Shown one piece after another: positions 1-64,000 of a stretch of DNA of 64,000 nt (positions are counted from its first letter, which is position 1; every line of letters starts with the position of its first letter). The notes under the pieces were generated by a model. The model saw nothing but the letters and a program-made list of their open reading frames with translations. It had not been told where the DNA came from and made no database searches. The position numbers and the translations under genes are program-made. The DNA is from an uncultured Candidatus Saccharibacteria bacterium. Lineage in GTDB: Bacteria > Patescibacteriota > Dojkabacteria > J137. The stretch lies in contig CAYPVU010000010.1 in assembly GCA_964414295.1 (NCBI GenBank), forward strand, positions 6,937-70,936, in the 5' to 3' direction.

Positions 1-1
1 A

Positions 2-862
2 ATGACAGGAACTAGATTAGAAGTGGACGCACATATTATATCTGCTCCTACTACAGCAATTCATAATTTGCAAAAATGCATTCAAAGTATAGGCTTAAGA
101 ATTGATGGTATTGTATTTAGTGGATGGGCTTCTGCTCAATCGGTTCTTACGCAAACTGAAAAAGAATTAGGCGTTTTACTATTAGATTTTGGAGGTGGTA
201 CAGTTTCTATTACTACATTTGTAGAAGACGCAATCACTTATTCTACATCTATTCCATTTGGAGGAAGTAATATAACAAGGGACTTAGCAGCAGGATTAAG
301 GCTATCTTTAGATGATGCAGAAAAAGTAAAGATAAGAGCAGATGAAATCTTTAAAAACTCTGAATCCATTTCGTCTAAAGAGAAAGATGAGGATGATGAT
401 AAGCCAAGAAAGACAGATATATTAGATGTAACTCAATTAGATATTGAAGGAGTAAAGACTATTTCTAGAAAATTATTTACTGATATTATTGGTGCAAGAG
501 TAGAGGAGATCTTTGATCTTGTAAAAGCAAATATTGAACAATCCGGAAACGACTATAAGTTACCAGCAGGTATTGTAATTACTGGAGGTAGTTCATTAGT
601 TCCTGAAATTACTTCAATTGCTAAAAAATCATTTGGTGTTCCTGCAAGAATCGGTACACCTAAGGGCTTGGAAGGTTTAGTTGATGGTATTGCATCTCCA
701 GCTTATGCAGCAGCTCAGGGTTTAATAATGTATGCACTAGGAGATGAGGTTTACAGGGGTGATAGCAAGTTCTCTGCGGGAGGTCCTGCAAAGAAAAAAG
801 GAAGCTCTCAATCAGGTTTATTGGGCAAATTAGGAGGATTATTCAAAAATATACTTCCTTGA
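2..862 (+). CDS. ftsA: Cell division protein FtsA, C-terminal part (5' end outside window)
   Basis: Actin-like ATPase motifs (LLDFGGGTVSIT, ITGGSSLVPEI); lies directly upstream of ftsZ in the usual ftsA-ftsZ order; the ORF runs off the window start. Confidence 0.85.
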   Translation: MTGTRLEVDAHIISAPTTAIHNLQKCIQSIGLRIDGIVFSGWASAQSVLTQTEKELGVLLLDFGGGTVSITTFVEDAITYSTSIPFGGSNITRDLAAGLRLSLDDAEKVKIRADEIFKNSESISSKEKDEDDDKPRKTDILDVTQLDIEGVKTISRKLFTDIIGARVEEIFDLVKANIEQSGNDYKLPAGIVITGGSSLVPEITSIAKKSFGVPARIGTPKGLEGLVDGIASPAYAAAQGLIMYALGDEVYRGDSKFSAGGPAKKKGSSQSGLLGKLGGLFKNILP

Positions 863-1045
863 AAGAGTATAAGATTTATACAAGCTTTTGAATTGGTCCA
901 GCTGATAACATAATATACTAAATCTTAAAGTCCGAAAGACGTGTAATTTGTTTAAACAATATTTGCGTTGAAATTTAGGATCTGCTTGAAAATTTAGAAC
1001 TATTAGCATAGTATATAAATACGAATTAATTTTTAGACATGATGT

Positions 1046-2218
1046 ATGTTAGTAAAACCTCAGGCTGCGCTTTCAGCTAAAATCAAAGTTGTTGGAGTAG
1101 GAGGCGGCGGTGGCAATGCTCTAAATACAATGATTAATGAATACAATATTCAAGATGTAGAATTTATTGCAATTAATACTGATGCACAAGCATTAATGAA
1201 CTCTAAGGCTGATATTAAATTAAGAATCGGTGAACAAATTACTAGAGGATTAGGAAGCGGTGGAAATCCAATTATAGGAAGAAAAGCCGCAGAAGAAAGT
1301 GTAGATTTAATACACGAAAATTTAGCAGGATCTGATATGGTTTTTGTAACTGCGGGTATGGGCGGAGGAACAGGTACAGGTGCTTCTCCAATTGTTGCAG
1401 GTATTTCAAAAAACTTAGGAGCATTAACTGTTGGAGTAGTAACCAAACCCTTTCATTTTGAAATGAAAAGAAGAATGGACTCTGCCTTAAAAGGTATTGA
1501 GGAATTAAGAGAAAAGGTAGATACATTAATTATTGTTCCTAATCAAAGACTTTTAGAAACAATGGATAAGAATGTTCCATTCTTGGAAGCTATGAAAAAA
1601 GCTGATGACATTCTTGCACAAGCTGTTAAAAGCATTGCGAACTTAATTACTCAAACAGGATTAATTAATGTAGACTTTGCTGACGTAAGAAGTGTTATGG
1701 ATAATGGAGGAACTGCGTTAATGGGTATTGGATCTGCAACCGGAGAAAATAGAGCAATGGAAGCATCTAAAATGGCTATAGAAAGTCCACTTTTAGAAGT
1801 TTCAATTGATGGAGCAAAAGGTGTTCTATTTAATGTTGTAGGTGGTCGAGACTTATCTATGACTGAAATTAGTGAAGCTGCTGAAGTTGTTAAAGAAAAA
1901 ATTAATCCAGATGCTATATTTATTTTCGGAGCAAGTATTGATCCAGCTTATGAAGATAAATTTGAAGTTACTGTACTAGCTACAGGATTTGAATCAGACT
2001 ACATTAATTCTGAATTAATGAATATGGGTATGAATCCCGTTAATTCAATGACTTCTAGATCTCAGCAACCACAAAAACCAGCAGAGAATAGAGGTGGAAT
2101 GTCAGGCGGAATTCTTGGTAGCCTATCTAAACCTAAATCCTCGCAAGGCACTGATGAAGAAGATTTAGATTCATTACCTTCTTTCTTAAGAAGAAGAAAT
2201 CCAAATAACGAGGATTAA
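1046..2218 (+). CDS. ftsZ: Cell division GTPase FtsZ
   Basis: Tubulin signature GVGGGGGNA, the T7 loop, and a C-terminal disordered tail; 390 aa. Confidence 0.95.
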   Translation: MLVKPQAALSAKIKVVGVGGGGGNALNTMINEYNIQDVEFIAINTDAQALMNSKADIKLRIGEQITRGLGSGGNPIIGRKAAEESVDLIHENLAGSDMVFVTAGMGGGTGTGASPIVAGISKNLGALTVGVVTKPFHFEMKRRMDSALKGIEELREKVDTLIIVPNQRLLETMDKNVPFLEAMKKADDILAQAVKSIANLITQTGLINVDFADVRSVMDNGGTALMGIGSATGENRAMEASKMAIESPLLEVSIDGAKGVLFNVVGGRDLSMTEISEAAEVVKEKINPDAIFIFGASIDPAYEDKFEVTVLATGFESDYINSELMNMGMNPVNSMTSRSQQPQKPAENRGGMSGGILGSLSKPKSSQGTDEEDLDSLPSFLRRRNPNNED

Positions 2219-2220
2219 TA

Positions 2221-2658
2221 ATGTCTGCTAAAAGATTTACATTTCTAGCTGCTGTACATTTATTTCTGTTAAAAGACAACAGAATATTACTTTTGCGTAG
2301 ATTTAATACTGGTTATGAAGATGGTAATTATAGTGTAGTTGCGGGCCATTTAGATGGTAATGAAAGTGTTTTTACAGGAATGATAAGAGAGGCTAGGGAA
2401 GAAGCAGCCATTACTATTAAAAAGGAAGACCTTGAAGTTGTTCACGTAATGCATAGAAAATCTACGGATAATGAGCGTATAGATTTTTTCTTAGCGTGTA
2501 GAGCGTGGGAAGGTGATATTAAAAATTTAGAAAAAGATAAATGCGATGACTTATCGTGGTTTAACATAGATCAGCTTCCAGTAAATACAATCCCTTATAT
2601 TAAATTTGCTATAGAAAACTATAAGAACAGGGTTAACTTTTCTGAATTTAATATTTAA
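2221..2658 (+). CDS. NUDIX hydrolase
   Basis: Nudix box GHLDGNESVFTGMIREAREEAAI (G-x5-E-x7-REx2EE); 145 aa. Confidence 0.7.
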   Translation: MSAKRFTFLAAVHLFLLKDNRILLLRRFNTGYEDGNYSVVAGHLDGNESVFTGMIREAREEAAITIKKEDLEVVHVMHRKSTDNERIDFFLACRAWEGDIKNLEKDKCDDLSWFNIDQLPVNTIPYIKFAIENYKNRVNFSEFNI

Positions 2659-3518
2659 ACAGGTCTTGCTACAGCAACGTATCTATTTTCGTTACTGCCA
2701 AGCGGAAAGCATGTTACCAAAGTCAATGTTTGTCTGCCCTTAGTTCCTGTAATTACAGAAGTATCGGTTGGTTTTACAATCTTGCTGCTGCTCATTTTAT
2801 ATTTATATTCTTTCCCTTCCATCTCAATTATAATTTCGTCACCTACCTTTAGGTCAGGTAAAAATGAGAATGCTACTTGAGGATCTTTTGGGCTAGGATT
2901 ATAGTTAGGACTTGCGCTATGTCCATAAACTAGCATGTTATTTTTTATATTAGATATTGGTAATCCTGTGCTTTTAAAATGAGCTAATTTTGTTAAAAGT
3001 ACTTGGTTATATACTTCTTCGGTAGTGCTGTCTACATTAGATTCTACAGGTAGTCTTTCAATTCCAATTGAAGGAATTGTTAAATAAAAAGTACCTTGGT
3101 AGTTTAAACTAGTAGAATCTTCTTCTAGTGTATGTTCATTTAATGCCTGAATAGTTAACTCTTTGAATCCTTGTGGTTTAGAAATATAGCTGGCAAGATC
3201 TAAGTATTGATCAGAAACTGGTGAAACATTGCCTTGAGAAAGATATCCGGCTGAACTTTGAATTGCAGCCTGTATGTCTGGAAAGAATTCCTTATATATG
3301 AATACTCCTCCAATAGCAATAAAGGCTATAGGTACTATTAAGTTTGCAATAGAAGATTTTTTTGTTAGCCCAAAAATATCTTCGTAAATACCTCTAGGTA
3401 TAGCCATGGCTTTAGTGATTATACTTTCCTTTTGTCTGTAGTCTCTAATTACAAACTCTTCGTTGCTGCTTTGAAATTTGCTAGGCGTTTTTGTTTTTTG
3501 GTATTTATAAAGTGCCAT
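2655..3518 (-). CDS. Sortase-family transpeptidase (membrane anchored)
   Basis: N-terminal TM helix, a His in VYGHSA and a C-terminal TLTLVTC(x12)R motif that resembles the sortase TLxTC active-site Cys box. Confidence 0.55.
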   Translation of the reverse strand: MALYKYQKTKTPSKFQSSNEEFVIRDYRQKESIITKAMAIPRGIYEDIFGLTKKSSIANLIVPIAFIAIGGVFIYKEFFPDIQAAIQSSAGYLSQGNVSPVSDQYLDLASYISKPQGFKELTIQALNEHTLEEDSTSLNYQGTFYLTIPSIGIERLPVESNVDSTTEEVYNQVLLTKLAHFKSTGLPISNIKNNMLVYGHSASPNYNPSPKDPQVAFSFLPDLKVGDEIIIEMEGKEYKYKMSSSKIVKPTDTSVITGTKGRQTLTLVTCFPLGSNENRYVAVARPV

Positions 3519-3615
3519 TTATTAATTCAGCCGATGTTCCACTAATAAAATTTTGAAATTGGTGTTAAAATAGAGAGCAAAAAATTGCCCCTATAAATAT
3601 AATATTTGTTAGCTA

Positions 3616-4899
3616 GTGCTAATGTCAATAATTTCAGAAGATAAACAAAAAGTAAGAAACCTGGTAGAGCAGGGTAAAAAACAGGGATACCTTACACATG
3701 ACGACATTTTAGACGTTTTTCCAGAGGTTGAAGATAATTTAAATTTATTAGAATACATAATAACAAGCCTTCAAGATGCTGACATTGAATTAATTGAACC
3801 TTTAGAAGATGCTGAGTATAAATACATGGCTGGAGCAGCAAGTAAAATGTCTTTTGAAGAAAAGATTAGAATTTTAAAGCAAATAAAATCTCATGTAAGT
3901 ACTGATCCGATTAGAGCATACCTACAAGAAATCGGTAAAATTCCATTACTAAGTGCAGAAGAGGAAGTTATTTTAGCTAAAAGAATAGAGGATGCAGAAG
4001 CTGAATTCTTAAAGGTTATTCCAGAAATTGCTGAAAAAAACATTGATCCAATATACGAAAAGGCAGCAAAAATAATCTCTAAAGGTACAAAAAAGAATCC
4101 AAGTATAGAAGCATCTAAAAAAAGAATTATTGAAAAAGATAAAAGATTCTTAAATGAAAAAATGAAGCTTGGAGTAGAAGCTAAGCATTTATTAACTACC
4201 GCTAACTTAAGACTTGTAGTTTCTATTGCAAAAAACTATCTAAAAAGAGGTTTAGACTTATTAGACTTAATCCAGGAGGGTAATTTAGGTTTAATGAGAG
4301 CAGTAGATAAGTTTGAATACAGAAAAGGATTTAAATTTTCTACTTATGCTACCTGGTGGATTAGACAGGCTATTACAAGAGCAATTGCTGATCAGGCAAG
4401 AACAATCAGAGTGCCTGTTCATATGATTGAAACTATTAATAAGTTAAGTAAAGTTTCTTCTCAGTTAGCTGCAAAATTAGGTAGAAAACCTACCCCAAAA
4501 GAAATTGCAGATGAGATGGGATTATCAATACAAAAAGTTAATGAAATTATTAAAATTGCTCAAAAGCCTCAATCTTTAGAAGCACCTATTGGTGATGAAT
4601 CAGATGCAAGTTCATTAAGTGATATTATTGCAGATGAATACACTGCATCACCTCAGGAATTAGCAACATGGTCATATTTAAAGAAGCAAATCAATGAGAT
4701 TTTAGGAAACTTATCAGACCGAGAAAGAAAAGTATTGGAATTAAGATTTGGATTAAGAGATGGAGTAGCTAGAACACTAGAAGAAGTAGGACATGAATTT
4801 AATGTAACAAGAGAAAGAATTAGACAAATTGAAGCTAAAGCTTTAAGAAGAATTAAAAGTGACGAAATTGCTCAGGCATTAAGAGATTATTTAAACTAA
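3616..4899 (+). CDS. rpoD: RNA polymerase primary sigma factor (sigma-70)
   Basis: Regions 2-4 are present (DLIQEGNLGLMRAVDKFEYRKGFKFSTYATWWIRQAITRAIADQARTIRVP); region 4 HTH (EEVGHEFNVTRERIRQIEAKALRRI). Confidence 0.95.
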   Translation: MLMSIISEDKQKVRNLVEQGKKQGYLTHDDILDVFPEVEDNLNLLEYIITSLQDADIELIEPLEDAEYKYMAGAASKMSFEEKIRILKQIKSHVSTDPIRAYLQEIGKIPLLSAEEEVILAKRIEDAEAEFLKVIPEIAEKNIDPIYEKAAKIISKGTKKNPSIEASKKRIIEKDKRFLNEKMKLGVEAKHLLTTANLRLVVSIAKNYLKRGLDLLDLIQEGNLGLMRAVDKFEYRKGFKFSTYATWWIRQAITRAIADQARTIRVPVHMIETINKLSKVSSQLAAKLGRKPTPKEIADEMGLSIQKVNEIIKIAQKPQSLEAPIGDESDASSLSDIIADEYTASPQELATWSYLKKQINEILGNLSDRERKVLELRFGLRDGVARTLEEVGHEFNVTRERIRQIEAKALRRIKSDEIAQALRDYLN

Positions 4900-4949
4900 G
4901 AGTATATAGTGGTAGACTAAATAGGAATATTTAGTTTACCACTTGTACA

Positions 4950-5804
4950 ATGTATACCGACTTACAATCTTCCAGTCAGGATAAGCAAACTTCAGAAAGA
5001 TATAGAATTTGGCTTTTGCAATCTCAATATGATTTAAAAGCTGCCGAAGAATCCATAAATGATAAGTTTTACGAATGGTCTTGCTATCAATCTGTTCAAG
5101 CTGTAGAAAAGGCTTTAAAATCTGTAATTATCCATGCCGGCTGGAGATCACCAAAGACACACAAACTTGGAGTCCTTTTAAGTATGTGTAATAGAGCAAA
5201 TGAAAGATTCAAGGAAGTTAAATTCAATTTTAGAAAAATTGAAGTTTATACATTTATTTCACGATATCCTTTTATTTATCCTGGTGAAAATAATGCTCCA
5301 CATGATTTAATAAATGAAAACGATGCTAGAACATGTTTTGATATTGCTACAAGTATGATTAGTAAAGTCGAAGAGTTCTTACAGCACAATACTCCAACTT
5401 ATCAGGATAAAGGAGAAATAGATTTAGAAAACTATTATTTCACACCAGAAGAAGTAGACCAAAGAATTCAAGGAATCATTCAAGAATTAACACTTGATTT
5501 AAAGCTAAAAGTAGAAAAGATTGTTTTATTTGGATCTTTTGCAAGAGAAAAATTGCACCCACGAACTAGTACAATGGACCTATTGATTGTTGCCCAAACA
5601 GATATTCCGTTTATTGAAAGAATTCAGTATGTAAGAGAATTAACAAAAGATGAAGAACCTATTATTGAACCCCTTGTATATACTCCTCAAGAGTTTGACT
5701 ACATGTTAAAGGATGAAAGAGAAGGGTATGTTGAAAGTGCTATAGATGAAGGTAAAGTTGTTTACGATAAGAATCTTGCACTAGACAAGCAGATTGTTAA
5801 ATAA
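4950..5804 (+). CDS. HEPN domain / minimal nucleotidyltransferase fusion protein
   Basis: N-terminal HEPN-like helix pair with an R-x4-H motif (WRSPKTHKLG). C-terminal NTase fold motif hG[GS] (VLFGSFAREK...MDLLIV). The usual DxD looks degenerate (only one Asp). Confidence 0.55.
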   Translation: MYTDLQSSSQDKQTSERYRIWLLQSQYDLKAAEESINDKFYEWSCYQSVQAVEKALKSVIIHAGWRSPKTHKLGVLLSMCNRANERFKEVKFNFRKIEVYTFISRYPFIYPGENNAPHDLINENDARTCFDIATSMISKVEEFLQHNTPTYQDKGEIDLENYYFTPEEVDQRIQGIIQELTLDLKLKVEKIVLFGSFAREKLHPRTSTMDLLIVAQTDIPFIERIQYVRELTKDEEPIIEPLVYTPQEFDYMLKDEREGYVESAIDEGKVVYDKNLALDKQIVK

Positions 5805-5827
5805 CTAATTCTAAATAAAGTTGTTGA

Positions 5828-5857
5828 AGCGGGCCTCAAAGAGGCCCGCTTTTGTGT
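5828..5857 (+). terminator. Rho-independent terminator after the HEPN-NTase gene
   Basis: Perfect GC-rich hairpin agcgggcctc-aaa-gaggcccgct followed by TTTGTGTT. Confidence 0.7.
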
Positions 5858-6004
5858 TCCAATACAAGGAATTTAAAGTAATAAACTGTAAGAATTAAGT
5901 AAGAGTTTATTATTAAATTAATTGCATTACTTATTAATGCATTAATTATGAAGCCCCCATAAATAGCTTTATATAAACTTCTTATTTAAACTTTAACTTT
6001 AATT

Positions 6005-6859
6005 ATGAAATTTAATAAAAGACATTTAATCTTCTTACTTTTATTTGGTACAGCAGTTATAAATTTACCTATTATGGCTGCAGTTACTTGGACACAGAAT
6101 AATAATGATATATGGAGTGATGGACAAGTCTTGGTGAAAGCTCCTAGTAGTAGTGCAGAAGGATCTTTAAGAATATCATCTTATGCGGGAGGATGGAGTT
6201 CTGATAATCTTATTCTGTCCCTAAAGTCAAACCACGCACTTATAGAAACTTGGGGAGGTACCAAGCCGCTAGCATTACAGGTAGCAGGAGGTAGAGTTGC
6301 AATTGGTAATACTACACCTGGTGTCAAACTTGATGTTAAAGGAAACAATGCCTTAGGCAATAACCCAAACGTTGTTGCTGCATTTAGAGCTAATAATCAT
6401 GCTGGAGTTGTTATAGGAAGCTTAAATGGTAATACACCATATATTGGAGATGATCCTGGTGCAAGTTCTTCTGTAGGTTTATCCTTTTTTACCAATGGTA
6501 CAGAGAGAATGAGAATTAAAAATGATAACGGAAATATAGGAATTGGGACAACAAATCCTACTCAAAAGTTATCGGTAAATGGAACGATTTTAGCAAAAGA
6601 AGTTAGGGTTTCTACTTCCAGCAGTAGTTGGCCAGACTATGTGTTTGAGGAAGGATATATTCTAAAGTCTTTGTCGGATGTGGACGAGTACATAAAGGAG
6701 AATAAACATTTACCAAATGTCCCTAGTGCAAAAGAAGTAGAAGAGAAGGGTATTTCTTTAGGAGAAATGCAAAAAATACATATGGAAAAGATTGAAGAGT
6801 TGACGTTATATGTAATTGAACTGGAGAAACTAATTAAGGAATTAAAACCCAAATTATGA
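6005..6859 (+). CDS. Secreted fibre-like protein (Gly-rich beta repeats plus conserved C-terminal helical module)
   Basis: Sec signal peptide. Gly/Asn-rich repeats of the IGIGTTNPTQKLSVNGTI type typical of tail-fibre/BclA-like beta structures. C-terminal WPDYVFEEGY...HLPNVPSAKEVEEKGISLGEMQKIHMEKIEELTLYVIELEKLIKEL segment. Confidence 0.45.
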   Translation: MKFNKRHLIFLLLFGTAVINLPIMAAVTWTQNNNDIWSDGQVLVKAPSSSAEGSLRISSYAGGWSSDNLILSLKSNHALIETWGGTKPLALQVAGGRVAIGNTTPGVKLDVKGNNALGNNPNVVAAFRANNHAGVVIGSLNGNTPYIGDDPGASSSVGLSFFTNGTERMRIKNDNGNIGIGTTNPTQKLSVNGTILAKEVRVSTSSSSWPDYVFEEGYILKSLSDVDEYIKENKHLPNVPSAKEVEEKGISLGEMQKIHMEKIEELTLYVIELEKLIKELKPKL

Positions 6860-7449
6860 AAAGATTACTTTTTATAGGTGCTATATTTGCAATATTGATA
6901 TCAAGCACTACTCTTGGATTTCATTCCTACGCTCTTAATTCAAAATTAGAAACGTATAGAGAATTAAAAGAAAATATTAACTTAGATCTTGAGTCTTTAG
7001 GAAATTTAGAAAAAAACACTAGTAGACCTAAAAAGCTTAAGGATTTTAAAAATATTTATATTTTGTCTAAAAGAGATGTTGATCCCTACAAACATTTAGA
7101 GTTACTTATTATCCCTATGATAGATAATAAGGACTTAAGTGCTAGTGACATACTTAAGTCTTTCATAGCTAAGTATGTTACTACAGAATTCCCCTTTGAG
7201 GTTACAACAGAAAATAATGGTTCTATAGAAACTTCGTATACAAGCTTTTCGATTTTTTCTGATGGGGAGCATAGATCAGGAGAAAGATATGGCATTGTAA
7301 AAAAGAATAAAAAATACATTATTTTAATTCAAGGCTATATAAATCCCTTTGAGGGTAATAATGTATTTCAACATGAGTTTTTTAAATCGATTAGTAAAGG
7401 TATTAATTTTAATAGTAACAATAATGAAGAAGTTTTTTATAATCTTTAG
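6856..7449 (+). CDS. Hypothetical secreted protein
   Basis: ATGA start/stop overlap with the upstream gene; N-terminal signal peptide; no recognisable motif. Confidence 0.4.
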   Translation: MKRLLFIGAIFAILISSTTLGFHSYALNSKLETYRELKENINLDLESLGNLEKNTSRPKKLKDFKNIYILSKRDVDPYKHLELLIIPMIDNKDLSASDILKSFIAKYVTTEFPFEVTTENNGSIETSYTSFSIFSDGEHRSGERYGIVKKNKKYIILIQGYINPFEGNNVFQHEFFKSISKGINFNSNNNEEVFYNL

Positions 7450-8143
7450 CATATTGATTTGCTCACTATATCCTCAACTCAGAGTGAAAGCTGAACCTGT
7501 GTTCAGTTGGCCCTCTAATGGTTATCTAGGATGGACCTATACATATCCTAATGGTACTACAAATGGCCATAACGGAATTGATATTTGGGGCAATACTTCA
7601 GGTACATGGGGAAATGGTATAAGTCCTAATCAAGGAGATGGAAGTAGTTGGGATATTTTTCCAGTTAGTGATGGACAGATTAAATACTCGTCAACAACAG
7701 TAGCAGGTGGAGGTATAAGCATAAAACATTCTGATAATTTATACTCGTTTTATTGGCACGTTAAAGGTATTCAAGTAAACAACGATGATTGGGTAACGAG
7801 AGATTCCCTGTTGGGTCAAATGAACTACCATCCCAGTGATTCAAGCAAAATTGTTCACGTCCACCTTACGATTGCTGATTCAAACTTTGATTCCTCTGCA
7901 ATTGATCCTTCACCTTACTTTGATCAAAACTTAGATTATGGAAGTGAGGGATATAGCATAGAGTGGATGAAACCAGTTACTAGGGTAGTTAATTCAGCCA
8001 ATAATATTATATGTGGAGCTTTTGTAGTTCAAATTATTAATAAAACTATTACTGATAGTATTGATTGTAAGGCTCAAAACGAGATAATATTATCTCCAGA
8101 GACAAGAATCTTTAGTGGTAGTAGTAGATTCTATATAAACTAA
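7424..8143 (+). CDS. M23-family (LytM-like) metallopeptidase, secreted
   Basis: HxxxD (HNGIDIW) and HxH (VHVHLT) zinc-ligand motifs. Signal peptide begins at the internal Met (MKKFFIIFSILICSLYP), so the start is moved from the 7349 ORF start to 7424. Confidence 0.65.
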   Translation: MKKFFIIFSILICSLYPQLRVKAEPVFSWPSNGYLGWTYTYPNGTTNGHNGIDIWGNTSGTWGNGISPNQGDGSSWDIFPVSDGQIKYSSTTVAGGGISIKHSDNLYSFYWHVKGIQVNNDDWVTRDSLLGQMNYHPSDSSKIVHVHLTIADSNFDSSAIDPSPYFDQNLDYGSEGYSIEWMKPVTRVVNSANNIICGAFVVQIINKTITDSIDCKAQNEIILSPETRIFSGSSRFYIN

Positions 8144-8159
8144 TTATTAAATAATATTC

Positions 8160-8801
8160 ATGAGGAAGTTTGTTATCTTATCTGCTGGGGTTTTAGTGAT
8201 TGTAGCATCGATTACTACTTATGTACTTTTAAATAGAAATCCTGAACAAACGGATATTAATATTACAACAAGTAACAATACTTATGAATTTAGTAATTTT
8301 TTTGATCTATCATTAGATAAGAGATCGGTGAATACATTAGCAATTGAAGTACCTTCAAGATATAAAGCTAATCAACATTCAAATTATGTACTAAGTATTG
8401 AAGATGAAAATGTTCAACTAATATTAATTAATCCAGGTACAGAAGCTTTTAGCTTTTATACACTAAAAAGCAATGATGGATCTACTGTAAAGGCAAATGA
8501 CTACTTTAATGGAGATTTAATAAAATTTTTAGATAGAGGCGAATTGAAAATTTATAGTCGTGATAAAGATATCTTTAACTCTTTTATTTATCCAAATAAG
8601 TATTTCTATATAGAAGAAGCACAGTTAAGTACTAACTCTTGTTCGGAGGAATTTGGTTGTCCTGGAGCTTCAATATTAATAGAGGGAGATTATCCTCTAT
8701 ATTTACTTTGTTCTACCAATTCTGAAAATGATTCAAATAATTGTGAAGATATCTTATTAAGTCTTAAATTTAATAGAGAAAATAGAGTAGAACAGAGATA
8801 A
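8160..8801 (+). CDS. Hypothetical membrane-anchored/secreted protein
   Basis: N-terminal TM/signal anchor; Cys cluster near the C-terminus; no known motif. Confidence 0.4.
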   Translation: MRKFVILSAGVLVIVASITTYVLLNRNPEQTDINITTSNNTYEFSNFFDLSLDKRSVNTLAIEVPSRYKANQHSNYVLSIEDENVQLILINPGTEAFSFYTLKSNDGSTVKANDYFNGDLIKFLDRGELKIYSRDKDIFNSFIYPNKYFYIEEAQLSTNSCSEEFGCPGASILIEGDYPLYLLCSTNSENDSNNCEDILLSLKFNRENRVEQR

Positions 8802-8816
8802 AAAACATAGATAACA

Positions 8817-8845
8817 AAAAACGGAGCCTTTTGGCTCCGTTTTAA
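8817..8845. terminator. Bidirectional rho-independent terminator between convergent genes
   Basis: aaaaacggagcc-tttt-ggctccgtttt hairpin flanked by A-run and T-run. Confidence 0.7.
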
Positions 8846-8864
8846 TTTAGTTATTATTCCTTTT

Positions 8865-10442
8865 TTATTTAGCCTCTTCTGTAGCCCTTAACTCTCTTAT
8901 TACGTTTACTTTAATTACACCAGGATAGTTTTGAGTTTCTTCAATCTCCTTAGCAATTTTGTAAGCCATTACTTTTGTATCTTCATCAGTTACTTCTTCA
9001 GGTTTTACAATAACTCTAACCTCTCTACCAGCATGAATGGCATAAGCTTCTTTAACACCTGTATGTTTTCTAGCAATATCTTCTAAAGCCCTTACTCTTT
9101 TGATATATTCTTCGTAAGAGTCTCTTCTTGCTCCAGGTCTAGCTCCAGAAATTGCATCTGCAATTCTTACTAATTCTGCTTCTATGTATTTAGCTTCAAT
9201 ATCGTAGTGGTGTGCCTCAATTGCATTATATAGTCTGTCATTATTTTTAAAGTATTTTCTAGCAACTTCTCCAGATATATGGTGATGTTGCTTACCATCT
9301 TCTGGTGCAACTTTACCAATATCGTGTAATAGACAAGCTAATTTTGTAGTTTGTACATCAGCTCCCATTTCTAAAGCTAATGCTTCCCCAATCTTTACCA
9401 TTTCTAATGTATGTTTTACTAAATTTTGGCCAAAACTGAATCTATATTTAAATCTACCTAAAAGCATTATTATTTCAGTTGGGAGATTATTACATCCAGT
9501 TTCGTAGGCTATATCTTCTCCTGTCTTTTTTATTACTTTTAGGACGTCTTTTTTAACTTTTTCTACAGTTTCTTCAATTGATCCTGGGTGAACTCTACCA
9601 TCGTCTAAAAGTTTTTTTAGAGCTAAAGCACCAACCTCTCTTCTAATAGGATCAAAGCAGGATAGAGTTACTTGATTAGGAGCTTCATCTACTATTAAAT
9701 CAACTCCGGTTAATTTTTCAAATGTTCTAATATTTCTTCCGTCTTTTCCAATAATCTTACCTTTCATTGCTTCGTCGTCAATTGTAAAGGTAGTGGTTGT
9801 AGTTTCAACTACATAATCAGTAGCGGAATTTACCATTGTTTCAACTAAAATCTCTCTAGAAGTTTCATCATTTTTGAATCTGATTTGATCTTCATTTTCT
9901 CTAACTTTCTTTGCATACCAGTCCTGTAAATCTCTTTCAACTTGGCTTTTTAGTTGTGCTTCTGCTTCTTGTTTTGTTAAACCTGCTATCTGCTGAAGTT
10001 TTAATCCTAAATCTTCTCTTACTTTTTGTACATCTCTTTTAGCTTGATCTAAACTTCTTTCTTTTGCTTCAATTGCGTTAGCTCTTTCATCGATACTCTT
10101 TGCTCTCGAAAGTAAATTTCTTTCTCTTTCGTCTAAAATTCTTTCCTGTTCTTTTAGCTTTTCTCTTACATCTCTAGCAGTAGCCTGTGCTTTGCTTTCA
10201 AGCTCTAAAGCTTGTTTTTCTGCTTCTAAGATTTTATTTTTAGCAATTTGACTGGCCTTTTCTATAGCTTGTTCTTCAGTTAGTGTTGTAACTGCTTTGC
10301 TTTTTGCTAATGCTTCTTCCATTTGTTTCTGCATGTCTATTTTTACTTTTTTATTCTGATTGAATAAGTAAAAGGCAGCAGCTCCAAATAATGTAGCCAG
10401 AACCAGCAGAACTGCCAAAACCAGCAATAATGCTACGTCCAT
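8865..10442 (-). CDS. rny: Ribonuclease Y
   Basis: N-terminal TM plus coiled coil, a KH domain (GKIIGKDGRNIRTFEKLTGVDLIVDE) and an HD domain (LACLLHDIGK); 525 aa. Confidence 0.9.
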   Translation of the reverse strand: MDVALLLVLAVLLVLATLFGAAAFYLFNQNKKVKIDMQKQMEEALAKSKAVTTLTEEQAIEKASQIAKNKILEAEKQALELESKAQATARDVREKLKEQERILDERERNLLSRAKSIDERANAIEAKERSLDQAKRDVQKVREDLGLKLQQIAGLTKQEAEAQLKSQVERDLQDWYAKKVRENEDQIRFKNDETSREILVETMVNSATDYVVETTTTTFTIDDEAMKGKIIGKDGRNIRTFEKLTGVDLIVDEAPNQVTLSCFDPIRREVGALALKKLLDDGRVHPGSIEETVEKVKKDVLKVIKKTGEDIAYETGCNNLPTEIIMLLGRFKYRFSFGQNLVKHTLEMVKIGEALALEMGADVQTTKLACLLHDIGKVAPEDGKQHHHISGEVARKYFKNNDRLYNAIEAHHYDIEAKYIEAELVRIADAISGARPGARRDSYEEYIKRVRALEDIARKHTGVKEAYAIHAGREVRVIVKPEEVTDEDTKVMAYKIAKEIEETQNYPGVIKVNVIRELRATEEAK

Positions 10443-10649
10443 AAATTAAATATTAATAAATTATCCTGTAGAAAAAAAACCGAAGATTAGCTACACAGCA
10501 AAAATGTGCCAGTATAGCGATGAGCTCTTTTAAAAGTAATTAAGCTATTTTTAATTGTTTTAATTAAACTAATGTTCATTACTGATCAAGATTTCGGTTA
10601 TCTAATCTACTAAACCTAATTATAGCGTAAATTTAAGTATTTTTGGGTT

Positions 10650-11834
10650 TTATAGTCTAAAGATATCCATTAAGAAGTCAATAAAAGTTCTTTTCCTTTG
10701 ATTTTGTGGAGTAGAGTAGGTTTGTTGGGCTTTTGGTTGCTGGTTATAAAAAGAATCTATATGGCTTCCATGTACTATAATATTGTTTTTTGCTAATTCC
10801 TGATTTAATCGGGAAATGAGCATATTTTTGTGTTCCAATAGTCTATTCATGCTTTCTTGCATCACCTTTACATCTCCTTGGTTAGCTTTTAATTGATCTA
10901 ATTCTGCTTGTAGCTTTAATACTTTTTCACTTAATTGTCTAAATTCTTTAGCATCATTTACCATTTTTTCATGATCTACACCATCTACTAATTTTTTTAT
11001 TAAATCTATTTCTGTTACTCCTGTATTAAGATGAAAATTCAAATCGTTTTGTCCAGGTTCCTTTCCTAAAACTTTAAGATATACTTTTTTAATCATTTCT
11101 TTTCTTTCCTCTCGATCCATTAGTACAGGTCTATTTGGAGTTGTAGAGCCAAAGGATGGCGTTGCTCCTCCAAAAGGGGTTGTTACTTGTGGTGCGGTTG
11201 AATTTTGGAATACAGGTCTATTTAATTGATTTGTAGGTAGCTGCTTAGATGAAGGTCTATATTTTAAAGCTGGAGCAATATTTTTAATATATTCATTTAT
11301 TGAATCAGCTATTGCTTTTGCGAGTTGCTCTAACTTTGTATCGTCCTTTAAAATTGCAATATCCTCAGTGTTATCTATATACAAACATTCAATAGCTGCT
11401 GAGATTGTATTTGACTGATTTAAAATAATTAAAGATCCTAAATCATGCTGGTATTCACTCTTTGCACCTTGATTTTGATATCCTGTTTGTTTACAAATGC
11501 CATTAACCAGAGTTTCTGCTAGTTTTTGCGAGTTATTGTCCGTAGAGGCCGCACCTTCGTACCATCCTTCTATCCCTCTTTTTCCTCCATCATTTACATG
11601 AATTTCAACAAATATATCTCCCTGTTCACTGGAATATCCAGTATCTCTAATCCAATCAAGTCTTTTTAGAAGTTGTAAATCTAGAGGTACAGCTTGATAT
11701 TCTATTTGATGAGAATCTAAATAGGGTAGAGTCTTTTTTAATATTTTTCTAGTTAAATCTGCTTCTCTTAAATCACCATATATTTCTCCTGGATTTTCTA
11801 ATGTATGTGCAGCAGATATTAATAATCTAGGCAT
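10650..11834 (-). CDS. N-acetylmuramoyl-L-alanine amidase (Amidase_3-like) with C-terminal coiled-coil domain
   Basis: N-terminal region matches Amidase_3 blocks loosely (ISAAHTLENPGEIYGDLREADLTRKI; EIHVND). C-terminal half is coiled-coil rich. Confidence 0.45.
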   Translation of the reverse strand: MPRLLISAAHTLENPGEIYGDLREADLTRKILKKTLPYLDSHQIEYQAVPLDLQLLKRLDWIRDTGYSSEQGDIFVEIHVNDGGKRGIEGWYEGAASTDNNSQKLAETLVNGICKQTGYQNQGAKSEYQHDLGSLIILNQSNTISAAIECLYIDNTEDIAILKDDTKLEQLAKAIADSINEYIKNIAPALKYRPSSKQLPTNQLNRPVFQNSTAPQVTTPFGGATPSFGSTTPNRPVLMDREERKEMIKKVYLKVLGKEPGQNDLNFHLNTGVTEIDLIKKLVDGVDHEKMVNDAKEFRQLSEKVLKLQAELDQLKANQGDVKVMQESMNRLLEHKNMLISRLNQELAKNNIIVHGSHIDSFYNQQPKAQQTYSTPQNQRKRTFIDFLMDIFRL

Positions 11835-11895
11835 TTAAGAATTCTAAATTTTATTAGTGTAATTATACTAAATAGATTTACTTTGTACGAAGGAA

Positions 11896-12753
11896 TTATA
11901 GAAGCTTAGATATTAATTTATCTAATTCTGAATCACTTTTAAACGGAATAACAATCTTTCCTCCTTTTTGAGATCTAGCAACTGATACATTGTTTCCGAA
12001 TTTATCTCTTAATGATGTTTCTATTTCTGTAGTTTTTTCATCCATTATTCTCATATCTTTTCTTTGAGTTACTTGTTTTCCTGTATTTAATCGTCTTACT
12101 AATTCTTCTACAGCTCTAACAGACAAGTGATCCCTTATTGTAATTTTATATGCTGCAAGTAAGGTTTCTTGTTTATGTAGCCCAAGTAGAGCTCTTGCGT
12201 GTCCTTCTGAGATCTTCGCTTCTAGTAAGCCTCTTTTTATTTCTTCAGGTAAACTTAATAGTCTTATTTTATTTGCTATTGCAGGTCTACTTAATCCAAT
12301 CTTTTTAGAAATTTGTTCGTGAGTAAGATTAAATGTAGTAACTAATTGTTGAAAAGCCAAAGCCTCTTCTAATGGATTTAAGTCAGCTCTTTGTACATTT
12401 TCTACTATAGCAAGTTCGAGCATTTCTTGTGGAGAAGTTTCTTTGATTACCACAGGAACGGTTTCCATTCCTGCTAATTTGGCAGCTCTCCATCTTCTTT
12501 CTCCTGCTATTAACTCGTAATTATTTGTATCTTTTTTAGTAACTAATAATGGCTCAATTACACCATGTTCTCTAATAGAATCAGCTAACTCTACTAGATG
12601 TTCAGGATTCATCTCTATTCTTGGCTGATAAGGGTTAGGAACTATCATGTTTATAGGCAGATTTGGAATAAATCCTTGAGAGAAATCAGGGATTGAATTT
12701 GCATTTATTAATGCCGATAAACCTTTACCAAGTCCGGATTTTTTTTCTGCCAT
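11896..12753 (-). CDS. parB: Chromosome partitioning protein ParB/Spo0J
   Basis: ParB box IAGERRWRAAKLAGMETVPVVIK, HTH, N-terminal GLGKGLSALI. Confidence 0.9.
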   Translation of the reverse strand: MAEKKSGLGKGLSALINANSIPDFSQGFIPNLPINMIVPNPYQPRIEMNPEHLVELADSIREHGVIEPLLVTKKDTNNYELIAGERRWRAAKLAGMETVPVVIKETSPQEMLELAIVENVQRADLNPLEEALAFQQLVTTFNLTHEQISKKIGLSRPAIANKIRLLSLPEEIKRGLLEAKISEGHARALLGLHKQETLLAAYKITIRDHLSVRAVEELVRRLNTGKQVTQRKDMRIMDEKTTEIETSLRDKFGNNVSVARSQKGGKIVIPFKSDSELDKLISKLL

Positions 12754-12808
12754 ATAAATAATGAAATTTCTAAACTTATAAATATCTTGTCACAAAACAC
12801 TAACTACT

Positions 12809-13633
12809 TCAAGAAGTTTTAAGCAATTTAGGCCTTCTCATTATTGCTTTGTCGAATCTCTCAATGATTTCGTCTGTTAGATTTTCGTAAGCTAATCCAC
12901 CAGCAGATGCTCTTGCATATTCATATATAGAAAGACCGTGAGAAGGTGCTTCTGATAATTTTATATTTCTTGGAATTACTGATTTAAATAATTTTGTATC
13001 AAAATATTTTTCTATTTCTCCAGCCACATCTTTACTTAAGTTAGTACGATTGTCGTACATTGTAAGAATTACACCCCCAATATCCATTGCAGGATTAAGA
13101 GAGCCCTTTATTAATTTTATAGTATTAATTAACTGTCCTAATCCTTCTAATGCAAAATATTCTGATTGTACAGGTATTAATACTTGATCTGCAGATACTA
13201 AACTGTTTATTGTTAATAATCCAAGTGATGGAGGACAATCGATTAAAATGTAATCATAATCGTCTCTTACATCTTCTAAGGCTTTTTTTAATATATTTTC
13301 TCTAGACAGCGCACCTACTAGTTCAACTTCTGCACCAGCTAACTCTATTCCAGAAGGAATAATGCTTAAATTATCAATTCTAGTTTTTTGGATTACTTCT
13401 TTAGCTGGAGTTCTATTTACTAATAAATCGTAAATAGTTTTATATCCTTTATTGTTTAAATCTTCAATTTCGTTTGGTTCATGAGATATCCCTAATCCAC
13501 TAGACAGATTAGCTTGTGGATCAATATCTATTAATAAGACCTTCTTTTCTTTTGTGGCCAAAAAAACGCCAATATTTAATACGGTGGTAGTTTTACCTAC
13601 ACCTCCTTTTTGATTCGTTACTGCAAATACCAT
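12809..13633 (-). CDS. parA: Chromosome partitioning ATPase ParA/Soj
   Basis: Deviant Walker A NQKGGVGKTTT; lies upstream of parB. Confidence 0.9.
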   Translation of the reverse strand: MVFAVTNQKGGVGKTTTVLNIGVFLATKEKKVLLIDIDPQANLSSGLGISHEPNEIEDLNNKGYKTIYDLLVNRTPAKEVIQKTRIDNLSIIPSGIELAGAEVELVGALSRENILKKALEDVRDDYDYILIDCPPSLGLLTINSLVSADQVLIPVQSEYFALEGLGQLINTIKLIKGSLNPAMDIGGVILTMYDNRTNLSKDVAGEIEKYFDTKLFKSVIPRNIKLSEAPSHGLSIYEYARASAGGLAYENLTDEIIERFDKAIMRRPKLLKTS

Positions 13634-13670
13634 ATGTATAAATTACAGGATTAATTGATTTTAGGCAACT

Positions 13671-14291
13671 TTAAATATTATAAATAGGCCTTTTAAATAT
13701 AGTAAAACTAGATAGTGGCCAGTATTTTAATATTACTTTTCCCTTTATCCACGCTTTATTAATTAGACCTATATCGTTGTATCTTGAATCCAGGCTATCT
13801 ATCCTATTGTCTCCTAATACTAAGTAACGATCTTCTGGTATTAGTATTTCCGGTCCTTCACTAGATAAAAAGTCACCACCTAGAGTTGTATGTTCAAGAA
13901 TATAATCCTCTTTTAGTTCTACCTCGTTTACAAATACATGACCATTCTTTATAGACACCTTTTCTCCTGGTAAGCCAACTATTCTTTTTACAAAGTCTTT
14001 ATATTTAGGTTTTTGAAATACTACTATATCACCTCGTTGGTAACCTGTACCTAAATTACTAGATAAATTCACTAAAAAGTTATCGATCTTATCAGTAATA
14101 ATAAGCTCTCCGCTATTTAGAATTGGAGCCATTGAATCACCTTCAACTTGGTTGGGTGTTGCAATAAATAGATAAAAAAAGGTGCAGATAACTAAAACCT
14201 TTCCCGCGGTTTTAAAGAATTCATACACTTCTATTGGGACATTGAATCCCAATAGTGGTACGTATTTATTAAGTTGTACATCGGTTTCCAT
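13671..14291 (-). CDS. lepB: Signal peptidase I
   Basis: S26 catalytic Ser box GDSMAPIL and the VLGDNRIDSLDSRY box; N-terminal TM. Confidence 0.85.
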   Translation of the reverse strand: METDVQLNKYVPLLGFNVPIEVYEFFKTAGKVLVICTFFYLFIATPNQVEGDSMAPILNSGELIITDKIDNFLVNLSSNLGTGYQRGDIVVFQKPKYKDFVKRIVGLPGEKVSIKNGHVFVNEVELKEDYILEHTTLGGDFLSSEGPEILIPEDRYLVLGDNRIDSLDSRYNDIGLINKAWIKGKVILKYWPLSSFTIFKRPIYNI

Positions 14292-17266
14292 TAACCTACA
14301 GTGATTTCTGCAGCTACTTCTTTTCCTTCTATTTCGATTGTAAATGGTGATTCAATCTCACTAACAAATTCAACATTTACTGCATTAATTGTCTTTTTTA
14401 TAGATTCAATATTTCTATTTAATGTTGATTGTAAGACTTCATCAGTAACAGTCAACTTTACATTAATAGTGTCTCCTTGTTGTAAACCCATTTTCTTTCT
14501 TTGAGCCTGTAGAGATCGAGTAAATTCTCTTACAAGTCCTTCATCTTTTAATTCTTGAGTTAAATTAGTTTCTAGTCCAATCTTTATTTTTAGAGTAGTA
14601 TCTTCTGTAACTTTTATAGTTTCAGTTTCATTGATTACTGCTTTATCTAGAACATCTTTTACATTTAATTCATTCTTGATCATATTGCCCATCCAAGTAC
14701 TTATAGCCGGTACAACTTCATTTGAACTTAATACATATAGTTCACTTAAAGGTTGTCTAACTTTCATTTGAGAAGCTACCCTTAAAGTATGACCCATTTC
14801 GCAAACCTGCCTTACAACCTGCATTTCATCAGCTAATCTTGAATATTGTTCTACAAATTTTCTATCTACTTCAGGATAGTCTGTTAAATGTATAGATTCT
14901 TTTGCTCCCTGTACCTTTCTTACTACAAGTTCTTGGTACATATACTCTGTAATAAATGGTGTAAATGGAGCTAATAGCTTTATTGTTTCTACAAAAACGT
15001 AATATAAAGTATCAATAGAATCTTGATTGCCTTCTGCAAACCTTTCTCTTGAACTTCTAATAAACCATTTAGAAGTATCATCAACTAATTCCTTTACTTG
15101 TTTCATTGCTTTTTGAATATCATAAACTTCTAAAGCAAGATCCATATTATGGATAGTTTCTTGTAGTCTATAAATTATCCATGCATTTACTTCGTTCTCA
15201 ATATCTCCAAAAGGAATATGATTCCATGGATGATTTTCTGTAGAATTATTTCTATTATTAAATGCAAGCTCTTCTTTTGGCTCCCAGTTATGGATATTTG
15301 CATAAGTTATTAAATACGTAAATATATTCCATAGTGGAAGAATGAATTCTTGAGTCTGTAATTTTAGAGTTTTGTTACTTACAGTTGTATCCTCCCCAGC
15401 ACAGATAGGCGTACTAAAGAAGTTTGCTCTAATTGCATCTGCACCAAAGGATTCGATCATTGTTTTTGGTTCGGTATAGTTACCCTTACTTTTACTTAAC
15501 TTAACTCCGTTATCGTCTAATACAAATCCGCTCATTACTACATTCTCAAATGCCTCTTTGTTAAATAAGCTTGTAGATATCGCTAAAAGAGAGTAGAACC
15601 ATCCTCTTGTCTGATCGACACTTTCTGCAATGTATTGAGCCGGAAACTTTTTATCGAACTTTTCTTTATTTTCAAAAGGATAATGGAACCTTGCAAATGG
15701 CATTGCTCCAGAGTCGTACCAAACATCTAATACATCAGGAATTCTTTTATAAGTTTCTCCATCTTTTTCGAATATAATATCGTCAATGTATGGCCTATGT
15801 GGGTCTTCTACTTCAACACCAGATAATTCTTTTAATTCTTCGTAAGAGCCAATCACCATTGTTTTTCCTGACTCGCTCTTCCAAACAGGAATTGGTGTTC
15901 CCCAATATCTTGTTCTGGAAATTCCCCAATCCTTAATTTCGGCTAACCAATTCCCAAATCTTCCGTGCTTTACGTGTTTAGGTGTCCAGGTAATCTTTTC
16001 GTTGTTATCAACTAACTGCTGTCTTAGTGTACTCATTCCGATGTACCAAGAAGTAATTGGTTTATAGATTAATGGAGTATTTGTTCTCCAGCACATTGGC
16101 ATTTCGTGTTCGTAATCTTCGTGTTTAAATAGTGCGCTTATATCTTTTAAGTCTTCAATTATTTTAGGATTTGCATCTCTATAATTCATTCCGGAGTAAG
16201 GCGCAACTTCTGCTTTAAAATCTCCTTGATCATCTAAATAATCAAAGCTTTCGATTCCTACTTTTTGAAATATTTCATTATCTTCAGCTCCGTAAGGTGC
16301 TAAGTGTACTATTCCAGTACCTGATTCAGTTGTTACATGAAAGCCTTCGTATATTTTGTGTGCATTTGTTCGTCCTTTATAAAATTTAAAGGGAGGAATA
16401 TAACTTTTACCTACAAGTTCAGAAGCATTTACTTCTTCCAATACCTTGTATTCTGAATCCTTAAATACTGAATCTGCTAAATCCTTTGCAACAATATATT
16501 TTTTATTACTACCTTCTTTTTGTACCTTTACATATACAATATCTTTACCTACTGCTAAACCTAGGTTACCAGGTATTGTCCAAGGTGTAGTTGTCCATGC
16601 TAAAAGTACAACCATTGGATCCTCTTCTAATGGGAATTCTACAGTAATTGCAGGATCTACCATTTTTTTGTATCCACCTAAAGCAACTTCTGCATTTGAG
16701 AGTGTTGTTCCAGCTCTAGTAGAATAAGGGACTACTTTAAATCCTTCATAGAGTAAGCCTTTGGTATACAATTCTTTTAAAGACCACCAAATAGATTCAA
16801 TATAGGACTTATCCATTGTTTGATATTCCTCATCTGAATTTGTAAGTCTTCCCATTAATTCTTCCAACTCAATAATCTTGTCTTTGAATTCTAGAACTGA
16901 AGCTTTACATAGTTCATTAAATTTAGCTACACCAAATTTTTCTATGTCTTTTTTCTCTTTAAATCCTAATCTTTTTTCAATTTCGTATTCTACAGGTAAT
17001 CCTTGGCAGTCCCAACCTAAACTTCTTGCAACTTTAAAACCTTTCATTGTCCAATATCTTGGGTAAACATCTTTCATTGCAAATGTAAGCATATGCCCGT
17101 GATGCGGACTTCCGTTCGCCGTTATAGGACCATCGTAAAAAGTTTTTGTTTTATCTTCTGGTCTTTGATCAATAGATTTGTTTAAAATATCATTAGATTT
17201 CCAATATTTTAATATTTCTTGCTCTAATTCAAAAAAATTCTGCTTGGGATTTGGTTTGTTGAACAT
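14291..17266 (-). CDS. ileS: Isoleucyl-tRNA synthetase
   Basis: HIGH-type motif PHHGHML, KMSKS-type KLSKSKGN, and IleS-type GWDCQGLPVE; 991 aa with no C-terminal Zn-finger (type-2-like). Confidence 0.9.
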   Translation of the reverse strand: MFNKPNPKQNFFELEQEILKYWKSNDILNKSIDQRPEDKTKTFYDGPITANGSPHHGHMLTFAMKDVYPRYWTMKGFKVARSLGWDCQGLPVEYEIEKRLGFKEKKDIEKFGVAKFNELCKASVLEFKDKIIELEELMGRLTNSDEEYQTMDKSYIESIWWSLKELYTKGLLYEGFKVVPYSTRAGTTLSNAEVALGGYKKMVDPAITVEFPLEEDPMVVLLAWTTTPWTIPGNLGLAVGKDIVYVKVQKEGSNKKYIVAKDLADSVFKDSEYKVLEEVNASELVGKSYIPPFKFYKGRTNAHKIYEGFHVTTESGTGIVHLAPYGAEDNEIFQKVGIESFDYLDDQGDFKAEVAPYSGMNYRDANPKIIEDLKDISALFKHEDYEHEMPMCWRTNTPLIYKPITSWYIGMSTLRQQLVDNNEKITWTPKHVKHGRFGNWLAEIKDWGISRTRYWGTPIPVWKSESGKTMVIGSYEELKELSGVEVEDPHRPYIDDIIFEKDGETYKRIPDVLDVWYDSGAMPFARFHYPFENKEKFDKKFPAQYIAESVDQTRGWFYSLLAISTSLFNKEAFENVVMSGFVLDDNGVKLSKSKGNYTEPKTMIESFGADAIRANFFSTPICAGEDTTVSNKTLKLQTQEFILPLWNIFTYLITYANIHNWEPKEELAFNNRNNSTENHPWNHIPFGDIENEVNAWIIYRLQETIHNMDLALEVYDIQKAMKQVKELVDDTSKWFIRSSRERFAEGNQDSIDTLYYVFVETIKLLAPFTPFITEYMYQELVVRKVQGAKESIHLTDYPEVDRKFVEQYSRLADEMQVVRQVCEMGHTLRVASQMKVRQPLSELYVLSSNEVVPAISTWMGNMIKNELNVKDVLDKAVINETETIKVTEDTTLKIKIGLETNLTQELKDEGLVREFTRSLQAQRKKMGLQQGDTINVKLTVTDEVLQSTLNRNIESIKKTINAVNVEFVSEIESPFTIEIEGKEVAAEITVG

Positions 17267-17358
17267 AGATTACTTAATAAATACTTTATCTTGTAATTTT
17301 AACCTTAAAAACATTAGCAGGCAAATGATTGAAAGCTTATTGTGTTAAAATTTAATTA

Positions 17359-18288
17359 ATGAGAATAAAAACCATTTTTATAGGTAGCGGAGAATTTGCA
17401 GTCCCTATCTTAGATAAACTATTGCAAAGCGATTTAATAGAGATTACATGCGTAATCTCTCAGCCAGATAAACCGGTAGGCAGAAAACAGATCCTAACTC
17501 CAACGCCTGTTAGCGAATTTTTACAAAAAAACAGCATTAAGATAAGCTTAGAAACACCAGTAAAAATTCGCTTAGAAGCAGATAACTTACTAAATAAGTA
17601 CCAGCCTGAGTTAATTATAGTTGCTTCTTATGGACAAATAATTCCAGAAAGTATTTTAAATTATCCTAAATACAAAGCTCTAAATATACATGGATCATTG
17701 TTGCCTGAATTAAGAGGAGCAGTTCCGGTACAAATGTCTATTTTAAATGGTTTAAGTAAAACAGGTGTAACTATTCAAAGAATGGTTTATCAAATGGATG
17801 CAGGACCAATAGTTGGTTTAAAGGAAATTGAATTGAATAATAAAGAAACCTCTGATTTATTAATGGATAAATTAGGTAATCTCGGTGCTGAATTATTAAT
17901 ACAAATTTTGCCTAAATGGATTGATGGACAAATACAAGAAGTTCCTCAAAATGAAATGGGTGCTACTTACTGCTATAAGGATGACATTGCAAAAAACAAG
18001 GCTGAAATAACCTTTGAAACAGATATTGATTTAGCCGAAAGAATGGTGAGGGCTTTTTACCCTTGGCCGATTGCTTGGGTAAAATACAATAATAAGTTTA
18101 TAAAAATATATTCTGCTATTGTTTCTACTCCAATTCCAGGATTAGAGAATCTTAGGTTTATTAAAAAAGATAAAAAACTCTATTTAGGATTAAAAAACGG
18201 AAGTCTAGAAATTCTTGAGTTGCAGGAAGAAGGAAAGAAAAGAGGAGAATTCAAAAATTACTTTTATCTTGCTGATATAAAATCTTGA
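17359..18288 (+). CDS. fmt: Methionyl-tRNA formyltransferase
   Basis: Formyltransferase motif NIHGSLLPELRG and the N-terminal GSGEFAVP Rossmann segment. Confidence 0.9.
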   Translation: MRIKTIFIGSGEFAVPILDKLLQSDLIEITCVISQPDKPVGRKQILTPTPVSEFLQKNSIKISLETPVKIRLEADNLLNKYQPELIIVASYGQIIPESILNYPKYKALNIHGSLLPELRGAVPVQMSILNGLSKTGVTIQRMVYQMDAGPIVGLKEIELNNKETSDLLMDKLGNLGAELLIQILPKWIDGQIQEVPQNEMGATYCYKDDIAKNKAEITFETDIDLAERMVRAFYPWPIAWVKYNNKFIKIYSAIVSTPIPGLENLRFIKKDKKLYLGLKNGSLEILELQEEGKKRGEFKNYFYLADIKS

Positions 18289-18518
18289 TATTCTTTTAGA
18301 ATATATCCTTCAGGGAAGTTTTCTATAGCCAGTTCAAAATAAAATTGTGCGTTTTTAGAATCTCCTAATCCCATACTTTCCACAGCTAAATTATAATAAG
18401 CTGCAGCTCTTGTTTTAGGGACTCCAATAAAATATTGGTAGCTTAAAAATATAAATCCAATAACTATTCCAACTAAAAGTGGTTTAAAGAGATTATTTAG
18501 CAGAGATTTCATGTTCAA
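18264..18518 (-). CDS. Small membrane-anchored protein with TPR-like helix pair
   Basis: One TM helix followed by AAAYYNLAVESMGLGDSKNAQFYFELAIE; overlaps both neighbouring genes by about 25 nt. Confidence 0.3.
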   Translation of the reverse strand: MNMKSLLNNLFKPLLVGIVIGFIFLSYQYFIGVPKTRAAAYYNLAVESMGLGDSKNAQFYFELAIENFPEGYILKEYQDFISAR

Positions 18519-19599
18519 GTTTGTTTTTTAGAAAATTCTTTCTGTAAATATCTACAATAGTTAGGAATAAAACAAGCAATACTGGTCCATATAAAATTCC
18601 TAATACACCAAATGTAGCAATTCCACCCAATACGCTAAATACTGCTGCTAATGGATGAATATTTACTGCCCCCTGCATTAATCTTGGTCTAATAGTTGTA
18701 TCAATAACATTAATAATTATTGCACTATAAACAATTAATAAGATACCTAAAATAATCTGATTAGTATTCCCGCTAGAAATTCCGCCAATAATAATAGCTA
18801 CTCCAACAGGTGCCCATACTAAGCCTGAACCTACAGGGATTATAGAAAGTAATACCATTATTAACCATAATAATACAGGAGCGCCAATTCCCATAAACAT
18901 CATTGGAATTAATACAGCTGTAGCTTGAAGAATTGCAACTACTAATGTTCCCTTTAAAACTCCCTTTGTTGTTTGTTTTAATTTTTCAAAAATTACTTTG
19001 TCTACTTCATCATCCAGTGGTGATACCTTTCTAAATATCGAAGGTAAATTTTCAAATAAAGGAAAGAAGTAACTTAAAGAAAGTATTAATAGAAATAAAT
19101 TAAATAATATTTCTCCACTTAAAGATAATATCTGAGATGCTACGGGTAACAACTGGTCTCTTAAATTGACCGCAAAATCAATTAATAAACTTCTTAATTC
19201 AAGCTGAGATAAAGCAAATCCCGTAGTTGAAAGTAAATTTGTATTGATGTTACTAATTGCATCATTGATAGATGTTTCTAAATTCCCAACAATACTAAAT
19301 AGGTTTCCAGAATCAGACAAAGTTTTAATTTCGTTAATTGTTAATAACAGTATTAATACAAGTGGTACGATTACGCACACTAAAGTTGTTATTACAGATA
19401 CTAAAGTACTAATTCCTTTGCTTTTTGTTCTTGAGTATATAAATCTGTAAAAAGGATGAAATATCAAAACAATAATTAAAGAAATTATTATGATATTAAA
19501 ATAAGGTGAAAATAACCTAAAGGTAAAAATCCCTAGTAAAGTCATTAGTCCTAAAAAGAATAGCGTTGGAACTTCAATGTTTGAAAGAGTTTTTTTCAT
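18493..19599 (-). CDS. Polytopic membrane protein, AI-2E/PerM-like transporter family (tentative)
   Basis: Eight predicted TM helices in about 368 aa and a Gly-rich TM core, a topology typical of the AI-2E family; no decisive motif. Confidence 0.45.
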   Translation of the reverse strand: MKKTLSNIEVPTLFFLGLMTLLGIFTFRLFSPYFNIIIISLIIVLIFHPFYRFIYSRTKSKGISTLVSVITTLVCVIVPLVLILLLTINEIKTLSDSGNLFSIVGNLETSINDAISNINTNLLSTTGFALSQLELRSLLIDFAVNLRDQLLPVASQILSLSGEILFNLFLLILSLSYFFPLFENLPSIFRKVSPLDDEVDKVIFEKLKQTTKGVLKGTLVVAILQATAVLIPMMFMGIGAPVLLWLIMVLLSIIPVGSGLVWAPVGVAIIIGGISSGNTNQIILGILLIVYSAIIINVIDTTIRPRLMQGAVNIHPLAAVFSVLGGIATFGVLGILYGPVLLVLFLTIVDIYRKNFLKNKLEHEISAK

Positions 19600-19668
19600 T
19601 CAAAATATATAACAATATTGTATTAATGATAATGTAGTGTGAATTAATAGTAAATAGTAATTAACTAC

Positions 19669-20316
19669 TTAAATCTTTATAACATTTGCTATCCTATTAG
19701 GTGCTTTTCCTATATTTCTCATCCCTTGTCCTACAGGATAGTAAGAAGGATAAACTTTAAACCCTTTTTCTTTTATCTTTAAATTCTCGTATTCATCTTC
19801 TAAGTAATTAGATACCTTGATTGGTTTATTAAGCAGTATGGAAGATACTTGTCCTCCAAATGTAATAATTTTCTTAGGGTTTATTGTATAAATTTCATCT
19901 AGTGTTTGATTTAAATAATCTTTAAATACTGAATTAGATAAATGGCTAGCATCTGCTTGCGTGCATTTTGCTAGATTTGTAATATAAATACTATTATTGC
20001 TAATGTAACTGTATAAGCTTAGTGCAAAATTGCTATCCCATTCATTAGGTTTTAAGTTAAGTATTTGGGAAGTTATTTGAATATCTATTAGGTTTAACTT
20101 GTTAAGAAGTTTCCAAATATTTTTAGTTCCTAGCCAGGGGGCTCTTAATCCTTTCCATTCTAGGTCCGAAGAAATATTTCTTGCGGTTGGATTCATAAAA
20201 ATGAGCATTAATTCCGGATTCTTTATACAGCCCGCTCCGTATATGGCGTGTAATGATTTACTTCCGTGCTTTAACTGTAGTTCATCTAATAAAGAAAAAT
20301 GTGCTGTTAGTTGCAT
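19669..20316 (-). CDS. Uracil-DNA-glycosylase-superfamily protein (tentative)
   Basis: Motif A-like LIFMNPTA (compare GxNPG of SMUG/MUG) and C-terminal YPSYYPVGQGMRN (compare HPSPxN); low confidence. Confidence 0.35.
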   Translation of the reverse strand: MQLTAHFSLLDELQLKHGSKSLHAIYGAGCIKNPELMLIFMNPTARNISSDLEWKGLRAPWLGTKNIWKLLNKLNLIDIQITSQILNLKPNEWDSNFALSLYSYISNNSIYITNLAKCTQADASHLSNSVFKDYLNQTLDEIYTINPKKIITFGGQVSSILLNKPIKVSNYLEDEYENLKIKEKGFKVYPSYYPVGQGMRNIGKAPNRIANVIKI

Positions 20317-20346
20317 AATTTATTCTAACAGAGTGGAGTATTAAAT

Positions 20347-20418
20347 CTCCGCCTGCTGGATTCGAACCAGCGACCAATCGCTTAACAGGCGAGCGCTCTA
20401 CCGCTGAGCTAAGGCGGA
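20347..20418 (-). tRNA. tRNA-Asn (anticodon GUU)
   Basis: Reverse complement folds as a cloverleaf: acceptor TCCGCCT/AGGCGGA, anticodon loop CTGTTAA, T-loop TTCGAAT, discriminator G; CCA not encoded. Confidence 0.85.
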
Positions 20419-20500
20419 ATATAATTGCTTAAAATAGCTTAGAGATTATATCCAAAACTATTATATCTGTCTATTAGTAAACAAAAAGAGTAGGGAAGGG

Positions 20501-20827
20501 TTAAATCCTTTTTCTAAAAGCCTTTAGCAATTCTTGAGAACTATCCTTTAATAATTCTAATTGCTTTATTATTTCTTTGCTAGCGTAAGCTATGTCTTGA
20601 ACTTTATCTTTATATTCTCTGCTTTTTGTATATCTATTCAAATTCTCACTGGCTTCTGAATATTCCTTCTCTATTTCTTTAGCAAATCTACCTGCTTTGT
20701 TTGAAAAGTCATTTGTAGCTGTTTTTAATTTCTTTTGATTTTCTTCGTCAGAAAGCAGAGTAGCTGCCCCTGCAGATAATGCAGCAATTGTTCCTAGTAT
20801 TAGTGTGGCTTTTAATAAATTCTTCAT
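20501..20827 (-). CDS. Small secreted protein (about 108 aa), divergent from lexA
   Basis: Start moved to the internal Met (MKNLLKATLILGTIAALSAGAA signal peptide). The longer 172-aa ORF would read through the lexA promoter. Helical, Lys/Glu rich. Confidence 0.45.
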   Translation of the reverse strand: MKNLLKATLILGTIAALSAGAATLLSDEENQKKLKTATNDFSNKAGRFAKEIEKEYSEASENLNRYTKSREYKDKVQDIAYASKEIIKQLELLKDSSQELLKAFRKRI

Positions 20828-20899
20828 AATGATTATTTTACTAGTGTTACTAAAGAATCTCAATAAATATAAATTTTTTAAAAAAGGATTTGACAAATG

Positions 20900-20950
20900 T
20901 TGGTATACCACGTATACCATATTAATACTTATATTTAACTTGGTATACCA
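20900..20950 (+). promoter_or_regulatory. Candidate LexA operator pair (TTGGTATACCA) overlapping the lexA promoter and start codon
   Basis: The perfect 10-bp palindrome TGGTATACCA occurs at 20901-20910, followed by a tandem GTATACCA, and again at 20941-20950, where it ends in the lexA ATG. A TTGACA -35 lies at 20890. Confidence 0.45.
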
Positions 20951-21585
20951 TGTTAACTCAAAAACAACAAAATGTTTTAAATACAATTCAATCTTACATC
21001 CAAGAGAACGATCAACCACCTACCTTGGCAGAACTAAGTGAGATGCTTGGTATTAAAACTAAAAGAGGAGTAGTAAAGCATTTAGATGCGCTTGAGAAAA
21101 AGGGCTATCTATATAGAACCAGTAAGCCAAGAGGTATAGTTTTAACCTTTGGTGAAAGCTTGTATTCGGATACCCTTAGTGTACCAGTTGTAGGATTTGC
21201 AAATGCAGGTAGACCTTTAGTGTTTGCTGAAGAAGATATTATTGGTTCTATAAAAATAGATAGGGATCTTATTAAAAACAGTAGAAAAACCTTTGCTTTA
21301 GTAGTAAAAGGAGATTCAATGAATCTAAGGCAAGTAAATAAAGTTCCAATTCTAGATAGAAATTATGTAATAGTAGAAAAAGATACCTCAATAGAAGATG
21401 GAGATGTAGTTTTGGCGGTAGTAGATAATGCAGCAACTATAAAAACTTTTAAAAGAAGTCAAAATTCAGTGATTTTATATCCCGAAAGTAGTAATCCTGT
21501 CCACACTCCAATATATTTAAAGGACGATGTAGCGGGGTTCATTAACGGTAAAGTGATCGCGGTTTTAGAGAACCCAATGTTTTAA
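20950..21585 (+). CDS. lexA: SOS repressor LexA
   Basis: N-terminal wHTH, Ala-Gly cleavage region (VGFANAGRP), and S24 peptidase Ser (VVKGDSMN) and Lys (AATIKTFKR) boxes. Confidence 0.9.
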   Translation: MLTQKQQNVLNTIQSYIQENDQPPTLAELSEMLGIKTKRGVVKHLDALEKKGYLYRTSKPRGIVLTFGESLYSDTLSVPVVGFANAGRPLVFAEEDIIGSIKIDRDLIKNSRKTFALVVKGDSMNLRQVNKVPILDRNYVIVEKDTSIEDGDVVLAVVDNAATIKTFKRSQNSVILYPESSNPVHTPIYLKDDVAGFINGKVIAVLENPMF

Positions 21586-21838
21586 CTGATATTTTACATT
21601 TCTGTTACGTTAGTATTAATCTTCTTATTTATTATAAAAATAGGTAAGAATTAATAAAATTAATTTAATTTTTATTGTAAATAGTATGACAAATGTAGAC
21701 TACAAAAGAGCAGTTGAACTAAGAAAAAAGACAATAAGAGAGCATTTGGCAGTATTTGCAGCTAGGATTATTGGCGTTCAATACATCTAATAGTTACATT
21801 CAAAGTTAATCAAAGTGCTTTTTTAATTATTTTTTCTA

Positions 21839-21866
21839 GGGCCCGAATATTCGGGCCTTTTTTTTA
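21839..21866 (+). terminator. Rho-independent terminator downstream of lexA
   Basis: gggcccgaa-ta-ttcgggcc followed by a T9 run. Confidence 0.65.
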
Positions 21867-22319
21867 TTTCTTAAATAAACCTCTTACTTTTGATCTTTTT
21901 ACAGATAATACAACAATTAGATTAATTGTAATAAAAGCACATAAAGATAAAAATGGAATTGTTATAAAGCCTAAGTATGCAATATCTACAACATCACATG
22001 GTTTTGCAGCGGAAGTACAAGCTGCAAATTCTTTAAATAATCCAAATGTTTGCATTAAATAATGATAGGTAGCGAATAGTAATCCAGGTAAAGATAAAGA
22101 AAGTATTAGTAATTTTTGTAGTCTAATTTTAAAAACTAAAGATGCAGTGGTTAAAAAGAATAATGGGTACATAAATATTCTTTGCCACCAACATAAATAA
22201 CAAGGTTCTATTAATAAAACATCACTAAAATATAGACTTCCTAATACAGAAGAAAAGGAAATCATAAAAATTAAAAGAGTGTAGTTATTTTCTAAAAAGT
22301 TTTGGACTTTATTAATCAT
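21864..22319 (-). CDS. Disulfide bond formation protein B (DsbB/BdbC family)
   Basis: Four TM helices; first loop EPCYLCWWQRI matches the BdbC PCxLCWxQRI signature; second Cys pair CTSAAKPC. Confidence 0.65.
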   Translation of the reverse strand: MINKVQNFLENNYTLLIFMISFSSVLGSLYFSDVLLIEPCYLCWWQRIFMYPLFFLTTASLVFKIRLQKLLILSLSLPGLLFATYHYLMQTFGLFKEFAACTSAAKPCDVVDIAYLGFITIPFLSLCAFITINLIVVLSVKRSKVRGLFKK

Positions 22320-22327
22320 ATAAAAAT

Positions 22328-22672
22328 TTAATATTTAGAATTTTTTTTTAAAGAATCAATAATTAAGTATAAAAGAATAATAATACAAATCCCCATTAAA
22401 GCAATTCCAAATAGTGCCAAAGTGCCGCTTTGTCCCTCTAGTACTACTTTTTGATTGATAAAAGGAATTAAAAGAGTACTAGGTTCCTGTTTTTCTATCG
22501 AAATTCCTGCAACCTGTCCAGTTGTAGTTTTTATATTGCTAATTGTACTTTGATTAATTAAATATATAGGAATTACAAAAGAAATTGTTATCCCTATAAA
22601 GCTTGCAATTAAACTTACTAAATTAATTTCTATTTTTACTTTTGGCAGTTTTGAATAAATGCTTTCTTCCAT
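22328..22672 (-). CDS. Hypothetical small membrane protein
   Basis: Two hydrophobic helices; abuts mltG with a 1-nt spacer. Confidence 0.35.
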   Translation of the reverse strand: MEESIYSKLPKVKIEINLVSLIASFIGITISFVIPIYLINQSTISNIKTTTGQVAGISIEKQEPSTLLIPFINQKVVLEGQSGTLALFGIALMGICIIILLYLIIDSLKKNSKY

Positions 22673-23761
22673 TTATGGATATAAAGAAATATTTAGTAAG
22701 TGTTCATTGTATGTTTCTGAAAAGTAAATGTTTGCAGCTTTGTCGTGTCTAAAGTAATAATAAGATGACTCTTTTGGATAGATAGCTGCATATATAGATT
22801 GAATGCCTGGACTATTAATTGGAGTTGGAACTAATCCAGCATATTTATATGAATTATAAGGATTGTCTATTTGTGTTTCCTCAATTGTTGATCTTGGGTC
22901 ATCTCTTCTAGTAAAAAAATTAATTGTTGCATCAGACTGTAAAGGCATACCATCTGCAATTCTATTGTGGAATACACTTGAAATCATTTGTCTATCATCG
23001 CTCCCACCGGATTCTTTATCAATAATTGAAGCTAGTATTAATGCATCATAAAAGGTTGGTGTTTCTGGAGTAAAATTATAGTCTTCTAAATTAATATTAT
23101 TCTCTTCTAATCTTTTTATTAATGTTTCAATTTGTTTTTCAATTACAAATTGTGCGGTAGTATCTCCATCGAAGTTATAAGTATCGGGATATAGGAATCC
23201 AATCAATGGCTTATCCGCAGGTTTATGTTGGTTTATAAAGGTTTGTATATTATTACTAAAAATATAATTCTCAGGATTTTCTGCAATGTCTATATATTCA
23301 TTTGCAGAAAACTTTTTCATTTCACCTACTTCATTAAATTTTTCATCAATAATAGCAGCTGCTTGATCGGGTCTTAGTGCCTCTCTAAGAGTTACCCATA
23401 TATTCTTTTTAAATACCCCAGTTTCTAACTGAGCTATCAATTTATCAAGTGTAAGATTTTGAGGAATATCATAGGTACCTGGCTTTATGTTTGCGGATAC
23501 ATCATTAAGTCTTAAATATACCTTTAAAGCTAACTCACTATTTATTAATCCTTCTTTTTCTAATTTAGGAGCAATAGAAGTTAGATTTTCACCCTCATTA
23601 ATTGTAAACGATACTGTTTCAGCTTCTTGCGTAGGTGGATTATTAATTGCACCTGTATACCAATTAAAAGCAATAAATCCTGCAATAGAAACTAAAATAA
23701 GGATAATTAGTATTAGCGATAAAATCGTTTTTATTGGATTATGTTGTCTTTCACCTCTCAT
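22673..23761 (-). CDS. mltG: Endolytic murein transglycosylase MltG (YceG family)
   Basis: N-terminal TM and YceG signature LILASIIDKESGG...VFHNRIADGMPLQSDATINF. Confidence 0.85.
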   Translation of the reverse strand: MRGERQHNPIKTILSLILIILILVSIAGFIAFNWYTGAINNPPTQEAETVSFTINEGENLTSIAPKLEKEGLINSELALKVYLRLNDVSANIKPGTYDIPQNLTLDKLIAQLETGVFKKNIWVTLREALRPDQAAAIIDEKFNEVGEMKKFSANEYIDIAENPENYIFSNNIQTFINQHKPADKPLIGFLYPDTYNFDGDTTAQFVIEKQIETLIKRLEENNINLEDYNFTPETPTFYDALILASIIDKESGGSDDRQMISSVFHNRIADGMPLQSDATINFFTRRDDPRSTIEETQIDNPYNSYKYAGLVPTPINSPGIQSIYAAIYPKESSYYYFRHDKAANIYFSETYNEHLLNISLYP

Positions 23762-24153
23762 TATATATTCTTAAAATCTAAATATTCCTGAAGTATTATT
23801 CTAGCAGATTGACTGTCTAAATTCCCTTTTCTATTATCCTTAACTATTTTGCCTGCCATTTTACTAGTCATTACTTCATTCCAAAATTTTGTAGATACTC
23901 TATACCTTTCTTCTAGATCTAAAGCAAAGTCTTTAATTTGATTAGACATTTGAGTAGGTTTTTCCTCATGACCTAAAGGCAGACCTAATAAAATAGTATT
24001 TGGCGAATATTTTTTAATTAGCTTTCCTATTTCTTCTATTAATTCTTCATAGGAAGTGTAAACTATTGCATCTACTGCAAGTGCAATACTTTCTGTATCT
24101 TCAGATATCGCTACCCCAACTCTTTTTGTTCCATAATCTAATGCAATTATCAT
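23761..24153 (-). CDS. ruvX: Holliday-junction resolvase-like RuvX/YqgF
   Basis: MIIALDYGTKRVGVAISED start and an RNase H-like fold size of 130 aa. Confidence 0.85.
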   Translation of the reverse strand: MIIALDYGTKRVGVAISEDTESIALAVDAIVYTSYEELIEEIGKLIKKYSPNTILLGLPLGHEEKPTQMSNQIKDFALDLEERYRVSTKFWNEVMTSKMAGKIVKDNRKGNLDSQSARIILQEYLDFKNI

Positions 24154-24211
24154 GATAAATCTTTGTAGAAACTTTTGTTTAATATTGCTATTAATATAAC
24201 ATAAAAGCCTA

Positions 24212-24928
24212 ATGAGCCTTGATATTTTGAATTTTATTAATAATATAGTTTTACCTTCCTACTGTATAGTTTGCGGCAATTACGGACTATATATATGCCG
24301 AAACTGTATGTATAAATATTTCAATATAAATTTTTATAATATTTGCCACGTTTGCGGAGTTTCAACTTATAAATTAAATTTACACAAAGAATGTGAAGAT
24401 AGTACAAATTTAGATAAATTATTATTCTTTTGTGAATATAATTGGGCTTCAAAAAAGATTATAGAAGAGGTCAAATATAGAGGTAGTTATTCTATTGCAA
24501 AGGAAGTTGCTGATCATATGGTTAAATACTTTAGATTTAAACAAAAGGATTATTCGCCCTCGGAGTTTTTAATAACTTGCGTTCCATCTCATAAATATAA
24601 GTTTAATGAGAGAGGATTTAATCAATCAGAATTACTTGCAAAAGAAATTGCTTTGCAATTAAATATTGAATTTGCCGATTTGTTATCTAAAACGCAAAAT
24701 ACTCAAAAGCAGGCTGGGGCATCAAAAACTAAAAGAGTAATAAACTTAGGCAACTTTAAAATTAAAAAGATTATTAAAAATAGAATTGTAATTATTATTG
24801 ATGATGTCCACACTACAGGTAGCACACTTAATAATTGTGCAGCAGAACTAAAAAGAAATGGTATAGAAATTGTTTGGGGCTTTACTTTTGCTAAGTCCCT
24901 AAACTATTCTCAGGTAAGTATAAATTAA
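24212..24928 (+). CDS. comFC: ComF/ComFC-family protein (double zinc ribbon plus phosphoribosyltransferase domain)
   Basis: N-terminal Cys4 pairs (CIVCGN...CRNC...CHVCGV); C-terminal PRTase motif VIIIDDVHTTGSTL. Confidence 0.75.
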   Translation: MSLDILNFINNIVLPSYCIVCGNYGLYICRNCMYKYFNINFYNICHVCGVSTYKLNLHKECEDSTNLDKLLFFCEYNWASKKIIEEVKYRGSYSIAKEVADHMVKYFRFKQKDYSPSEFLITCVPSHKYKFNERGFNQSELLAKEIALQLNIEFADLLSKTQNTQKQAGASKTKRVINLGNFKIKKIIKNRIVIIIDDVHTTGSTLNNCAAELKRNGIEIVWGFTFAKSLNYSQVSIN

Positions 24929-24984
24929 CGTTTTATGGTATAATTATTTAGGCATTCGCTTATAGAATAGTATCTATTTTGTAA

Positions 24985-25441
24985 GGGGATGCTTATTAGA
25001 CAGTAAACCTGCATATTAAAAATCAAGCCGGAATTTAGATTATTTGTTCCGTAAAAATAAGTAATCACCTTGAATAAAGGTAACTTGACTAAACGTCAAT
25101 CAAATTAAAAATACTTTCTCTAATGCAGTTGCAAACGTAAAGGCAGCTTTTGCTCCTTCTTACGCTTTAGCATTTGCTTAATTTAGAGTAAGTAGTTAAT
25201 CGAAAAAAAGAGTAGATTAACCACTTATTAGTTCTTTTTTCAGTGGGAATTATTAAGTGTCACACAGCTGAAATGCAGAATTTATTTTTAGTTTATGAAT
25301 AAATTTCAAGATTAAATAAACTGGAGTATGTAATTTTTGTAAGTTTTAATCGACATGCTTTTAATAAAAAACTTAATCTAAGCTTGTAAAAATTTTTAAT
25401 GTGAGATTTGTTGGACAGGGGATAACCCCTCATCTCCACCA
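24985..25441 (+). ncRNA. ssrA: tmRNA (SsrA), with tag ORF encoding about ANVKAAFAPSYALAFA
   Basis: 5' GGGGATG pairs with 3' CATCTCC-ACCA, with G3.U70 (the Ala identity pair). Resume region GCAAACGTAAAG...TACGCTTTAGCATTTGCTTAA parallels the canonical GCAAACGACGAAAACTACGCTTTAGCAGCTTAA. An intrinsic terminator follows the CCA. Length (about 457 nt) and the T-arm are atypical. Confidence 0.6.
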
Positions 25442-25443
25442 AA

Positions 25444-25481
25444 AGGGTATCTTTAATTAATTTAAAGGTACCCTTTTTTTC
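25444..25481 (+). terminator. Rho-independent terminator after tmRNA
   Basis: gggtatctttaa/ttaaaggtaccc imperfect hairpin followed by a T7 run. Confidence 0.55.
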
Positions 25482-25515
25482 TGCTATCATTGTAAGCATA
25501 TAAAATAATAATTCT

Positions 25516-26370
25516 ATGGATATAACAATAACTCTTCTGTACCAGCCAATATTTAACTTGATGGTAATTTTTTACCGTTTTTTTAGTGAGAATCTAGGTA
25601 TTGCAATTATATTAATCGCTTTACTGTCAAGAATAATAACTATTCCTATTATCATTAAACAAAGACAGTCAATGGTTAAAAGTAGGGAATTCTCAGAGAA
25701 GATGAAATCTATTAAAGAAAAGCATAAGAATAATAAGGAGCAGCAAGATAAAGAATTGATGGCTTTACAATCTGAATACCTACCTGGACAATTGGCTGGC
25801 TGTTTACCAATAATCTTGCAGTTAATATTTTTTGTTAATGTCTACAATGTAATTGTTAATTTAGTAACAAAGGGTCCTTCTGCATTTAATTCTTTAGCAT
25901 ACCCTTTTGTTGCACAGTTTCCAGAAGGGGCTCAGTTAAATTATTCATTCTTAGGTATTTTTGATCTAAGTAAATTCCCTGCTGAATTTGCAAGTTCTGG
26001 AGCATCGTTTATTCCATATTTAATTCTTATGATTTTAGTAGGAATAACTCAGTTCTACTCAATGAGAATAACTATGAATATGGGTAAGGCTAATCAGCCT
26101 ACACCAGAAAAGAAAAAGGATAGTAAGAACAATAAAAATAATCCAGCCAGTGAGGATTTTAATGAGATTTTACAACAATCAACACAGCAAACAATGCTTT
26201 TATTCCCAATCTTGTATACCTTCCTTTCTTATAATTTTCAGACAGGATTATCTTTATACTGGATTGTACAGAGCGGTTTTGTTATAATTCAACAGCTTTT
26301 TATTGCCTGGCTTGATAAAAGGAAGACCTTAAAGCAGGATTCAGTTGCAGTAGAAGTAAAAACTAAATAA
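25516..26370 (+). CDS. yidC: Membrane protein insertase YidC/Oxa1 family (short form)
   Basis: Five-TM core with GIAIILIALLSRIITIPI first helix, conserved hydrophilic groove residues, and a basic C-terminal tail. Confidence 0.8.
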   Translation: MDITITLLYQPIFNLMVIFYRFFSENLGIAIILIALLSRIITIPIIIKQRQSMVKSREFSEKMKSIKEKHKNNKEQQDKELMALQSEYLPGQLAGCLPIILQLIFFVNVYNVIVNLVTKGPSAFNSLAYPFVAQFPEGAQLNYSFLGIFDLSKFPAEFASSGASFIPYLILMILVGITQFYSMRITMNMGKANQPTPEKKKDSKNNKNNPASEDFNEILQQSTQQTMLLFPILYTFLSYNFQTGLSLYWIVQSGFVIIQQLFIAWLDKRKTLKQDSVAVEVKTK

Positions 26371-26391
26371 TTTTATTTTAATAATTTTAGT

Positions 26392-27030
26392 ATGAAGCTA
26401 GAAGCACAAAAAAGGGAGATAACCGGGAAAAAGGTGAAAAACCTAAGAAGCGAAGGCTTAGTTCCTGCAACAGTTTTCGGCCCTAAAAAACCATCCGAAA
26501 ACATCCAAATTAATAAAAAAGATTTTATAAAACTTTTTAAAAAGGTTGGATACAACAAATTCTTTGATTTATTAGTAGCTGAAGATAAACCAGCAAAGGT
26601 ACTTGTAAAAGAAATTCAAAAACACCCAGTTAACGATAATTTAATTAGCGTTGGTTTATACCAGGTTGCTGAGGACAGAAAGATTACAGTTGAAGTCCCA
26701 GTTGAATTTGTAGGAGAATCCCCAGCTGTAAAACAGAATTTAGGATTCTTAATTACACAAATGGATACTATTGCTGTTAACTGTTTTCCTAAAGACTTGC
26801 CTAGTATATTTACTGTGGATATTGCAGTTTTAGCAAATCCTGGAGATGCTGTAACAGTTGGTGATATTAAATTACCAGAAGATGTTACTTTAGATAGTGC
26901 AATGGATGCTACATCTGCTTTAGTATACATTGGTACAGCTCAAAAAGAAGAGGAAGCTGCTCCTGCTGAAGTTCCTGCAGAAGGCGCTGCGCCAACAGAA
27001 AATGCTGGTGAAGCACAAAAATCAGAATAA
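26392..27030 (+). CDS. rplY: 50S ribosomal protein L25 / general stress protein Ctc
   Basis: N-terminal L25 domain (REITGKKVKNLRSEGLVPATVFG) with a Ctc-type C-terminal extension. Confidence 0.85.
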   Translation: MKLEAQKREITGKKVKNLRSEGLVPATVFGPKKPSENIQINKKDFIKLFKKVGYNKFFDLLVAEDKPAKVLVKEIQKHPVNDNLISVGLYQVAEDRKITVEVPVEFVGESPAVKQNLGFLITQMDTIAVNCFPKDLPSIFTVDIAVLANPGDAVTVGDIKLPEDVTLDSAMDATSALVYIGTAQKEEEAAPAEVPAEGAAPTENAGEAQKSE

Positions 27031-27050
27031 GATTTTAAACTAAAATTTTT

Positions 27051-27080
27051 AAGGCCCGCTTTCGCGGGCCTTTCTTTTTC
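27051..27080 (+). terminator. Rho-independent terminator after rplY
   Basis: aaggcccgc-tttc-gcgggcctt followed by TCTTTTTC. Confidence 0.65.
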
Positions 27081-27136
27081 TTTGAAATCTATTTGCTTTG
27101 TATGTAATAATGTTAATGATTATTAAGCTTATATAA

Positions 27137-28384
27137 ATGAATCAGGCTTTGCCTTTACAAAATTCCAATCCAGTTAACACGCCAATGCAGCCTCAGCAGG
27201 TTCCTTTGCAGCCTCCACAGACACCAGTTTCGTCTTCTGTTCCCGCTAGTCAGCCAGCTGCTTACGATATTGATGTTTATGACGAAATTTCGGTTTTAAA
27301 AAAGAAGATAGAAGAGGCAAAATTACCTCAGCAATTAAAGGAAAAAGCTCAGGGTATGATCTTAAGACTTATTAAGATGTCTCAAAAAGGAAACTTTTCT
27401 GCTGAATTTGAACCAGTTTCTGAATATATAAACTGGATTACTAAGCTTCCATTTGGAGAATATACTACAGATAACATTGAGATTGATGATGTTAAATCTA
27501 CGCTAGATAAATATAATTATGGTTTAGAACCAGTTAAAAATAGAATTTTAGAATATCTTGCAGTTTTAAAATTACAAAATAAAACTAATTTACCTGAAGG
27601 TGCAGGTGAAATGGATGTTTCCGCAGAAATGATGAGGTTGCAGGGTAACTCTTCTCATGCTCCAATCTTATGTTTTGTAGGTATTCAAGGAGTTGGTAAG
27701 ACTTCTATGGCAAAAGCAATTGCTAATGCTTTAAATAGAAAATTTATGAGATTGGCATTAGGAGGTATGGGGAATGTAACAGAAATAAGAGGTATTCCAA
27801 GAGGTAATGTAGATGCTGAGCCAGGGCAAATTGTAAAATCTTTAATTAGAACAGGAGTGATGAATCCATTAATCTTATTGGATGAAATTGATAAAACAAG
27901 TGCGCAGAGCGGTGTAAGAACAGATGTTATGGCTGCTTTACTCGAAATCTTAGATCCTGAGCAAAATTCTACTTTTATGGATAAATATCTAGATTATCCA
28001 CTAGATTTATCTCAGTGTATTTTTATTTGTACGGCAAATAACTTGGGAGGTATTACTGCGGCTCTGTTAGACCGTTTAGAAATAATTCGTTTTGGTAGTT
28101 ATACAGATAACGATAAGGTTATGATTGCAAGAAATTATTTATTGCCAAAAGTTAGGGAAGCTACCGGATTAGGTGAAGACCAGCTTGCTTTTGCAGAAGA
28201 TGTTTGGCCAATGGTAATTAGGCCATTAGGTTTTGATGCTGGAGTAAGGCAGTTAGAAAGAACTTTAACTGAACTAGCTAGAAAAGTTGCATTACAAATT
28301 GTTAGAGGAACAGTTAAAAGTGTTCAAATAACAAAAGAAAATTTTAGAGAGTACATTCCAGAAGATATTGGAGTTTACTCATAA
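27137..28384 (+). CDS. Lon-like AAA+ ATPase domain protein without protease domain
   Basis: Pro/Gln-rich N-terminus and coiled coil. Lon-type AAA+ module (FVGIQGVGKTSMAKAIANALNRKFMRLALGG; LDRLEIIRFGSYTDNDKVMIARNYLLPK). The ORF ends right after the AAA+ helical subdomain, so there is no S16 protease region. Confidence 0.7.
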   Translation: MNQALPLQNSNPVNTPMQPQQVPLQPPQTPVSSSVPASQPAAYDIDVYDEISVLKKKIEEAKLPQQLKEKAQGMILRLIKMSQKGNFSAEFEPVSEYINWITKLPFGEYTTDNIEIDDVKSTLDKYNYGLEPVKNRILEYLAVLKLQNKTNLPEGAGEMDVSAEMMRLQGNSSHAPILCFVGIQGVGKTSMAKAIANALNRKFMRLALGGMGNVTEIRGIPRGNVDAEPGQIVKSLIRTGVMNPLILLDEIDKTSAQSGVRTDVMAALLEILDPEQNSTFMDKYLDYPLDLSQCIFICTANNLGGITAALLDRLEIIRFGSYTDNDKVMIARNYLLPKVREATGLGEDQLAFAEDVWPMVIRPLGFDAGVRQLERTLTELARKVALQIVRGTVKSVQITKENFREYIPEDIGVYS

Positions 28385-28409
28385 AAAAAGAGGCTTTCGC
28401 CTCTTTTTT
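28384..28409. terminator. Bidirectional terminator between convergent genes
   Basis: aaaaaagaggc-tttc-gcctctttttt. Confidence 0.65.
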
Positions 28410-28977
28410 ATGAATTTAAGTAATTCTTATAATCTTTATCCTTTTTCATCATTTGCTCTAAAGCATTTCTTACAATTTGAGCTTTATGCATTCTTTTTGT
28501 TGTTGATGACCAGTCTAAGTATCTATCTATTTCTGGAGAAATAATTAGAATGAACTTAGAATCTAATCTTTTTGCTGCTTCTTTTACAGACTCTTCGATT
28601 ATAGTTGTGATATTACCTTTGTGATACTTGTTGTGCATTAAGCTTTTTGATTTATTTCCATGCACAATAGGATTCACTTTATCGTTTGATTCTTCATTTT
28701 CTAATGCAATTACAAACTTTTTTTCATTAAAAGCTTTTGCAATTTCATATCCTACTTTACTATCAGACTTAGATACTTCAGCTATAACAATATCAGTATC
28801 TTTTAAAGATTTATCTGAATGAGAAAAAAGTTTTTCTGCATGTTCAACTGTTTTAGCATGATGTCCAGTAGTATCTACAACATTATGCCCTAATTTTTTA
28901 AGGTGGGAAACACCTTCCATAAACGCCTTCATGTCTTTTTCATCAAAGTTCAAAGGCAATGATATATATATTTTCAT
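28408..28977 (-). CDS. Hypothetical protein with Rossmann-like N-domain and C-terminal ribbon-helix-helix-like segment
   Basis: C-terminal FILIISPEIDRYLDWSSTTKRMHKAQIVRNALEQ resembles a CopG/RHH beta-alpha-alpha unit; the N-terminal 100 aa has an alpha/beta pattern. Confidence 0.3.
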   Translation of the reverse strand: MKIYISLPLNFDEKDMKAFMEGVSHLKKLGHNVVDTTGHHAKTVEHAEKLFSHSDKSLKDTDIVIAEVSKSDSKVGYEIAKAFNEKKFVIALENEESNDKVNPIVHGNKSKSLMHNKYHKGNITTIIEESVKEAAKRLDSKFILIISPEIDRYLDWSSTTKRMHKAQIVRNALEQMMKKDKDYKNYLNS

Positions 28978-29126
28978 TCAATCTAACCTTAAAATTTATA
29001 TATAGGAATTATATCACGCGACTGTTACAATTGTAAACTTTTTCCTTATAAATAAACCCTCCTAGAGTTCTATTTAAATCATAAGTTTTCTGATATATTA
29101 TTATAGGTTTGTTCAATTTTCATTAA

Positions 29127-30350
29127 ATGTTTGGAAACAATAGAAATAAAAAAACAGTTAGTCGTAGCTCTAATTATCATCTGGCTGTAGATATTGGTAC
29201 TGAATTTGTTAAATCTGCAGTTTTTAAAGTAGAGGATGAAGAAGTTGTTATTTTAGGCTATAGTCGTATAAAGCAAAAAGAATCCTCAATGTATGCAGCT
29301 TTTATAATTAATCTACAGGCAGTAATAGAGGCCTGTGATAAAGGCATTGGTGAGGCTGTTGCGCAAGCAATGCAAAAAGAGGGAGAAGATTTTGTAATCC
29401 CTTCTGATGTAATTATAGGTATTGCAGGAGAATTGGTGCACGGAGTAACTATAATGGTAAATGTAGAAAGAGATAATCCTTCCTCCAAAATTACACAAAG
29501 AGAAGTTGATAAATTTGTAGAAAAAGTTAAAAAATACACTTTCTCCAGTACAGTTGAAGAAATTTCGAGAGAAATGGGACTTAAGGCAAGTCAGGTAATT
29601 GAGGTTAATACTGCAATAAACAGTGTCTACATAGATGGAATAAAAGTTTCTAATCCTTTAGGATACACAGGTAATGAACTTATATATAAGGTATTTTCTA
29701 CCTTTGCACCAAAAATTCATTTGGATTCAATTAATCAAGTAACAAATGCTTTAAATCTAAAGCTTAGTAAAATAGTTGTAGAGCCTTATGCGTTAGCAGT
29801 AGGGCTTCAAAATATGAGAGATCCAAATGCCAATGCAATTATTATTGATGTAGGTGGTGGAACAACCGATGTTGCTTTAGTAAGTAATGGAGATATTGTA
29901 GGTACAAAAATGTTTGCAATTGGAGGAAAAGTTTTTACTAAAAGAGTTCAAAGAGAGTTAGGGGTAAGTTACGAAGAAGCAGAAAAGATTAAAATTGATT
30001 ATTCAAATGGAGCTGTAGATAAAGATACGGATCAAAAGTTAACTAAGGCCTTTGAAATGGATATTTCTACTTGGTTAACAGGGGTAGAGATTGCACTGGA
30101 AGGTTTTCAGGATGTAGAAGAATTCCCTTCTCAGATATATATTTGTGGAGGAGGAGCCTTGCTGCCAGAGATTCAAGAAGGTTTATTAACATATCCATGG
30201 TTACAGACTTTGAATTTTAAAAAGTTCCCAAAGGTCAGCTTTATCTTTCCAAATGCATTAAATGGTGTTTTGGATAGAACAAAAAGCGCTACATTACCAA
30301 TGGATGTAACGCCTTTAGCATTAGCAAGAATGTATTTAGATAATTTGTAA
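29127..30350 (+). CDS. Actin-like ATPase of the FtsA/PilM family (paralogue distinct from ftsA at the window start)
   Basis: Phosphate-1 (HLAVDIGTEFVK), phosphate-2/adenosine (IIIDVGGGTTDVALV; YICGGGALLP) motifs and a FAIGGKVFTKRVQRELGVSYEEAEKIKIDY connect region; 407 aa. Confidence 0.65.
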   Translation: MFGNNRNKKTVSRSSNYHLAVDIGTEFVKSAVFKVEDEEVVILGYSRIKQKESSMYAAFIINLQAVIEACDKGIGEAVAQAMQKEGEDFVIPSDVIIGIAGELVHGVTIMVNVERDNPSSKITQREVDKFVEKVKKYTFSSTVEEISREMGLKASQVIEVNTAINSVYIDGIKVSNPLGYTGNELIYKVFSTFAPKIHLDSINQVTNALNLKLSKIVVEPYALAVGLQNMRDPNANAIIIDVGGGTTDVALVSNGDIVGTKMFAIGGKVFTKRVQRELGVSYEEAEKIKIDYSNGAVDKDTDQKLTKAFEMDISTWLTGVEIALEGFQDVEEFPSQIYICGGGALLPEIQEGLLTYPWLQTLNFKKFPKVSFIFPNALNGVLDRTKSATLPMDVTPLALARMYLDNL

Positions 30351-30366
30351 TTTTTATTTAGAAAAA

Positions 30367-32475
30367 GTGTCTATATCATCATCAGAAAAAATTTTTATAG
30401 ACCCAAGGGAAGAGATTACCTTTATAGTTGAGCGTTTATTAAAAGCCGAAAAAGATCGTATTATTTTGGTTGTCCCTCAGAATTCTTTGTTATTAAGTAG
30501 TTTAGTAAGTATAGATATTTTATTTAGAAAGTTAGTAAGAACTAAAAAGTTAGCAGTTATTGTTACTGAGGATGAATACGGTAAAGCTATTTCTTCTAAA
30601 GCTGGCTTTGTAGTTGTAGATAAGGTTAGTCAGATTACGAATGATCAATGGAACTTGGCAAATAATAAAAAGATGACTATTAAAGAGGTCCTTGATGAAA
30701 GAAAAGAAGCACTTTTAGCAAATATTAGTGGGGAGCATAAGTCAGTTGTAGACTTACCAGAACTCCCAGATGTAGAAGCAGAGGAGTTTGTGGTATCAGC
30801 AAATGAATTAAATGAGAGTGTAGAGGAGGATAATAAGACTTTTGAGGCAGTTCTTGAAGAACAAAATCTAGAAGATGGAGTGACTGAAGACATAATGGAA
30901 GATGAATATATTGAAGAACCTATTGTAGAAGAAAAAAGCATTGAAGAAAAAGAATTGGAATCATCTTTAAAGAAATATGCCAAACCTAGAAGAGAAGCTA
31001 AAGAAATTGATTTAGATGGTATAAAGCTTATCTCTGGAGGTGATGTAAAGTCTTTCATTGATTCTTTAGATAGTGTTAAAATGGCAAGTAATAATTCATT
31101 TACTCAAATGTCAGACGAAAAAAGCTTTGAACGAAAAATTAAAAAGGTTGGTTCATCTTCTTTTACAGGAAAAGATTTTACTAAACAAATAACTGAAAAA
31201 GGCGGAATTGGAGCTTTCTTTTCCAAATTCAGTCTAAAAAGAAGAAATCCTGATTTTAGAGACGAAAATGACTTCGTAAAAAAAAAGAATAGAAAAAGAA
31301 TTCTTTTAATTACATTTCTTATATTTCTATCGCTATTTGCAGGTAGCGGGTATATACTTGCATTCCAAGTATCTTCTGTAGATATTAATTTAAAATTAAG
31401 AGCACAGGATGTAAGTACTTCAGCTACTATACTAGTTAGTACAAAGGTAACAGAAATGAGCTTGGAATCTCCAATTACTATTCCTGCTAAAGAGTATTCA
31501 ATCTTACCAGAGAATTTAAGTATTTCTAAAACAGGTACCGCTGATGGAAGTGCTAAAAGAGGTGTTAAGTCTAAAGGTGTTGTTACTATTTATAACTTAC
31601 AAACCGAAAGTGTAGACTTGCCTGCAGGAGCCAAATTTAAAAATCTAACTAATAATTTAACTTATTTATTAGTTTCTGCTGTTACATTAGAGCCTGCTAC
31701 AGTAGCTGCAAATATTAAGACCCCAAGTTCTAAAGATAGTATTGCATTAGAAGCAGAAGCATTTGGTCCTCAATACAATATTGAAGTAGATGAAAAAACA
31801 AGATTTAGTATTGAAAACTACAGCACAGAAGAAGAGGTAAGTGCTACAGCATTTCAATCATTTACAGGGGGAACAGAAGAATCATTTACATCTGTTTCTC
31901 AAGAGAATTACGACAAGTTAAAAGATACTATAGTACCTGATTTAAAAAAGCAGGGGTTAGAAAGATTAAAAAGCTTAACAGAAAATGGTTACCAATTAAT
32001 TGAAGGTACAGTTGTTTACGATGAATCTAAGCAGCCAGAAGCTTTCCCTAAAGTTGGAGAAGAGGCTAAAGATAAAACATTTAATTTAACAGTACAAATA
32101 GGAATTAAAGGATTTGCAGTTAGGACTCAGGATTTAATAGAGGCTGTAAGTACAGTACTTAAAAATAATACCCAAAATAATGGTTCTGGAGATTTACAAA
32201 TAGATGATATTGCTGATCCGCAAATTGATAAAGTAGAAAAAAATGGAGATGATTATGTTTTAACAGTTTCTTCTAAAGGATCAGTTAAAACCCAAATAAC
32301 ACAAGAGCAGATGAAAAAAGATATTGCAGGTTTATCTATAAAGCAGGCCGAGGATTATTTTAGACTAATTGATTATATTGAAAGCTATAACTTAAGCTTT
32401 AATCCTGGTATTGTTCCAGAAGGTCTGCAGAGAGTGCCTTCGGATACTGCAAGAATTAACATTAGGACAAGATAA
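30367..32475 (+). CDS. Bitopic membrane protein (310-aa cytoplasmic N-region, one TM, about 370-aa extracytoplasmic domain), partner of the upstream actin-like ATPase
   Basis: Acidic low-complexity linker, TM RILLITFLIFLSLFAGSGYILAF, and a Ser/Thr-rich extracytoplasmic region; 17-nt gap to the upstream gene. Confidence 0.45.
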   Translation: MSISSSEKIFIDPREEITFIVERLLKAEKDRIILVVPQNSLLLSSLVSIDILFRKLVRTKKLAVIVTEDEYGKAISSKAGFVVVDKVSQITNDQWNLANNKKMTIKEVLDERKEALLANISGEHKSVVDLPELPDVEAEEFVVSANELNESVEEDNKTFEAVLEEQNLEDGVTEDIMEDEYIEEPIVEEKSIEEKELESSLKKYAKPRREAKEIDLDGIKLISGGDVKSFIDSLDSVKMASNNSFTQMSDEKSFERKIKKVGSSSFTGKDFTKQITEKGGIGAFFSKFSLKRRNPDFRDENDFVKKKNRKRILLITFLIFLSLFAGSGYILAFQVSSVDINLKLRAQDVSTSATILVSTKVTEMSLESPITIPAKEYSILPENLSISKTGTADGSAKRGVKSKGVVTIYNLQTESVDLPAGAKFKNLTNNLTYLLVSAVTLEPATVAANIKTPSSKDSIALEAEAFGPQYNIEVDEKTRFSIENYSTEEEVSATAFQSFTGGTEESFTSVSQENYDKLKDTIVPDLKKQGLERLKSLTENGYQLIEGTVVYDESKQPEAFPKVGEEAKDKTFNLTVQIGIKGFAVRTQDLIEAVSTVLKNNTQNNGSGDLQIDDIADPQIDKVEKNGDDYVLTVSSKGSVKTQITQEQMKKDIAGLSIKQAEDYFRLIDYIESYNLSFNPGIVPEGLQRVPSDTARINIRTR

Positions 32476-32546
32476 GCAGATAGGTTAAGCCTTTTGACCT
32501 TTCCCCCGTTGACAGTCAGAATAAATTTGATATTATTATTAGGTAC

Positions 32547-32561
32547 TGGCACTAGGTGCCA
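32547..32561 (+). promoter_or_regulatory. Palindrome TGGCAC-TAG-GTGCCA between a sigma70-like promoter and groES (candidate heat-shock operator; not a canonical CIRCE)
   Basis: Perfect 6+3+6 inverted repeat about 30 nt upstream of the groES ATG. TTGACA (32509-32514, one of two nearby TTGAC motifs) and TATTAT are upstream. No TTAGCACTC-N9-GAGTGCTAA seen. Confidence 0.3.
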
Positions 32562-32591
32562 AACTTAAAATTAATTTATTATCTTTTACTT

Positions 32592-32897
32592 ATGTCTAAG
32601 ATTAATGTAAAGCCAATAGGCGAGTATATCTTAGTAGAGCCTCAAGAAGAGGAAGAAAAGACAGCTTCCGGTTTATTAATTCAATCATCTTCAAAAGGAG
32701 AAAGACCTCAAAGAGGTAAAATTGCTGCTTTAGGTACAGGTAAAAGAGACGAGAGCGGTAAACTTATTGAATTCAGTGTAGAAGTAGGACAAGACGTCTT
32801 ATTTAAAAAATATGCTCCTGAAGATATTGAAATAGAAGGAAAATCCTATCTATTAATGAAAGAATCCGATATTTTAGCAGTATTAATTAATCAATAA
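32592..32897 (+). CDS. groES: Co-chaperonin GroES
   Basis: Start set at the internal Met (MSKINVKPIGEYILVEP), giving about 101 aa; mobile loop and roof hairpin are present. Confidence 0.9.
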   Translation: MSKINVKPIGEYILVEPQEEEEKTASGLLIQSSSKGERPQRGKIAALGTGKRDESGKLIEFSVEVGQDVLFKKYAPEDIEIEGKSYLLMKESDILAVLINQ

Positions 32898-32909
32898 TTT
32901 TTAAATTAA

Positions 32910-34538
<1,629 letters not shown>

Positions 34539-34548
34539 TAAAGCGATT

Positions 34549-34577
34549 CTAAGCCCGCCTTCGGCGGGCTTTTTTTA
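34549..34577 (+). terminator. Rho-independent terminator after groEL
   Basis: aagcccgcc-ttcg-ggcgggctt followed by a T7 run. Confidence 0.7.
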
Positions 34578-34637
34578 TCCCTCTTAATTTAAAAAGCTTA
34601 ATCAGCTATACTATAAAAAGTATCTAATAAAATAATT

Positions 34638-34964
34638 ATGGGTAATTTATTGTTTGTCTTTTACTGGTGGTATTTTGTACTAGTTAAAGATTTTTGGCAA
34701 AACTATGTAATAGGAAGATTAGTTTATAATCTTAATCTTACAAATACTTTGCCTATGGCTAAGCATATAACTGATCCTTTGTTTCAAGATGATTCAGGAT
34801 TAGGAAAGTCCTTTAGCTTTGTAATAAGATTCATTTGGATAGGCATAGGCTCTTTTATGAGTGTAATTGTTACAATCCCATTTTTATTATTTGGATTATT
34901 TTTATTAATAGTTCCTTTTTTACCAATAATTCAATTTATTAGGTATATTTCGTTTTTAGTATGA
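34638..34964 (+). CDS. Small hydrophobic membrane protein, translationally coupled to the Clp ATPase gene
   Basis: Three to four TM helices; ATGA overlap with the downstream gene. Confidence 0.35.
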   Translation: MGNLLFVFYWWYFVLVKDFWQNYVIGRLVYNLNLTNTLPMAKHITDPLFQDDSGLGKSFSFVIRFIWIGIGSFMSVIVTIPFLLFGLFLLIVPFLPIIQFIRYISFLV

Positions 34965-37540
34965 ATGGAAAAGTCATATTAGCTAAATATAAAAGTGCAC
35001 AGATTACAGTTGATTTTTCTTCACTATCTTTCTTTAAAGGTGATAAATTCTCAATTTATAAACTAGAATTAAATGCTGCTAAATTACTGAATATATTTAC
35101 AGCAATAATTGTATTCGTGCCGTTATTAATACTTATTATGAATGCTGAGTTTTCTATCGGCTCACTTATTAATCCTTCAAACTTATTAGAATATATTCCT
35201 TATTTAGGCATTTACACATTTATATTTGCTAGATTTTTAGGAAGAGATAGAGATAAGTTTGATCATATAATTAAAAATTATAATTTGTTAAAAGTAAGTA
35301 AGGAATTAGAACAAGGTAAATCACTTTCGATAGAAATTACTGAATACATGGATTTCGAAACTCTTTGTTTATTGGATTCTGTACTGGAGGATAAAGATCA
35401 TCCGTTTATTGTAAACATTTGCAGGTTGCTAATAAAGAATAAAGAAATAGAGTACTTTTTAACTAATCGTATAGGCGTAAATTCAGACAGATTTATAGAG
35501 TTATTAAGTAAGAATGCTAATAATCCAAACTTTACATTAAGTAATTCTTATAGAACTTTCTTTTTATATTTGTTTGATGAAGCAATAAAACTGGAATCAA
35601 ACAGAATAAATAAATATGTTCTATTTTTTGTATTAAATAAATACTTTCTAAGAAGTCTTTACTTTGAATTAGGAGTAGGGGAGCTTGAACTAGAAGGCTT
35701 AAGAGTATGGTTTAAAAACGAAACGAAACAAAAGGAATATTATATTAAATGGGAAAAACTTTCAAAATTAAAACCTAAGGGTGATGTAAATAGAGCCTAT
35801 ACATCTAGGGTTACCCCTGTATTAGATGAATATGCTGAAGATTTTACTAAGCAGGCTGCTTTGGGTTTTTTTATGCTATCTGTTGGTAAAGATCAAGAAA
35901 TGAATAAGGTTGTTGAAATTATGGAAAGAGGTAAATCAACTCCATGTTTAATTTTAGGGGAACCTGGTGTGGGTAAAACAAGATTTATAAGACATTTAGC
36001 AACAAGAATGGTGGTTGAGGATGTTCCATCGAGACTATACGATCATAGACTATTAATTGTGGATTTAAATAAGATTTTAACTCAAGTAGGAACAGTAGAT
36101 ATCTTTAAGCAGACTTTGCAAAGAATGTTCGAAGAAGTCCGTTACTCAGGAAATGTAGTTTTGGTTTTAGAAGAATTCAGTCAAATCCTAAATATTAGAG
36201 AAGAAGCAAAACTGGAAGTTGTTAACTTAATTGTAAATGCAGTAGACAGTTTAAATTTAAGAATAATTGCTACTTCTAATAATGCCAGTTATTCTAAATT
36301 TATTAAGCCTCTTAAAAATCTTGCTGCATTATTTGAAGTAGTTAATTTAAAAGAGCCTTCTTCTAATGTTGCATTACAGATTTTAATTGATGAAGTCCCG
36401 AGGGTAGAAAAAAAATATAAGGTTAGTGTAAGAGTTAATGCTTTAAAAAGAATTGTAGAGTTTGCACCAAAGTTTGACCAAGACAGAGTAATGCCAGATA
36501 AAGGCATTGATTTGCTGGAAGAAGCTTGTTTAGCAGCAAAAAATAGAGGATTATCTTTTTTAGATGTATCTACAGTTGATGAAGTCCTATCAGAAAAAGT
36601 AGGGGTAAAAGTAGGTAATTTATCGGAGGCAGAAAGTCAAACTTTAATGTCTTTGGCTACTAAAATGCACGAAAGAGTAATCGGTCAAGATGAAGCTATT
36701 ACAGCCATAACTTCTGCAATAAAAAGATCAAGATCCGGTTTATCTGTAAGCAAAAGACCTATTGCATCCTTTCTTTTTTATGGACCTACTGGAGTGGGTA
36801 AAACAGAGGTGGCAAGAACTTTGGCAGATGTATATTACGGAAGTGAAAATCTTTTAATTAGACTTGATATGTCTGAATACCAAGAAGATCAGAATTTAAA
36901 CAGAATAATTGGATATACAGACGAGAAAGGTAACTTTATTGGTGGACATTTAACTGAATCTGTTAGGTCAAGACCATTCTCGCTTGTATTACTTGATGAG
37001 ATTGAAAAAGCTAATAAAAAAGTATTAGATTTATTCTTACAAGTTCTTGATGAAGGTACACTCACAGACGGTTTAGGCAGAAAGGTAGATTTTACAAATA
37101 CTGTAATTATTATGACATCTAATGTTGGTTCGGACTTAATTGCTAAAGAAATAGTTGAGGGTAAAAAGTACCATGACGTAGAAAAAGATGTTTCTCAAAA
37201 GTTAAGGGAGTATTACAGAATTGAATTTTTAAATAGATTTGATAAATTAATAATGTTTAGACCGCTAAATAGGATTGAAATTGAGCAAATAGTACTTTTA
37301 ATGTTAAAAAAAATAAATGATAATTTAATGCAGAAGGGTATAAGTTTTAGTTGGAACGAAAATACATTGATTGAATTGGCCAATATGGGTTATAGTCAGA
37401 TGTTCGGTGCCAGAGAGTTAAAAAGAGTAGTTCAAGAGAATATTGAGGATAAATTGGCGGATTTAATTATTCAAGGTAAGTTAAGAAGCGGTACAGAAGC
37501 AGTTTTTAATGGATTAACTGTTCAACAAGTGGTAAATTAG
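34961..37540 (+). CDS. Clp/Hsp100-family AAA+ ATPase (two nucleotide-binding domains) with a novel TM-containing N-terminal region
   Basis: D1 Walker A LILGEPGVGKTRF. D2 Walker A FLFYGPTGVGKTEVA, sensor/linker LMSLATKMHERVIGQDEAI and Walker B LVLLDEIEKA. Hydrophobic helix at residues about 42-62. No long ClpB M-domain and no obvious ClpP-docking IGF/LGF loop. Confidence 0.8.
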   Translation: MNGKVILAKYKSAQITVDFSSLSFFKGDKFSIYKLELNAAKLLNIFTAIIVFVPLLILIMNAEFSIGSLINPSNLLEYIPYLGIYTFIFARFLGRDRDKFDHIIKNYNLLKVSKELEQGKSLSIEITEYMDFETLCLLDSVLEDKDHPFIVNICRLLIKNKEIEYFLTNRIGVNSDRFIELLSKNANNPNFTLSNSYRTFFLYLFDEAIKLESNRINKYVLFFVLNKYFLRSLYFELGVGELELEGLRVWFKNETKQKEYYIKWEKLSKLKPKGDVNRAYTSRVTPVLDEYAEDFTKQAALGFFMLSVGKDQEMNKVVEIMERGKSTPCLILGEPGVGKTRFIRHLATRMVVEDVPSRLYDHRLLIVDLNKILTQVGTVDIFKQTLQRMFEEVRYSGNVVLVLEEFSQILNIREEAKLEVVNLIVNAVDSLNLRIIATSNNASYSKFIKPLKNLAALFEVVNLKEPSSNVALQILIDEVPRVEKKYKVSVRVNALKRIVEFAPKFDQDRVMPDKGIDLLEEACLAAKNRGLSFLDVSTVDEVLSEKVGVKVGNLSEAESQTLMSLATKMHERVIGQDEAITAITSAIKRSRSGLSVSKRPIASFLFYGPTGVGKTEVARTLADVYYGSENLLIRLDMSEYQEDQNLNRIIGYTDEKGNFIGGHLTESVRSRPFSLVLLDEIEKANKKVLDLFLQVLDEGTLTDGLGRKVDFTNTVIIMTSNVGSDLIAKEIVEGKKYHDVEKDVSQKLREYYRIEFLNRFDKLIMFRPLNRIEIEQIVLLMLKKINDNLMQKGISFSWNENTLIELANMGYSQMFGARELKRVVQENIEDKLADLIIQGKLRSGTEAVFNGLTVQQVVN

Positions 37541-37559
37541 TTTAAGTAATCAAATTTAT

Positions 37560-37943
37560 ATGAATAAAAAAAGAGCTTTAGTTTTAACTATTGTTGCATT
37601 ACAAAGTCTTTTTATTACTATGCCCTTATTGGCTCAGGGACTTACTAATGTAAATCAGAACTTTCAAATTCCTAACCCTACCAGATACGGAGACCTTGAA
37701 GATATTATAAATGCAGCTACTTCTTTAATTCGACCTGTATTTATAATAACTTTTGCTGCCATGGTTTTATATGGAGGATGGGTTAGATTAACATCTCAAG
37801 GTAATCCAGATAAAATTAAATCCAGCTCTCAAATTATAGTTGCTGCAATTGTTGGATTTGCAATCGCTGTATTTGCTCCTACAATAGTAGACTTTGCTGG
37901 TAGATTATTAGGGGTAAGCGGAGGTTTAATTGGCGAACGATAA
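37560..37943 (+). CDS. Pilin-like secreted two-helix protein, paralogue 1 (VirB2/TrbC-like architecture)
   Basis: Signal peptide ...PLLA|QG, hydrophobic helix, loop RLTSQGNPDKIK, second hydrophobic helix; 127 aa. Confidence 0.5.
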   Translation: MNKKRALVLTIVALQSLFITMPLLAQGLTNVNQNFQIPNPTRYGDLEDIINAATSLIRPVFIITFAAMVLYGGWVRLTSQGNPDKIKSSSQIIVAAIVGFAIAVFAPTIVDFAGRLLGVSGGLIGER

Positions 37944-37944
37944 T

Positions 37945-38547
37945 ATGAAGAAAGCTTTATTACTAACAATCATTTCTTTTTTAACAATAGGGATTGTTGT
38001 TAATGCACAGACGGGGAGTGGTCAATGCGATGCTCCTTATTATATTCCTTCTGCTTGTCCAGCTCCATATAGGCCGGGAATAAGCGGGGGTTATACTGCA
38101 GACTTAAATTGTCAATTAGAAAAATTTACAGATCCTCAAAGTAACTGTTGTCCAAATAAATGTGTAACTGCAGATGGTTCATCAAATGCTGGAGCGCAAA
38201 ATCCAGACTTATTTTGGGATATAGATGTTTTTGGTACCGTTATGAGAATTAATCCTGACAATACACCTGTTCTTATTAATATACTATTTACCACGGTTTT
38301 AGGCTTAGTATCTTTATATGCTATTGTTAGGGGGATCTATGTTACTGGTGTAAAAAGAACAATGGCTACTACTCCTGACGAAATTGCAGAAATAAATAAA
38401 GAACTTACAAACCTTATTATAGGTGCAGCTCTTTGTTGGGGGTTCATAATCTTAATACAAGTGGTTGCAAACTTCTTAGGTGTTGGTTCTTTAAGCAGTT
38501 TAGATTTTAGTAGCGGAGATTCCGGTACTGTTATTATTGTAAATTAA
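37945..38547 (+). CDS. Pilin-like secreted protein, paralogue 2 (Cys-rich variable region)
   Basis: Start set at MKKALLL, immediately after the upstream stop. Signal peptide ...VNA|QT; eight Cys in the variable segment; two hydrophobic helices. Confidence 0.45.
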   Translation: MKKALLLTIISFLTIGIVVNAQTGSGQCDAPYYIPSACPAPYRPGISGGYTADLNCQLEKFTDPQSNCCPNKCVTADGSSNAGAQNPDLFWDIDVFGTVMRINPDNTPVLINILFTTVLGLVSLYAIVRGIYVTGVKRTMATTPDEIAEINKELTNLIIGAALCWGFIILIQVVANFLGVGSLSSLDFSSGDSGTVIIVN

Positions 38548-39113
38548 TGAAAAAATTTATTATTGTATCTTTATTAATTTTGTTTCTTTCTCCAATTACA
38601 ATCTTTGCTCAAGATAGGTCAGGAGGGAGTGCAAATTCAACTACCTCTACACAAGATATTGATGATGAAATTGGGTTAAGAGAAATTAGAATTCCTATTT
38701 TTAGTAGTTTTATAGATTTTGATACTGAGAATGCAAGTATTTTTAGTTGGATATCGTTTATCGGATCTTTAGCTACAATTGGCTTAGTAGTTTTTTGGAT
38801 ATTTTTATTAGTTAAAGCAGGTGTAAAGGGAATGCAAAGCCAAGGAAATGCTGAGAACTTAACTGGGGCATTTAAGCAGGTGCAATCCGTATTGATTGGG
38901 GCCGCTGTAACGCTTTTCTTTCCATTTGTTTTGAGTTTAATAGGACTCTTTTTTGGTATAGGTACTATTTTTAGCTGGCCAAAGATGTTTCAATTATGCG
39001 ATAAGTCATCAAATCCAAATGGATTTGACTTTTATTTTCAATATTTAATCAGTATTGGATCAGAAGGCGATGAAGCTGCCGCTGAAAGCGCTTGTAATCC
39101 ACTAGGAACATAA
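38547..39113 (+). CDS. Pilin-like secreted protein, paralogue 3
   Basis: TAATG overlap. Signal peptide ...IFA|QD; helix, loop MQSQGNAENL, helix; C-terminal Cys pair. Confidence 0.45.
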   Translation: MKKFIIVSLLILFLSPITIFAQDRSGGSANSTTSTQDIDDEIGLREIRIPIFSSFIDFDTENASIFSWISFIGSLATIGLVVFWIFLLVKAGVKGMQSQGNAENLTGAFKQVQSVLIGAAVTLFFPFVLSLIGLFFGIGTIFSWPKMFQLCDKSSNPNGFDFYFQYLISIGSEGDEAAAESACNPLGT

Positions 39114-39116
39114 TTT

Positions 39117-39551
39117 ATGAGAAAAATTATATTAATCATTTTTATTTCTTTACTAAGTTTAATTCCGGTGAGTATTAAAGCTCAATCTGCATCTGAATTC
39201 CTTCCTTGTAATCAGTACGATCCAAGTGTATTTGATGCTTGCGGTACAAATGTAAATGATCAAGTAACTAATTTAATAAAGGTTGCAATTTCTGCGGTTT
39301 TTGCTTTAATAGTATTGTACGGTATTTTCTTGATAATTAAAGCAGCACTTACTATAATAAGAAGCAATGGAGACCCAGGACAGGTGCAAAGTGGAGCAGA
39401 TATTTTAAGAGGTGTATACATTGGTATTGGAATTATTTTTGTAGGTTTGATAGGATTAATAATCGTTATTGCATTTTTTGGTGCAGAGGGTATTTTGAGT
39501 ACTAATGTTAATACACCAGGAAATACAGTAATACCATTAATTACAAATTAA
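39117..39551 (+). CDS. Pilin-like secreted protein, paralogue 4
   Basis: Signal peptide ...IKA|QS; Cys pair; helix-loop-helix core IKAALTIIRSNGDPGQVQSG...FVGLIGLIIVIAFFGAEG. Confidence 0.5.
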   Translation: MRKIILIIFISLLSLIPVSIKAQSASEFLPCNQYDPSVFDACGTNVNDQVTNLIKVAISAVFALIVLYGIFLIIKAALTIIRSNGDPGQVQSGADILRGVYIGIGIIFVGLIGLIIVIAFFGAEGILSTNVNTPGNTVIPLITN

Positions 39552-39573
39552 TTTAATTTATTAAATAAATCTT

Positions 39574-40068
39574 ATGTTTAAAAATAAGACTTTAGTAGCA
39601 GTAATGATGGGAGCTTTTCTATTGGCAGCGCCATTAGTATCTCCTTTATTAACTGCAAAAGCAGATAACTTAATCTGTACAGTTTTCCCATTTATCAATA
39701 GTGTTACAGCTTTTGGTATTAATGCATTATGTTCAGAAGGTGGAATTAGTGCAGATACAACAAGTAATACAATTAGAAGTACATTCAACTTAATTGTATC
39801 TTTAATCTTTGTTGCAATTATTATCTTCTCAATTTACGTAATAATTAAAGCAGCTATTAAATACATTAGAAGTGAAGGTGATCCAGCTAAAATTGAAGAA
39901 GCTCAAAAAGCAATTAAATCTGTATTCATTGGTATTGCAGCTTTATTTGTAGGATTAATCGGAATTATTATTGTTATTGCATTCTTTGGTGCAGGTGGAG
40001 CATTAAACTCGGATCAAAATGCAGTAAATACAAGTCCATTATTAAACTCAATCTTAAACGGAAATTAA
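39574..40068 (+). CDS. Pilin-like secreted protein, paralogue 5
   Basis: Core nearly identical to paralogue 4: IKAAIKYIRSEGDPAKIEEAQK...FVGLIGIIIVIAFFGAGG. Confidence 0.5.
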   Translation: MFKNKTLVAVMMGAFLLAAPLVSPLLTAKADNLICTVFPFINSVTAFGINALCSEGGISADTTSNTIRSTFNLIVSLIFVAIIIFSIYVIIKAAIKYIRSEGDPAKIEEAQKAIKSVFIGIAALFVGLIGIIIVIAFFGAGGALNSDQNAVNTSPLLNSILNGN

Positions 40069-40084
40069 TTAATTTTAATTTCTT

Positions 40085-40113
40085 AAAGCCCGCCTTTTGG
40101 CGGGCTTTTTTTT
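40085..40113 (+). terminator. Rho-independent hairpin within the pilin-like array (possible attenuator after paralogue 5)
   Basis: aaagcccgcc-tttt-ggcgggcttt followed by a T8 run. Confidence 0.6.
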
Positions 40114-40177
40114 ATCTTCTTGATAAGCTATTATCTTTAATCTATAGTGTATTGAGTATTAATGTTATTATCTTCTC

Positions 40178-40990
40178 ATGAATAAAAAGAAAAAATTAGT
40201 TTATTTACTTCTTTTGCTTAATCTCTTTTTTGGTCAATTTGCGGTAGTACATGCACAATTACAGACCTTTGATTTCTCCGCCAATAATCCAGAAAGCTAC
40301 CAATGTTTTAATAAAGAAACAGGAGAGATATTAGATATACCCGTTGAGCCAACTCCGGACGAATTTGGTAATTACTATTGTAATAATGGAGGAACTAGAG
40401 TTATAGCTCAATTAAAACCTCCTACACTCCAGCAATTAGAAGTTTGGTTTGTTAGAATTTTATACGCAATTTGGGGTCTTGTGGCTTCTTTATCCTTTCT
40501 ATTCTTAGTTAAGTTAGGATACGAATACACAATATCTAGAGGGGACCCTACAAAGATAACAGAAGTAAGAAAAAGAATTGTAAGTTATTTAATAGGTTTT
40601 GCTCTTGTATTTTTAGCTGTCCCAATATTAACTACAGTATTTAGATTGTTAGGCATTAATACTAATGCGCAGTGTTATAACGTTAATATGCCTGGCTTTA
40701 GATTCTTTTATGCTACATTATGTACCGACCCTAAGGGAGTGATCGCATCTAAATTTGCCTCTAATCCGTGTCAGGCATTTATTGATGGAGAAGCGCCAGA
40801 AGGTATTACTTGTAGCGGAACTCCTTATGCGGGTGGTGCACCAGTTACATGTGGTGTAGTTGGTTTAGCTTCAATTTCATTAACATGCCAAGTTCAAGAA
40901 GGAGATAGCCCAGGTGCATCAACGTGGTGTAGAACATCAACTTTATTTGGCTTTTGCTCATCATCGTGTAACCCATCGGGTTGTCCATAA
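40178..40990 (+). CDS. Pilin-like secreted protein, paralogue 6, with extended Cys-rich C-terminal domain
   Basis: Signal peptide ...VHA|QL; helix-loop ISRGDPTKITEVRK-helix; about 120-aa C-terminal tail with 12 Cys. Confidence 0.45.
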   Translation: MNKKKKLVYLLLLLNLFFGQFAVVHAQLQTFDFSANNPESYQCFNKETGEILDIPVEPTPDEFGNYYCNNGGTRVIAQLKPPTLQQLEVWFVRILYAIWGLVASLSFLFLVKLGYEYTISRGDPTKITEVRKRIVSYLIGFALVFLAVPILTTVFRLLGINTNAQCYNVNMPGFRFFYATLCTDPKGVIASKFASNPCQAFIDGEAPEGITCSGTPYAGGAPVTCGVVGLASISLTCQVQEGDSPGASTWCRTSTLFGFCSSSCNPSGCP

Positions 40991-42489
40991 TGATTCAATT
41001 TATTAGTTTAAAAAAAAATAACGTTCAAATTAATTTATTGGAAAGTTCAATAGATTTGAACACGCTTGAAGATCTTGTTAAATTACTTAATAGGGATTCT
41101 AGTATTGATATTGAATTAGCATTTAAAATTAATAAAGCTAATAGATCAGAGCAGTTTTTAATAAATAAGACTTCAATTTTAAAAGAGGGAAATGTAATAG
41201 AAGAGAATTCTTTTTTTAATCTAGTAAAAGCTGAACTAGGAATTATTTTAGATGCTAATATTCTAAAAAGTAGATTCCTAGAAGCAAGTAGTTTAAATGA
41301 TCTAGAAGCTTCTTTCAATTCTTTAAACTTAACAACTGATCCAGAGTTAGAAACTAAGATAAACTCTAAAACTCAACAACAAACAGAATTAAAAACTCAA
41401 CTTCTTAATACTTTAGATGAAGATCAAAAGAGTAAATTTACTAGATTAGAAGAGGTTACTCAGAGGATTGCATCTATTCAGGTTCAGGTAGATTTTTACC
41501 AAAATGAAAAGAAAATAAAAGAAGAACTTAATAGTAATATAAAAAAATATAAGATTGATAAAGAAAATATCAATCAAATGCTTCAATCCGTAGAGTTGTT
41601 AATAGAAAATAAAGAATCGTTAAATTTAAAACTAAAGTCCTTTGAGCAATTTAGTGATTCTTACGATAAAGTTAAGGAATTAAAAGCTCAAAAAATCAAC
41701 TATCTGAACTCTAAATTATCTATAAGACATTCACCTGGATCCTCAATTTTAGAAGACGATATTAAGGAAGCTGAAAATAAATCTAGTTCACTAAATTTAT
41801 TCTTAGTAATTCCAATTATAAATTTATTGATAACATTTGTAGTTTTTTTAGTTACTTATAATGCAGCGGTACTTTTAATCGGAATCCTTTTTACTGTATT
41901 CTTAATGATTATTTATATTGTATCTAGATTTTTTAAAGATTCATTAGAAGATGTTGAAGAATTAAATAATAAAGCATTTTCTCCCCAAGCGGATTCTAAA
42001 GAAGGTGTTGCAGAAGTAGAAGACCCAAATACTCAATTATTTATAAATAGTGCATGGGCTAAAGCAATAAAAGATGAATTAGAAGTTGTAGATGAAAATA
42101 TTACAAAAAGCTTAAATGGGAAGTCTTATGAGGCTCTAAAGCAGGATCTTACAAATTTAGATTTAAATATAGAAAAAGAAAATAATAAATTGGAAGAGTT
42201 AACTCAAAAAGCAATAACCTCAGATGAGTACTATAAAAAAAGAAGAGAAATAGATATTTTAAAAATCGAAAAAGAGAATCTGGAATATGGTTTAAAGTTA
42301 GAGCCTACCATAAATAATAAAATACAAGATTTATCAAAAGAAATAGAAAATTTAAAGCTATTAACAGAAATGGGACAGAAAACTAATGCTTTAGTGCCCG
42401 TTTTTATCAAATTTAGTGAGAATTTGCCTCAAATTGAGCAAATTAAGCAAATAATTAGTGCACAGGTAATTCTCGTAGGGTTAAATTAA
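40981..42489 (+). CDS. Coiled-coil membrane protein (central TM hairpin)
   Basis: Long heptad-rich N- and C-terminal regions flank an approximately 45-aa hydrophobic segment LFLVIPIINLLITFVVFLVTYNAAVLLIGILFTVFLMIIYIV; overlaps the upstream gene by 10 nt. Confidence 0.45.
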   Translation: MSIMIQFISLKKNNVQINLLESSIDLNTLEDLVKLLNRDSSIDIELAFKINKANRSEQFLINKTSILKEGNVIEENSFFNLVKAELGIILDANILKSRFLEASSLNDLEASFNSLNLTTDPELETKINSKTQQQTELKTQLLNTLDEDQKSKFTRLEEVTQRIASIQVQVDFYQNEKKIKEELNSNIKKYKIDKENINQMLQSVELLIENKESLNLKLKSFEQFSDSYDKVKELKAQKINYLNSKLSIRHSPGSSILEDDIKEAENKSSSLNLFLVIPIINLLITFVVFLVTYNAAVLLIGILFTVFLMIIYIVSRFFKDSLEDVEELNNKAFSPQADSKEGVAEVEDPNTQLFINSAWAKAIKDELEVVDENITKSLNGKSYEALKQDLTNLDLNIEKENNKLEELTQKAITSDEYYKKRREIDILKIEKENLEYGLKLEPTINNKIQDLSKEIENLKLLTEMGQKTNALVPVFIKFSENLPQIEQIKQIISAQVILVGLN

Positions 42490-42504
42490 AGTTATAATCT
42501 AGTT

Positions 42505-43290
42505 ATGTCTAATAATACCTCAGGTAATCAGAATAATGGAGAAAATAACGGATCTAATAATTCGTTTAGCTACCCACAGCCTGTTTATCCTGGAAGTATG
42601 GCAAACCCATTTAACGGGTATTACTATTATCCTTCTAATATGCAACAACCACAAAATAATAGAGATTACATATTAAAGATGAGAGAGCAGGAGGCTAATA
42701 AAATTGTTCCAGAAAAAAAAGGAATGCCTTGGTCTTCAATTATTTTAAAGCCTAATTTAGTATTCGAAACACAAAATCCTAACGAAAAGGTTTTTGTTTT
42801 AGTAAGGGCACATTGGTTAACTAATCTAGGATGGTTTTTAAGAAATCTTTTCTTAGCAATTCTTCCATTTATAGTATTCTCTTTACTAGAATATTTCGGA
42901 ATTCGAATTGATTTAACCTTTATAGGCAGTAAAGCTTCTACAATCTTAGGACTGCTTTATTATTCTTTTATATTTACAAGTATAGTAAGTAACTTTATTG
43001 ACTGGTATTTTGACCCATTTATAGTTACTGATATTCGTATAATGGATTATGACTATAAGCCTTATTCAAATTATAAAGTTTCCGAAGTTAACTTACAGGA
43101 TATTCAAGAAGTAAAGGAAAGATCTGCAGGTTTAATTGGAGATATCTTTAATTTTGGAAACGTTTATATCTATAGTGCCAGCGATAGAACAGAAATGATT
43201 TGTTCTAACGTGCCTTCACCTACAAAAGTTAGAGATATTATTATCGATTTATCTACCGTAGCTAAAACATATAAATATGACAATCTCTGA
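42505..43290 (+). CDS. Membrane protein with Asn/Gln-rich N-terminus, TM pair and bacterial PH-like (bPH_2/YdbS-like) C-domain (tentative)
   Basis: Two TM helices followed by a region DIRIMDYDYKPYSNYKVSEVNLQDIQEVKERSAGLIGDIFNFGNVYIY resembling bPH_2 proteins. Confidence 0.4.
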   Translation: MSNNTSGNQNNGENNGSNNSFSYPQPVYPGSMANPFNGYYYYPSNMQQPQNNRDYILKMREQEANKIVPEKKGMPWSSIILKPNLVFETQNPNEKVFVLVRAHWLTNLGWFLRNLFLAILPFIVFSLLEYFGIRIDLTFIGSKASTILGLLYYSFIFTSIVSNFIDWYFDPFIVTDIRIMDYDYKPYSNYKVSEVNLQDIQEVKERSAGLIGDIFNFGNVYIYSASDRTEMICSNVPSPTKVRDIIIDLSTVAKTYKYDNL

Positions 43291-43498
43291 ACTATTAACA
43301 CCTGAAATAATTGAGTTTATTAAAGTTATTGCAATTATTATTGGATTAGTACATTTATTAGCTGGATTTATATTAGTATTCCAGACTTTTAGAATGAATC
43401 GAATTATAAAAACCCCGAATGCTCCTATTTTTAGTATTATTGCAATTGTCTACATTGCTGTATTAATGGCTACGTTAATTTTAATCTTGAGTGCATAG
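43277..43498 (+). CDS. Small two-TM membrane protein
   Basis: 73 aa, two hydrophobic helices; overlaps the upstream gene by 14 nt. Confidence 0.35.
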   Translation: MTISELLTPEIIEFIKVIAIIIGLVHLLAGFILVFQTFRMNRIIKTPNAPIFSIIAIVYIAVLMATLILILSA

Positions 43499-43554
43499 AA
43501 TACATTTTCTTTTTTGATATACTGTTTTAAGGATAGTTAATCTTTTTAAAGTAT

Positions 43555-46053
43555 ATGCATTTAAGAGCAGATTTTATTGTAGGAACTCAAACCTCTAATT
43601 CATGGTCAGGAGTATATGGTTTTAAACCAGAAGACTCTATTGAGCCGCTAGAACTTTTTGCCATTATTAAGTTGGAATCCCTTACCAGCGAAGACAGATT
43701 AGAGGCTCTGGCTAAAATGTTTTTAGATGAACTCCAAAACTATCTATTTAACGAAGGTAAAGAGGGAAACTATATAATTAGACTAGAAAATGCTGTTTGG
43801 AAAATGAAATCCAAAATGGAGTTGCTTTTATCTTCAGATGAAAGATATTCCCAAAATGGATTAGATATAGAAATTGCTCTTACTTTATTCGATAAGAATT
43901 TTCTTTACTTAGGTGTAATAGGCGAAAGCAAGATCTTTATTAAAAGAGAGGATAAATTTGTAGAGCTTTCTCAAGGTTTATCTGATGCAAACATGATGGG
44001 CTTCTTAAAAACAGGAAGTCTAGAACTGGAAGAAGGGGATAGACTGGTTTTAGCAACCAATACAGCTGCAGAACAAGGGCTGGGAAGTATAGAGGCTTCT
44101 GTTAATAATTTAAATATTCAAGCATTGTCATCATTAACTAGTGGAAAAGGTACTGCAGTACTACTTTTAGCAGATGAAAAAGATAATTGGACAGAAAAAG
44201 AAATTATAGATGAAGAGTTTATTCCAGAAACTCCTATTAATTTAGAAACTGAAGATAATCAACATCAAGAATCTGCCAAATTTATACCTATTCAAGAAGA
44301 AGATTTTGAAGATAATACCGAATATATTGCTACAGAGTCAAACGAAGAAGAGTTAAACCTACAGCCATTAGAAGATAAAATTATTCCCGTAGAGAGGGAG
44401 GAAGTTGTTTTAAATACTAATATAACAGAATTGAATGAAAATGAATTACCAAAAGGAAAGGTCTTATTAAATTCAGTAGGGAGTAAATTATCTTCAAGTA
44501 TGAGGGTAGGGGCAAGTAAACTTACTGATTTACGCACGAGAATGAAAAGAGTTCCCCTAGAAAACGCAACTGAATTTAATAATGACATAGATAATTCAGT
44601 AGAGATTAAAGAATCAAAAGTAGGTTCAGTACTCACTAAAACTGCACCGATTCTAAATTCTATACAATCCTTTGTGCAAAACAAGTTAATGCCTTTCTTT
44701 AAAAAAAGTAATAAAACATATATTAAATATTTAAGAGATTTTGTTTTACTTGTAGTTGGATTAATTAAAAAATTCGTGGCATGGTTTAAAAAAGAATTTA
44801 TTGGTGGAGGAGTTGATGATAGAAGGAATATTTTTGAAAAAGCAAAAAAAAGAAAAAGAAATAGAATTATTTTAATTGTACTTGTAGTTATTTTGGCAAT
44901 ATTAATTGTATCAGCGATTAATAATAGAAATGCACAATTAAGGGAACAGGAAAGAATCGATACTGCTAGATCAAATGTAGATCAATATAAATCTGAACTA
45001 GACAATTTAGTAAGACAAGCAAATAGTAATCTTAATGATACTCAGAAAAATACTGTAATAGATCAGTTAGATAAACTAAACACTAGTTTAGAAACACAAA
45101 AAAGACAGGATTTATTTATAGATGAAATTGCAAATTATCAAACAACCATTACCAAAACAAAAGATAAAGTTTTAGGTGTTGTTGGCTTTACGGACCCACA
45201 AATGGTTGCAGATATTGGGAAAATCTATTCAGATGCAAATTTAATAGATATGGTTTATACGGATGGTAATTTATATGTGGGAGATAAGGCAAGAAATGCA
45301 ATATATCAAGTAGGAACAAATATAAATTCTCAGGTATCTCAATTTGCAACTGGTTTAAATGCCCCATATACAATGACAGTAAATGCGGCAGGAGACATTA
45401 TTTTCTTTGATTCAGATAGTACAAGTGCTGTAGGTAGAATATTTGTGGGGGAAAATGGCAGAATTGAAAGATATCCTGGATTAGCTCCTGCAGTTATTGG
45501 CACTGTTACTAAATCAGCAGTTTTTAGTGGTAATGATGCCTTATATGAATTACATCAAAATCATCAGCAGATATATAAAAGAGAAAAAGCAGGTGAAGAT
45601 TATACTAGTGGAGGAGCAGTATATAACACACAAAATCCACCAAACTGGAAAACAGACCCAGAGTTGGGAAGTGCAATAGATATAGATATCCCTTACGAGA
45701 TTTATGTTTTGATAAGAGGTAAAGGATTAAGAAGATATTTAGCTGGGGAAGCAAATACAATCTCTAAAGAAACCTTTGTAAATACTTCTCAAAAAGATAT
45801 TGACTCATTAGCATCTGCCACTGCATTTGACATAGATGGTAAACTATTGGCAGTTGCTGATCCAACAAACAGAAGAGTACTTTTATTCAGAATTGAAGAT
45901 AATGATGCTAAAACTTTGGCATACGAGAAATCTTATGTATATAGAGGTAATGACTCTACAACCTTTAAAAATATTAAAGAAATAGTTGTGAATGAATCAA
46001 GTAAGTATATCTTTGTATTGGATGGCACAGGAATAATAAGATTAGATATTTAA
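43555..46053 (+). CDS. Large bitopic membrane protein with cytoplasmic N-domain and C-terminal beta-propeller/NHL-like repeat region
   Basis: TM NRIILIVLVVILAILIVSAI near residue 440. C-terminal repeats (DGNLYVGDKARNAIYQV; GDIIFFDSDSTSAVGRIFV; LAVADPTNRRVLLF) suggest a beta-propeller. Confidence 0.45.
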   Translation: MHLRADFIVGTQTSNSWSGVYGFKPEDSIEPLELFAIIKLESLTSEDRLEALAKMFLDELQNYLFNEGKEGNYIIRLENAVWKMKSKMELLLSSDERYSQNGLDIEIALTLFDKNFLYLGVIGESKIFIKREDKFVELSQGLSDANMMGFLKTGSLELEEGDRLVLATNTAAEQGLGSIEASVNNLNIQALSSLTSGKGTAVLLLADEKDNWTEKEIIDEEFIPETPINLETEDNQHQESAKFIPIQEEDFEDNTEYIATESNEEELNLQPLEDKIIPVEREEVVLNTNITELNENELPKGKVLLNSVGSKLSSSMRVGASKLTDLRTRMKRVPLENATEFNNDIDNSVEIKESKVGSVLTKTAPILNSIQSFVQNKLMPFFKKSNKTYIKYLRDFVLLVVGLIKKFVAWFKKEFIGGGVDDRRNIFEKAKKRKRNRIILIVLVVILAILIVSAINNRNAQLREQERIDTARSNVDQYKSELDNLVRQANSNLNDTQKNTVIDQLDKLNTSLETQKRQDLFIDEIANYQTTITKTKDKVLGVVGFTDPQMVADIGKIYSDANLIDMVYTDGNLYVGDKARNAIYQVGTNINSQVSQFATGLNAPYTMTVNAAGDIIFFDSDSTSAVGRIFVGENGRIERYPGLAPAVIGTVTKSAVFSGNDALYELHQNHQQIYKREKAGEDYTSGGAVYNTQNPPNWKTDPELGSAIDIDIPYEIYVLIRGKGLRRYLAGEANTISKETFVNTSQKDIDSLASATAFDIDGKLLAVADPTNRRVLLFRIEDNDAKTLAYEKSYVYRGNDSTTFKNIKEIVVNESSKYIFVLDGTGIIRLDI

Positions 46054-46055
46054 AC

Positions 46056-46511
46056 ATGAAAGTCCTAGCCAGTAATAAAAAGGCCTATTTTGATTTTGAT
46101 ATACTTGAAAATATTGTAGCAGGTATTAGTCTAGTTGGATGGGAAGTAAAATCAATTAAAGCAGGCAAAATAAGTTTAAATGGTGCTTACATTAAAGTAT
46201 TAAATGGAGAGATGTACTTAGAGAATGCAGTTGTGCCTTCGCTTAAATACACTCCTAACGTTTCTCAGCATCAAGAAAGCAGAAAAAGGAAGTTGTTGCT
46301 TACTAAAAGACAAATCTCTGTATTAACTGCAAATGCTAAACAACCCGGAAATACAATTGTCCCCTTAGAAGTAGTAGAAAATGATTCCGGATTAATAAAA
46401 GTAAATGTAGCATTAGTAAAGGGTAGAAAAAAGTTTGATAAAAGAGAGAAGTTAAAAGAAAAAGATATTCAGAAACGAATTAATTTTGAAAGAAAAAAGT
46501 ATAATATTTAA
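46056..46511 (+). CDS. smpB: SsrA-binding protein SmpB
   Basis: VAGISLVGWEVKSIKAGKISLNGAYI...RKRKLLLTKRQI, the SmpB signature; 151 aa. Confidence 0.85.
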   Translation: MKVLASNKKAYFDFDILENIVAGISLVGWEVKSIKAGKISLNGAYIKVLNGEMYLENAVVPSLKYTPNVSQHQESRKRKLLLTKRQISVLTANAKQPGNTIVPLEVVENDSGLIKVNVALVKGRKKFDKREKLKEKDIQKRINFERKKYNI

Positions 46512-46513
46512 AT

Positions 46514-47065
46514 ATGAGCAACTCCAATCAGACTTTAAAACAAAATAATGAAGAAAATTTAAAATTAGTAGAAAGATTTGGATTTAAATTTTTTGGATAT
46601 GATGAGAATTCTTTTACTCTTGTAGTTGCTCCAAATGGTCAAATAGTACCCTTGAATGTGGCGTATGAGTTTGTACAAACTCAAATTGCTAATTCTCAAA
46701 CATTTTCTGGAGGCGGAATGGAAGGAATGCCAAATATGCCAACTATGCCCACACTCCCCGAAGCTAAAGTTGAATCAAAGGTTGAGTCAGCTATAGAAAA
46801 TAGGATAGAGAAAAAACAAGAGAGTACAAATGATAATAATCAAACCCAGCAAACAGTATCTGCAACTCCTAAACAGGAGCCTGCTAAAAAAACTGAATTA
46901 GAATCTCCTTATGGAGATGGATTTAAAACTCCTATTAATCCTGCTTATATCGAAAAGGCTTTAGACTATATAAAAAGAAATAGCAAAAAATCATTAAGCT
47001 CTACTTCTAAATGGCTTTCTGTTCAATTTGAGAAATTTATTTCCGAACAGAATTCTGGCAAATAA
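46514..47065 (+). CDS. Hypothetical protein (Met/Pro-rich linker)
   Basis: No signal peptide or TM helix; no recognisable motif. Confidence 0.35.
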   Translation: MSNSNQTLKQNNEENLKLVERFGFKFFGYDENSFTLVVAPNGQIVPLNVAYEFVQTQIANSQTFSGGGMEGMPNMPTMPTLPEAKVESKVESAIENRIEKKQESTNDNNQTQQTVSATPKQEPAKKTELESPYGDGFKTPINPAYIEKALDYIKRNSKKSLSSTSKWLSVQFEKFISEQNSGK

Positions 47066-47124
47066 TTCTTACTTAACTGCAGAGGGAAAATAATCTATAA
47101 TAAAGCGAATTATATATTTAATAA

Positions 47125-49584
47125 ATGTTTTCAGGACAGAATATTACAAATTTCAACACTACAGTTGATACTTCATGGGTTCAAGGAGCCGTAATCTTTT
47201 TACTTGTTCTACTTGTAGTATTAGTTGTCTTGGGCATAGTAATTGCCAAGTTTTTACAGAACTTTAAACAAGAAGTTTTAAAGAAAAAGGGGTTAAATCT
47301 TGTTTTTTATGAAGTAAAACTCCCCAAATCTAATGATGTAGAAATTAGAGCTGCAGAGCAAATGTTCACTGGTCTTATTGGTATAGGAGAGGAATTAAAA
47401 GGGTTTAAAAAGTTTGTAGGGGCAAGAAAGTTTGTAAGCTTTGAGATAGTTGCATTTAAAGAATCAATTAAGTTTTATGTTGTTTGTCCAAAAAGTATTT
47501 CTAATATTGTAGATAGGCAAATTAATGGAACCTACCCATTAGCAGAAATTAATCAGGTAAAGGAATATAATCTATTTCCAGATGGAGCATTTACTTCTTA
47601 TACATCTCTTAAGTTAGAAAAAGATACTAAAATTCCTTTTCAAACATATGAGGAACTTGCCGTAGATTCAATTGGAACAATAACTGATATTTTTAGTAAA
47701 CTACAAGAAAACGAAGGTGCTGTCTTTCAGGTTGTAATAACACCTGCCGGATCTGGTTGGAGAAATGAAGCTAAGTCTTTAGTTAAAAAGCTTAGAGAAC
47801 CAGCTAAAGAAGGAGAGACTGCTTCTAAGCCTAAATTTAATGATGATACTATTTCTTTAATTGATAAAAAAGCAGATAAATCTGGATTTTATACAGATAT
47901 AAGAATTGTATGTGTTTCCGATACAAAATTTGGTGCTGATTCTAATTTAGCCAATATTTTAAGTGTATTTGATCAATTCTTAAAAGAAGCAGGGAATCGA
48001 TTTAAGAAAACAAAAGAATCTGATTTAGGAAATTTTGCAGAAGACGTTATTTATAGAATTCCTAGGCTTTCAATGGTCTTAAATACTGCTGAACTGGCAA
48101 CTATTTTCCATTTCCCAAATAAAAATGTAACTTCTCCTCATATTAAATGGATGCTTGCTAAAAAGGCCCCGGCTCCAGATTTTGTAGCAAGTAATTACCA
48201 ACAAGACTATATGTATATTGGTAGAAACTCATTTAGAGGTCAATTTAAAGAAATATTCATAAAACCTGAAGATAGATTAAGGCATATGTATGTAATAGGT
48301 CAGACTGGTACTGGTAAATCGGGTTTTATGTCTGGAATGATGATAAGAGATATGAAACTAGGCCATGGTTGTGGTTATATTGACCCCCACGGCACAGATG
48401 CGGAGAAAATATTACAACAGGTTCCTCCTGAAAGAGTTGAAGATGTAATAATTTTTGATCCATCTGATTTAGAAAGACCTGTAGGATTGAACATGCTAGA
48501 GTTTTCAAATCCTGCACAACGTACACTTGTTACAAACGAAATGTTAAATATATTTGATACTTTGTATAACCTTAAAACAACCGGAGGTCCAATGTTTGAA
48601 CAGTACTTTAGGTATGCAATTATGCTTTTAACAGATGATGTAGAATCAGGCTCTACATTAATGGAGATCCCTAAGATCTTTGCAGATGACGGTTATAGAA
48701 ACTATAAACTTTCAAAATGTACCGACCAGGAAGTTATAGACTTCTGGAGAAAACAGGCAGAACAAGCAACAGGCGATGTGGGGTTAAAAAATGTAACCCC
48801 ATATGTTGTTTCTAAACTTGCACCATTTTTAACTAATCAATATGTAAGACCTATTATTGCACAGCAAACTTCTACAATAAATTTTAGAAAGATAATGGAT
48901 GAAGGCAAGATCCTGATTGTAAAACTTACTAAAGGTAGAATTGGAGATTTAAACGCTGCACTACTAGGTATGATTATTATTGGTAAGTTACTAATTGCTG
49001 CTTTAGAAAGAGAAGGTACAGATGAAAAATCAAGAAATCCATTTTATCTGTACATTGATGAGTTTCAAAACTATCTTACAGATGGAATTATGACAATTTT
49101 AGCTGAAGCTAGAAAGTACAGACTTTCCTTAACAATGGGACATCAATTCATAGGTCAGTTAACAAGAGAAGGTGGAAATACAAAAATTAGGGATGCTGTA
49201 TTTGGTAATGTAGGAAACAAAGCTATTTTTAGAGTAGGTGAGGATGATGCTGCATTCTTAAAGAAGGTTATTGGTGAAGGTTTTGAAGAACTTGATTTAC
49301 AGCAAATAGAAAACTTTAATTTTTATCTAAAAATGTTAGCAGACGGTAAGCCAACTCCAGCTTTTACAGCAAGATCTTTTTATGGTGATTCTAAATACGA
49401 TATGATAGGTTCATCAAGCTCTCAGATTGCCGATGTAGCTAAACAAATTTCTAGACTTCGTTATGGTAAAGATAGAAACATAATTGAAAATGAGATTAAA
49501 TTAAGAGGTACATTTATTAAAGAAAAAACAGAGGAAGAAAAGAAACCTGCTTCCTTATTTGGTGGCGGATTAGGCGGATTCTAG
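47125..49584 (+). CDS. Membrane-anchored P-loop ATPase of the FtsK/HerA/VirB4 (DUF87-like) superfamily
   Basis: N-terminal TM VIFLLVLLVVLVVLGIVIA. Walker A HMYVIGQTGTGKSGF...GYIDPHG, Walker B FYLYIDEFQNY, and the downstream ARKYRLSLTMGHQFIGQL block typical of VirB4/TraC/HerA-like ATPases. Confidence 0.65.
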   Translation: MFSGQNITNFNTTVDTSWVQGAVIFLLVLLVVLVVLGIVIAKFLQNFKQEVLKKKGLNLVFYEVKLPKSNDVEIRAAEQMFTGLIGIGEELKGFKKFVGARKFVSFEIVAFKESIKFYVVCPKSISNIVDRQINGTYPLAEINQVKEYNLFPDGAFTSYTSLKLEKDTKIPFQTYEELAVDSIGTITDIFSKLQENEGAVFQVVITPAGSGWRNEAKSLVKKLREPAKEGETASKPKFNDDTISLIDKKADKSGFYTDIRIVCVSDTKFGADSNLANILSVFDQFLKEAGNRFKKTKESDLGNFAEDVIYRIPRLSMVLNTAELATIFHFPNKNVTSPHIKWMLAKKAPAPDFVASNYQQDYMYIGRNSFRGQFKEIFIKPEDRLRHMYVIGQTGTGKSGFMSGMMIRDMKLGHGCGYIDPHGTDAEKILQQVPPERVEDVIIFDPSDLERPVGLNMLEFSNPAQRTLVTNEMLNIFDTLYNLKTTGGPMFEQYFRYAIMLLTDDVESGSTLMEIPKIFADDGYRNYKLSKCTDQEVIDFWRKQAEQATGDVGLKNVTPYVVSKLAPFLTNQYVRPIIAQQTSTINFRKIMDEGKILIVKLTKGRIGDLNAALLGMIIIGKLLIAALEREGTDEKSRNPFYLYIDEFQNYLTDGIMTILAEARKYRLSLTMGHQFIGQLTREGGNTKIRDAVFGNVGNKAIFRVGEDDAAFLKKVIGEGFEELDLQQIENFNFYLKMLADGKPTPAFTARSFYGDSKYDMIGSSSSQIADVAKQISRLRYGKDRNIIENEIKLRGTFIKEKTEEEKKPASLFGGGLGGF

Positions 49585-49587
49585 TAT

Positions 49588-50235
49588 ATGAAGTCTTTAT
49601 TCGATTCACCCACCGTAGAGTACTGCGAAAAAGCCATTGAAGGATTAATTTCAAGACCAGGCTATGCAGTATCTAACCTTCCTTTTATTATTTTGGGTAT
49701 TATTTTAATACTTAGAGCTAAAAATAATAAGCTTGCAAAGTTATTTGGTGTAAGTGCGATTATCATCGGACTATGTTCGTTTTATTACGATGCATCCTTT
49801 ACCTATCTATCGCAATATATCGACTGGTTAGGGATGTTTATCTTTATCCTTATCCTATCTTTACTAAATGTAAAAAGAATTATAAATATTAGTAATGCTA
49901 AGTTATATTTTTATGCATTCTTAATAATTATCTCCTATCTTTTATTAAGTTTTATTACTCAGCAAGGTACTTTATTCTTTGGAATAGGGGTTATTTTTGT
50001 AATCTTTTCAGAGATGTACCTACTGTATAAGGAACAAAGAAAGGTTGATATTAAGTGGTTGGTAGCTTTGCTATTGTTTCTAGTTGGGTTTATTGCTAGA
50101 AACTTAGATTTATACGGAATAATCTGCGATCCTTCAAATATAATTAATGGTAGAGGTATACTGCATTATCTATCTACGCTCTCTATATTCCTTTTGTATT
50201 TGTACTATACTAATATTAAGCATAAGTCAGAGTGA
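49588..50235 (+). CDS. Polytopic membrane protein (six to seven TM helices)
   Basis: Highly hydrophobic 215 aa; 3-nt gap to the ATPase gene. Confidence 0.45.
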   Translation: MKSLFDSPTVEYCEKAIEGLISRPGYAVSNLPFIILGIILILRAKNNKLAKLFGVSAIIIGLCSFYYDASFTYLSQYIDWLGMFIFILILSLLNVKRIINISNAKLYFYAFLIIISYLLLSFITQQGTLFFGIGVIFVIFSEMYLLYKEQRKVDIKWLVALLLFLVGFIARNLDLYGIICDPSNIINGRGILHYLSTLSIFLLYLYYTNIKHKSE

Positions 50236-50310
50236 AAATTTTAAATCTTTTTGCTATACTTTGCTTGCTTTTACAGCAAATCTTGAACATTAATAGTAAG
50301 TATTTTTAAT

Positions 50311-50384
50311 AGGCCTGTAGCTCAGCTGGTTAGAGCACGGTTCTTATAAAGCCGGGGTCCGCAGTTCAAGTCTGCGCAGGCCTA
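50311..50384 (+). tRNA. tRNA-Ile with UAU anticodon
   Basis: Cloverleaf AGGCCTG/CAGGCCT acceptor, discriminator A, anticodon stem CGGTT/AGCCG, loop CTTATAA (34-36 = TAT). 5' half nearly identical to the tRNA-Ile(GAU) in the rRNA spacer. Confidence 0.65.
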
Positions 50385-50481
50385 TTTAGAATATTTAGAC
50401 TTCTATACAAATTTTTCTCTAAAATCGATTAGTTTGCATCAAACCTATTACTACATTAAACTATAGAGTAAAGTTTTTTGT

Positions 50482-51153
50482 ATGCTTAAACTAAATTCAT
50501 TATTAAAATTGTCCTTAATCTTGTTTGCAAGCTTATTAATTCCAAGCTTTTTATCACTATTTAAAATTTCTTTTGATGAATATATTGCAGCACAAAAGGG
50601 GCAGGGTAAGGTTCAGGGAGCAAGTGTAGTAAATGTTCGTACTGTAAATGGAAGAACACCTGACGGGGAAGAACAGTCTGTTATAGTTAATGTTAATCTG
50701 CCACGAATTGGGTCTATTAGAAATCTAAGTGAAAGGCCCTTCGCTTTCCCAAATGCAAAAGCTAATACTGAATCTCCTTTAGTTAATCTCCAAGCACCAT
50801 TATCCTACCCTGATGGCCCAAATAATCCTGTTTATATAATTTCTAAGGATGGTGGAAGAGGAGGGGATTCCTTTTTATTTGCATACGGCGGACTAAAAGG
50901 TAATTATCTATCTTTCTACAACGGAAACAATTACGATATGAATGATGTTAGGATTCAAATAAAATGGTCTAATGGAAACATTGAATATACAAGTATTTAT
51001 TCTACACAGCAAATTCAAAGAAAATTAGGATTTTACGTTGCCGTAAATAACTCTTCTGAGGCTAGTATCCCGTATAATCCCCAAATGAGGATTAAGGAAT
51101 TTTTAGTAAGATTTAAGGATAATGCGGGAATGGAGTATATTGCAGAATTTTAA
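50482..51153 (+). CDS. Hypothetical secreted protein
   Basis: Signal peptide; Gly/Asn-rich; no motif. Confidence 0.4.
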   Translation: MLKLNSLLKLSLILFASLLIPSFLSLFKISFDEYIAAQKGQGKVQGASVVNVRTVNGRTPDGEEQSVIVNVNLPRIGSIRNLSERPFAFPNAKANTESPLVNLQAPLSYPDGPNNPVYIISKDGGRGGDSFLFAYGGLKGNYLSFYNGNNYDMNDVRIQIKWSNGNIEYTSIYSTQQIQRKLGFYVAVNNSSEASIPYNPQMRIKEFLVRFKDNAGMEYIAEF

Positions 51154-52019
51154 AGCTCTACAAGCTTATTTTCAGGCCTTGCTTTATATTTCTTACTTAA
51201 TAATTCTAAATATCTTGTAGTTGTAGCAATGTTTTTATGCCCAACAATTTCTGCAAGAGTAGTTAAAGATATACCATTGCTTAGTTGATTTACTATAAAT
51301 GTATTTCTAAGATCATTTACGCAGGCATTTCTCACCTTTGCTTTGATTATTATTCTATCGATTGAGCCTCTAATATTCCTTACTTCTATACTTCTACCTG
51401 TTTTAGTACAGAATAGAGGGGAATTGGGCTTTTTAGCAAACTTGTGCTGTGCTAGATATGCTTTTAGTTCAGTCAATAACTTCCCATTAATTGGAACCTT
51501 TCTTTCATCATTGCTGCCAAATTGTTCTATTTGTACATAAGGTCTAGAACCGCTTAAATGTAGATCCTTTATTTTTATTCTTGAAAGCTCCCCAATTCTT
51601 ACACCGGTTTGAAGAAGAAATTCAATAATTACAAATATTTTATAATTATCTCTACTACATTCTTTTAGTGCTAAATATTCAGGTCTAGATAAAAATCGTT
51701 GTTTCTTTATTCTAAACTTAGGATGAGAAATATTTAAAGTAGGATTTGATTTAATATACTTTTTTTCCTCTAAAAACTTATAGAAAGTTCTTATGCTGTT
51801 CAGTTTTCTAGAAATTGTCTTTGCAGAAAGAGTATAGGTATTTTGTAAAAAGTTTAAACCATGTTTTATATCTGCTTCACTAAAATCTACTAAAGATTTA
51901 TTTAGATTGCTTTCTGCTAACTGACTTAAGTCATTTTTATAAGCTATTAGCGTTGACTTTGCTTTCCCCCTTCTTTTAAGGTAATTTATAAAGTCATTTA
52001 TTAATTTTTCAGTTTCCAT
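51150..52019 (-). CDS. Tyrosine recombinase (XerC/XerD-like)
   Basis: N-terminal core-binding helix pattern (KSTLIAYKNDLSQL); catalytic R...H-x-x-R...Y blocks (GVRIGELSRIK; LRNTFIVNQL; VGHKNIATTTRYLEL); 289 aa. Confidence 0.8.
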   Translation of the reverse strand: METEKLINDFINYLKRRGKAKSTLIAYKNDLSQLAESNLNKSLVDFSEADIKHGLNFLQNTYTLSAKTISRKLNSIRTFYKFLEEKKYIKSNPTLNISHPKFRIKKQRFLSRPEYLALKECSRDNYKIFVIIEFLLQTGVRIGELSRIKIKDLHLSGSRPYVQIEQFGSNDERKVPINGKLLTELKAYLAQHKFAKKPNSPLFCTKTGRSIEVRNIRGSIDRIIIKAKVRNACVNDLRNTFIVNQLSNGISLTTLAEIVGHKNIATTTRYLELLSKKYKARPENKLVEL

Positions 52020-52090
52020 TTGCAGAATTGGTTTACAAGTGACAAAATATTAACATGGGTATATTATAGGGTCAATTAACTTAAAAATTT

Positions 52091-52504
52091 ATGCAGGGCT
52101 TACTTAAAAGAATCTTTCAAAAAGCAAAAAATAATTTAAATGAGGTTAAATTTGACGGTATAGCGTTATCTATTGTTCTTGCTTTTTTAGTTCTAGTAAT
52201 TGCAGGCAATATTATAAGAGTTTTCACTAATGGGCAAAGTAATTATTCTACTTTCTTAGAAGAAAAAGCTGAATTAGATAAATTACTAGAAAGGAATGAG
52301 AATCTAAATCAAGAATATGCATATGTAAATTCAGATGAATACAAAGCATTATTACTAAGGGATGCTCAAAACTTAGCTAAACCCGAGGAAACTCTTTACA
52401 ATACAAAAGAACGGCCAAGTTTCTTTTTTGAAGAACCTGAATATTTAGATCTGGAAACAAAAAGTAATTATATGGACTGGTGGTTAAAATTGATCGGGAA
52501 GTAA
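52091..52504 (+). CDS. FtsB/DivIC-like septum formation initiator (TM plus coiled coil), tentative
   Basis: Single TM LSIVLAFLVLVIAGNII followed by a Leu-zipper-like coiled coil EEKAELDKLLERNENLNQEY. Confidence 0.4.
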   Translation: MQGLLKRIFQKAKNNLNEVKFDGIALSIVLAFLVLVIAGNIIRVFTNGQSNYSTFLEEKAELDKLLERNENLNQEYAYVNSDEYKALLLRDAQNLAKPEETLYNTKERPSFFFEEPEYLDLETKSNYMDWWLKLIGK

Positions 52505-52544
52505 TTATCTGATATAATCCATTGCATTTAAAAATATTAGTGAT

Positions 52545-52619
52545 CGCGGGGTAGAGCAGTGGCAGCTCGTCAGGCTCATAACCTGAAGGTCGTGCGTTCG
52601 AATCGTACCCCCGCAACCA
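52545..52619 (+). tRNA. tRNA-Met (CAU), initiator type
   Basis: Anticodon loop CTCATAA; C1 x A72 unpaired end (CGCGGGG vs CCCCGCA), which is characteristic of bacterial initiator tRNA; CCA encoded. Confidence 0.7.
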
Positions 52620-52620
52620 A

Positions 52621-52653
52621 AAGCCCCTACATGTTTGTAGGGGCTTTTGATTT
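52621..52653 (+). terminator. Rho-independent terminator after tRNA-fMet
   Basis: agcccctac-atgttt-gtaggggct followed by TTTGATTT. Confidence 0.65.
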
Positions 52654-52701
52654 AAATCGCTTAAAATATTTTAAGTTTCCTGATAAAATCCATAAGCATA
52701 T

Positions 52702-52775
52702 GTCAGGGTAGCTCAGAAGGTTAGAGCACAGGATTCATAAACCTGAGGTCGAGGGTTCGATTCCCTCCCCTGATA
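52702..52775 (+). tRNA. tRNA-Met (CAU), elongator type (alternatively an Ile2-type CAU tRNA)
   Basis: Cloverleaf GTCAGGG/CCCTGAT, anticodon loop TTCATAA, T-loop TTCGATT. Confidence 0.65.
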
Positions 52776-52885
52776 CTATTTATATCTATTCGGCATTTAA
52801 GACCATTATTTCCAAAGAACGTTTTTATAATAGACGTCATAAGATATAATAAATGTAGTTCCAATTTAATTATTCACTTAAATCT

Positions 52886-55291
52886 ATGGATAAAGATTCT
52901 CAATCGAATAAGAAAGAAGAAAAGAAAACCCTTTCCCCACAAGAAGAAATGGAAAAGTTATCGAATGAAATACTTAATAAGATTCAATCTGTACAAAAAA
53001 AGCCGAACAAAAAGAGTAAAGGATTTGTACCTCGATTTAATCCTTTATTTTTAATAATTGGAGTATTCTTAATCCTCCTTTTAGCACTTAGCTTTTTTAA
53101 TCGATCTGGAAATAATGCAGTTAATACAACTTTAGACAGCATTGTTAGAGGTGTAAAAGATAATAGATTCTCTCAGGTTTATATTCAGAATGATGGAAAG
53201 GTAATTGCATATAGTAAATCTTATGCAGTTGTAGGTTCTGCAGAAGACGTTCAAGTTCAAACTTCTGACAAATATAAATATACTGCAGATTCCTCTGATG
53301 GTTTTGAAGTTCAGACTTTAGATCAATTTGTTTCTAACTTTACAATAAAAGATTCTCTTACAGCTCTAAGAGCTTTATTGAATAATCAATATTCAACAAT
53401 AAGAGAAGTTGTAATAGGGGAAAACTATATTATTGGTGTAAGACCAACTGGATCTAAGGATATTATTGTCAAAAATGTTTCAGAAAAGGACTTTTTAGGA
53501 AAGTTAAATGACAGAAATCTTACTATTGAATCCCTTACAGCTAACGTTAAAAAGCTTAGAACAGAGTCTATTTCCTTAAATGGAAGCTCATTTACAGAAA
53601 GGAAAAATGATAATCAGTTTACAAATATATTTGCTGTAGACAATATGCTAATTGCAAGAATGAAACCTGAATTGGTTCAGCAGTATTACGTTGACTGGAA
53701 TCCTAATATCTATTCTTTTACAGACTTATTACAGAACGAAGGAGTTTCCTTAACTAATGAAAGTGTAGAAATACTCTCGGTTAATGTTCCTTCTAGTATT
53801 GGATTCTCGGATATTATTAACATTATTACACTTGTAGGTTTTGTAGTTTTAATATTCTTTATATTTAGAGGAGCTCAAGGTTCAGGAATGGGGATTATGC
53901 AGTTTGGGCAAAGTAAGGCAAAAGTATTCTTTGGATCAAAAACCGATACTACTTTTGATGACGTAGCAGGTATTGATGAAGCAAGAAATGAATTATTTGA
54001 AATTGTAGATTTCTTAAAAAATCCTAATAAATATAGAAAGTTAGGAGCAAGAATTCCAAAAGGTATTTTATTAGTTGGTCCTCCAGGTACAGGTAAAACC
54101 CTCTTGGCTAGAGCTATTGCTGGAGAAGCAAAAGTTCCATTCTTCCATACTTCTGGATCAGAATTTGAAGAAATGTTAGTTGGTGCAGGTGCTTCCAGAG
54201 TAAGAGACCTTTTTGACAAGGCAAAAAAGGCTGCTCCATCCTTAATATTTATTGATGAAATTGATGCTGTAGCTAGAAAAAGAGGTACAAAAATTCAGAC
54301 TGGTGCTACTGAGCAGACATTAAATCAAATTCTTGTAGAAATGGATGGATTTGAAAAAAATACAAATGTTATTGTATTGGCTGCTACAAATAGACCTGAT
54401 GTTTTAGATCCAGCTATATTAAGACCAGGAAGATTTGATAGGCAAGTAAGAATTGATTTACCAGATGTTGAAGGAAGAAAGAAGATCTTAGATATACATG
54501 GAGAAAATAAGCCTTTTGCGGCAGATGTAGATTTATACAGAATTGCAAAAAGAACTGTGGGCTTTACTGGGGCTGATTTAGAAAATATTCTTAATGAAGC
54601 AGCAATTATTGCAGCAAATGCTAACAAAAAAGAAATCAGTGATTCAGATATTGATGAAGCGGTTTCTAAGGTAGTTTTAGGCCCAGCTAAAAAGTCTAAG
54701 AAAAGAACTGAAAAAGAACTTAAATTAGTTGCTTATCACGAAGCAGGTCATGCGGTAGTCGCTAAATATACATCTAATTCAACTCCTGTTGATAGAATTT
54801 CTATTGTATCAAGAGGTATGTCAGGTGGAGTTACAATGTTCTTACCAGAAACAGATGAATATATAATCTCAAAAGGTAAGCTTCTTGCTGATATTACTGT
54901 TGGACTTGGTGGTAGAGCAGCGGAAGAGTTAGCATTAGATGATATTTCTACAGGAGCATCTAACGATATTGAAAAGGCTACGGCAATTGCAAGAAGAATG
55001 GTTCAGAGGTTTGGTATGAGTGATAAATTAGGCTTAGTACAATATGGTGATTTTGAAGAAAATGAATATTTAGGTTATGCATATTCAACAAGTAAAGAAT
55101 ATTCAGAAAAAACAGCTGAAGAAATCGATACTGAAGTAAGATCAATTATTGAAAATGCTTATACTAATGCCAAAAAAGTATTAGAAGAGCATAGAGATAA
55201 ATTAGATTTGGTAGCTAATATGCTACTAGAAAAGGAAGTGATGTCCAAAGAGGAGTTTGATGCTTTATTTACTGAGCAGCAAGATCAATAA
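52886..55291 (+). CDS. ftsH: ATP-dependent zinc metalloprotease FtsH with enlarged extracytoplasmic domain
   Basis: Two TM helices about 250 aa apart. AAA+ module ([18 protein letters not shown], second region of homology) and HEAGHA zinc motif; 801 aa. Confidence 0.95.
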
Positions 55292-55863
55292 TGGCTCAAT
55301 TCCTGGATCTATACAGCATAACTCTTGACTTTATATTTAAAATGACAGGACCAATAACTGGGATAGCAGTTATTGGTCTTTGTTTTGTTTATAGAAAACA
55401 ATTAGCTGATTTTTTAGTTAGCAATATACAAAGGATAAAGGGTAAAATCTTTAATCAGGAGATTGATATAGAGTTAAGGAAGAGAGAGCAGAGTATACCT
55501 GTAATAAAGGATGTGGAAAAAGATGTGTTAAAAAAGGATAAAGATGAGCTTCTAAAAGCCTTAGAATTCGAAAAGATTTACTCAATTATATTTGGTTCCC
55601 AAATAGAGCTTTTAAGAGATATTTCGATTTTCAAGGATCTGCCTTATACAAGATTAACCGGATACTTTTACTTTTTAGATAAGAAAAGGGAATTCCCTAT
55701 ACTTGATAGTTGGAGTTATGATGAGTACTTGAAGATTCTTATTAATAATAATTTAATTGAACTTAGCCCAATAGAGTCAGAGCAAAAGTTAGAAATTACT
55801 AAAAAAGGTTTGGACTTTTTAAGGTACATAGACGAAAATAACTACAACGATAGACTTTTTTAA
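55291..55863 (+). CDS. Hypothetical protein
   Basis: One N-terminal hydrophobic helix; no motif; start overlaps the ftsH stop. Confidence 0.35.
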   Translation: MAQFLDLYSITLDFIFKMTGPITGIAVIGLCFVYRKQLADFLVSNIQRIKGKIFNQEIDIELRKREQSIPVIKDVEKDVLKKDKDELLKALEFEKIYSIIFGSQIELLRDISIFKDLPYTRLTGYFYFLDKKREFPILDSWSYDEYLKILINNNLIELSPIESEQKLEITKKGLDFLRYIDENNYNDRLF

Positions 55864-55864
55864 T

Positions 55865-58459
55865 ATGGAAAAGAAAACATTTTTAATAATTGATTCTCAT
55901 GCACTTATACATAGAGCGTTTCACGCGTTCCCTCCGACGCTTTCTAATGCAAAGGGTGAACCTACAAATGCTGTCTATGGATTTGCGGGGCTTTTGTTAG
56001 ATGTATTATTAAAGTTTCAGCCAAGTAGGGTGGTAGCGGTTTTTGATTCTCACGGCCCAACAGTTAGAAGTACAGAGTTTCAGGGTTATAAAGCTAATAG
56101 AGCTGAAACAGATAGCTTGTTAATACCTCAATTCCCAATGGTTTATGAATTAATTCAAATGTTTGATATCCCAATGGTTATACAAGACGGTATCGAAGCA
56201 GATGATTTAATAGGTACTTTAGATGATAAATACTCTAATGATGTAATGCAGACAGTTATTGTTACTGGCGATAGGGATTTATTTCAGCTTGTAGACCAAG
56301 ATACATTTGTATATTTAGCAGGTTCAAAATTCTCTGAATCAAAACTTTATAATTCAGAAATGGTAAAAGAGAAGATGGGAGTAGGTCCTGAGTATATAAC
56401 AGATTTAAAAGGTTTAAGCGGAGATGCTTCAGATAATATTCCGGGTGTTAAAGGAATTGGTGCTAAAGGAGCTGCTGATTTAATAAATAAGTATGGAACT
56501 ATAGAAGAAATTTATACCAAAATAGATCAGGTAGAAAATAGATATAGACAAAAGTTAGTAGATGGTTATGAGGATGCTCAATTATCTAAAAGATTAGCAA
56601 CTATTTTTAAAGATATACCTATTAGCTTTAACTTAGATCATGCAGATTTTTCTACGGTAAATAAAGGAAAGATCACAAAGTTTTTTCAGGAAATGCAGTT
56701 TAGGTCTCTAATGCCTAGGCTAGATAAGTTTTTTGATATCTATGCCATTGAATCTAATGAATTAGATCTATTTTCTGAACCTAAGCAACAAAAACCTGTT
56801 GTTGAGATAGGTTTATGGAATTCTAGTATAGATCTAGAAGATGATTTGTATATATTAGCTAACATTAAGAATAAAGAATTAAGCCCAATAAACTGGAGTA
56901 TTGATAAATTGCTTCTATTAAGCAATGGAAATATATACAGGATAGAGGGGGAAGAGGTAGCAAGCTTTTTTGAACAAAATAGTAGGAAGCAGTTTATTAC
57001 TTTTGATAAAAAGTGGATTTTGCATTCATTGATAAATAACAAAAACAATAATTGGGTTAATTTAAAAATAAAGGATTTAGGAATTTATGCCTTTGCTCTT
57101 GCTGAAGGGCAAGTAAAATTTGACCTTACTAGTGTATTAAATTGGGCCAATATATATAGTGAGAATACAGATGAGTCTAAGCTTTTAGCTTTTAAAGAAT
57201 TAAATGAATTTATATATTTAAAGCAAGCAGAGCTTGATTTAAAACAAAAGTTAATAGATTTAGAAGATACCGTAATGTTAACTACGGTAGAAATGGAACA
57301 AAATGGTATCACAGTGAATGGAGATTCTTTAAGAAACTTTAATGAGATTCTTAGTAGTAAATTAGAAGAATTTAGAACTGGTATATATTTGAGCGCTGGC
57401 CATGAATTTAATATTAATTCCCCTAAACAAGTTTCGGATGTTTTATTTAAAGAAAAAGCTTTACCAGTAAATCGTAAAACAAAGGGTGGAGCGCTTAGTA
57501 CAAATGAGTCTACACTAAGGTCATTAATTGGTGTGGATCCTATTATAGAGCATTTATTGGCTTATAGAGAGGTAGATAAGTTATTAAATACATATGTTAA
57601 GGCTTTGCCAGAATATGTGGATAGGGATGGTAAAATTCACTCTGTTTTTGATCAGTTTGGTGCAGTAAGTGGGCGTTATTCTTCAAAGAATCCGAACCTT
57701 CAGAATATTCCATTTACAGAAGTGTACGGCGTAAACATTAGAAATGCGTTTGTTTCTTCTGAGGGTTATAAGTTAATCTCGTTTGACTATTCACAACAAG
57801 AGCTTAGGGTCTTAGCAGCCTTATCTGGAGAAGAGGTTATGGTTGATAGTTTTAATAACGGAGTTGATATTCATAAAATTACTGCTGCAGAGTTGTTTGG
57901 GGTAGAACTGGATAAGGTTGATTCTAGTCAAAGGCAAGTTGGGAAAACAGTTAACTTTTCGGTCATCTACGGAATCTCGGCATTCGGACTGTCCGAAAGA
58001 CTTGGTTTGAACAGGGCTACTGCCGATACATTTATAAAAAAATATTTTGAAAAATATTCAAAAGTAAGGATGTTTTTAGACGAGACTATTAATAAAGCAA
58101 AGGAGACGGGGTACAGTGAGACTATTCTAGGAAGACGTAGAATTAATAATATGATTAAATCTAATAACAGGGCTTTAAAGAATGCTGCAGAAAGAGAGTT
58201 GTTTAATTTTGTGATACAAGGTAGCGCTGCAGATATTATGAAGAGTTCTATGACGAAATTCCCTGATATTATTAAAAAATATAATGCAAAAATTCTGTTA
58301 CAAATACACGATGAATTTTTATTTGAATTTCCTGAAGAGAATTCTTATTTAGAAGATGCATTTGTAGAGGAGATTTGTACTGCTATGTCCAGTGCTTTAA
58401 ATTTAGGTGTTGAATATAAGGTAGAGGTTAATAAGGGAAATATTTGGGGAGAAATATAG
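55865..58459 (+). CDS. polA: DNA polymerase I
   Basis: 5'-3' exonuclease N-terminus (LIIDSHALIHRAFHAF, GDRDLFQL). Polymerase motifs A/B/C (RQVGKTVNFSVIYG; QIHDEFLFE). Confidence 0.9.
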   Translation: MEKKTFLIIDSHALIHRAFHAFPPTLSNAKGEPTNAVYGFAGLLLDVLLKFQPSRVVAVFDSHGPTVRSTEFQGYKANRAETDSLLIPQFPMVYELIQMFDIPMVIQDGIEADDLIGTLDDKYSNDVMQTVIVTGDRDLFQLVDQDTFVYLAGSKFSESKLYNSEMVKEKMGVGPEYITDLKGLSGDASDNIPGVKGIGAKGAADLINKYGTIEEIYTKIDQVENRYRQKLVDGYEDAQLSKRLATIFKDIPISFNLDHADFSTVNKGKITKFFQEMQFRSLMPRLDKFFDIYAIESNELDLFSEPKQQKPVVEIGLWNSSIDLEDDLYILANIKNKELSPINWSIDKLLLLSNGNIYRIEGEEVASFFEQNSRKQFITFDKKWILHSLINNKNNNWVNLKIKDLGIYAFALAEGQVKFDLTSVLNWANIYSENTDESKLLAFKELNEFIYLKQAELDLKQKLIDLEDTVMLTTVEMEQNGITVNGDSLRNFNEILSSKLEEFRTGIYLSAGHEFNINSPKQVSDVLFKEKALPVNRKTKGGALSTNESTLRSLIGVDPIIEHLLAYREVDKLLNTYVKALPEYVDRDGKIHSVFDQFGAVSGRYSSKNPNLQNIPFTEVYGVNIRNAFVSSEGYKLISFDYSQQELRVLAALSGEEVMVDSFNNGVDIHKITAAELFGVELDKVDSSQRQVGKTVNFSVIYGISAFGLSERLGLNRATADTFIKKYFEKYSKVRMFLDETINKAKETGYSETILGRRRINNMIKSNNRALKNAAERELFNFVIQGSAADIMKSSMTKFPDIIKKYNAKILLQIHDEFLFEFPEENSYLEDAFVEEICTAMSSALNLGVEYKVEVNKGNIWGEI

Positions 58460-58510
58460 TTTCAGTCTTGCCTTCAGTTTTTCTACATATTAATATTATG
58501 TAGTTAAATT

Positions 58511-59056
58511 TTGTCCGATTTTATGAAAAATTTCTTAAAATCTATATTCATTTTATTATCAATCTTTTCCGTAATTGGTATTGTTGTTCTTATATTTGTA
58601 TATATAAAAAGAAATATTAAGATTTTTACTGACTTATATAATGAGATTGAAGCTTCTTTTAGAGATGGCAAACTTGATAGTAAAGAGCAGGAGAAAGTTG
58701 TTGACGCTGCAAATGTTATTAAAGATGAGATTCAGAAGGATGTAAAAGATATTCAAAAAGATGTAAAGGAGGAGGAGGTGGTTATCCCGGTTAAAAAAGT
58801 AATAAAGAATTTTAGTAAGGATATTTCTAAGGTTAAAAGAAAAAATGCTGTTTTGTCTAAGGGTGGTTTGAATTCAAGGCAAGAGCAGATCTTTAATTAT
58901 ATAAAGTTGAATTCAGAAGTTAAAATGTCTTCTGTAAGTCAAATATTTAATAAAGTTACCCCAAGAACATTAAGGAGGGATTTTGAAAAACTCCAACAGT
59001 TGGGGCTTGTAAGACAAGAGGGTAAGACTAGAGATGCAGTGTATAAAATTATTTAA
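58511..59056 (+). CDS. Membrane-anchored protein with C-terminal winged-HTH (DeoR-like) domain
   Basis: N-terminal TM; C-terminal QEQIFNYIKLNSEVKMSSVSQIFNKVTPRTLRRDFEKLQQLGLV. Confidence 0.4.
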   Translation: MSDFMKNFLKSIFILLSIFSVIGIVVLIFVYIKRNIKIFTDLYNEIEASFRDGKLDSKEQEKVVDAANVIKDEIQKDVKDIQKDVKEEEVVIPVKKVIKNFSKDISKVKRKNAVLSKGGLNSRQEQIFNYIKLNSEVKMSSVSQIFNKVTPRTLRRDFEKLQQLGLVRQEGKTRDAVYKII

Positions 59057-59074
59057 ATTTCTTGCTAAAAATAC

Positions 59075-59103
59075 TTGCAAATATAAATTCTGGGGTGTAC
59101 AAT
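59075..59103 (+). promoter_or_regulatory. Candidate sigma70-type rRNA promoter
   Basis: TTGCAA, 17 bp spacer, then TACAAT, about 310 nt upstream of the 16S 5' end. Confidence 0.35.
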
Positions 59104-59411
59104 CTCAATACAAATTTTTTGCACCAGTACTAATCTTAAAACAAGCGTTTAAGAAGGCTGGTTTACCTCATAATAGAAATGGAATTTAAAATCTTTAAGC
59201 GGAGAGATTTCTTTGCGCTTTAGATTTTAGAGGTACGCACTTTGAATATTTAAAAGTGACAAGGTTTCTTTAATATTTCTTTGAAGTCAAGGTCTAAACT
59301 ACCAATCATTAAATTGATTTTATCCTACTTGCAGAAATGCAAAAGGATTTAATAAATCCTAAGTTCAAGTAATTGAACGACGGTCTTCCGCATCGTCAAG
59401 TGGAAGTATTT

Positions 59412-60921
59412 TTATGGAGAGTTTGATCCTGGCTCAGGGTTAACGCTAGCGACGTGCCTAAGGTATGCAAGTCGAACGGTGAAATTTTGGTAGCAATACT
59501 GAAATTTCATAGTGGCAAACGGCTGAGTAACGCGTGGGAATCTCCCCCTAAGTCTGATATAGCTCACCGAAAGGTGGGGTAATCTCAGATGGTCTCGTAA
59601 GAGTAAAGATTTTTCGCTTAGGGATGAGCCCGCGTCCTATCAGGTTGTTGGTGGGGTAATTGCCTACCAAGCCTATGACGGGTAGCTGGTCTGAGAGGAT
59701 GGCCAGCCAGACTGGGACTGCGATACGGCCCAGACTCCTACGGGAGGCAGCAACTAGGAATTATGCGCAATGGACGAAAGTCTGACGCTGCGACGTCGCG
59801 TGAAGGATGAAGGTCTTAGGATCGTAAACTTCTTTTATCTACGAACAAGTTCTGAGTGTAGTAGATGAATAAGTGCCTGCCAACCACGTGCCAGAAGCAT
59901 CGGTAATACGTGGGACACAAGCGTTACCCGGATTCACTGGGCGTAAAGAGATGCGTAGGCGACTAGAAAAGTTCTGTGTTAAATCCCAAGGCTCACCCTT
60001 GGAACCGCATAGAAAACTCTCTGGATTGAGTCATGTAGAGAATAGGGGAATTCCTGGTGGAGCGGTTAAATGCGTTGATATCAGGAGGAACACCAATGGC
60101 GAAAGCACCTATTTGGACATGTACTGACGCTAAGGCTCGAAAGTGTGGGGAGCAAAACGGATTAGATACCCGTGTAGTCCACACCGTAAACAATCCCTGT
60201 TAGATGTTCGGAATCTTGCTGAAATTTCTCTTCGGAGAAGGATAAGCATTTTCTGAGTGTCGCAGCTAACGCGTTAAACAGGGCGCCTGTGAAGTACGAC
60301 CGCAAGGTTAAAACACAAAGGAATTGACGGGGACCCGCACAAGCAGTGGAGTGCCTGGTTTAATTCGATGATCAGCGAAGAACCTCACCTGGGCTTGAAC
60401 TGTAGCTGCAAACCCTATGAAAATAGGGCTCTTTCGAAGGTGCTATAGAGGTGATGCATGGCTGTTGTCAGCTCGTGTCGTGAGATGTCGGGTTAAGTCC
60501 CACAACGAGCGCAACCCCTTTCAGATGTTACAATTACTTCTGATACTGCCCCGCCCAAACGGGGAGGAAGGAGGGGATGACATCCAGTCATCATGTCCCT
60601 TATGTCCAGGGCTACACAGACACTACAATGGCGATAACAATGGGTTGCCAAACCGCGAGGTGGAGCTAATCCCATCAAAGATCGTCTCAGTTCAGATTGC
60701 AGTCTGCAACTCGACTGTATGAAGGCGGAATTGCTAGTAATCGGACATCAGCATGGTCCGGTGAATACGTTCTCGGGTCTTGTACACACCGCCCGTCAGG
60801 GCATGGGAGTTGCTCATACTCGAAGTCTACGTTTATCGTGGCCGAAAGTTATGGGTGGCGACTGGGCTTAAGTCGTAACAAGGTAGCCGTAGGGGAATCT
60901 GCGGCTGGATTACCTCCTTTC
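59412..60921 (+). rRNA. rrs: 16S ribosomal RNA
   Basis: 5' GAGTTTGATCCTGGCTCAG. The 530 loop, 1390s region (GTACACACCGCCCGTCA) and anti-SD CCTCCTTTC are present. Universal 515F site altered to GTGCCAGAAGCATCGGTAA. Confidence 0.9.
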
Positions 60922-61050
60922 TAAGGAGTTAGTTCAAACATTATTGTTTGACATACCCATGATCTTGATACTCAAAGTAATTGAGATCCTTGTCACTTTT
61001 TAGTATTCAAAGTAAATTAACAAAACCAGTTTTAACTGGTAAAAGAACAT

Positions 61051-61127
61051 AGGCCAATAGCTCAGCTGGTTAGAGCATTCCTCTGATAAGGGAAAGGTCC
61101 ATGGTTCGAGTCCATGTTGGCCTACCA
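61051..61127 (+). tRNA. tRNA-Ile (GAU), in the rRNA spacer
   Basis: AGGCCAA/TTGGCCT acceptor, anticodon loop CTGATAA, CCA encoded. Confidence 0.9.
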
Positions 61128-61204
61128 TTATCAATAATATTAATTAGTAATTAAGAATTTAATTTGCTAAAATTTATAGCTTTAAATTCAACATTATTAA
61201 ATTA

Positions 61205-61282
61205 GGGGCCTTAGCATAGCTGGTTTATTGCGCCTCATTTGCAATGAGGAGGTCAAGGGTTCGAATCCCTTAGGCTCCACCA
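61205..61282 (+). tRNA. tRNA-Ala (UGC), in the rRNA spacer
   Basis: GGGGCCT/AGGCTCC acceptor with G3.U70, anticodon loop TTGCAAT, CCA encoded. Confidence 0.9.
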
Positions 61283-61385
61283 TTTTGTTGATTGATTAAA
61301 GTCTATAGGATTTTAATTAGCCAACAAAGTTTGGTTAATAAACTTTGTTCTTTAAAAACTGAATAGAAAGATATAACAGATTTTA

Positions 61386-64000
<2,615 letters not shown>

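Follow-up and report, generated by a model that had tools for sequence, protein, structure and literature searches.

Our analysis suggests that the six adjacent genes at 37560-40990, on the plus strand of the chromosome of an ultrasmall bacterium, Candidatus Dojkabacteria (Patescibacteria/CPR), probably encode pilin-like type IV secretion system (T4SS) subunits, which belong to the PF18895 family, are distant relatives of VirB2/TrbC and are part of a chromosomal Patescibacteria-type T4SS. The six orthogroups are ancient, collinear, individually conserved and under purifying selection. The sequence-only reading of this 64,000-nucleotide stretch (the window) had already proposed pilins. This idea was largely right and is not new, because such arrays have already been published for related bacteria.

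The presence of six co-directional genes of 127-270 aa was borne out by the ORF coordinates and by a public gene caller, which gave identical sizes (127/200/188/144/164/270 aa) in a close strain. The genes had been said to abut or overlap, with 4-nt gaps; this holds for the first three junctions (1 nt, a TAATG overlap and 3 nt), but the last two are gaps of 22 nt and 109 nt. We judged the genes to be real from their PF18895 matches (E = 5e-9 and 8e-7), from orthologues in at least 15 genomes and from dN/dS values of 0.01-0.20. The block to which the array belongs is flanked by GroEL/ClpB-like genes on one side and by SmpB on the other, and the surroundings of the array are chromosomal housekeeping genes, neither phage nor bacteriocin loci. 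The window also encodes SPase I, DsbB and YidC.

All six paralogues carry the predicted Sec/SPase I-type leader with a basic n-region and a hydrophobic h-region. Neither a lipobox nor a prepilin G|FxxxE leader was found in the six, in agreement with the earlier statement that they are not type IV pilins, which have a class III leader. The -3/-1 sites of pilins 1-6 are LLA|Q, VNA|Q, IFA|Q, IKA|Q, AKA|D and VHA|Q. The proposed mature N-terminal Gln is predicted for five paralogues and not for pilin 5; among orthologues it is common, though not invariant. Two more hydrophobic segments follow the leader in every paralogue, and the shared core consists of a helix, a short polar loop and a helix. 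Five of the six contain the loop motif [ST]-x-G-[DN]-[PA], whose version in paralogue 2 is degenerate; this is the layout that had been described. A Cys pair or cluster ahead of the helix had been assigned to each paralogue; this is not general, as Cys is absent from paralogue 1, paralogue 3 carries its pair in the C-terminal part, and the Cys of paralogue 6 are 2 N-terminal and 10 C-terminal. For the suggested cyclisation of the mature pilins no evidence was obtained, and head-to-tail cyclisation is unlikely because three paralogues bear long Cys-rich extensions.

Pilin 1 (37560-37943; 127 aa; plus strand, as are all features below) has a signal peptide at residues 1-25 (LLA|QG), an RLTSQGNPDK loop between its helices and a conserved segment IPNPTRY..LEDIINA. 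It scored 29.5 bits against PF18895, over the 26.6-bit cut-off, and its orthologues in 6 genomes are 48-79% identical (dN/dS 0.040). Pilin 2 (37945-38547; VNA|QT) is 200 aa long from the ATG at 37945, as in the gene call of the close strain; the ORF list has a TTG at 37930. Its N-terminal ectodomain is rich in Cys (6 Cys, at positions kept in orthologues), its helices are joined by the degenerate loop VKRTMATTPDE, and it matched PF18895 under the cut-off (E = 0.001, 19.5 bits) and the pilin-like NF045849 at E = 7e-4 (dN/dS 0.046). Pilin 3 (38547-39113; 188 aa; IFA|QD; helix, MQSQGNAEN loop, helix) holds its Cys pair in the tail FSWPKMF..C...YYFQ...C, which is conserved in the orthologue alignment; it matched PF18895 at E = 0.015 and has a dN/dS of 0.011. 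Pilin 4 (39117-39551; 144 aa; IKA|QS) has an LPC....C pair followed by helix, IRSNGDPGQ loop and helix. It gave no Pfam match when searched alone, and it forms a separate orthogroup present in 5 genomes (dN/dS 0.085).

Pilin 5 (39574-40068; 164 aa; AKA|DN, the site being A|Q in most orthologues) carries the Cys pair C35/C53 and scored 22.2 bits against PF18895. It is the best-conserved paralogue, and its highly conserved core, IKAAIKYIRSEGDPAKIEEAQKAIKSVFIG, is 55-94% identical to that of orthologues. The AF2 model (pLDDT 77) shows a long helical hairpin at 60-99/104-138. Pilin 6 (40178-40990; 270 aa; VHA|QL; helix, ISRGDPTK loop, helix) has a small beta N-domain with 2 Cys and a C-terminal domain of ~105 aa with 10 Cys; nine of its Cys are invariant among 67 homologues. 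It scored 36.5 bits against PF18895 (E = 5e-9), its AF2 model has a pLDDT of 83.7, and two of its orthologues are already annotated 'pilin' by NCBI. Its stop overlaps the ATG of the following gene (TAATG).

PF18895 (T4SS_pilin, 'Type IV secretion system pilin') matches five of the six paralogues, two of them over the curated cut-off, and 52 of 60 homologues. NF045849 of NCBIfam weakly matches the helix-loop-helix core of array members. Direct similarity to canonical VirB2 was undetectable here: PF04956 (TrbC/VirB2) gave E = 0.31 against the array, hhalign against an Agrobacterium-type VirB2 profile gave a probability of 1.3%, and a Foldseek search returned no significant match. To our knowledge, monoderm (MPF-FATA) T4SSs normally lack VirB2, and we know of no Patescibacteria T4SS for which a pilus has been seen. 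The VirB2/TrbC-like architecture proposed for the array is therefore supported through the PF18895 family, whose members are already read as pilins, and through the literature, in which the same arrays of Saccharibacteria are read as VirB2-like pilins (PMC10633639, PMC12102498, PMC12857230).

The array lies 6-10 kb upstream of a gene encoding a VirB4-like T4SS ATPase (47125-49584; 819 aa) with an N-terminal TM, Walker A (GQTGTGKS, 392) and Walker B (YLYIDE, 641). Wherever a Dojkabacteria locus has sufficient flanking sequence, the array-ATPase block is present, and the anticipated linkage to a VirB4-type ATPase in relatives thus extends across the class. The ATPase weakly matched TrwB_AAD_bind, TraG-D_C and T4SS-DNA_transf, and PF26449 is precomputed in its orthologues. 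It has 538 relatives in Patescibacteria genomes, and full-length homologues of 23-26% identity are found on plasmids of Bacillus, Staphylococcus, Streptomyces, Clostridium, haloarchaea and Sulfolobus.

On the other side of the array, the gene of a membrane-anchored ClpB/ClpC-like double-AAA+ protein (34961-37540; Pfam AAA_2 and ClpB_D2-small) ends 20 nt ahead of pilin 1 and in relatives is always directly upstream of the array. This protein is a conserved neighbour, and its role in the T4SS is unproven. Between pilin 6 and the ATPase, synteny in all Dojkabacteria loci supports a 499-aa coiled-coil protein (40990-42489) with a central hydrophobic hairpin (265-317) and no significant family match, which evolves fastest in the block (39-41% identity where the ATPase has 84-88%). 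It is followed by a 261-aa protein of conserved synteny (42505-43290; 2 TM) with a low-complexity N-terminus and a weak bacterial-PH-like C-terminus (bPH_2 E = 0.011, under the cut-off), and by a 73-aa two-TM protein (43277-43498) that is called in relatives and matched DUF5657 (PF18901) with 25.2 bits at a cut-off of 25. An 832-aa membrane protein (43555-46053), also of conserved synteny, has a C-terminal repeat/propeller-like ectodomain and no Pfam family; it was rejected as a polytopic VirB6, having a single TM (433-460). Directly upstream of the ATPase, a syntenic 183-aa soluble protein (46514-47065) showed no family match and no similarity to the ATPase N-terminus; in other Patescibacteria its position is occupied by TrsD-like proteins (PMC12102498).

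In the 109-nt gap between pilins 5 and 6, an intrinsic-terminator-like hairpin and T-run was found (40085-40116). The hairpin (40085-40108) has a 10-bp stem with 7 G-C, of the strong terminator type, and is followed by a promoter-like TTGATA-17-TATAGT at 40120-40148. A hairpin with other stem sequences occupies the same site in the loci L001, L002, L010, L011 and L012, and was absent between pilins 5 and 6 in L003, L007, L009, L015 and L016; among the more distant relatives, roughly half lack the predicted terminator. The dS of pil5 is 0.16, the minimum of the block, against 0.27-0.92 for the remaining block genes. The conservation of pilin 5, its low dS and the predicted terminator behind it, which form the whole basis of this proposal, suggest that it may be the major subunit.

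It had been supposed that the subunits are antigenically variable. Paralogues serving as interchangeable major pilins for antigenic or host-range variation, an idea raised in a survey (PMC12102498) whose passage on Bartonella and Anaplasma cites such a proposal for their VirB2 copies, could account for a pairwise identity of only 15-41%, for outer segments that evolve faster than the cores (the most conserved part in orthologue alignments), and for a recent tandem duplicate of pilin 5 in one genome (L083). However, pil1-pil6 have collinear 1:1 orthologues throughout Dojkabacteria, even where ATPase identity falls to 66%, the motifs and Cys pairs conserved within an orthogroup are particular to it, and the dN/dS values of the six pilins are not above those of neighbouring genes. 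Outside L083, we saw no indication of gene conversion or of turnover in copy number. Pilins 4 and 5, described before as near-identical products of a recent duplication, are only 42% identical over 99 aa (BLASTP, E = 2e-12) and 41% over the core, and they fall into separate orthogroups in genomes with ATPases only 66-70% identical; a recent origin of the pair by duplication is not supported. We consider variation of this kind quite improbable.

It is rather unlikely, too, that the six proteins remain small integral translocon or stalk subunits, standing in for missing VirB3/VirB6/VirB8-type parts, with no extended extracellular pilus. Nothing in this cluster could be recognised as a polytopic VirB6-like protein, a VirB8-like protein or a cell-wall hydrolase, pili are generally lacking in monoderm T4SSs (PMC12102498), a related 'pilin-like' protein occurs in ICEs of wall-less Mycoplasma, and the single polypeptides of six fused pilin modules found in other lineages would be awkward substrates for one-by-one extraction. 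Against this, the large, conserved, disulfide-rich extracellular domains of pilins 2, 3 and 6 fit surface exposure, two Southlakia array members match PF04956, the family of true pilus subunits, as well as PF18895, and the terminator, together with the low dS, hints that one of the subunits is made in excess, as in a filament. Release through the T4SS as soluble Sec-exported effectors or pertussis-toxin-like subunits (PMC7427843) would agree with the signal peptides and adjoining T4SS genes, and with the up-regulation of three array genes in stable TM7x symbiosis; it is very improbable in view of the two strongly hydrophobic helices retained in each mature protein, the pilin-family matches, the SPase I-type leaders and a Ptx S1 similarity of just 11% in the original paper. 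Holin-, bacteriocin- or immunity-like small membrane proteins lying near the ATPase by chance are hardly credible: marginal matches such as the non-significant Phage_holin_3_6 (best E 0.053, 10 of 60 members) stand against significant PF18895 matches, a class-wide invariant linkage to the ATPase block and the housekeeping context.

If the six proteins are pilin-like subunits, the precursors would enter the membrane via Sec/YidC, and signal peptidase I would cleave them, usually leaving an N-terminal Gln that could convert to pyroglutamate. The mature pilin would be a membrane helical hairpin whose ends both lie outside, its conserved loop ([K/R]-x-x-[ST]-x-G-[DN]-P) facing the cytoplasm, and DsbB-dependent disulfides may stabilise the outer Cys-bearing extensions. 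The VirB4-like ATPase would extract and polymerise the subunits, giving a single filament or conduit at the surface, of which the six pilins would be non-redundant components. Pilin 5 is likely the major subunit, and the pilins whose ectodomains are large and rich in Cys (2, 3 and 6) are probably minor, tip or adhesive subunits in contact with the host cell. Because no relaxase was found in the window, interaction with the host, or transport, is a more probable role of the T4SS than conjugation.

Wang (2023) described six essential pilins in the T4SS of Candidatus Southlakia epibionticum ML1 (PMC10633639; reviewed in PMC12857230), and essentiality has been shown for Southlakia only. As in our array, six PF18895 genes of divergent sequence stand there in tandem (SEML1_0014-0019); their products bear signal peptides, and the chromosomal T4SS cluster that contains them encodes a VirB4-like ATPase and lacks a relaxase. 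Southlakia belongs to Saccharimonadia and its cluster has a recognisable TrbL/VirB6 and two pilins that also match PF04956, neither of which was seen here, while the position between GroEL/ClpB-like genes and SmpB distinguishes the Dojkabacteria block. McLean (2020) reported a 'Sec-secreted array' adjoining the T4SS of Nanosynbacter lyticus TM7x, with similar arrays of 4-6 small signal-peptide genes flanked by VirB4/VirB6 genes across CPR, and interpreted the products as effectors, possibly of the pertussis-toxin kind, that have SPII leaders (PMC7427843), unlike the SPase I-type leaders and two-helix membrane proteins found here.

Canonical VirB2/TrbC/TrwL/TraA pilins (PF04956, PF05513) are from diderm T4SSs and show no significant sequence, profile or Foldseek similarity to our array, which differs in its monoderm host, in six paralogues instead of one and in long Cys-rich N-/C-terminal ectodomains; no sign of a TraF-type maturase was seen here. 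The Mbov_0395 family (NF045849) of Mycoplasma ICEs, also of the monoderm MPF-FATA type, gave weak co-linear core matches to pilins 2 and 5 (E = 7e-4, 19 bits), far under the 40-bit cut-off, and in contrast to a chromosomal six-gene array it consists of one gene carried by a mobile element. Tandem VirB2-type multiplication in a host-dependent bacterium is shared with Bartonella and Anaplasma; where the survey cites them, those arrays are tied to antigenic variation (PMC12102498), whereas the copies here are ancient and conserved.

Quinonero-Coronel (2025) surveyed 441 arrays of 2-11 VirB2-like pilins in Patescibacteria, often near virB4, with a mean identity of 25% and a maximum of 54% (PMC12102498). 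The dataset included Dojkabacteria genomes, the emphasis was on Microgenomatia and Saccharimonadia, and host-range or antigenic versatility was proposed; collinear orthogroups, selection, the terminator and fused poly-pilins are not part of that survey. The new details are the positionally conserved terminator after pilin 5 and the six-module fused pilins of other lineages.

The six consecutive plus-strand ORFs at 37560-37943, 37945-38547, 38547-39113, 39117-39551, 39574-40068 and 40178-40990 (pilins 1 to 6) encode proteins of 127, 200, 188, 144, 164 and 270 aa, and a public gene caller yields identical sizes in a close strain. Pilin 2 would have 205 aa if it started at an upstream TTG. Pilins 1 and 2 are separated by 1 nt, pilins 2 and 3 overlap by TAATG, the next three gaps measure 3, 22 and 109 nt, and the end of pilin 6 overlaps the next gene by another TAATG. 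All six proteins have two to four K/R within the first eight residues, followed by a hydrophobic h-region and a small-x-Ala site (LLA↓Q, VNA↓Q, IFA↓Q, IKA↓Q, AKA↓D and VHA↓Q in pilins 1 to 6), and hydropathy indicated two extra hydrophobic segments past the leader in each. The AF2 models of pilins 5 and 6 were confident helical hairpins (60-99/104-138, pLDDT 77; 84-119/124-157, pLDDT 84). Hydropathy, -3/-1 sites and AF2 thus gave the layout of the Pfam T4SS_pilin family PF18895, in which a signal peptide precedes about 70 residues of helix, short loop and helix.

The class III leader of type IV and Flp pilins is short, ends in G, precedes a hydrophobic segment with E5 and is cleaved by a prepilin peptidase. 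Neither a lipobox nor a prepilin motif was found in any of the six pilins, and the G↓[FMLIV]xxxE motif was absent from the first 35 residues of all six, which bears out the earlier sequence-only reading that these are not type IV pilins. The loop between the helices that was described there was also recovered: five of the six have [ST]-x-G-[DN]-[PA], which is degenerate in pilin 2. The Cys pair or cluster that it placed ahead of the first helix in every pilin was only partly right: pilin 1 has no Cys and the pair of pilin 3 is C-terminal. Pilin 6 has two N-terminal and ten C-terminal Cys.

Whole-protein HMM scores against PF18895 (gathering cut-off 26.6 bits) were over the cut-off for pilin 6 (36.5 bits) and pilin 1 (29.5 bits), and under it for pilin 5 (22.2 bits), pilin 2 (19.5 bits) and pilin 3 (15.8 bits). 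Pilin 4 had no PF18895 match; it is 42% identical to pilin 5 (BLASTP E = 2e-12). The family was matched by 52 of 60 homologues, two orthologues already carry the NCBI name 'pilin', and NCBIfam gave weak matches to the 'pilin-like conjugal transfer protein' of Mycoplasma ICE. These results show that the array belongs to PF18895. Among 1.84 billion cluster representatives, 12,655 relatives were recovered by profile search at E <= 0.001, and therefore the pilin family is very large.

Canonical VirB2/TrbC pilins polymerise into an extracellular lipid-bound pilus, and those of the P, T and H types are head-to-tail cyclised. The window has no recognisable TraF-like maturase, its sole S26 peptidase being that at 13671-14291, and the proposal that the six pilins are cyclised was not supported. 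This signal peptidase I (minus strand), together with DsbB (21864-22319, minus strand) and YidC (25516-26370, plus strand), fits export, cleavage and disulfide formation of the Cys-bearing pilins. Direct comparisons with VirB2 gave no significant match. PF04956 (TrbC/VirB2) scored 11.7 bits against pilin 1 (E = 0.31, cut-off 27.9). In hhalign, the pilin profile and a 40-sequence Agrobacterium-type VirB2 profile were related with a probability of 1.3%, a weak test of low power because the VirB2 profile is narrow, its members being 53-85% identical to its first sequence. An hmmsearch of PDB sequences with the array profile returned no pilin; its matches were all designed proteins, with E > 2. 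When the pilin 5 model was compared with the PDB by Foldseek, nothing significant and no match with E < 5 was obtained; T-pilus VirB2 (8exh) was at rank 19 with E = 10. An indirect bridge is provided by two Southlakia PF18895 proteins that also match PF04956 at E ~1e-6 (PMC10633639). The homology of the array to VirB2 rests on the PF18895 curation and the literature, and by this route the VirB2-like, T4SS interpretation is supported.

An 819-aa VirB4-like ATPase (47125-49584, plus strand) lies 6.1 kb downstream of the array. It has Walker A and Walker B motifs, an N-terminal TM segment and weak T4CP/VirB4-type domain matches, and phmmer against the PDB gave no match. The ATPase is 88% and 84% identical to MAG proteins labelled uncultured Candidatus Saccharibacteria (locus L001) and Candidatus Dojkabacteria (locus L002), respectively. 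Candidatus Dojkabacteria is the label of most of the next-closest relatives, and the name 'Saccharibacteria' looks wrong for several of those that carry it. A total of 538 relatives were found in Patescibacteria, the distant ones (35-42% identity) all over this group. Full-length homologues with 23-26% identity are carried on plasmids of Bacillus, Staphylococcus, Streptomyces, Clostridium, haloarchaea and Sulfolobus, which is the MPF-FATA host range. Quinonero-Coronel et al. report the same host range for the Patescibacteria VirB4 clade (PMC12102498).

No relaxase family was found in a scan of window ORFs of at least 100 aa. The window carries FtsA, FtsZ, sigma-70, ParAB, IleRS, GroES/EL, SmpB, FtsH, PolA, tmRNA and an rRNA operon, and is chromosomal; GC skew tracks the coding strand and does not indicate the position of the origin. 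The array is thus chromosomal, has no relaxase among the scanned ORFs and lies near an ATPase that probably belongs to the Patescibacteria VirB4 clade, as in the arrays of Wang et al. (2023) and Quinonero-Coronel et al. (2025). Core identity among the six pilins is 15-41%, in keeping with arrays of at least two tandem divergent pilins with a mean of about 25%.

McLean et al. (2020) noted that four to six conserved signal-peptide proteins adjoin the Saccharibacteria T4SS, CPR-wide, and read them as possible effectors (PMC7427843). Soluble, pertussis-toxin-like effectors are very unlikely for the present array, since each mature protein retains two hydrophobic helices. The array was re-annotated as pilins by Wang et al. 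(2023), who found both the pilins and the T4SS to be essential in Southlakia; the epibiotic growth requirement of the array was established in this organism only, by Tn-seq (PMC10633639). Quinonero-Coronel et al. (2025) described 441 arrays of 2-11 pilins with a mean identity of 25% in a dataset that included Dojkabacteria (PMC12102498). The finding is therefore a rediscovery, in another class, of a published kind of array. The observation made from the sequence was largely correct, and the window does not bring a new type of system.

The sequence-only reading had proposed to test relatives for linkage to the ATPase, and the linkage is conserved: the same block is kept in every Dojkabacteria locus with sufficient upstream flank. 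It runs from GroES, GroEL, a 108-aa protein and a membrane-anchored ClpB-like protein through the pilin array to a ~500-aa coiled-coil membrane protein, a SpoIID-domain protein (more distant genomes only), a ~260-aa two-TM protein, a 73-aa DUF5657 protein, a ~830-aa single-pass protein, SmpB, a ~185-aa protein and the ATPase. Searches of 64 loci of other classes with a Dojkabacteria-trained and a broader pilin HMM placed pilin-like ORFs no more than 10 kb from the ATPase in just 3. The tight linkage is therefore class-specific, or the pilins there are too divergent for detection.

The ClpB/ClpC-like double-AAA+ protein with an N-terminal membrane region and the preceding 108-aa membrane protein (together 34638-37540), whose gene overlaps the ClpB/ClpC-like start by 4 nt, lie directly upstream of pilin 1 in all Dojkabacteria, with a 20-nt gap in the window; this pair could be part of the T4SS. 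In more distant Dojkabacteria, a SpoIID-domain (PF08486) protein of ~590 aa is encoded between the 500-aa and 260-aa genes (L083:12646-14427, L084:12896-14671, L085:12768-14552, L086:12922-14736). The gene is absent at this junction in the window (42489-42505), L001, L002, L081 and the close strain L087, and SpoIID had no match among the scanned window ORFs of at least 100 aa. The protein is plausibly a VirB1-like wall hydrolase, and its gene appears to have been lost from the cluster in the sub-lineage of the window. The 832-aa protein (43555-46053) has a TM segment at 433-460, a C-terminal repeat- or propeller-like ectodomain and no family match; being single-pass, it was discarded as a candidate for VirB6, and the cluster has no recognisable polytopic VirB6-like protein. 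The 183-aa protein showed no similarity to the ATPase N-terminus, and therefore the label 'TrsD-like' is unproven.

It had been proposed that the subunits are antigenically variable and that pilins 4 and 5 are a recent duplication. Best-hit analysis showed strict collinear one-to-one orthology (1-2-3-4-5-6) in L081, L002, L084 and L085. L083 keeps the order and has an additional, almost identical tandem duplicate of pilin 5 (9354-9875, 10001-10522), and pilin 4 is absent from L086. The ATPase identity of the compared genomes reaches down to 66-70%, so the duplication that separated pilins 4 and 5 is old rather than recent. Within each orthogroup the helix-loop-helix core is best conserved, the signal peptides, outer N-segments and tails are more variable, and each keeps its own motifs and Cys pattern. 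Pilin dN/dS against L087 is 0.011-0.197, and neighbouring genes are similar. A strong terminator-like hairpin with a T-run (40085-40116; hairpin 40085-40108, 10-bp stem, 7 G-C) lies in the gap between pilins 5 and 6, with a promoter-like site 3' of it. Its stem (AAGCCCGCC...GGCGGGCTT) is near-identical to that of the post-GroEL hairpin (34551-34580). At the same junction, hairpins with other stem sequences recur in five more genomes (L001, L002, L010, L011 and L012), and none was found in five other genomes compared. Taken together, the orthology, conservation pattern, dN/dS and hairpin argue against a variation cassette, and antigenic variation is unsupported; we favour six differentiated subunits. 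Pilin 5 has the lowest dS (0.16) of 18 genes compared with L087, the rest of the block having 0.27-0.92, and also the highest dN/dS among the pilins (0.197). This points either to synonymous sites constrained by high expression or to a recent exchange; its codon third-position composition is just slightly GroEL-like and is not decisive. We infer that pilin 5 is the likeliest abundant subunit.

Some other Patescibacteria encode single polypeptides of 445-555 aa in which a signal peptide and a Cys pair are combined with tandem pilin modules, five to six in number, with a period of ~85 aa and a Y(I/V)TSxGDEE loop in each (P0318, P0402, P0405, P0372 and others; L090:76-1743, L091:1777-3435, L092:9751-11256). 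These genes are embedded in arrays of ordinary single pilin genes, and three to six modules occur in about 10 of the best 150 profile matches. To our knowledge, fused VirB2-type pilins have not been described.

In the sole species tested, epibiotic growth cannot do without the Patescibacteria T4SS, and recent reviews ask whether a VirB2-type pilus can be built by a monoderm. The comparative results are usable leads: the six collinear orthogroups, which are ancient and under purifying selection, the conserved terminator behind a candidate major subunit, the SpoIID-like loss and the fused six-module pilins. These leads favour a heteromeric structure and speak against antigenic variation. The collinear orthogroups and the naturally fused six-module pilins elsewhere also hint at a stricter arrangement, which we consider rather unlikely: the six pilins would be obligate, non-interchangeable partners in one heteromeric VirB2-type pilus or conduit of a monoderm. 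Pilin 5 would form the backbone and the other five would have fixed places as minor, tip or base subunits, an arrangement unchanged since Dojkabacteria arose. If so, the fused six-module pilins would mean that neighbouring subunits are connected end to end at the outer face, a way of assembly that we do not know from conjugative pili.

Some further genes of the window were noted. The T4SS block includes SmpB (46056-46511), which separates the 832-aa gene from the 183-aa gene in all Dojkabacteria examined; its partner tmRNA is ~21 kb upstream (24985-25441). A XerC/D-type tyrosine recombinase (51150-52019, minus strand) lies just downstream of the block between tRNA genes (50311-50384, 52545-52616 and 52702-52775). 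A sortase gene is found at 2655-3518 (minus strand), and one ORF (4950-5804) combines HEPN and nucleotidyltransferase domains and resembles a fused HEPN/MNT toxin-antitoxin-like module.

Follow-up and report, generated by a model that had tools for sequence, protein, structure and literature searches.

The gene at positions 47125..49584 (+ strand) of the window, the whole stretch of 64,000 nucleotides that was analysed, codes for an 819 amino acid ATPase which, on balance, we take to be a single-pass membrane-anchored motor of the VirB4/VirD4 (FtsK-HerA) clade. It would be a Patescibacteria-wide, chromosomally fixed homologue of the orphan coupling protein t4cp1, working as a T4SS-type ring, and the ceramidase-family gene downstream of it would be unrelated to secretion. 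The ATPase is a member of a known, uncharacterised family, encoded at an ordinary, syntenic locus, and does not define a new secretion machine. The bacterium is a Dojkabacteria-like member of the CPR, and the window, which has uniform GC content along its length and no compositional island, belongs to its core chromosome.

The ORF, assigned from Pfam and NCBIfam matches, homologues and an AlphaFold2 model, has the architecture that an earlier, sequence-only reading of the DNA had described: one TM helix, an N-domain of about 300 amino acids and a P-loop domain, with all of the quoted motifs. The single N-terminal TM helix (residues 22-40, 47188..47244, +) has a mean Kyte-Doolittle hydropathy of 3.68 over 19 residues, and is spanned by a long helix (residues 16-57) in the AlphaFold2 model. 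Sequence and model together suggest that this anchor is followed by a domain of about 270 amino acids, Pfam DUF8128, with a predicted VirB4-NTD-like alpha/beta fold (residues 59-330, 47299..48114, +), and then by a RecA-like P-loop nucleotide-binding domain (NBD, residues about 360-760, 48202..49404, +) in which the Walker A, Walker B and RK..Q motifs are all intact. An all-helical insertion of 130 amino acids (residues 463-592, 48511..48900, +), recognized from the secondary structure of the model, is predicted in the NBD, at the site which the all-alpha domain takes in T4CPs.

Residues were called invariant from an alignment of 35 sequences with identities down to 41%. The Walker A motif GQTGTGKS (residues 392-399, 48298..48321, +) lies in the stretch HMYVIGQTGTGKSGF (residues 387-401) and has G392, T394, G395, G397 and K398 invariant, as are D420 to G423 of the DPHG motif (residues 420-423). 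Walker B (...LYIDE, residues 641-646, 49045..49062, +), with invariant L642, Y643, D645 and E646, runs into YIDEFQNY (residues 643-650). The ARKYRLSLTMGHQ motif (residues 662-674, 49108..49146, +), in which R663, K664, Y665 and Q674 are invariant, is the RK...Q motif common to T4CP, VirB4 and FtsK ATPases, and the HMMER alignments place this region against the RK..Q regions of TrwB and DotL.

Coupling-protein profiles, not VirB4 profiles, recognize the ATPase by sequence. Three Pfam T4CP families matched marginally above their gathering cut-offs (PF10412, 22.6 bits against 20.5; PF12696, 22.6 against 22; PF02534, 21.6 against 20.1), and the NCBIfam T4CP models all scored far under theirs, for example SXT_TraD with 31 bits against 366. 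The VirB4 model TIGR00929 of NCBIfam reached 13.9 bits where its cut-off is 643.1, and the VirB4 Pfam families PF03135, PF12846 and PF19044 gave no match to the ATPase at E ≤ 0.1. A profile search of the PDB with the ATPase returned DotL and TrwB only, and no VirB4 chain was matched in the PDB profile searches at E ≤ 10; the search with the single sequence found nothing in the PDB. The only PDB matches of the N-domain profile search were to ribosome-recycling factor and were judged spurious. The order of the domains, an N-terminal membrane anchor and then a RecA-like NBD that has both Walker motifs, is that of a T4CP.

The models were confident, with pLDDT values of 86.8, for the AlphaFold2 model of the ATPase, and 87.6. 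With the full-length model, TrwK chains came first among the Foldseek matches, in alignments of about 900 columns. The N-domain had the VirB4-NTD fold when predicted models were compared with the single solved full-length VirB4 structure, and for the NBD the fold comparison could not distinguish the VirB4 CTD from the T4CP NBD. The assignment of the ATPase to the VirB4/VirD4/HerA clade of P-loop ATPases, made earlier from its motifs, is thus borne out by the Pfam T4CP matches, the PDB profile matches and the Foldseek matches to TrwK.

Precomputed matches to DUF8128 (PF26449) were found on homologues with 84-92% identity to the ATPase, from which we infer that the ATPase itself probably belongs to this Pfam family. 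The Pfam scan of the ATPase, in a copy of the database that may lack this model, gave no PF26449 match. No mention of DUF8128 was found in a literature search. There are more than 5,400 homologues of the ATPase, the close ones with precomputed PF26449 matches, and the family is present in at least 597 GTDB species of Microgenomates, Parcubacteria and ABY1, at full length and with 36-42% identity. The DUF8128 profile extends to 3,567 clusters at 50% identity, in which the domain is always N-terminal. Some of the DUF8128 proteins are about 1000 amino acids long. The family is CPR-wide, near-universal and chromosomally fixed. Its most likely counterpart in the literature is the set of orphan T4CP (t4cp1) homologues which Quinonero-Coronel et al. 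(2025, PMC12102498) described from 2,918 out of 3,035 Patescibacteria genomes, in most cases a long way from virB4; only 148 of the 5,713 T4CP homologues in that study were near virB4. The sequence-only reading had itself named universal presence without linkage to pilin-like genes as evidence against a secretion locus, and this is largely what was found, the linkage to pilins being limited to Dojkabacteria-type loci.

Across classes, with identities of 36-70%, the ATPase gene keeps the same position and the same neighbours, in a housekeeping synteny with the genes for SmpB, an XerC-like recombinase, FtsH and PolA. Such near-universal, vertically inherited placement, usually far from virB4 (PMC12102498), would suit a T4SS-independent housekeeping translocase which descended from T4SS ATPases and handles DNA or protein at the membrane, in division or Xer recombination, or serves another essential envelope process. 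We regard this as possible, if rather less probable than not. The XerC/D-like tyrosine recombinase gene (51150..52019, -; Pfam Phage_integrase and SAM-like domains) has been kept near the ATPase gene in Dojkabacteria and Microgenomates; among the 57 GTDB loci whose downstream flank is 3 kb or longer, 14 have it no more than 6.5 kb downstream. However, it is convergent with the ATPase gene and therefore not co-transcribed with it, ftsH and polA are equally syntenic, and the adjacency may reflect ancestral gene order. The essentiality of a possible counterpart would also speak for a housekeeping role: in S. epibionticum ML1 (Wang et al. 2023, PMC10633639, Tables S1 and S2), SEML1_0142, with the same annotation and domain layout as the ATPase, and the small gene upstream of it, SEML1_0141, were both scored essential and lie outside the T4SS cluster SEML1_0006-0019. 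The other candidate orthologue, SEML1_0293, was non-essential. Against such a role, the ATPase has neither an FtsK_SpoIIIE Pfam match nor a gamma domain, nor the multi-TM N-terminus of FtsK/SpoIIIE; a septal DNA translocase with a canonical FtsK gamma domain, the outcome which would have contradicted the earlier reading, was not seen. Also against it, solved structures show the VirB4-type N-domain as a docking module of the T4SS inner-membrane complex.

Directly upstream of the ATPase gene is an ORF for a soluble, low-complexity protein of 183 amino acids (p183; 46514..47065, +), which had no match in Pfam, NCBIfam or PADLOC. It is a positionally conserved example of a small same-strand ORF which directly precedes the ATPase gene in 61 of 86 loci. 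These small ORFs fall into at least three sequence families, and an attempt to unite them in one common family did not succeed, the best hhalign comparison between them giving P 51% and E 1.5e-4. The smpB gene (46056..46511, +; Pfam SmpB, 152.5 bits) is part of a p261-DUF5657-p832-SmpB block that is kept in Dojkabacteria and Levyibacteria loci, and lies, as had been noted, between the ATPase gene and an array of pilin genes.

This array consists of six VirB2-like T4SS pilin paralogues (37560..40990, +), 6.1 kb upstream of the ATPase gene. Pfam T4SS_pilin (PF18895, cut-off 26.6) matched above the cut-off for 37560-37943 and 40178-40990 (36.5 and 29.5 bits) and fell short of it, with 19.5-22.2 bits, for 37930-38547 and 39574-40068. 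In all six proteins two hydrophobic helices are joined by a (S/T)xG(D/N)Pxx loop, so the array reported earlier on the same strand is genuine. Relatives among the Dojkabacteria have it at the same upstream position. Outside Dojkabacteria-type loci, of the 37 loci whose flanks on both sides reach 8 kb or more, only one had a pilin-domain match, a count which divergent pilins may escape since the detector was built from the pilins of the window itself. The linkage of ATPase and pilin array is thus kept only within Dojkabacteria, and elsewhere the gene stands among housekeeping genes.

The suggestion that the pilin array and the ATPase gene may not form one transcription unit stands, since there is a strong intrinsic-terminator-like hairpin (40085..40108, +; 10-bp stem with 7 GC pairs, followed by a T-run) between pilin genes 5 and 6 and a promoter-like site, TTAACT-17-TATAAT (47073..47101, +; 10 of 12 consensus positions), within the 59 nt that precede the ATPase gene. 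Promoter-like sites are no commoner here than in shuffled sequence and 47073..47101 is a consensus match only; judged from the DNA, the ATPase gene probably has its own promoter.

An ORF of 215 amino acids (49588..50235, +) starts 3 nt past the ATPase stop codon and, as had been described, codes for a polytopic protein, with six clear hydrophobic segments and a probable seventh, C-terminal one. The earlier reading saw in it the channel of a minimal pilin-ATPase-channel machine, which does not hold. The sole Pfam match of this 6-7 TM protein was Ceramidase (PF05875, 50.8 bits against a cut-off of 32.5, residues 9-181), with nothing of a VirB6/TrbL/PrgH-type channel, and it had no sequence match in the PDB. 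Its position is not conserved: the gene was found downstream only in a close relative whose ATPase is 84% identical, was absent at this position from three relatives at 42-70% identity, and had no homologue in the first 86 loci of the ATPase family. The protein appears from its sequence to be a lineage-specific neighbour related to lipid hydrolases and no T4SS component.

It is improbable that we have here a self-contained T4SS locus of pilins, ATPase and channel, with the ATPase as its canonical VirB4. The two-domain VirB4-like architecture, the nearby pilin array conserved in Dojkabacteria, and the scanned window ORFs, among which no other T4SS-type ATPase was found, are what such a locus would show. 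The lack of any VirB4 profile match to the ATPase, the ceramidase-family identity of the supposed channel and the hairpin and promoter-like site which separate the array from the ATPase gene argue against it. In addition, the patescibacterial VirB4 is another protein, a PF19044 member with its P-loop domain at about residues 226-585, encoded beside TrsD, VirB3 and VirB6, and Dojkabacteria are among the genomes which Table S1 of PMC12102498 lists as VirB4-positive, with a separate VirB4. The earlier statement that VirB6, VirB8, VirB9, VirB10 and relaxase homologues are absent agrees with the Pfam scan, which matched none of them in the scanned window ORFs (about 20.5-24.9 and 28.4-29.0 kb covered in part). 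Likewise, VirB3, VirB6, VirB8 and TrsD had no Pfam or NCBIfam match in these ORFs, apart from a weak TraL/VirB3-like match (E 0.034) on the ORF at 40981-42489. The 702 amino acid ORF at 30367-32475 was considered as a canonical VirB4 and rejected, as it is without Walker A. No VirB4-like ATPase was present within ±10 kb in the first 86 loci of the family; other ORFs with a Walker A motif in these loci, GPRGVGKT, were set aside as DnaX-like by motif and length alone.

It is very unlikely that the ATPase was left behind by an integrated conjugative or phage-like element. The tyrosine recombinase and a tRNA-Ile gene (50310-50385) lie downstream, the PHROG profile phrog_5156 matches at E 1.6e-80, with gp156 of Bacillus phage G aligning to residues 101-751 and proteins of SPO1-like phages to residues 248-752, and plasmids and viral contigs carry relatives with the C-domain only. 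A prophage or ICE was nevertheless rejected, on the uniform composition and the identical position and neighbours across classes. There is also no relaxase, among the scanned window ORFs, and no phage structural gene, and the IMG/VR matches begin at about residue 320 or later, without DUF8128, with one exception (24% identity) from residue 176. A role in defence, as an ATPase of the HerA, DptH or MADS type, to which a PADLOC mad8 match (3e-11) and a Bradyrhizobium plasmid homologue among CHAT and TPR genes would point, is just as hard to credit and was rejected, as no partner genes of such systems are nearby, the similarity is limited to the shared NBD, and the universal, single-locus, syntenic spread is unlike that of defence islands.

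In the reading that we prefer, an orphan T4CP-like motor, the ATPase would, by analogy with related motors, assemble as a ring on the cytoplasmic face of the membrane. Its VirB4-like N-domain may dock it to a VirB3/VirB6/VirB8-like platform of the patescibacterial T4SS or to the small upstream protein, and ATP hydrolysis could then drive a substrate through the membrane, or pilin subunits out of it. In this Dojkabacteria lineage the gene lies 6 kb past the pilin array, with unrelated conserved genes including smpB between them, and the 7-TM ceramidase-family hydrolase would be a recent gain of this lineage, outside any secretion machine. Coupling of the motor to a T4SS is weakened by the lack of linkage to T4SS genes outside Dojkabacteria-type loci.

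Patescibacteria depend on host bacteria. In the one genetically tractable species the T4SS-like pilus system is essential, reportedly without a recognizable coupling protein in its cluster. The ATPase family, being near-universal in CPR and combining, in the models, a VirB4-type docking domain with a coupling-protein-like motor, may offer a concrete candidate for the second ATPase that is missing there, or could instead serve a separate essential membrane translocation step. The predicted VirB4-NTD-like fold of DUF8128 would be a structural assignment at the level of the family and offers a testable handle. More speculatively, and with less confidence than the housekeeping role considered above, the DUF8128 ATPases might form a third, as yet undescribed lineage of T4SS-type motors, fusion-like hybrids which join a membrane anchor to a VirB4-type docking domain and to an NBD like that of coupling proteins, and which always have a small upstream protein as partner. 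They would then be a core, possibly essential CPR gene, either the missing coupling or pilin-extraction motor or a distinct engine for host-dependent uptake.

Among known systems, the ATPase family resembles the orphan T4CPs (t4cp1/VirD4-like) of Patescibacteria (PMC12102498), since both are near-universal in CPR, chromosomal, usually far from virB4 and detected by coupling-protein profiles. In that study, however, they were treated as profile matches only, and no N-terminal domain or small upstream ORF was described. The candidate orthologues in S. epibionticum, SEML1_0142 and SEML1_0293, are likened to the ATPase by annotation: they have the same NCBI names and a P-loop domain from about residue 361-381 after an unassigned N-region, and are longer (1019 and 921 amino acids). 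SEML1_0142 follows a small essential ORF, as the ATPase gene follows that of p183. The 'VirD4 component-like' proteins of Bacillus phage G (gp156) and SPO1-like phages are collinear with the ATPase over the residues given above, along a phrog_5156 profile of 824 positions, but are 22-24% identical and stand in a phage context.

VirB4 proteins (TrwK of R388, PDB 7o42/8rtd; the CTD of T. pseudethanolicus VirB4, 4ag5) differ from the ATPase in sequence profile, and the patescibacterial VirB4 proper is a separate PF19044 protein. Compared with these VirB4 proteins, the ATPase has an extra N-terminal TM helix and no adjacent VirB3, VirB6, VirB8 or TrsD. Compared with T4CPs (TrwB, 1e9r; DotL, 6sz9; Cag-beta, 8dol), it misses the NCBIfam equivalog cut-offs widely and has no linkage to a relaxase, among the scanned window ORFs, or to a T4SS; it has one TM helix where T4CPs usually have two, and a VirB4-like domain of 270 amino acids is placed between this anchor and the NBD.

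The 819-aa ORF at 47125-49584 (+) was confirmed from the sequence with all the motifs previously read in it, and its N-terminal transmembrane (TM) helix was recovered as a single strong TM segment at residues 22-40. In an alignment of 35 sequences, with identities down to 41 %, the Walker A residues G392, T394, G395, G397 and K398, the DPHG motif (residues 420-423), the Walker B residues D645 and E646 and an RK..Q motif (R663 to Q674) were invariant. The full-length AlphaFold2 model was confident (pLDDT 86.8). In it, a long N-terminal helix is followed by an alpha/beta domain (residues 59-330) and then by a RecA-like nucleotide-binding domain (NBD, about residues 360-760), which is interrupted by an all-helical insertion (residues 463-592).

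The sequence-only reading had placed this protein among the VirB4/TraC/TcpA/HerA-type (DUF87-like) ATPases. Judged by sequence profiles, the C-terminal half groups, though marginally, with type IV coupling proteins (T4CP). The Pfam families TrwB_AAD_bind, TraG-D_C and T4SS-DNA_transf matched it at 21.6-22.6 bits (cut-offs 20.1-22), and nearly all NCBIfam matches were to T4CP models, far below their cut-offs. Among PDB sequences the family profile matched only DotL (1.9e-5), TrwB (1.2e-3), a DnaA-related P-loop protein and HerA, and no VirB4 even at E <= 10. DUF87 scored below its Pfam cut-off, and the NCBIfam model VirB4_CagE reached 13.9 bits against a cut-off of 643. VirB4 and T4CP were not told apart by the fold of the C-domain, because the comparison figures were 28.5 for the VirB4 C-domain of T. 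pseudethanolicus, 27.7 for the DptH C-domain, 27.6 for TrwB, 25.0 for HerA, 23.4 for DotL, 22.5 for Cag-beta and 17.3 for the FtsK motor. PF26449 (DUF8128), of which the literature search found no mention, is precomputed on the N-domain of close homologues; a Pfam scan of the 819-aa protein itself returned no PF26449. The profile and model results therefore identify the ATPase as a TM-anchored protein of VirB4 architecture with an NBD sequence resembling coupling proteins.

The closest homologues of the ATPase carry the name Candidatus Dojkabacteria, and the window therefore belongs to the core chromosome of a bacterium of the CPR (Patescibacteria). Its GC content is ~31 %, with no compositional break near the ATPase locus, and cell-core genes are spread across it (ftsA, ftsZ, rpoD, parA, parB, ileS, the tmRNA gene, groES, groEL, clpB, smpB, ftsH, polA and an rRNA operon). 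A HEPN-nucleotidyltransferase fusion protein (4950-5804) and a sortase gene (2655-3518) lie amid housekeeping genes at the window start. A tRNA-Ile gene with anticodon UAU (50310-50385) adjoins the ATPase locus. Further downstream is a pair of tRNA genes (52545-52619 and 52702-52776), spaced by 80 nt, whose anticodons are both CAU.

More than 5,400 homologues of the ATPase were detected. Full-length relatives, 36-42 % identical over ~770 residues, were found in at least 597 species in GTDB contigs (one genome per species), including Levy-, Davies-, Woese- and Curtissbacteria, as well as Paceibacteria and Uhr-, Sung-, Wolfe-, Nomura-, Komeili- and Moranbacteria. Run against 1.84 billion representatives, the N-domain profile matched 3,567 clusters (50 % identity), always at about residues 40-400 of proteins of up to ~800-1,400 aa. 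Relatives of the C-domain only (24-34 % identity) were encoded by plasmids, mostly non-mobilizable ones, of proteobacteria, actinobacteria, Bacillus and archaea, and their N-terminal regions were unrelated to the ATPase N-domain. Those on alphaproteobacterial non-mobilizable plasmids (L089 and L088) had 34 % identity to the C-domain (E 2e-68) and an unrelated N-terminal half; the homologue on Bradyrhizobium plasmid p131_1 (L089, 7044-9170) sits amid CHAT-domain and TPR genes. The C-domain also matched PADLOC mad8, and matches in IMG/VR viral contigs were mainly C-domain-like. Collinear relatives were present in Bacillus phage G (gp156, JN638751.1; ATPase residues 101-751) and SPO1-like phages (residues 248-752), and phrog_5156 of PHROG (824 positions, function unknown) matched at E 1.6e-80. 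A Nomurabacteria locus (L081) has a 496-aa C-domain-only paralogue (4384-5874; E 6e-67 to the window C-domain) with T4CP Pfam matches, 4 kb upstream of a full-length DUF8128 ATPase and adjoining two unassigned ~570-aa proteins. Such paralogues may be the source of the approximately two T4CP hits per genome in the literature.

In Dojkabacteria-type loci, with ATPase identities from 84 % down to 42 %, the order ClpB, pilin array, coiled-coil TM protein, (SpoIID), p261, DUF5657, ~800-aa protein, SmpB, small protein, ATPase is conserved, followed by (variable genes), XerC-like (-), DivIC-like, FtsH and PolA. Dojkabacteria and Levyibacteria alike keep the p261-DUF5657-p832-SmpB block (42505-46511; L031, L033, L051) close to the ATPase, although in Levyibacteria it lies downstream rather than upstream of that gene; p261 has a weak bPH-like match and the DUF5657 protein is 73 aa long. 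No Pfam or NCBIfam assignment was obtained for the single-TM 832-aa protein of this block. Woese-, Davies- and Levyibacteria keep the order ATPase, XerC-like (-), FtsH, PolA, and in the Nomurabacteria locus the gene is flanked by those for methionine aminopeptidase and NDK, with DnaJ and an RNase-J-like gene nearby. The gene that immediately follows the pilin array (40981-42489), and keeps this position in Dojkabacteria relatives, encodes a coiled-coil protein of 502 aa that has one TM helix and a weak TraL (VirB3-like) NCBIfam match over the TM region (E 0.034).

The linkage of ATPase and pilins, earlier read, together with a channel, as the minimal signature of a type-IV-secretion-like or DNA-translocation machine, was rare outside Dojkabacteria-type loci: of 37 other loci flanked by 8 kb or more on each side, only one had a pilin-domain match within 10 kb, as scored with a detector made from the window's own pilins, which divergent pilins may escape. 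The flanks of the loci examined contained no second VirB4-like ATPase. Most lineages show no linkage between this gene and T4SS genes, which keeps a T4SS-independent housekeeping protein a serious alternative. The canonical VirB4, ICE or prophage, FtsK and defence-ATPase readings were each contradicted by the tested features.

The caution that the genes may not be one transcription unit was supported. A strong terminator-like hairpin (40085-40108; 10-bp stem with 7 GC pairs, T-run) separates the fifth and sixth genes of the six-gene VirB2-like array (37560-40990, +), a promoter-like TTAACT-17-TATAAT occurs in the 59-nt gap ahead of the ATPase, and the genes for p832, SmpB (46056-46511, +) and p183 are separated by just 3 nt; co-transcription of the pilin genes and the ATPase thus appears unlikely. 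A promoter-like site (40120-40148) follows the hairpin, and the sixth pilin-like gene, whose 270-aa product has a Cys-rich extension at its C-terminus, may form a unit of its own.

The polytopic protein encoded 3 nt after the ATPase stop (49588-50235; six to seven hydrophobic segments), suggested earlier as the channel, belongs to the Pfam family Ceramidase (PF05875; 50.8 bits, cut-off 32.5) and is not VirB6-like. Its gene follows the ATPase only in the close relative L087 (ATPase 84 % identical), other relatives having a different gene or none at this position, and no homologue was found in the first 86 loci. The gene is a recent neighbour specific to this lineage and may be co-transcribed with that of the ATPase.

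Across CPR classes, 61 of 86 loci had a small same-strand ORF, in the window p183 (46514-47065), immediately ahead of the DUF8128 ATPase. The small ORFs (90-280 aa, low-complexity) belong to at least three sequence families, which differ in their C-terminal motifs: ...RWLaeW..., ...WLkiIPGVNkFFlEQEAKIKTD... and ...DPYiLDafHDaL....

The earlier interpretation was thus partly supported, the observation itself being confirmed. The best-supported reading is that the ATPase is the Dojkabacteria copy of the CPR-wide orphan "T4CP homologue", refined, as the model suggests, to a putative VirB4-NTD-like docking domain and coupling-protein-like motor with a single TM anchor. From family knowledge, it would act as a membrane-associated ring ATPase, either in the patescibacterial T4SS/pilus or in a separate translocation step. 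Neither the VirB4-like fold of DUF8128 nor the small ORF conserved in position upstream appears to have been described in the literature searched, and these are the parts worth pursuing.

The locus belongs with systems already described in Patescibacteria, namely T4SS with VirB2-like pilin arrays and orphan T4CP homologues. VirD4-type T4CP homologues number 5,713 in 2,918 of 3,035 genomes, only 148 being near virB4 (PMC12102498). The same paper describes a Patescibacteria-specific, PF19044-type VirB4 clade adjoining TrsD, VirB3, VirB6 and VirB2 arrays, and scores Dojkabacteria genomes as VirB4-positive (Quinonero-Coronel et al. 2025). In S. epibionticum, the T4SS-like cluster SEML1_0006-0019 is essential and has a pilin series, without recognisable coupling or relaxase proteins (Wang et al. 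2023, PMC10633639). According to the supplementary tables of that study, SEML1_0142 (1019 aa, P-loop 381-800) is scored essential, as is the 139-aa ORF that precedes it, and SEML1_0293 (921 aa) is scored non-essential. By their table entries, both share the NCBI names and domain layout of the ATPase, and essential SEML1_0141 precedes SEML1_0142 in the same arrangement as the small upstream ORF and the ATPase.

Follow-up and report, generated by a model that had tools for sequence, protein, structure and literature searches.

A tRNA-Ile gene with a UAU anticodon is conserved at one chromosomal place in Dojkabacteria and probably serves as the decoder of AUA

The window analyzed here, a stretch of 64,000 nucleotides, has about 32% G+C outside its rRNA operon, which is ordered 16S-tRNA-Ile(GAU)-tRNA-Ala-23S, and it also carries tmRNA, SmpB, FtsZ/FtsA, RpoD, GroEL, IleRS, FtsH, PolA, a sortase and type IV secretion-like genes. 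The homologues of its IleRS and FtsH that bear an organism name are all from Candidatus Dojkabacteria bacterium (CPR/Patescibacteria), and an FtsH identical to that of the window is present in NCBI and Logan assemblies and was seen in runs SRR12997672/3. The features relevant to the decoding of isoleucine codons are presented in Table 1.

Table 1. Positions of the tRNA genes and associated features in the window, with the evidence for each (L003, L005, L007 and L130 are the four related genomes described in the text).
Feature	Position	Strand	Evidence or remark
IleRS, type 2 (eukaryote/archaeal-like C-terminus), 991 aa	14291..17266	-	NCBIfam ileS 806 bits, PDB matches
TraG/TrwB-like protein (coupling-protein-like)	47125-49584		Pfam
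Promoter-like TTTACA-16-AATAGT, 13 nt upstream of tRNA-Ile(UAU)	50270..50297	+	Weak, consensus match only
tRNA-Ile(UAU) gene, 74 nt, without encoded CCA	50311..50384	+	Rfam, ARAGORN, cloverleaf read, syntenic orthologues, covariation
Anticodon TAT (positions 34-36), loop CTTATAA	50345..50347	+	Sequence
Xer-type tyrosine recombinase	51150..52019	-	Pfam; same place in L003, L005, L007 and L130
DivIC-like gene	52091..52504	+	Pfam DivIC E=3e-4, below gathering score; PF04977 on the L130 orthologue
Initiator tRNA-fMet (CAU)	52545..52619	+	CCA encoded; C1xA72 mismatch, A11, G12
Elongator tRNA-Met (CAU), not tRNA-Ile2	52702..52775	+	C3-G70 and A4-U69 in all orthologues; T loop TTCGATT
ftsH	52886..55291	+	Pfam, synteny; two CAU tRNAs occupy the usual tilS site directly upstream
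tRNA-Ile(GAU), 16S-23S spacer, AUU/AUC decoder	61051..61127	+	ARAGORN, Rfam, sequence

The tRNA-Ile(UAU) gene matched RF00005 with 63.9 bits against a gathering score of 29 (E=1.5e-11) and covered the full span of the model (1-71 of 71). ARAGORN, run on the 64-kb window, called six tRNAs, including tRNA-Ile(tat) at 50310-50385; each of these ends is one base too wide, and 50311-50384 are the correct bounds. Reading of the sequence gave an acceptor stem AGGCCTG/CAGGCCT with A1-U72, U8 and A9, a D arm GCTC-AGCTGGTTA-GAGC, A26, an anticodon arm CGGTT-CTTATAA-AGCCG, a variable loop GGGTC, a T arm CGCAG-TTCAAGT-CTGCG and the discriminator A73 at 50384. The clean cloverleaf, the TAT at 34-36 and the A73 described in an earlier sequence-only reading were thus borne out, and ARAGORN, one of the tRNA finders that it had proposed as a check, returned the same anticodon and isotype. 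When folded alone, the tRNA had a non-cloverleaf minimum free energy structure (z = -1.6), which is usual for single tRNAs and uninformative. A promoter scan around the gene gave weak consensus matches, in a number not above the shuffled expectation.

The anticodon-loop and discriminator residues of isoleucine isoacceptors (A35, U36, A37, A38, and A73) are all present, together with the Ile-type pairs G3-C70, C4-G69, C5-G68, and U12-A23, which agrees with the isoleucine identity proposed earlier. The pairs C4-G69, U12-A23, and C29-G41 are said to have been described by Nureki et al. in 1994 as determinants of the E. coli IleRS. The last of them is absent from the UAU tRNA, which has G29-C41, and present in the GAU tRNA of the window; this determinant was defined on a type 1 enzyme, and the IleRS of the window is of type 2.

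Comparison with the tRNA-Ile(GAT) of the rRNA spacer revealed 25 matches in the first 27 nt and an overall identity of only 72%, so that the near identity of the 5' half noted in the sequence-only reading stood for these first bases and did not extend to the gene as a whole. Such a shared 5' end speaks for a recent derivative or artefact, in which the gene would be a pseudo-tRNA, a sequencing error or a tRNA-Ile(GAU) copy whose G34 became T. The tilS suppressor of B. subtilis is reportedly of this last sort, and a case of recent derivation seemingly exists in a Flavobacterium MAG (L118), where the TAT and GAT copies are 99% identical. The 72% identity to the GAU tRNA is, however, no higher than the mean identity of 74% to the UAU tRNAs of other genomes, and the two genes are for this reason read as old paralogues rather than as the product of a fresh G34-to-T mutation. 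The same TAT gene was found in independent assemblies and on 41 metagenome contigs, and the stems covary. The derivative or artefact reading is contradicted by paralogue divergence, independent assemblies and covariation, and its probability is negligible.

Synteny was anchored on FtsH homologues and is therefore independent of any tRNA. The order in the window is SmpB, a small ORF, DUF8128 (coupling-protein-like), tRNA-Ile(TAT), Xer on the opposite strand, the DivIC-like gene, tRNA-fMet, tRNA-Met and FtsH, with PolA a few genes past FtsH, and the whole order from SmpB to PolA is kept in four other Dojkabacteria genomes, namely L003 (GCA_030834985; FtsH identity 77%), L005 (OZ246402.1, 1.19 Mb; 65%), L007 (AP024679.1, 862 kb; 60%), and L130 (GCA_016788825; 55%). 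Among the syntenic UAU orthologues, compensatory changes were observed in the acceptor stem (AGGCCTG/CAGGCCT against GCTCCTG/CAGGAGT) and in the T stem (CGCAG/CTGCG against AGTGG/CCACT), and the anticodon stem varied between G28-C42 and A-U around an invariant anticodon loop. In JGI and other metagenomes, the Dojkabacteria-type anticodon arm occurred with TAT on 41 contigs and with CAT on none, and all 41 were called tRNA-Ile(tat). The tRNA-Ile(UAU) gene is thus held at one chromosomal place across Dojkabacteria, with compensatory substitutions and with T34 fixed.

As its neighbours on either side are a coupling-protein-like gene (type IV) and a Phage_integrase-family gene, the tRNA gene might also be carried by a mobile element or serve as its attachment site, in which case it could have been acquired horizontally and lie outside the core decoding set. 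Against this, the recombinase, the coupling-protein-like gene, SmpB, ftsH and polA keep their collinear order in Dojkabacteria with FtsH identities as low as 55%, the recombinase has the domain layout of XerC/D, no break in composition was seen in the window, and neither flanking direct repeats of the tRNA 3' end nor sister genomes devoid of the tRNA were seen. The adjacent recombinase provides no evidence of a mobile element because it is part of the conserved block, and on this conserved synteny the mobile-element reading was rejected as very improbable.

The CAU tRNAs were classified by the published discriminator positions (Silva et al., 2006; PMC1635315), according to which A11/G12 mark fMet, C3-G70 marks Met, and G3, A3, C70 or T70 are found only in tRNA-Ile(CAU), G3-C70 being excluded from Met tRNAs. 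No tRNA-Ile2(CAU) was found in the 64-kb window, whose two CAU genes encode the initiator and the elongator Met tRNA. Ile2 discriminators were present in none of the 35 CAU tRNAs that lie near UAU tRNAs in the loci of the first set (three unclassed), and the CAU tRNAs listed for the later loci were all fMet or Met, none of them Ile2.

In the ORFs of the window, ATA accounts for 537 of the 1643 isoleucine codons (33%), or 29.4 per 1000 of 18,241 codons, and is more frequent than ATG (16.4 per 1000). The abundance of AUA expected by the sequence-only reading was thereby confirmed, and with a genuine UAU tRNA alongside abundant AUA the gene does bear on the decoding strategy, as that reading had held. 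In an alignment of approximately 210 IleRS and FtsH homologues, the residues opposite ATA codons were I (51%), L (15%), V (13%), and M (2%), essentially as for ATT/ATC, and those opposite ATG were M in 48%. Since the residues aligned to ATA match those of ATT/ATC and differ from those of ATG, AUA behaves as an isoleucine codon in this genome. A reassignment of the codon, with the UAU tRNA charged with another amino acid such as Met, as for AUA in many mitochondria, is a formal possibility; it is rejected by the residues aligned to ATA, the acceptor pair G3-C70 is excluded from Met tRNAs (PMC1635315), and A73, C4-G69, and U12-A23 are of the Ile type, so that we consider it scarcely credible.

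The IleRS of the window had MupA and MupB as next-best NCBIfam models after ileS, and it carries the C-terminal domain PF19302. Its matches in the PDB reached 590-675 bits for type 2 enzymes (T. thermophilus, P. megaterium IleRS2, and eukaryotic cytoplasmic IleRS) and 250-277 bits for type 1 enzymes (S. aureus 1FFY, 273 bits, as compared to 675 for 1ile). The C-terminal segment aligns to ARD3 of PmIleRS2, where Q920/R923/K924/L928 correspond to Q961/R964/K965/L969, the residues assigned to the G34 pocket (preprint 10.64898/2026.02.03.703510), and the motif Q-x-x-R-K was present in every IleRS homologue sequence displayed. In yeast IleRS, Arg999 gives hydrogen bonds to the carbonyl of G34 or I34, and modelling placed it on O4 of U34 or Psi34 and indicated that it cannot bind C34 (Chen et al., 2024; PMC11685878). 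The tilS-less Bifidobacterium and Neorickettsia carry an IleRS of the eukaryote type (PMC3575796). About half of bacteria have IleRS2, and because most of those still use lysidine (preprint 10.64898/2026.02.03.703510), the enzyme type is permissive for a UAU tRNA and not diagnostic of it. The adaptation of IleRS seen in Mycoplasma mobile, to which the sequence-only reading had pointed, does not apply, as the window enzyme is of type 2 and has no Zn-binding domain of the kind that bears Arg865; an enzyme of the M. mobile type is a type 1 IleRS marked in that domain by Arg or Lys at the position of E. coli Trp905. With a pocket that is canonical for type 2 (Q920/R923/K924/L928), the IleRS looks pre-adapted rather than specially adapted.

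The gene for the lysidine-forming enzyme was searched for in several ways. No PF01171 protein was found among the window ORFs scanned (Pfam on selected ORFs). With E. coli TilS as the probe, phmmer (--max) detected no TilS in the six-frame ORFs translated from the window and from 174 loci (1.38 Mb in total), and no ORF with the PP-loop motif SGGxDS was present in the same sequence; as these 1.38 Mb were sampled from genomes of about 1 Mb (0.86-1.19 Mb), approximately 1.4 chance encounters with tilS are expected, which gives little genome-wide power. The sequence seen per genome was 64 kb for the source and about 20 kb for each relative. At the canonical site beside ftsH, tilS was absent in five of five Dojkabacteria loci, and no PF01171 gene was found among the Pfam-annotated neighbours of ftsH at this site in the loci of nine Dojkabacteria and Paceibacteria relatives. 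Among the remaining CPR loci with an ftsH, rpsA or another gene occupied the upstream position, and TilS never did.

A comparator within the CPR is the cultivated Saccharibacterium Southlakia epibionticum, for which gene order was taken from a supplementary table and not from sequences (Wang et al., PMC10633639). Here, TilS (SEML1_0730, PF01171) is essential by Tn-seq and lies directly upstream of FtsH (0729), three genes annotated as tRNA-Met (0733, 0739, and 0741) occur within 8 kb, with a DivIC-like gene (0740) between two of them, and the single annotated tRNA-Ile is in the rRNA operon (PMC10633639). This is the standard set of fMet, Met, and Ile2(CAU) with TilS. The DivIC-like gene is a marker common to the Dojkabacteria locus and to the tilS/ftsH/tRNA(CAU) region of Southlakia (SEML1_0740). 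In Dojkabacteria, TilS is missing from the DivIC-like/tRNA(CAU)/ftsH neighbourhood, which contains one UAU tRNA beside its two CAU tRNAs, fMet and Met. Both systems of AUA decoding are present in the CPR as a whole, and because the TilS-bearing Southlakia has three CAU tRNAs and one annotated tRNA-Ile, the comparison suggests that the lysidine and UAU systems alternate within the CPR.

These observations also bear on whether the UAU tRNA could be a redundant decoder, which only supplements a lysidine-based reading of AUA by tilS and a tRNA-Ile2(CAU) encoded elsewhere in the genome. Both systems are documented together in Lactobacillus casei/plantarum, Cyanothece, and Ferrimonas (PMC3575796), the TilS of Southlakia is present and essential in a CPR bacterium, and the part inspected is a small fraction of any Dojkabacteria genome. 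On the other side stand the missing tilS at its usual ftsH-side place, the CAU tRNAs that were all without Ile2 discriminators or listed as fMet and Met, the lack of any CAU version of the Dojkabacteria-type tRNA among the metagenome contigs, and the third CAU tRNA that accompanies TilS in Southlakia, where one tRNA-Ile is annotated. On balance, redundancy is rather unlikely. That the UAU tRNA replaced the tRNA-Ile2(CAU)/TilS (lysidine) pair in Dojkabacteria, as the comparison of its neighbourhood with that of Southlakia implies, appears reasonably likely.

The spread of UAU tRNAs was investigated in one genome per GTDB species with a pattern that required TTATAA in the anticodon loop together with a D arm of the Ile type. 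At least 120 loci matched, and ARAGORN called tRNA-Ile(tat) in 114 of the 123 loci that gave any tRNA call. The lineages were counted by hand from record titles, so that the tallies are approximate and some MAG titles are unreliable. Among the matches listed, about 59 (about half) bear CPR names, including Parcubacteria/Paceibacteria, "Saccharibacteria", Dojkabacteria, Peri-/Peregrinibacteria, Magasanikbacteria, and Microgenomates, as well as Woese-, Shapiro-, Kuenen-, Falkow-, Buchanan-, Uhr-, and Moranbacteria. The others listed comprise 12 DPANN or other archaea, about 9 Ignavibacteria, 14 MAGs named "uncultured Gammaproteobacteria", 16 unnamed "bacterium" records, and a few from Dormibacterota, Planctomycetota, Clostridia, Similichlamydia, and Flavobacterium. 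In one locus titled Saccharibacteria (L037), the named relatives of FtsH are for the most part Yanofskybacteria and further Paceibacteria.

Covariation analysis of 100 distinct bacterial UAU tRNAs revealed that 99% of the cells were paired as compared to 72% in shuffles, with changes on both sides in 16 of 21 pairs and with 23-43% paired in slid controls; the D stem was invariant because the search pattern had fixed it. Of the UAU tRNAs examined, all had A73, about 85% had G3-C70 and most had C4-G69. An unbiased sample of Paceibacteria-type loci, anchored on FtsH with L037 as the query locus, showed tRNA-Ile(TAT) in five of five (Yanofsky-, Colwell-, and Taylorbacteria-type), located 70-260 nt downstream of ftsH and followed by tRNA-Val(TAC). 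The UAU tRNA is thus the rule in the sampled part of the tree (Dojkabacteria and Paceibacteria-type), and the rarity attributed to it by the sequence-only reading does not hold for this lineage, since the gene is kept throughout Dojkabacteria and is often found in DPANN archaea and other classes of the CPR.

In the literature, nine tilS-less species were reported by Taniguchi et al. (2013; PMC3575796), UAU tRNA-Ile was counted in 19 species in 2014, and it was still referred to as "rare cases" in 2026 (preprint 10.64898/2026.02.03.703510). No report linking the CPR with tilS, lysidine or UAU tRNAs was found in the literature searchable here, and a lineage-wide spread of UAU tRNA-Ile in the CPR is not described there; the evidence for a class-wide and CPR-recurrent UAU tRNA-Ile is what the present analysis adds. 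We propose, tentatively and at somewhat less than even odds, that UAU tRNA-Ile and not lysidine may be the standard AUA decoder in whole CPR classes (Dojkabacteria, Paceibacteria/Parcubacteria, Microgenomates-type, and Peregrinibacteria), as in many DPANN, tilS having been lost from the ftsH-side site that the UAU tRNA now adjoins.

For the genome studied here, the reading we prefer, with a probability of roughly 0.8, is that of a functional tRNA-Ile(UAU) acting as the dedicated decoder of the abundant AUA codons. In this scheme, which was built from gene sequences and their comparison, the UAU tRNA would decode AUA directly, while the tRNA-Ile(GAU) of the spacer would take AUU and AUC. Charging of the UAU tRNA would be performed by the type 2 IleRS and would need no special adaptation: R923, equivalent to R964 of P. 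megaterium IleRS2 and R999 of the yeast enzyme, may donate hydrogen bonds to O4 of U34, as to O6 of G34, and would reject C34. The UAU tRNA would in this way take over from the tRNA-Ile2(CAU)/TilS pair, and TilS is probably dispensable here. Candidate means to avoid the misreading of AUG are a modification of U34, competition by tRNA-Met, or a property of the ribosome as in M. mobile. The 16S rRNA of the window keeps G530, A1492, A1493, and C1054, and near the decoding site it shows lineage-specific changes of C522-G527 to A-U, C526 to A, and A1196 to C, together with C1409-G1491 changed to G-U (A-U in a relative); no function is attached to the changes at 522/526/527, 1196, and 1409-1491.

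Among the known systems, the tRNA-Ile(UAU) of the window would belong to the kind of AUA decoding represented by Bifidobacterium adolescentis and Neorickettsia sennetsu (PMC3575796), in which a UAU tRNA-Ile is likewise combined with a type 2 IleRS; in the present case no tilS turned up in the window, in the 174 loci or beside ftsH. Those organisms are from other phyla and are a few isolated species, whereas the trait described here extends over a whole class and reappears in several classes of the CPR. Mycoplasma mobile (PMC3575796), with a genome that is likewise reduced and AT-rich, also encodes the UAU anticodon by which it reads AUA, and it shares the problem of AUG misreading; its system relies on an unmodified U34 and a ribosome that rejects AUG, and its type 1 IleRS has Arg865 in place of Trp in the Zn-binding domain, whereas the Dojkabacteria enzyme would use the Arg pocket of ARD3. 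The eukaryotic cytoplasmic tRNA-Ile(UAU) (PMC11685878) has the same anticodon and an IleRS with the same class of C-terminal domain, in which conserved Arg and Gln read the carbonyl at position 34, but it is matured in an intron-dependent manner to PsiAPsi (U34 and U36), which increases charging 40-fold, and the Dojkabacteria gene has no intron. The canonical tRNA-Ile2(CAU) with TilS, including that of Southlakia, performs the same decoding task, has the DivIC-like gene, CAU tRNAs and ftsH nearby, and typically shows the acceptor pairs G3-C70, C4-G69, and C5-G68 that are also found here; the differences are T34 in place of C34 and the lack of a TilS gene beside ftsH.

In bacteria, the formation of lysidine by TilS is regarded as essential and almost universal. 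The UAU tRNA described here is conserved and syntenic in one CPR class, recurrent across the CPR, and paired with a type of synthetase able to read U34 unchanged, which gives a testable picture of how a modification enzyme held to be "essential" can be lost from reduced genomes. In a large set of organisms, the discrimination between AUA and AUG would have to be achieved otherwise, by modification of U34, features of the ribosome or competition. The gene tilS is believed to be one of the markers by which the quality and phylogeny of bacterial genomes are assessed, and a lineage-wide absence could affect estimates of completeness. If the class-wide reading proposed for the CPR is true, TilS-independent reading of AUA would be a major mode over a large share of bacterial diversity, and these organisms would need another mechanism to discriminate against AUG.

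Physical linkage of tRNA-Ile(TAT) and ftsH was observed across the CPR, comprising the window (50311-55291) and sixteen loci from other genomes (L021, L030, L037, L041, L047, L054, L059, L100, L106, L111, L112, L132-L134, L176, and L177). In Paceibacteria-type genomes, the order is ftsH, tRNA-Ile(TAT) directly downstream of it, and then tRNA-Val; genomes of Dojkabacteria and of the Microgenomates type have tRNA-Ile(TAT) 1.5-3 kb upstream of ftsH. The customary neighbor of tilS, the lysidine enzyme gene, in other bacteria is also ftsH. Taxon counts of tRNA-Ile(TAT) loci based on record titles are approximate; titles like "uncultured Candidatus Saccharibacteria" and "uncultured Gammaproteobacteria" of "binchicken" or SRP-named MAG loci (L037, L016, L018, L029, and others) are at odds with their content. 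The named relatives of the L037 FtsH were mostly Yanofskybacteria and other Paceibacteria, and several loci titled "Gammaproteobacteria" showed CPR-like tRNA arrangements.

The FtsH of the window has 801 amino acids, with the AAA domain from residue 394 onward, and thus carries approximately 200 additional N-terminal residues when compared to the FtsH of Paceibacteria-type CPR loci (about 605 amino acids). This stretch had no Pfam match, and the extension is common to the Dojkabacteria homologues (775-826 amino acids). Alignment of the IleRS with the type 2 enzyme of P. megaterium (PmIleRS2) left about 25 residues between the ARD2 and ARD3 alignments, compared to about 90 in PmIleRS2, which suggests that the INS subdomain, the contact to the tRNA D-loop, is absent or strongly shortened in Dojkabacteria IleRS.

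Encoded CCA was absent from the UAU tRNA gene in the window (50384-50386) and in the Dojkabacteria GCA_030834985, OZ246402.1, and GCA_016788825, while that of AP024679.1 encodes it (locus L007, 8333-8335). Since the fMet and GAU tRNA genes of the window encode CCA and the UAU tRNA gene does not, a CCA-adding enzyme must be present. A CAU tRNA with an initiator-like acceptor (TGCGGGG/CCCCGCA) was found in Woesebacteria, Shapirobacteria, and related CPR (L009, L018, L052, L058, and L115). Its first acceptor pair is U1-A72, where bacterial initiators have the C1xA72 mismatch, and it carries T11/G12 in place of A11/G12; if it is an initiator at all, these features would make it an unusual one. In a Flavobacterium sp. 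MAG (L118, 3276-3463), tRNA-Ile(TAT) adjoins a tRNA-Ile(GAT) with 99% identity, in contrast to the old paralogy of the two tRNAs in CPR. Either G34 changed to T very recently, as in the tilS suppressor of B. subtilis, or the pair is an error of the assembly.

Comparison of the 16S rRNA with those of GCA_030834985, locus L126, and E. coli revealed that Dojkabacteria depart from E. coli near the decoding center. Their 530 loop is GTGCCAGAAGCATCGGTAA (A522-U527 and A526), and they have a C at 1196 and a G-U or A-U pair at 1409-1491 of h44 instead of C-G. G530, A1492, A1493, and C1054 are retained. The divergence in the 530 loop overlaps with the target site of the 515F primer.

Features of the window.
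Feature	Position	Remark
HEPN-nucleotidyltransferase fusion protein	4950-5804	toxin-antitoxin-like
IleRS	14291-17266 (-)	
LexA homologue	20950-21585	
tmRNA	24985-25441	Rfam 47.2 bits, barely at gathering score (47)
Same-strand gene run	37560-49584	includes the pilin-domain protein, large ORFs, and DUF8128/TraG-like gene
T4SS pilin-domain protein	40178-40990	
Large ORF	40981-42489	no family match
Large ORF	43555-46053	no family match
SmpB	46056-46511	
DUF8128/TraG-like protein	47125-49584	coupling-protein homologue
tRNA-Ile(TAT)	50311-50384 (+)	
FtsH	52886-55291	
16S rRNA	59411-60920	

SmpB and tmRNA are both present in the window; at the orthologous locus of AP024679.1 (L007, 4726-5179), SmpB is broken into two short ORFs. 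This reduced genome has the HEPN-nucleotidyltransferase fusion and a LexA homologue. Synteny is kept for at least the segment from the large ORF preceding SmpB to DUF8128, and the same-strand run may represent a CPR type IV secretion/competence apparatus.
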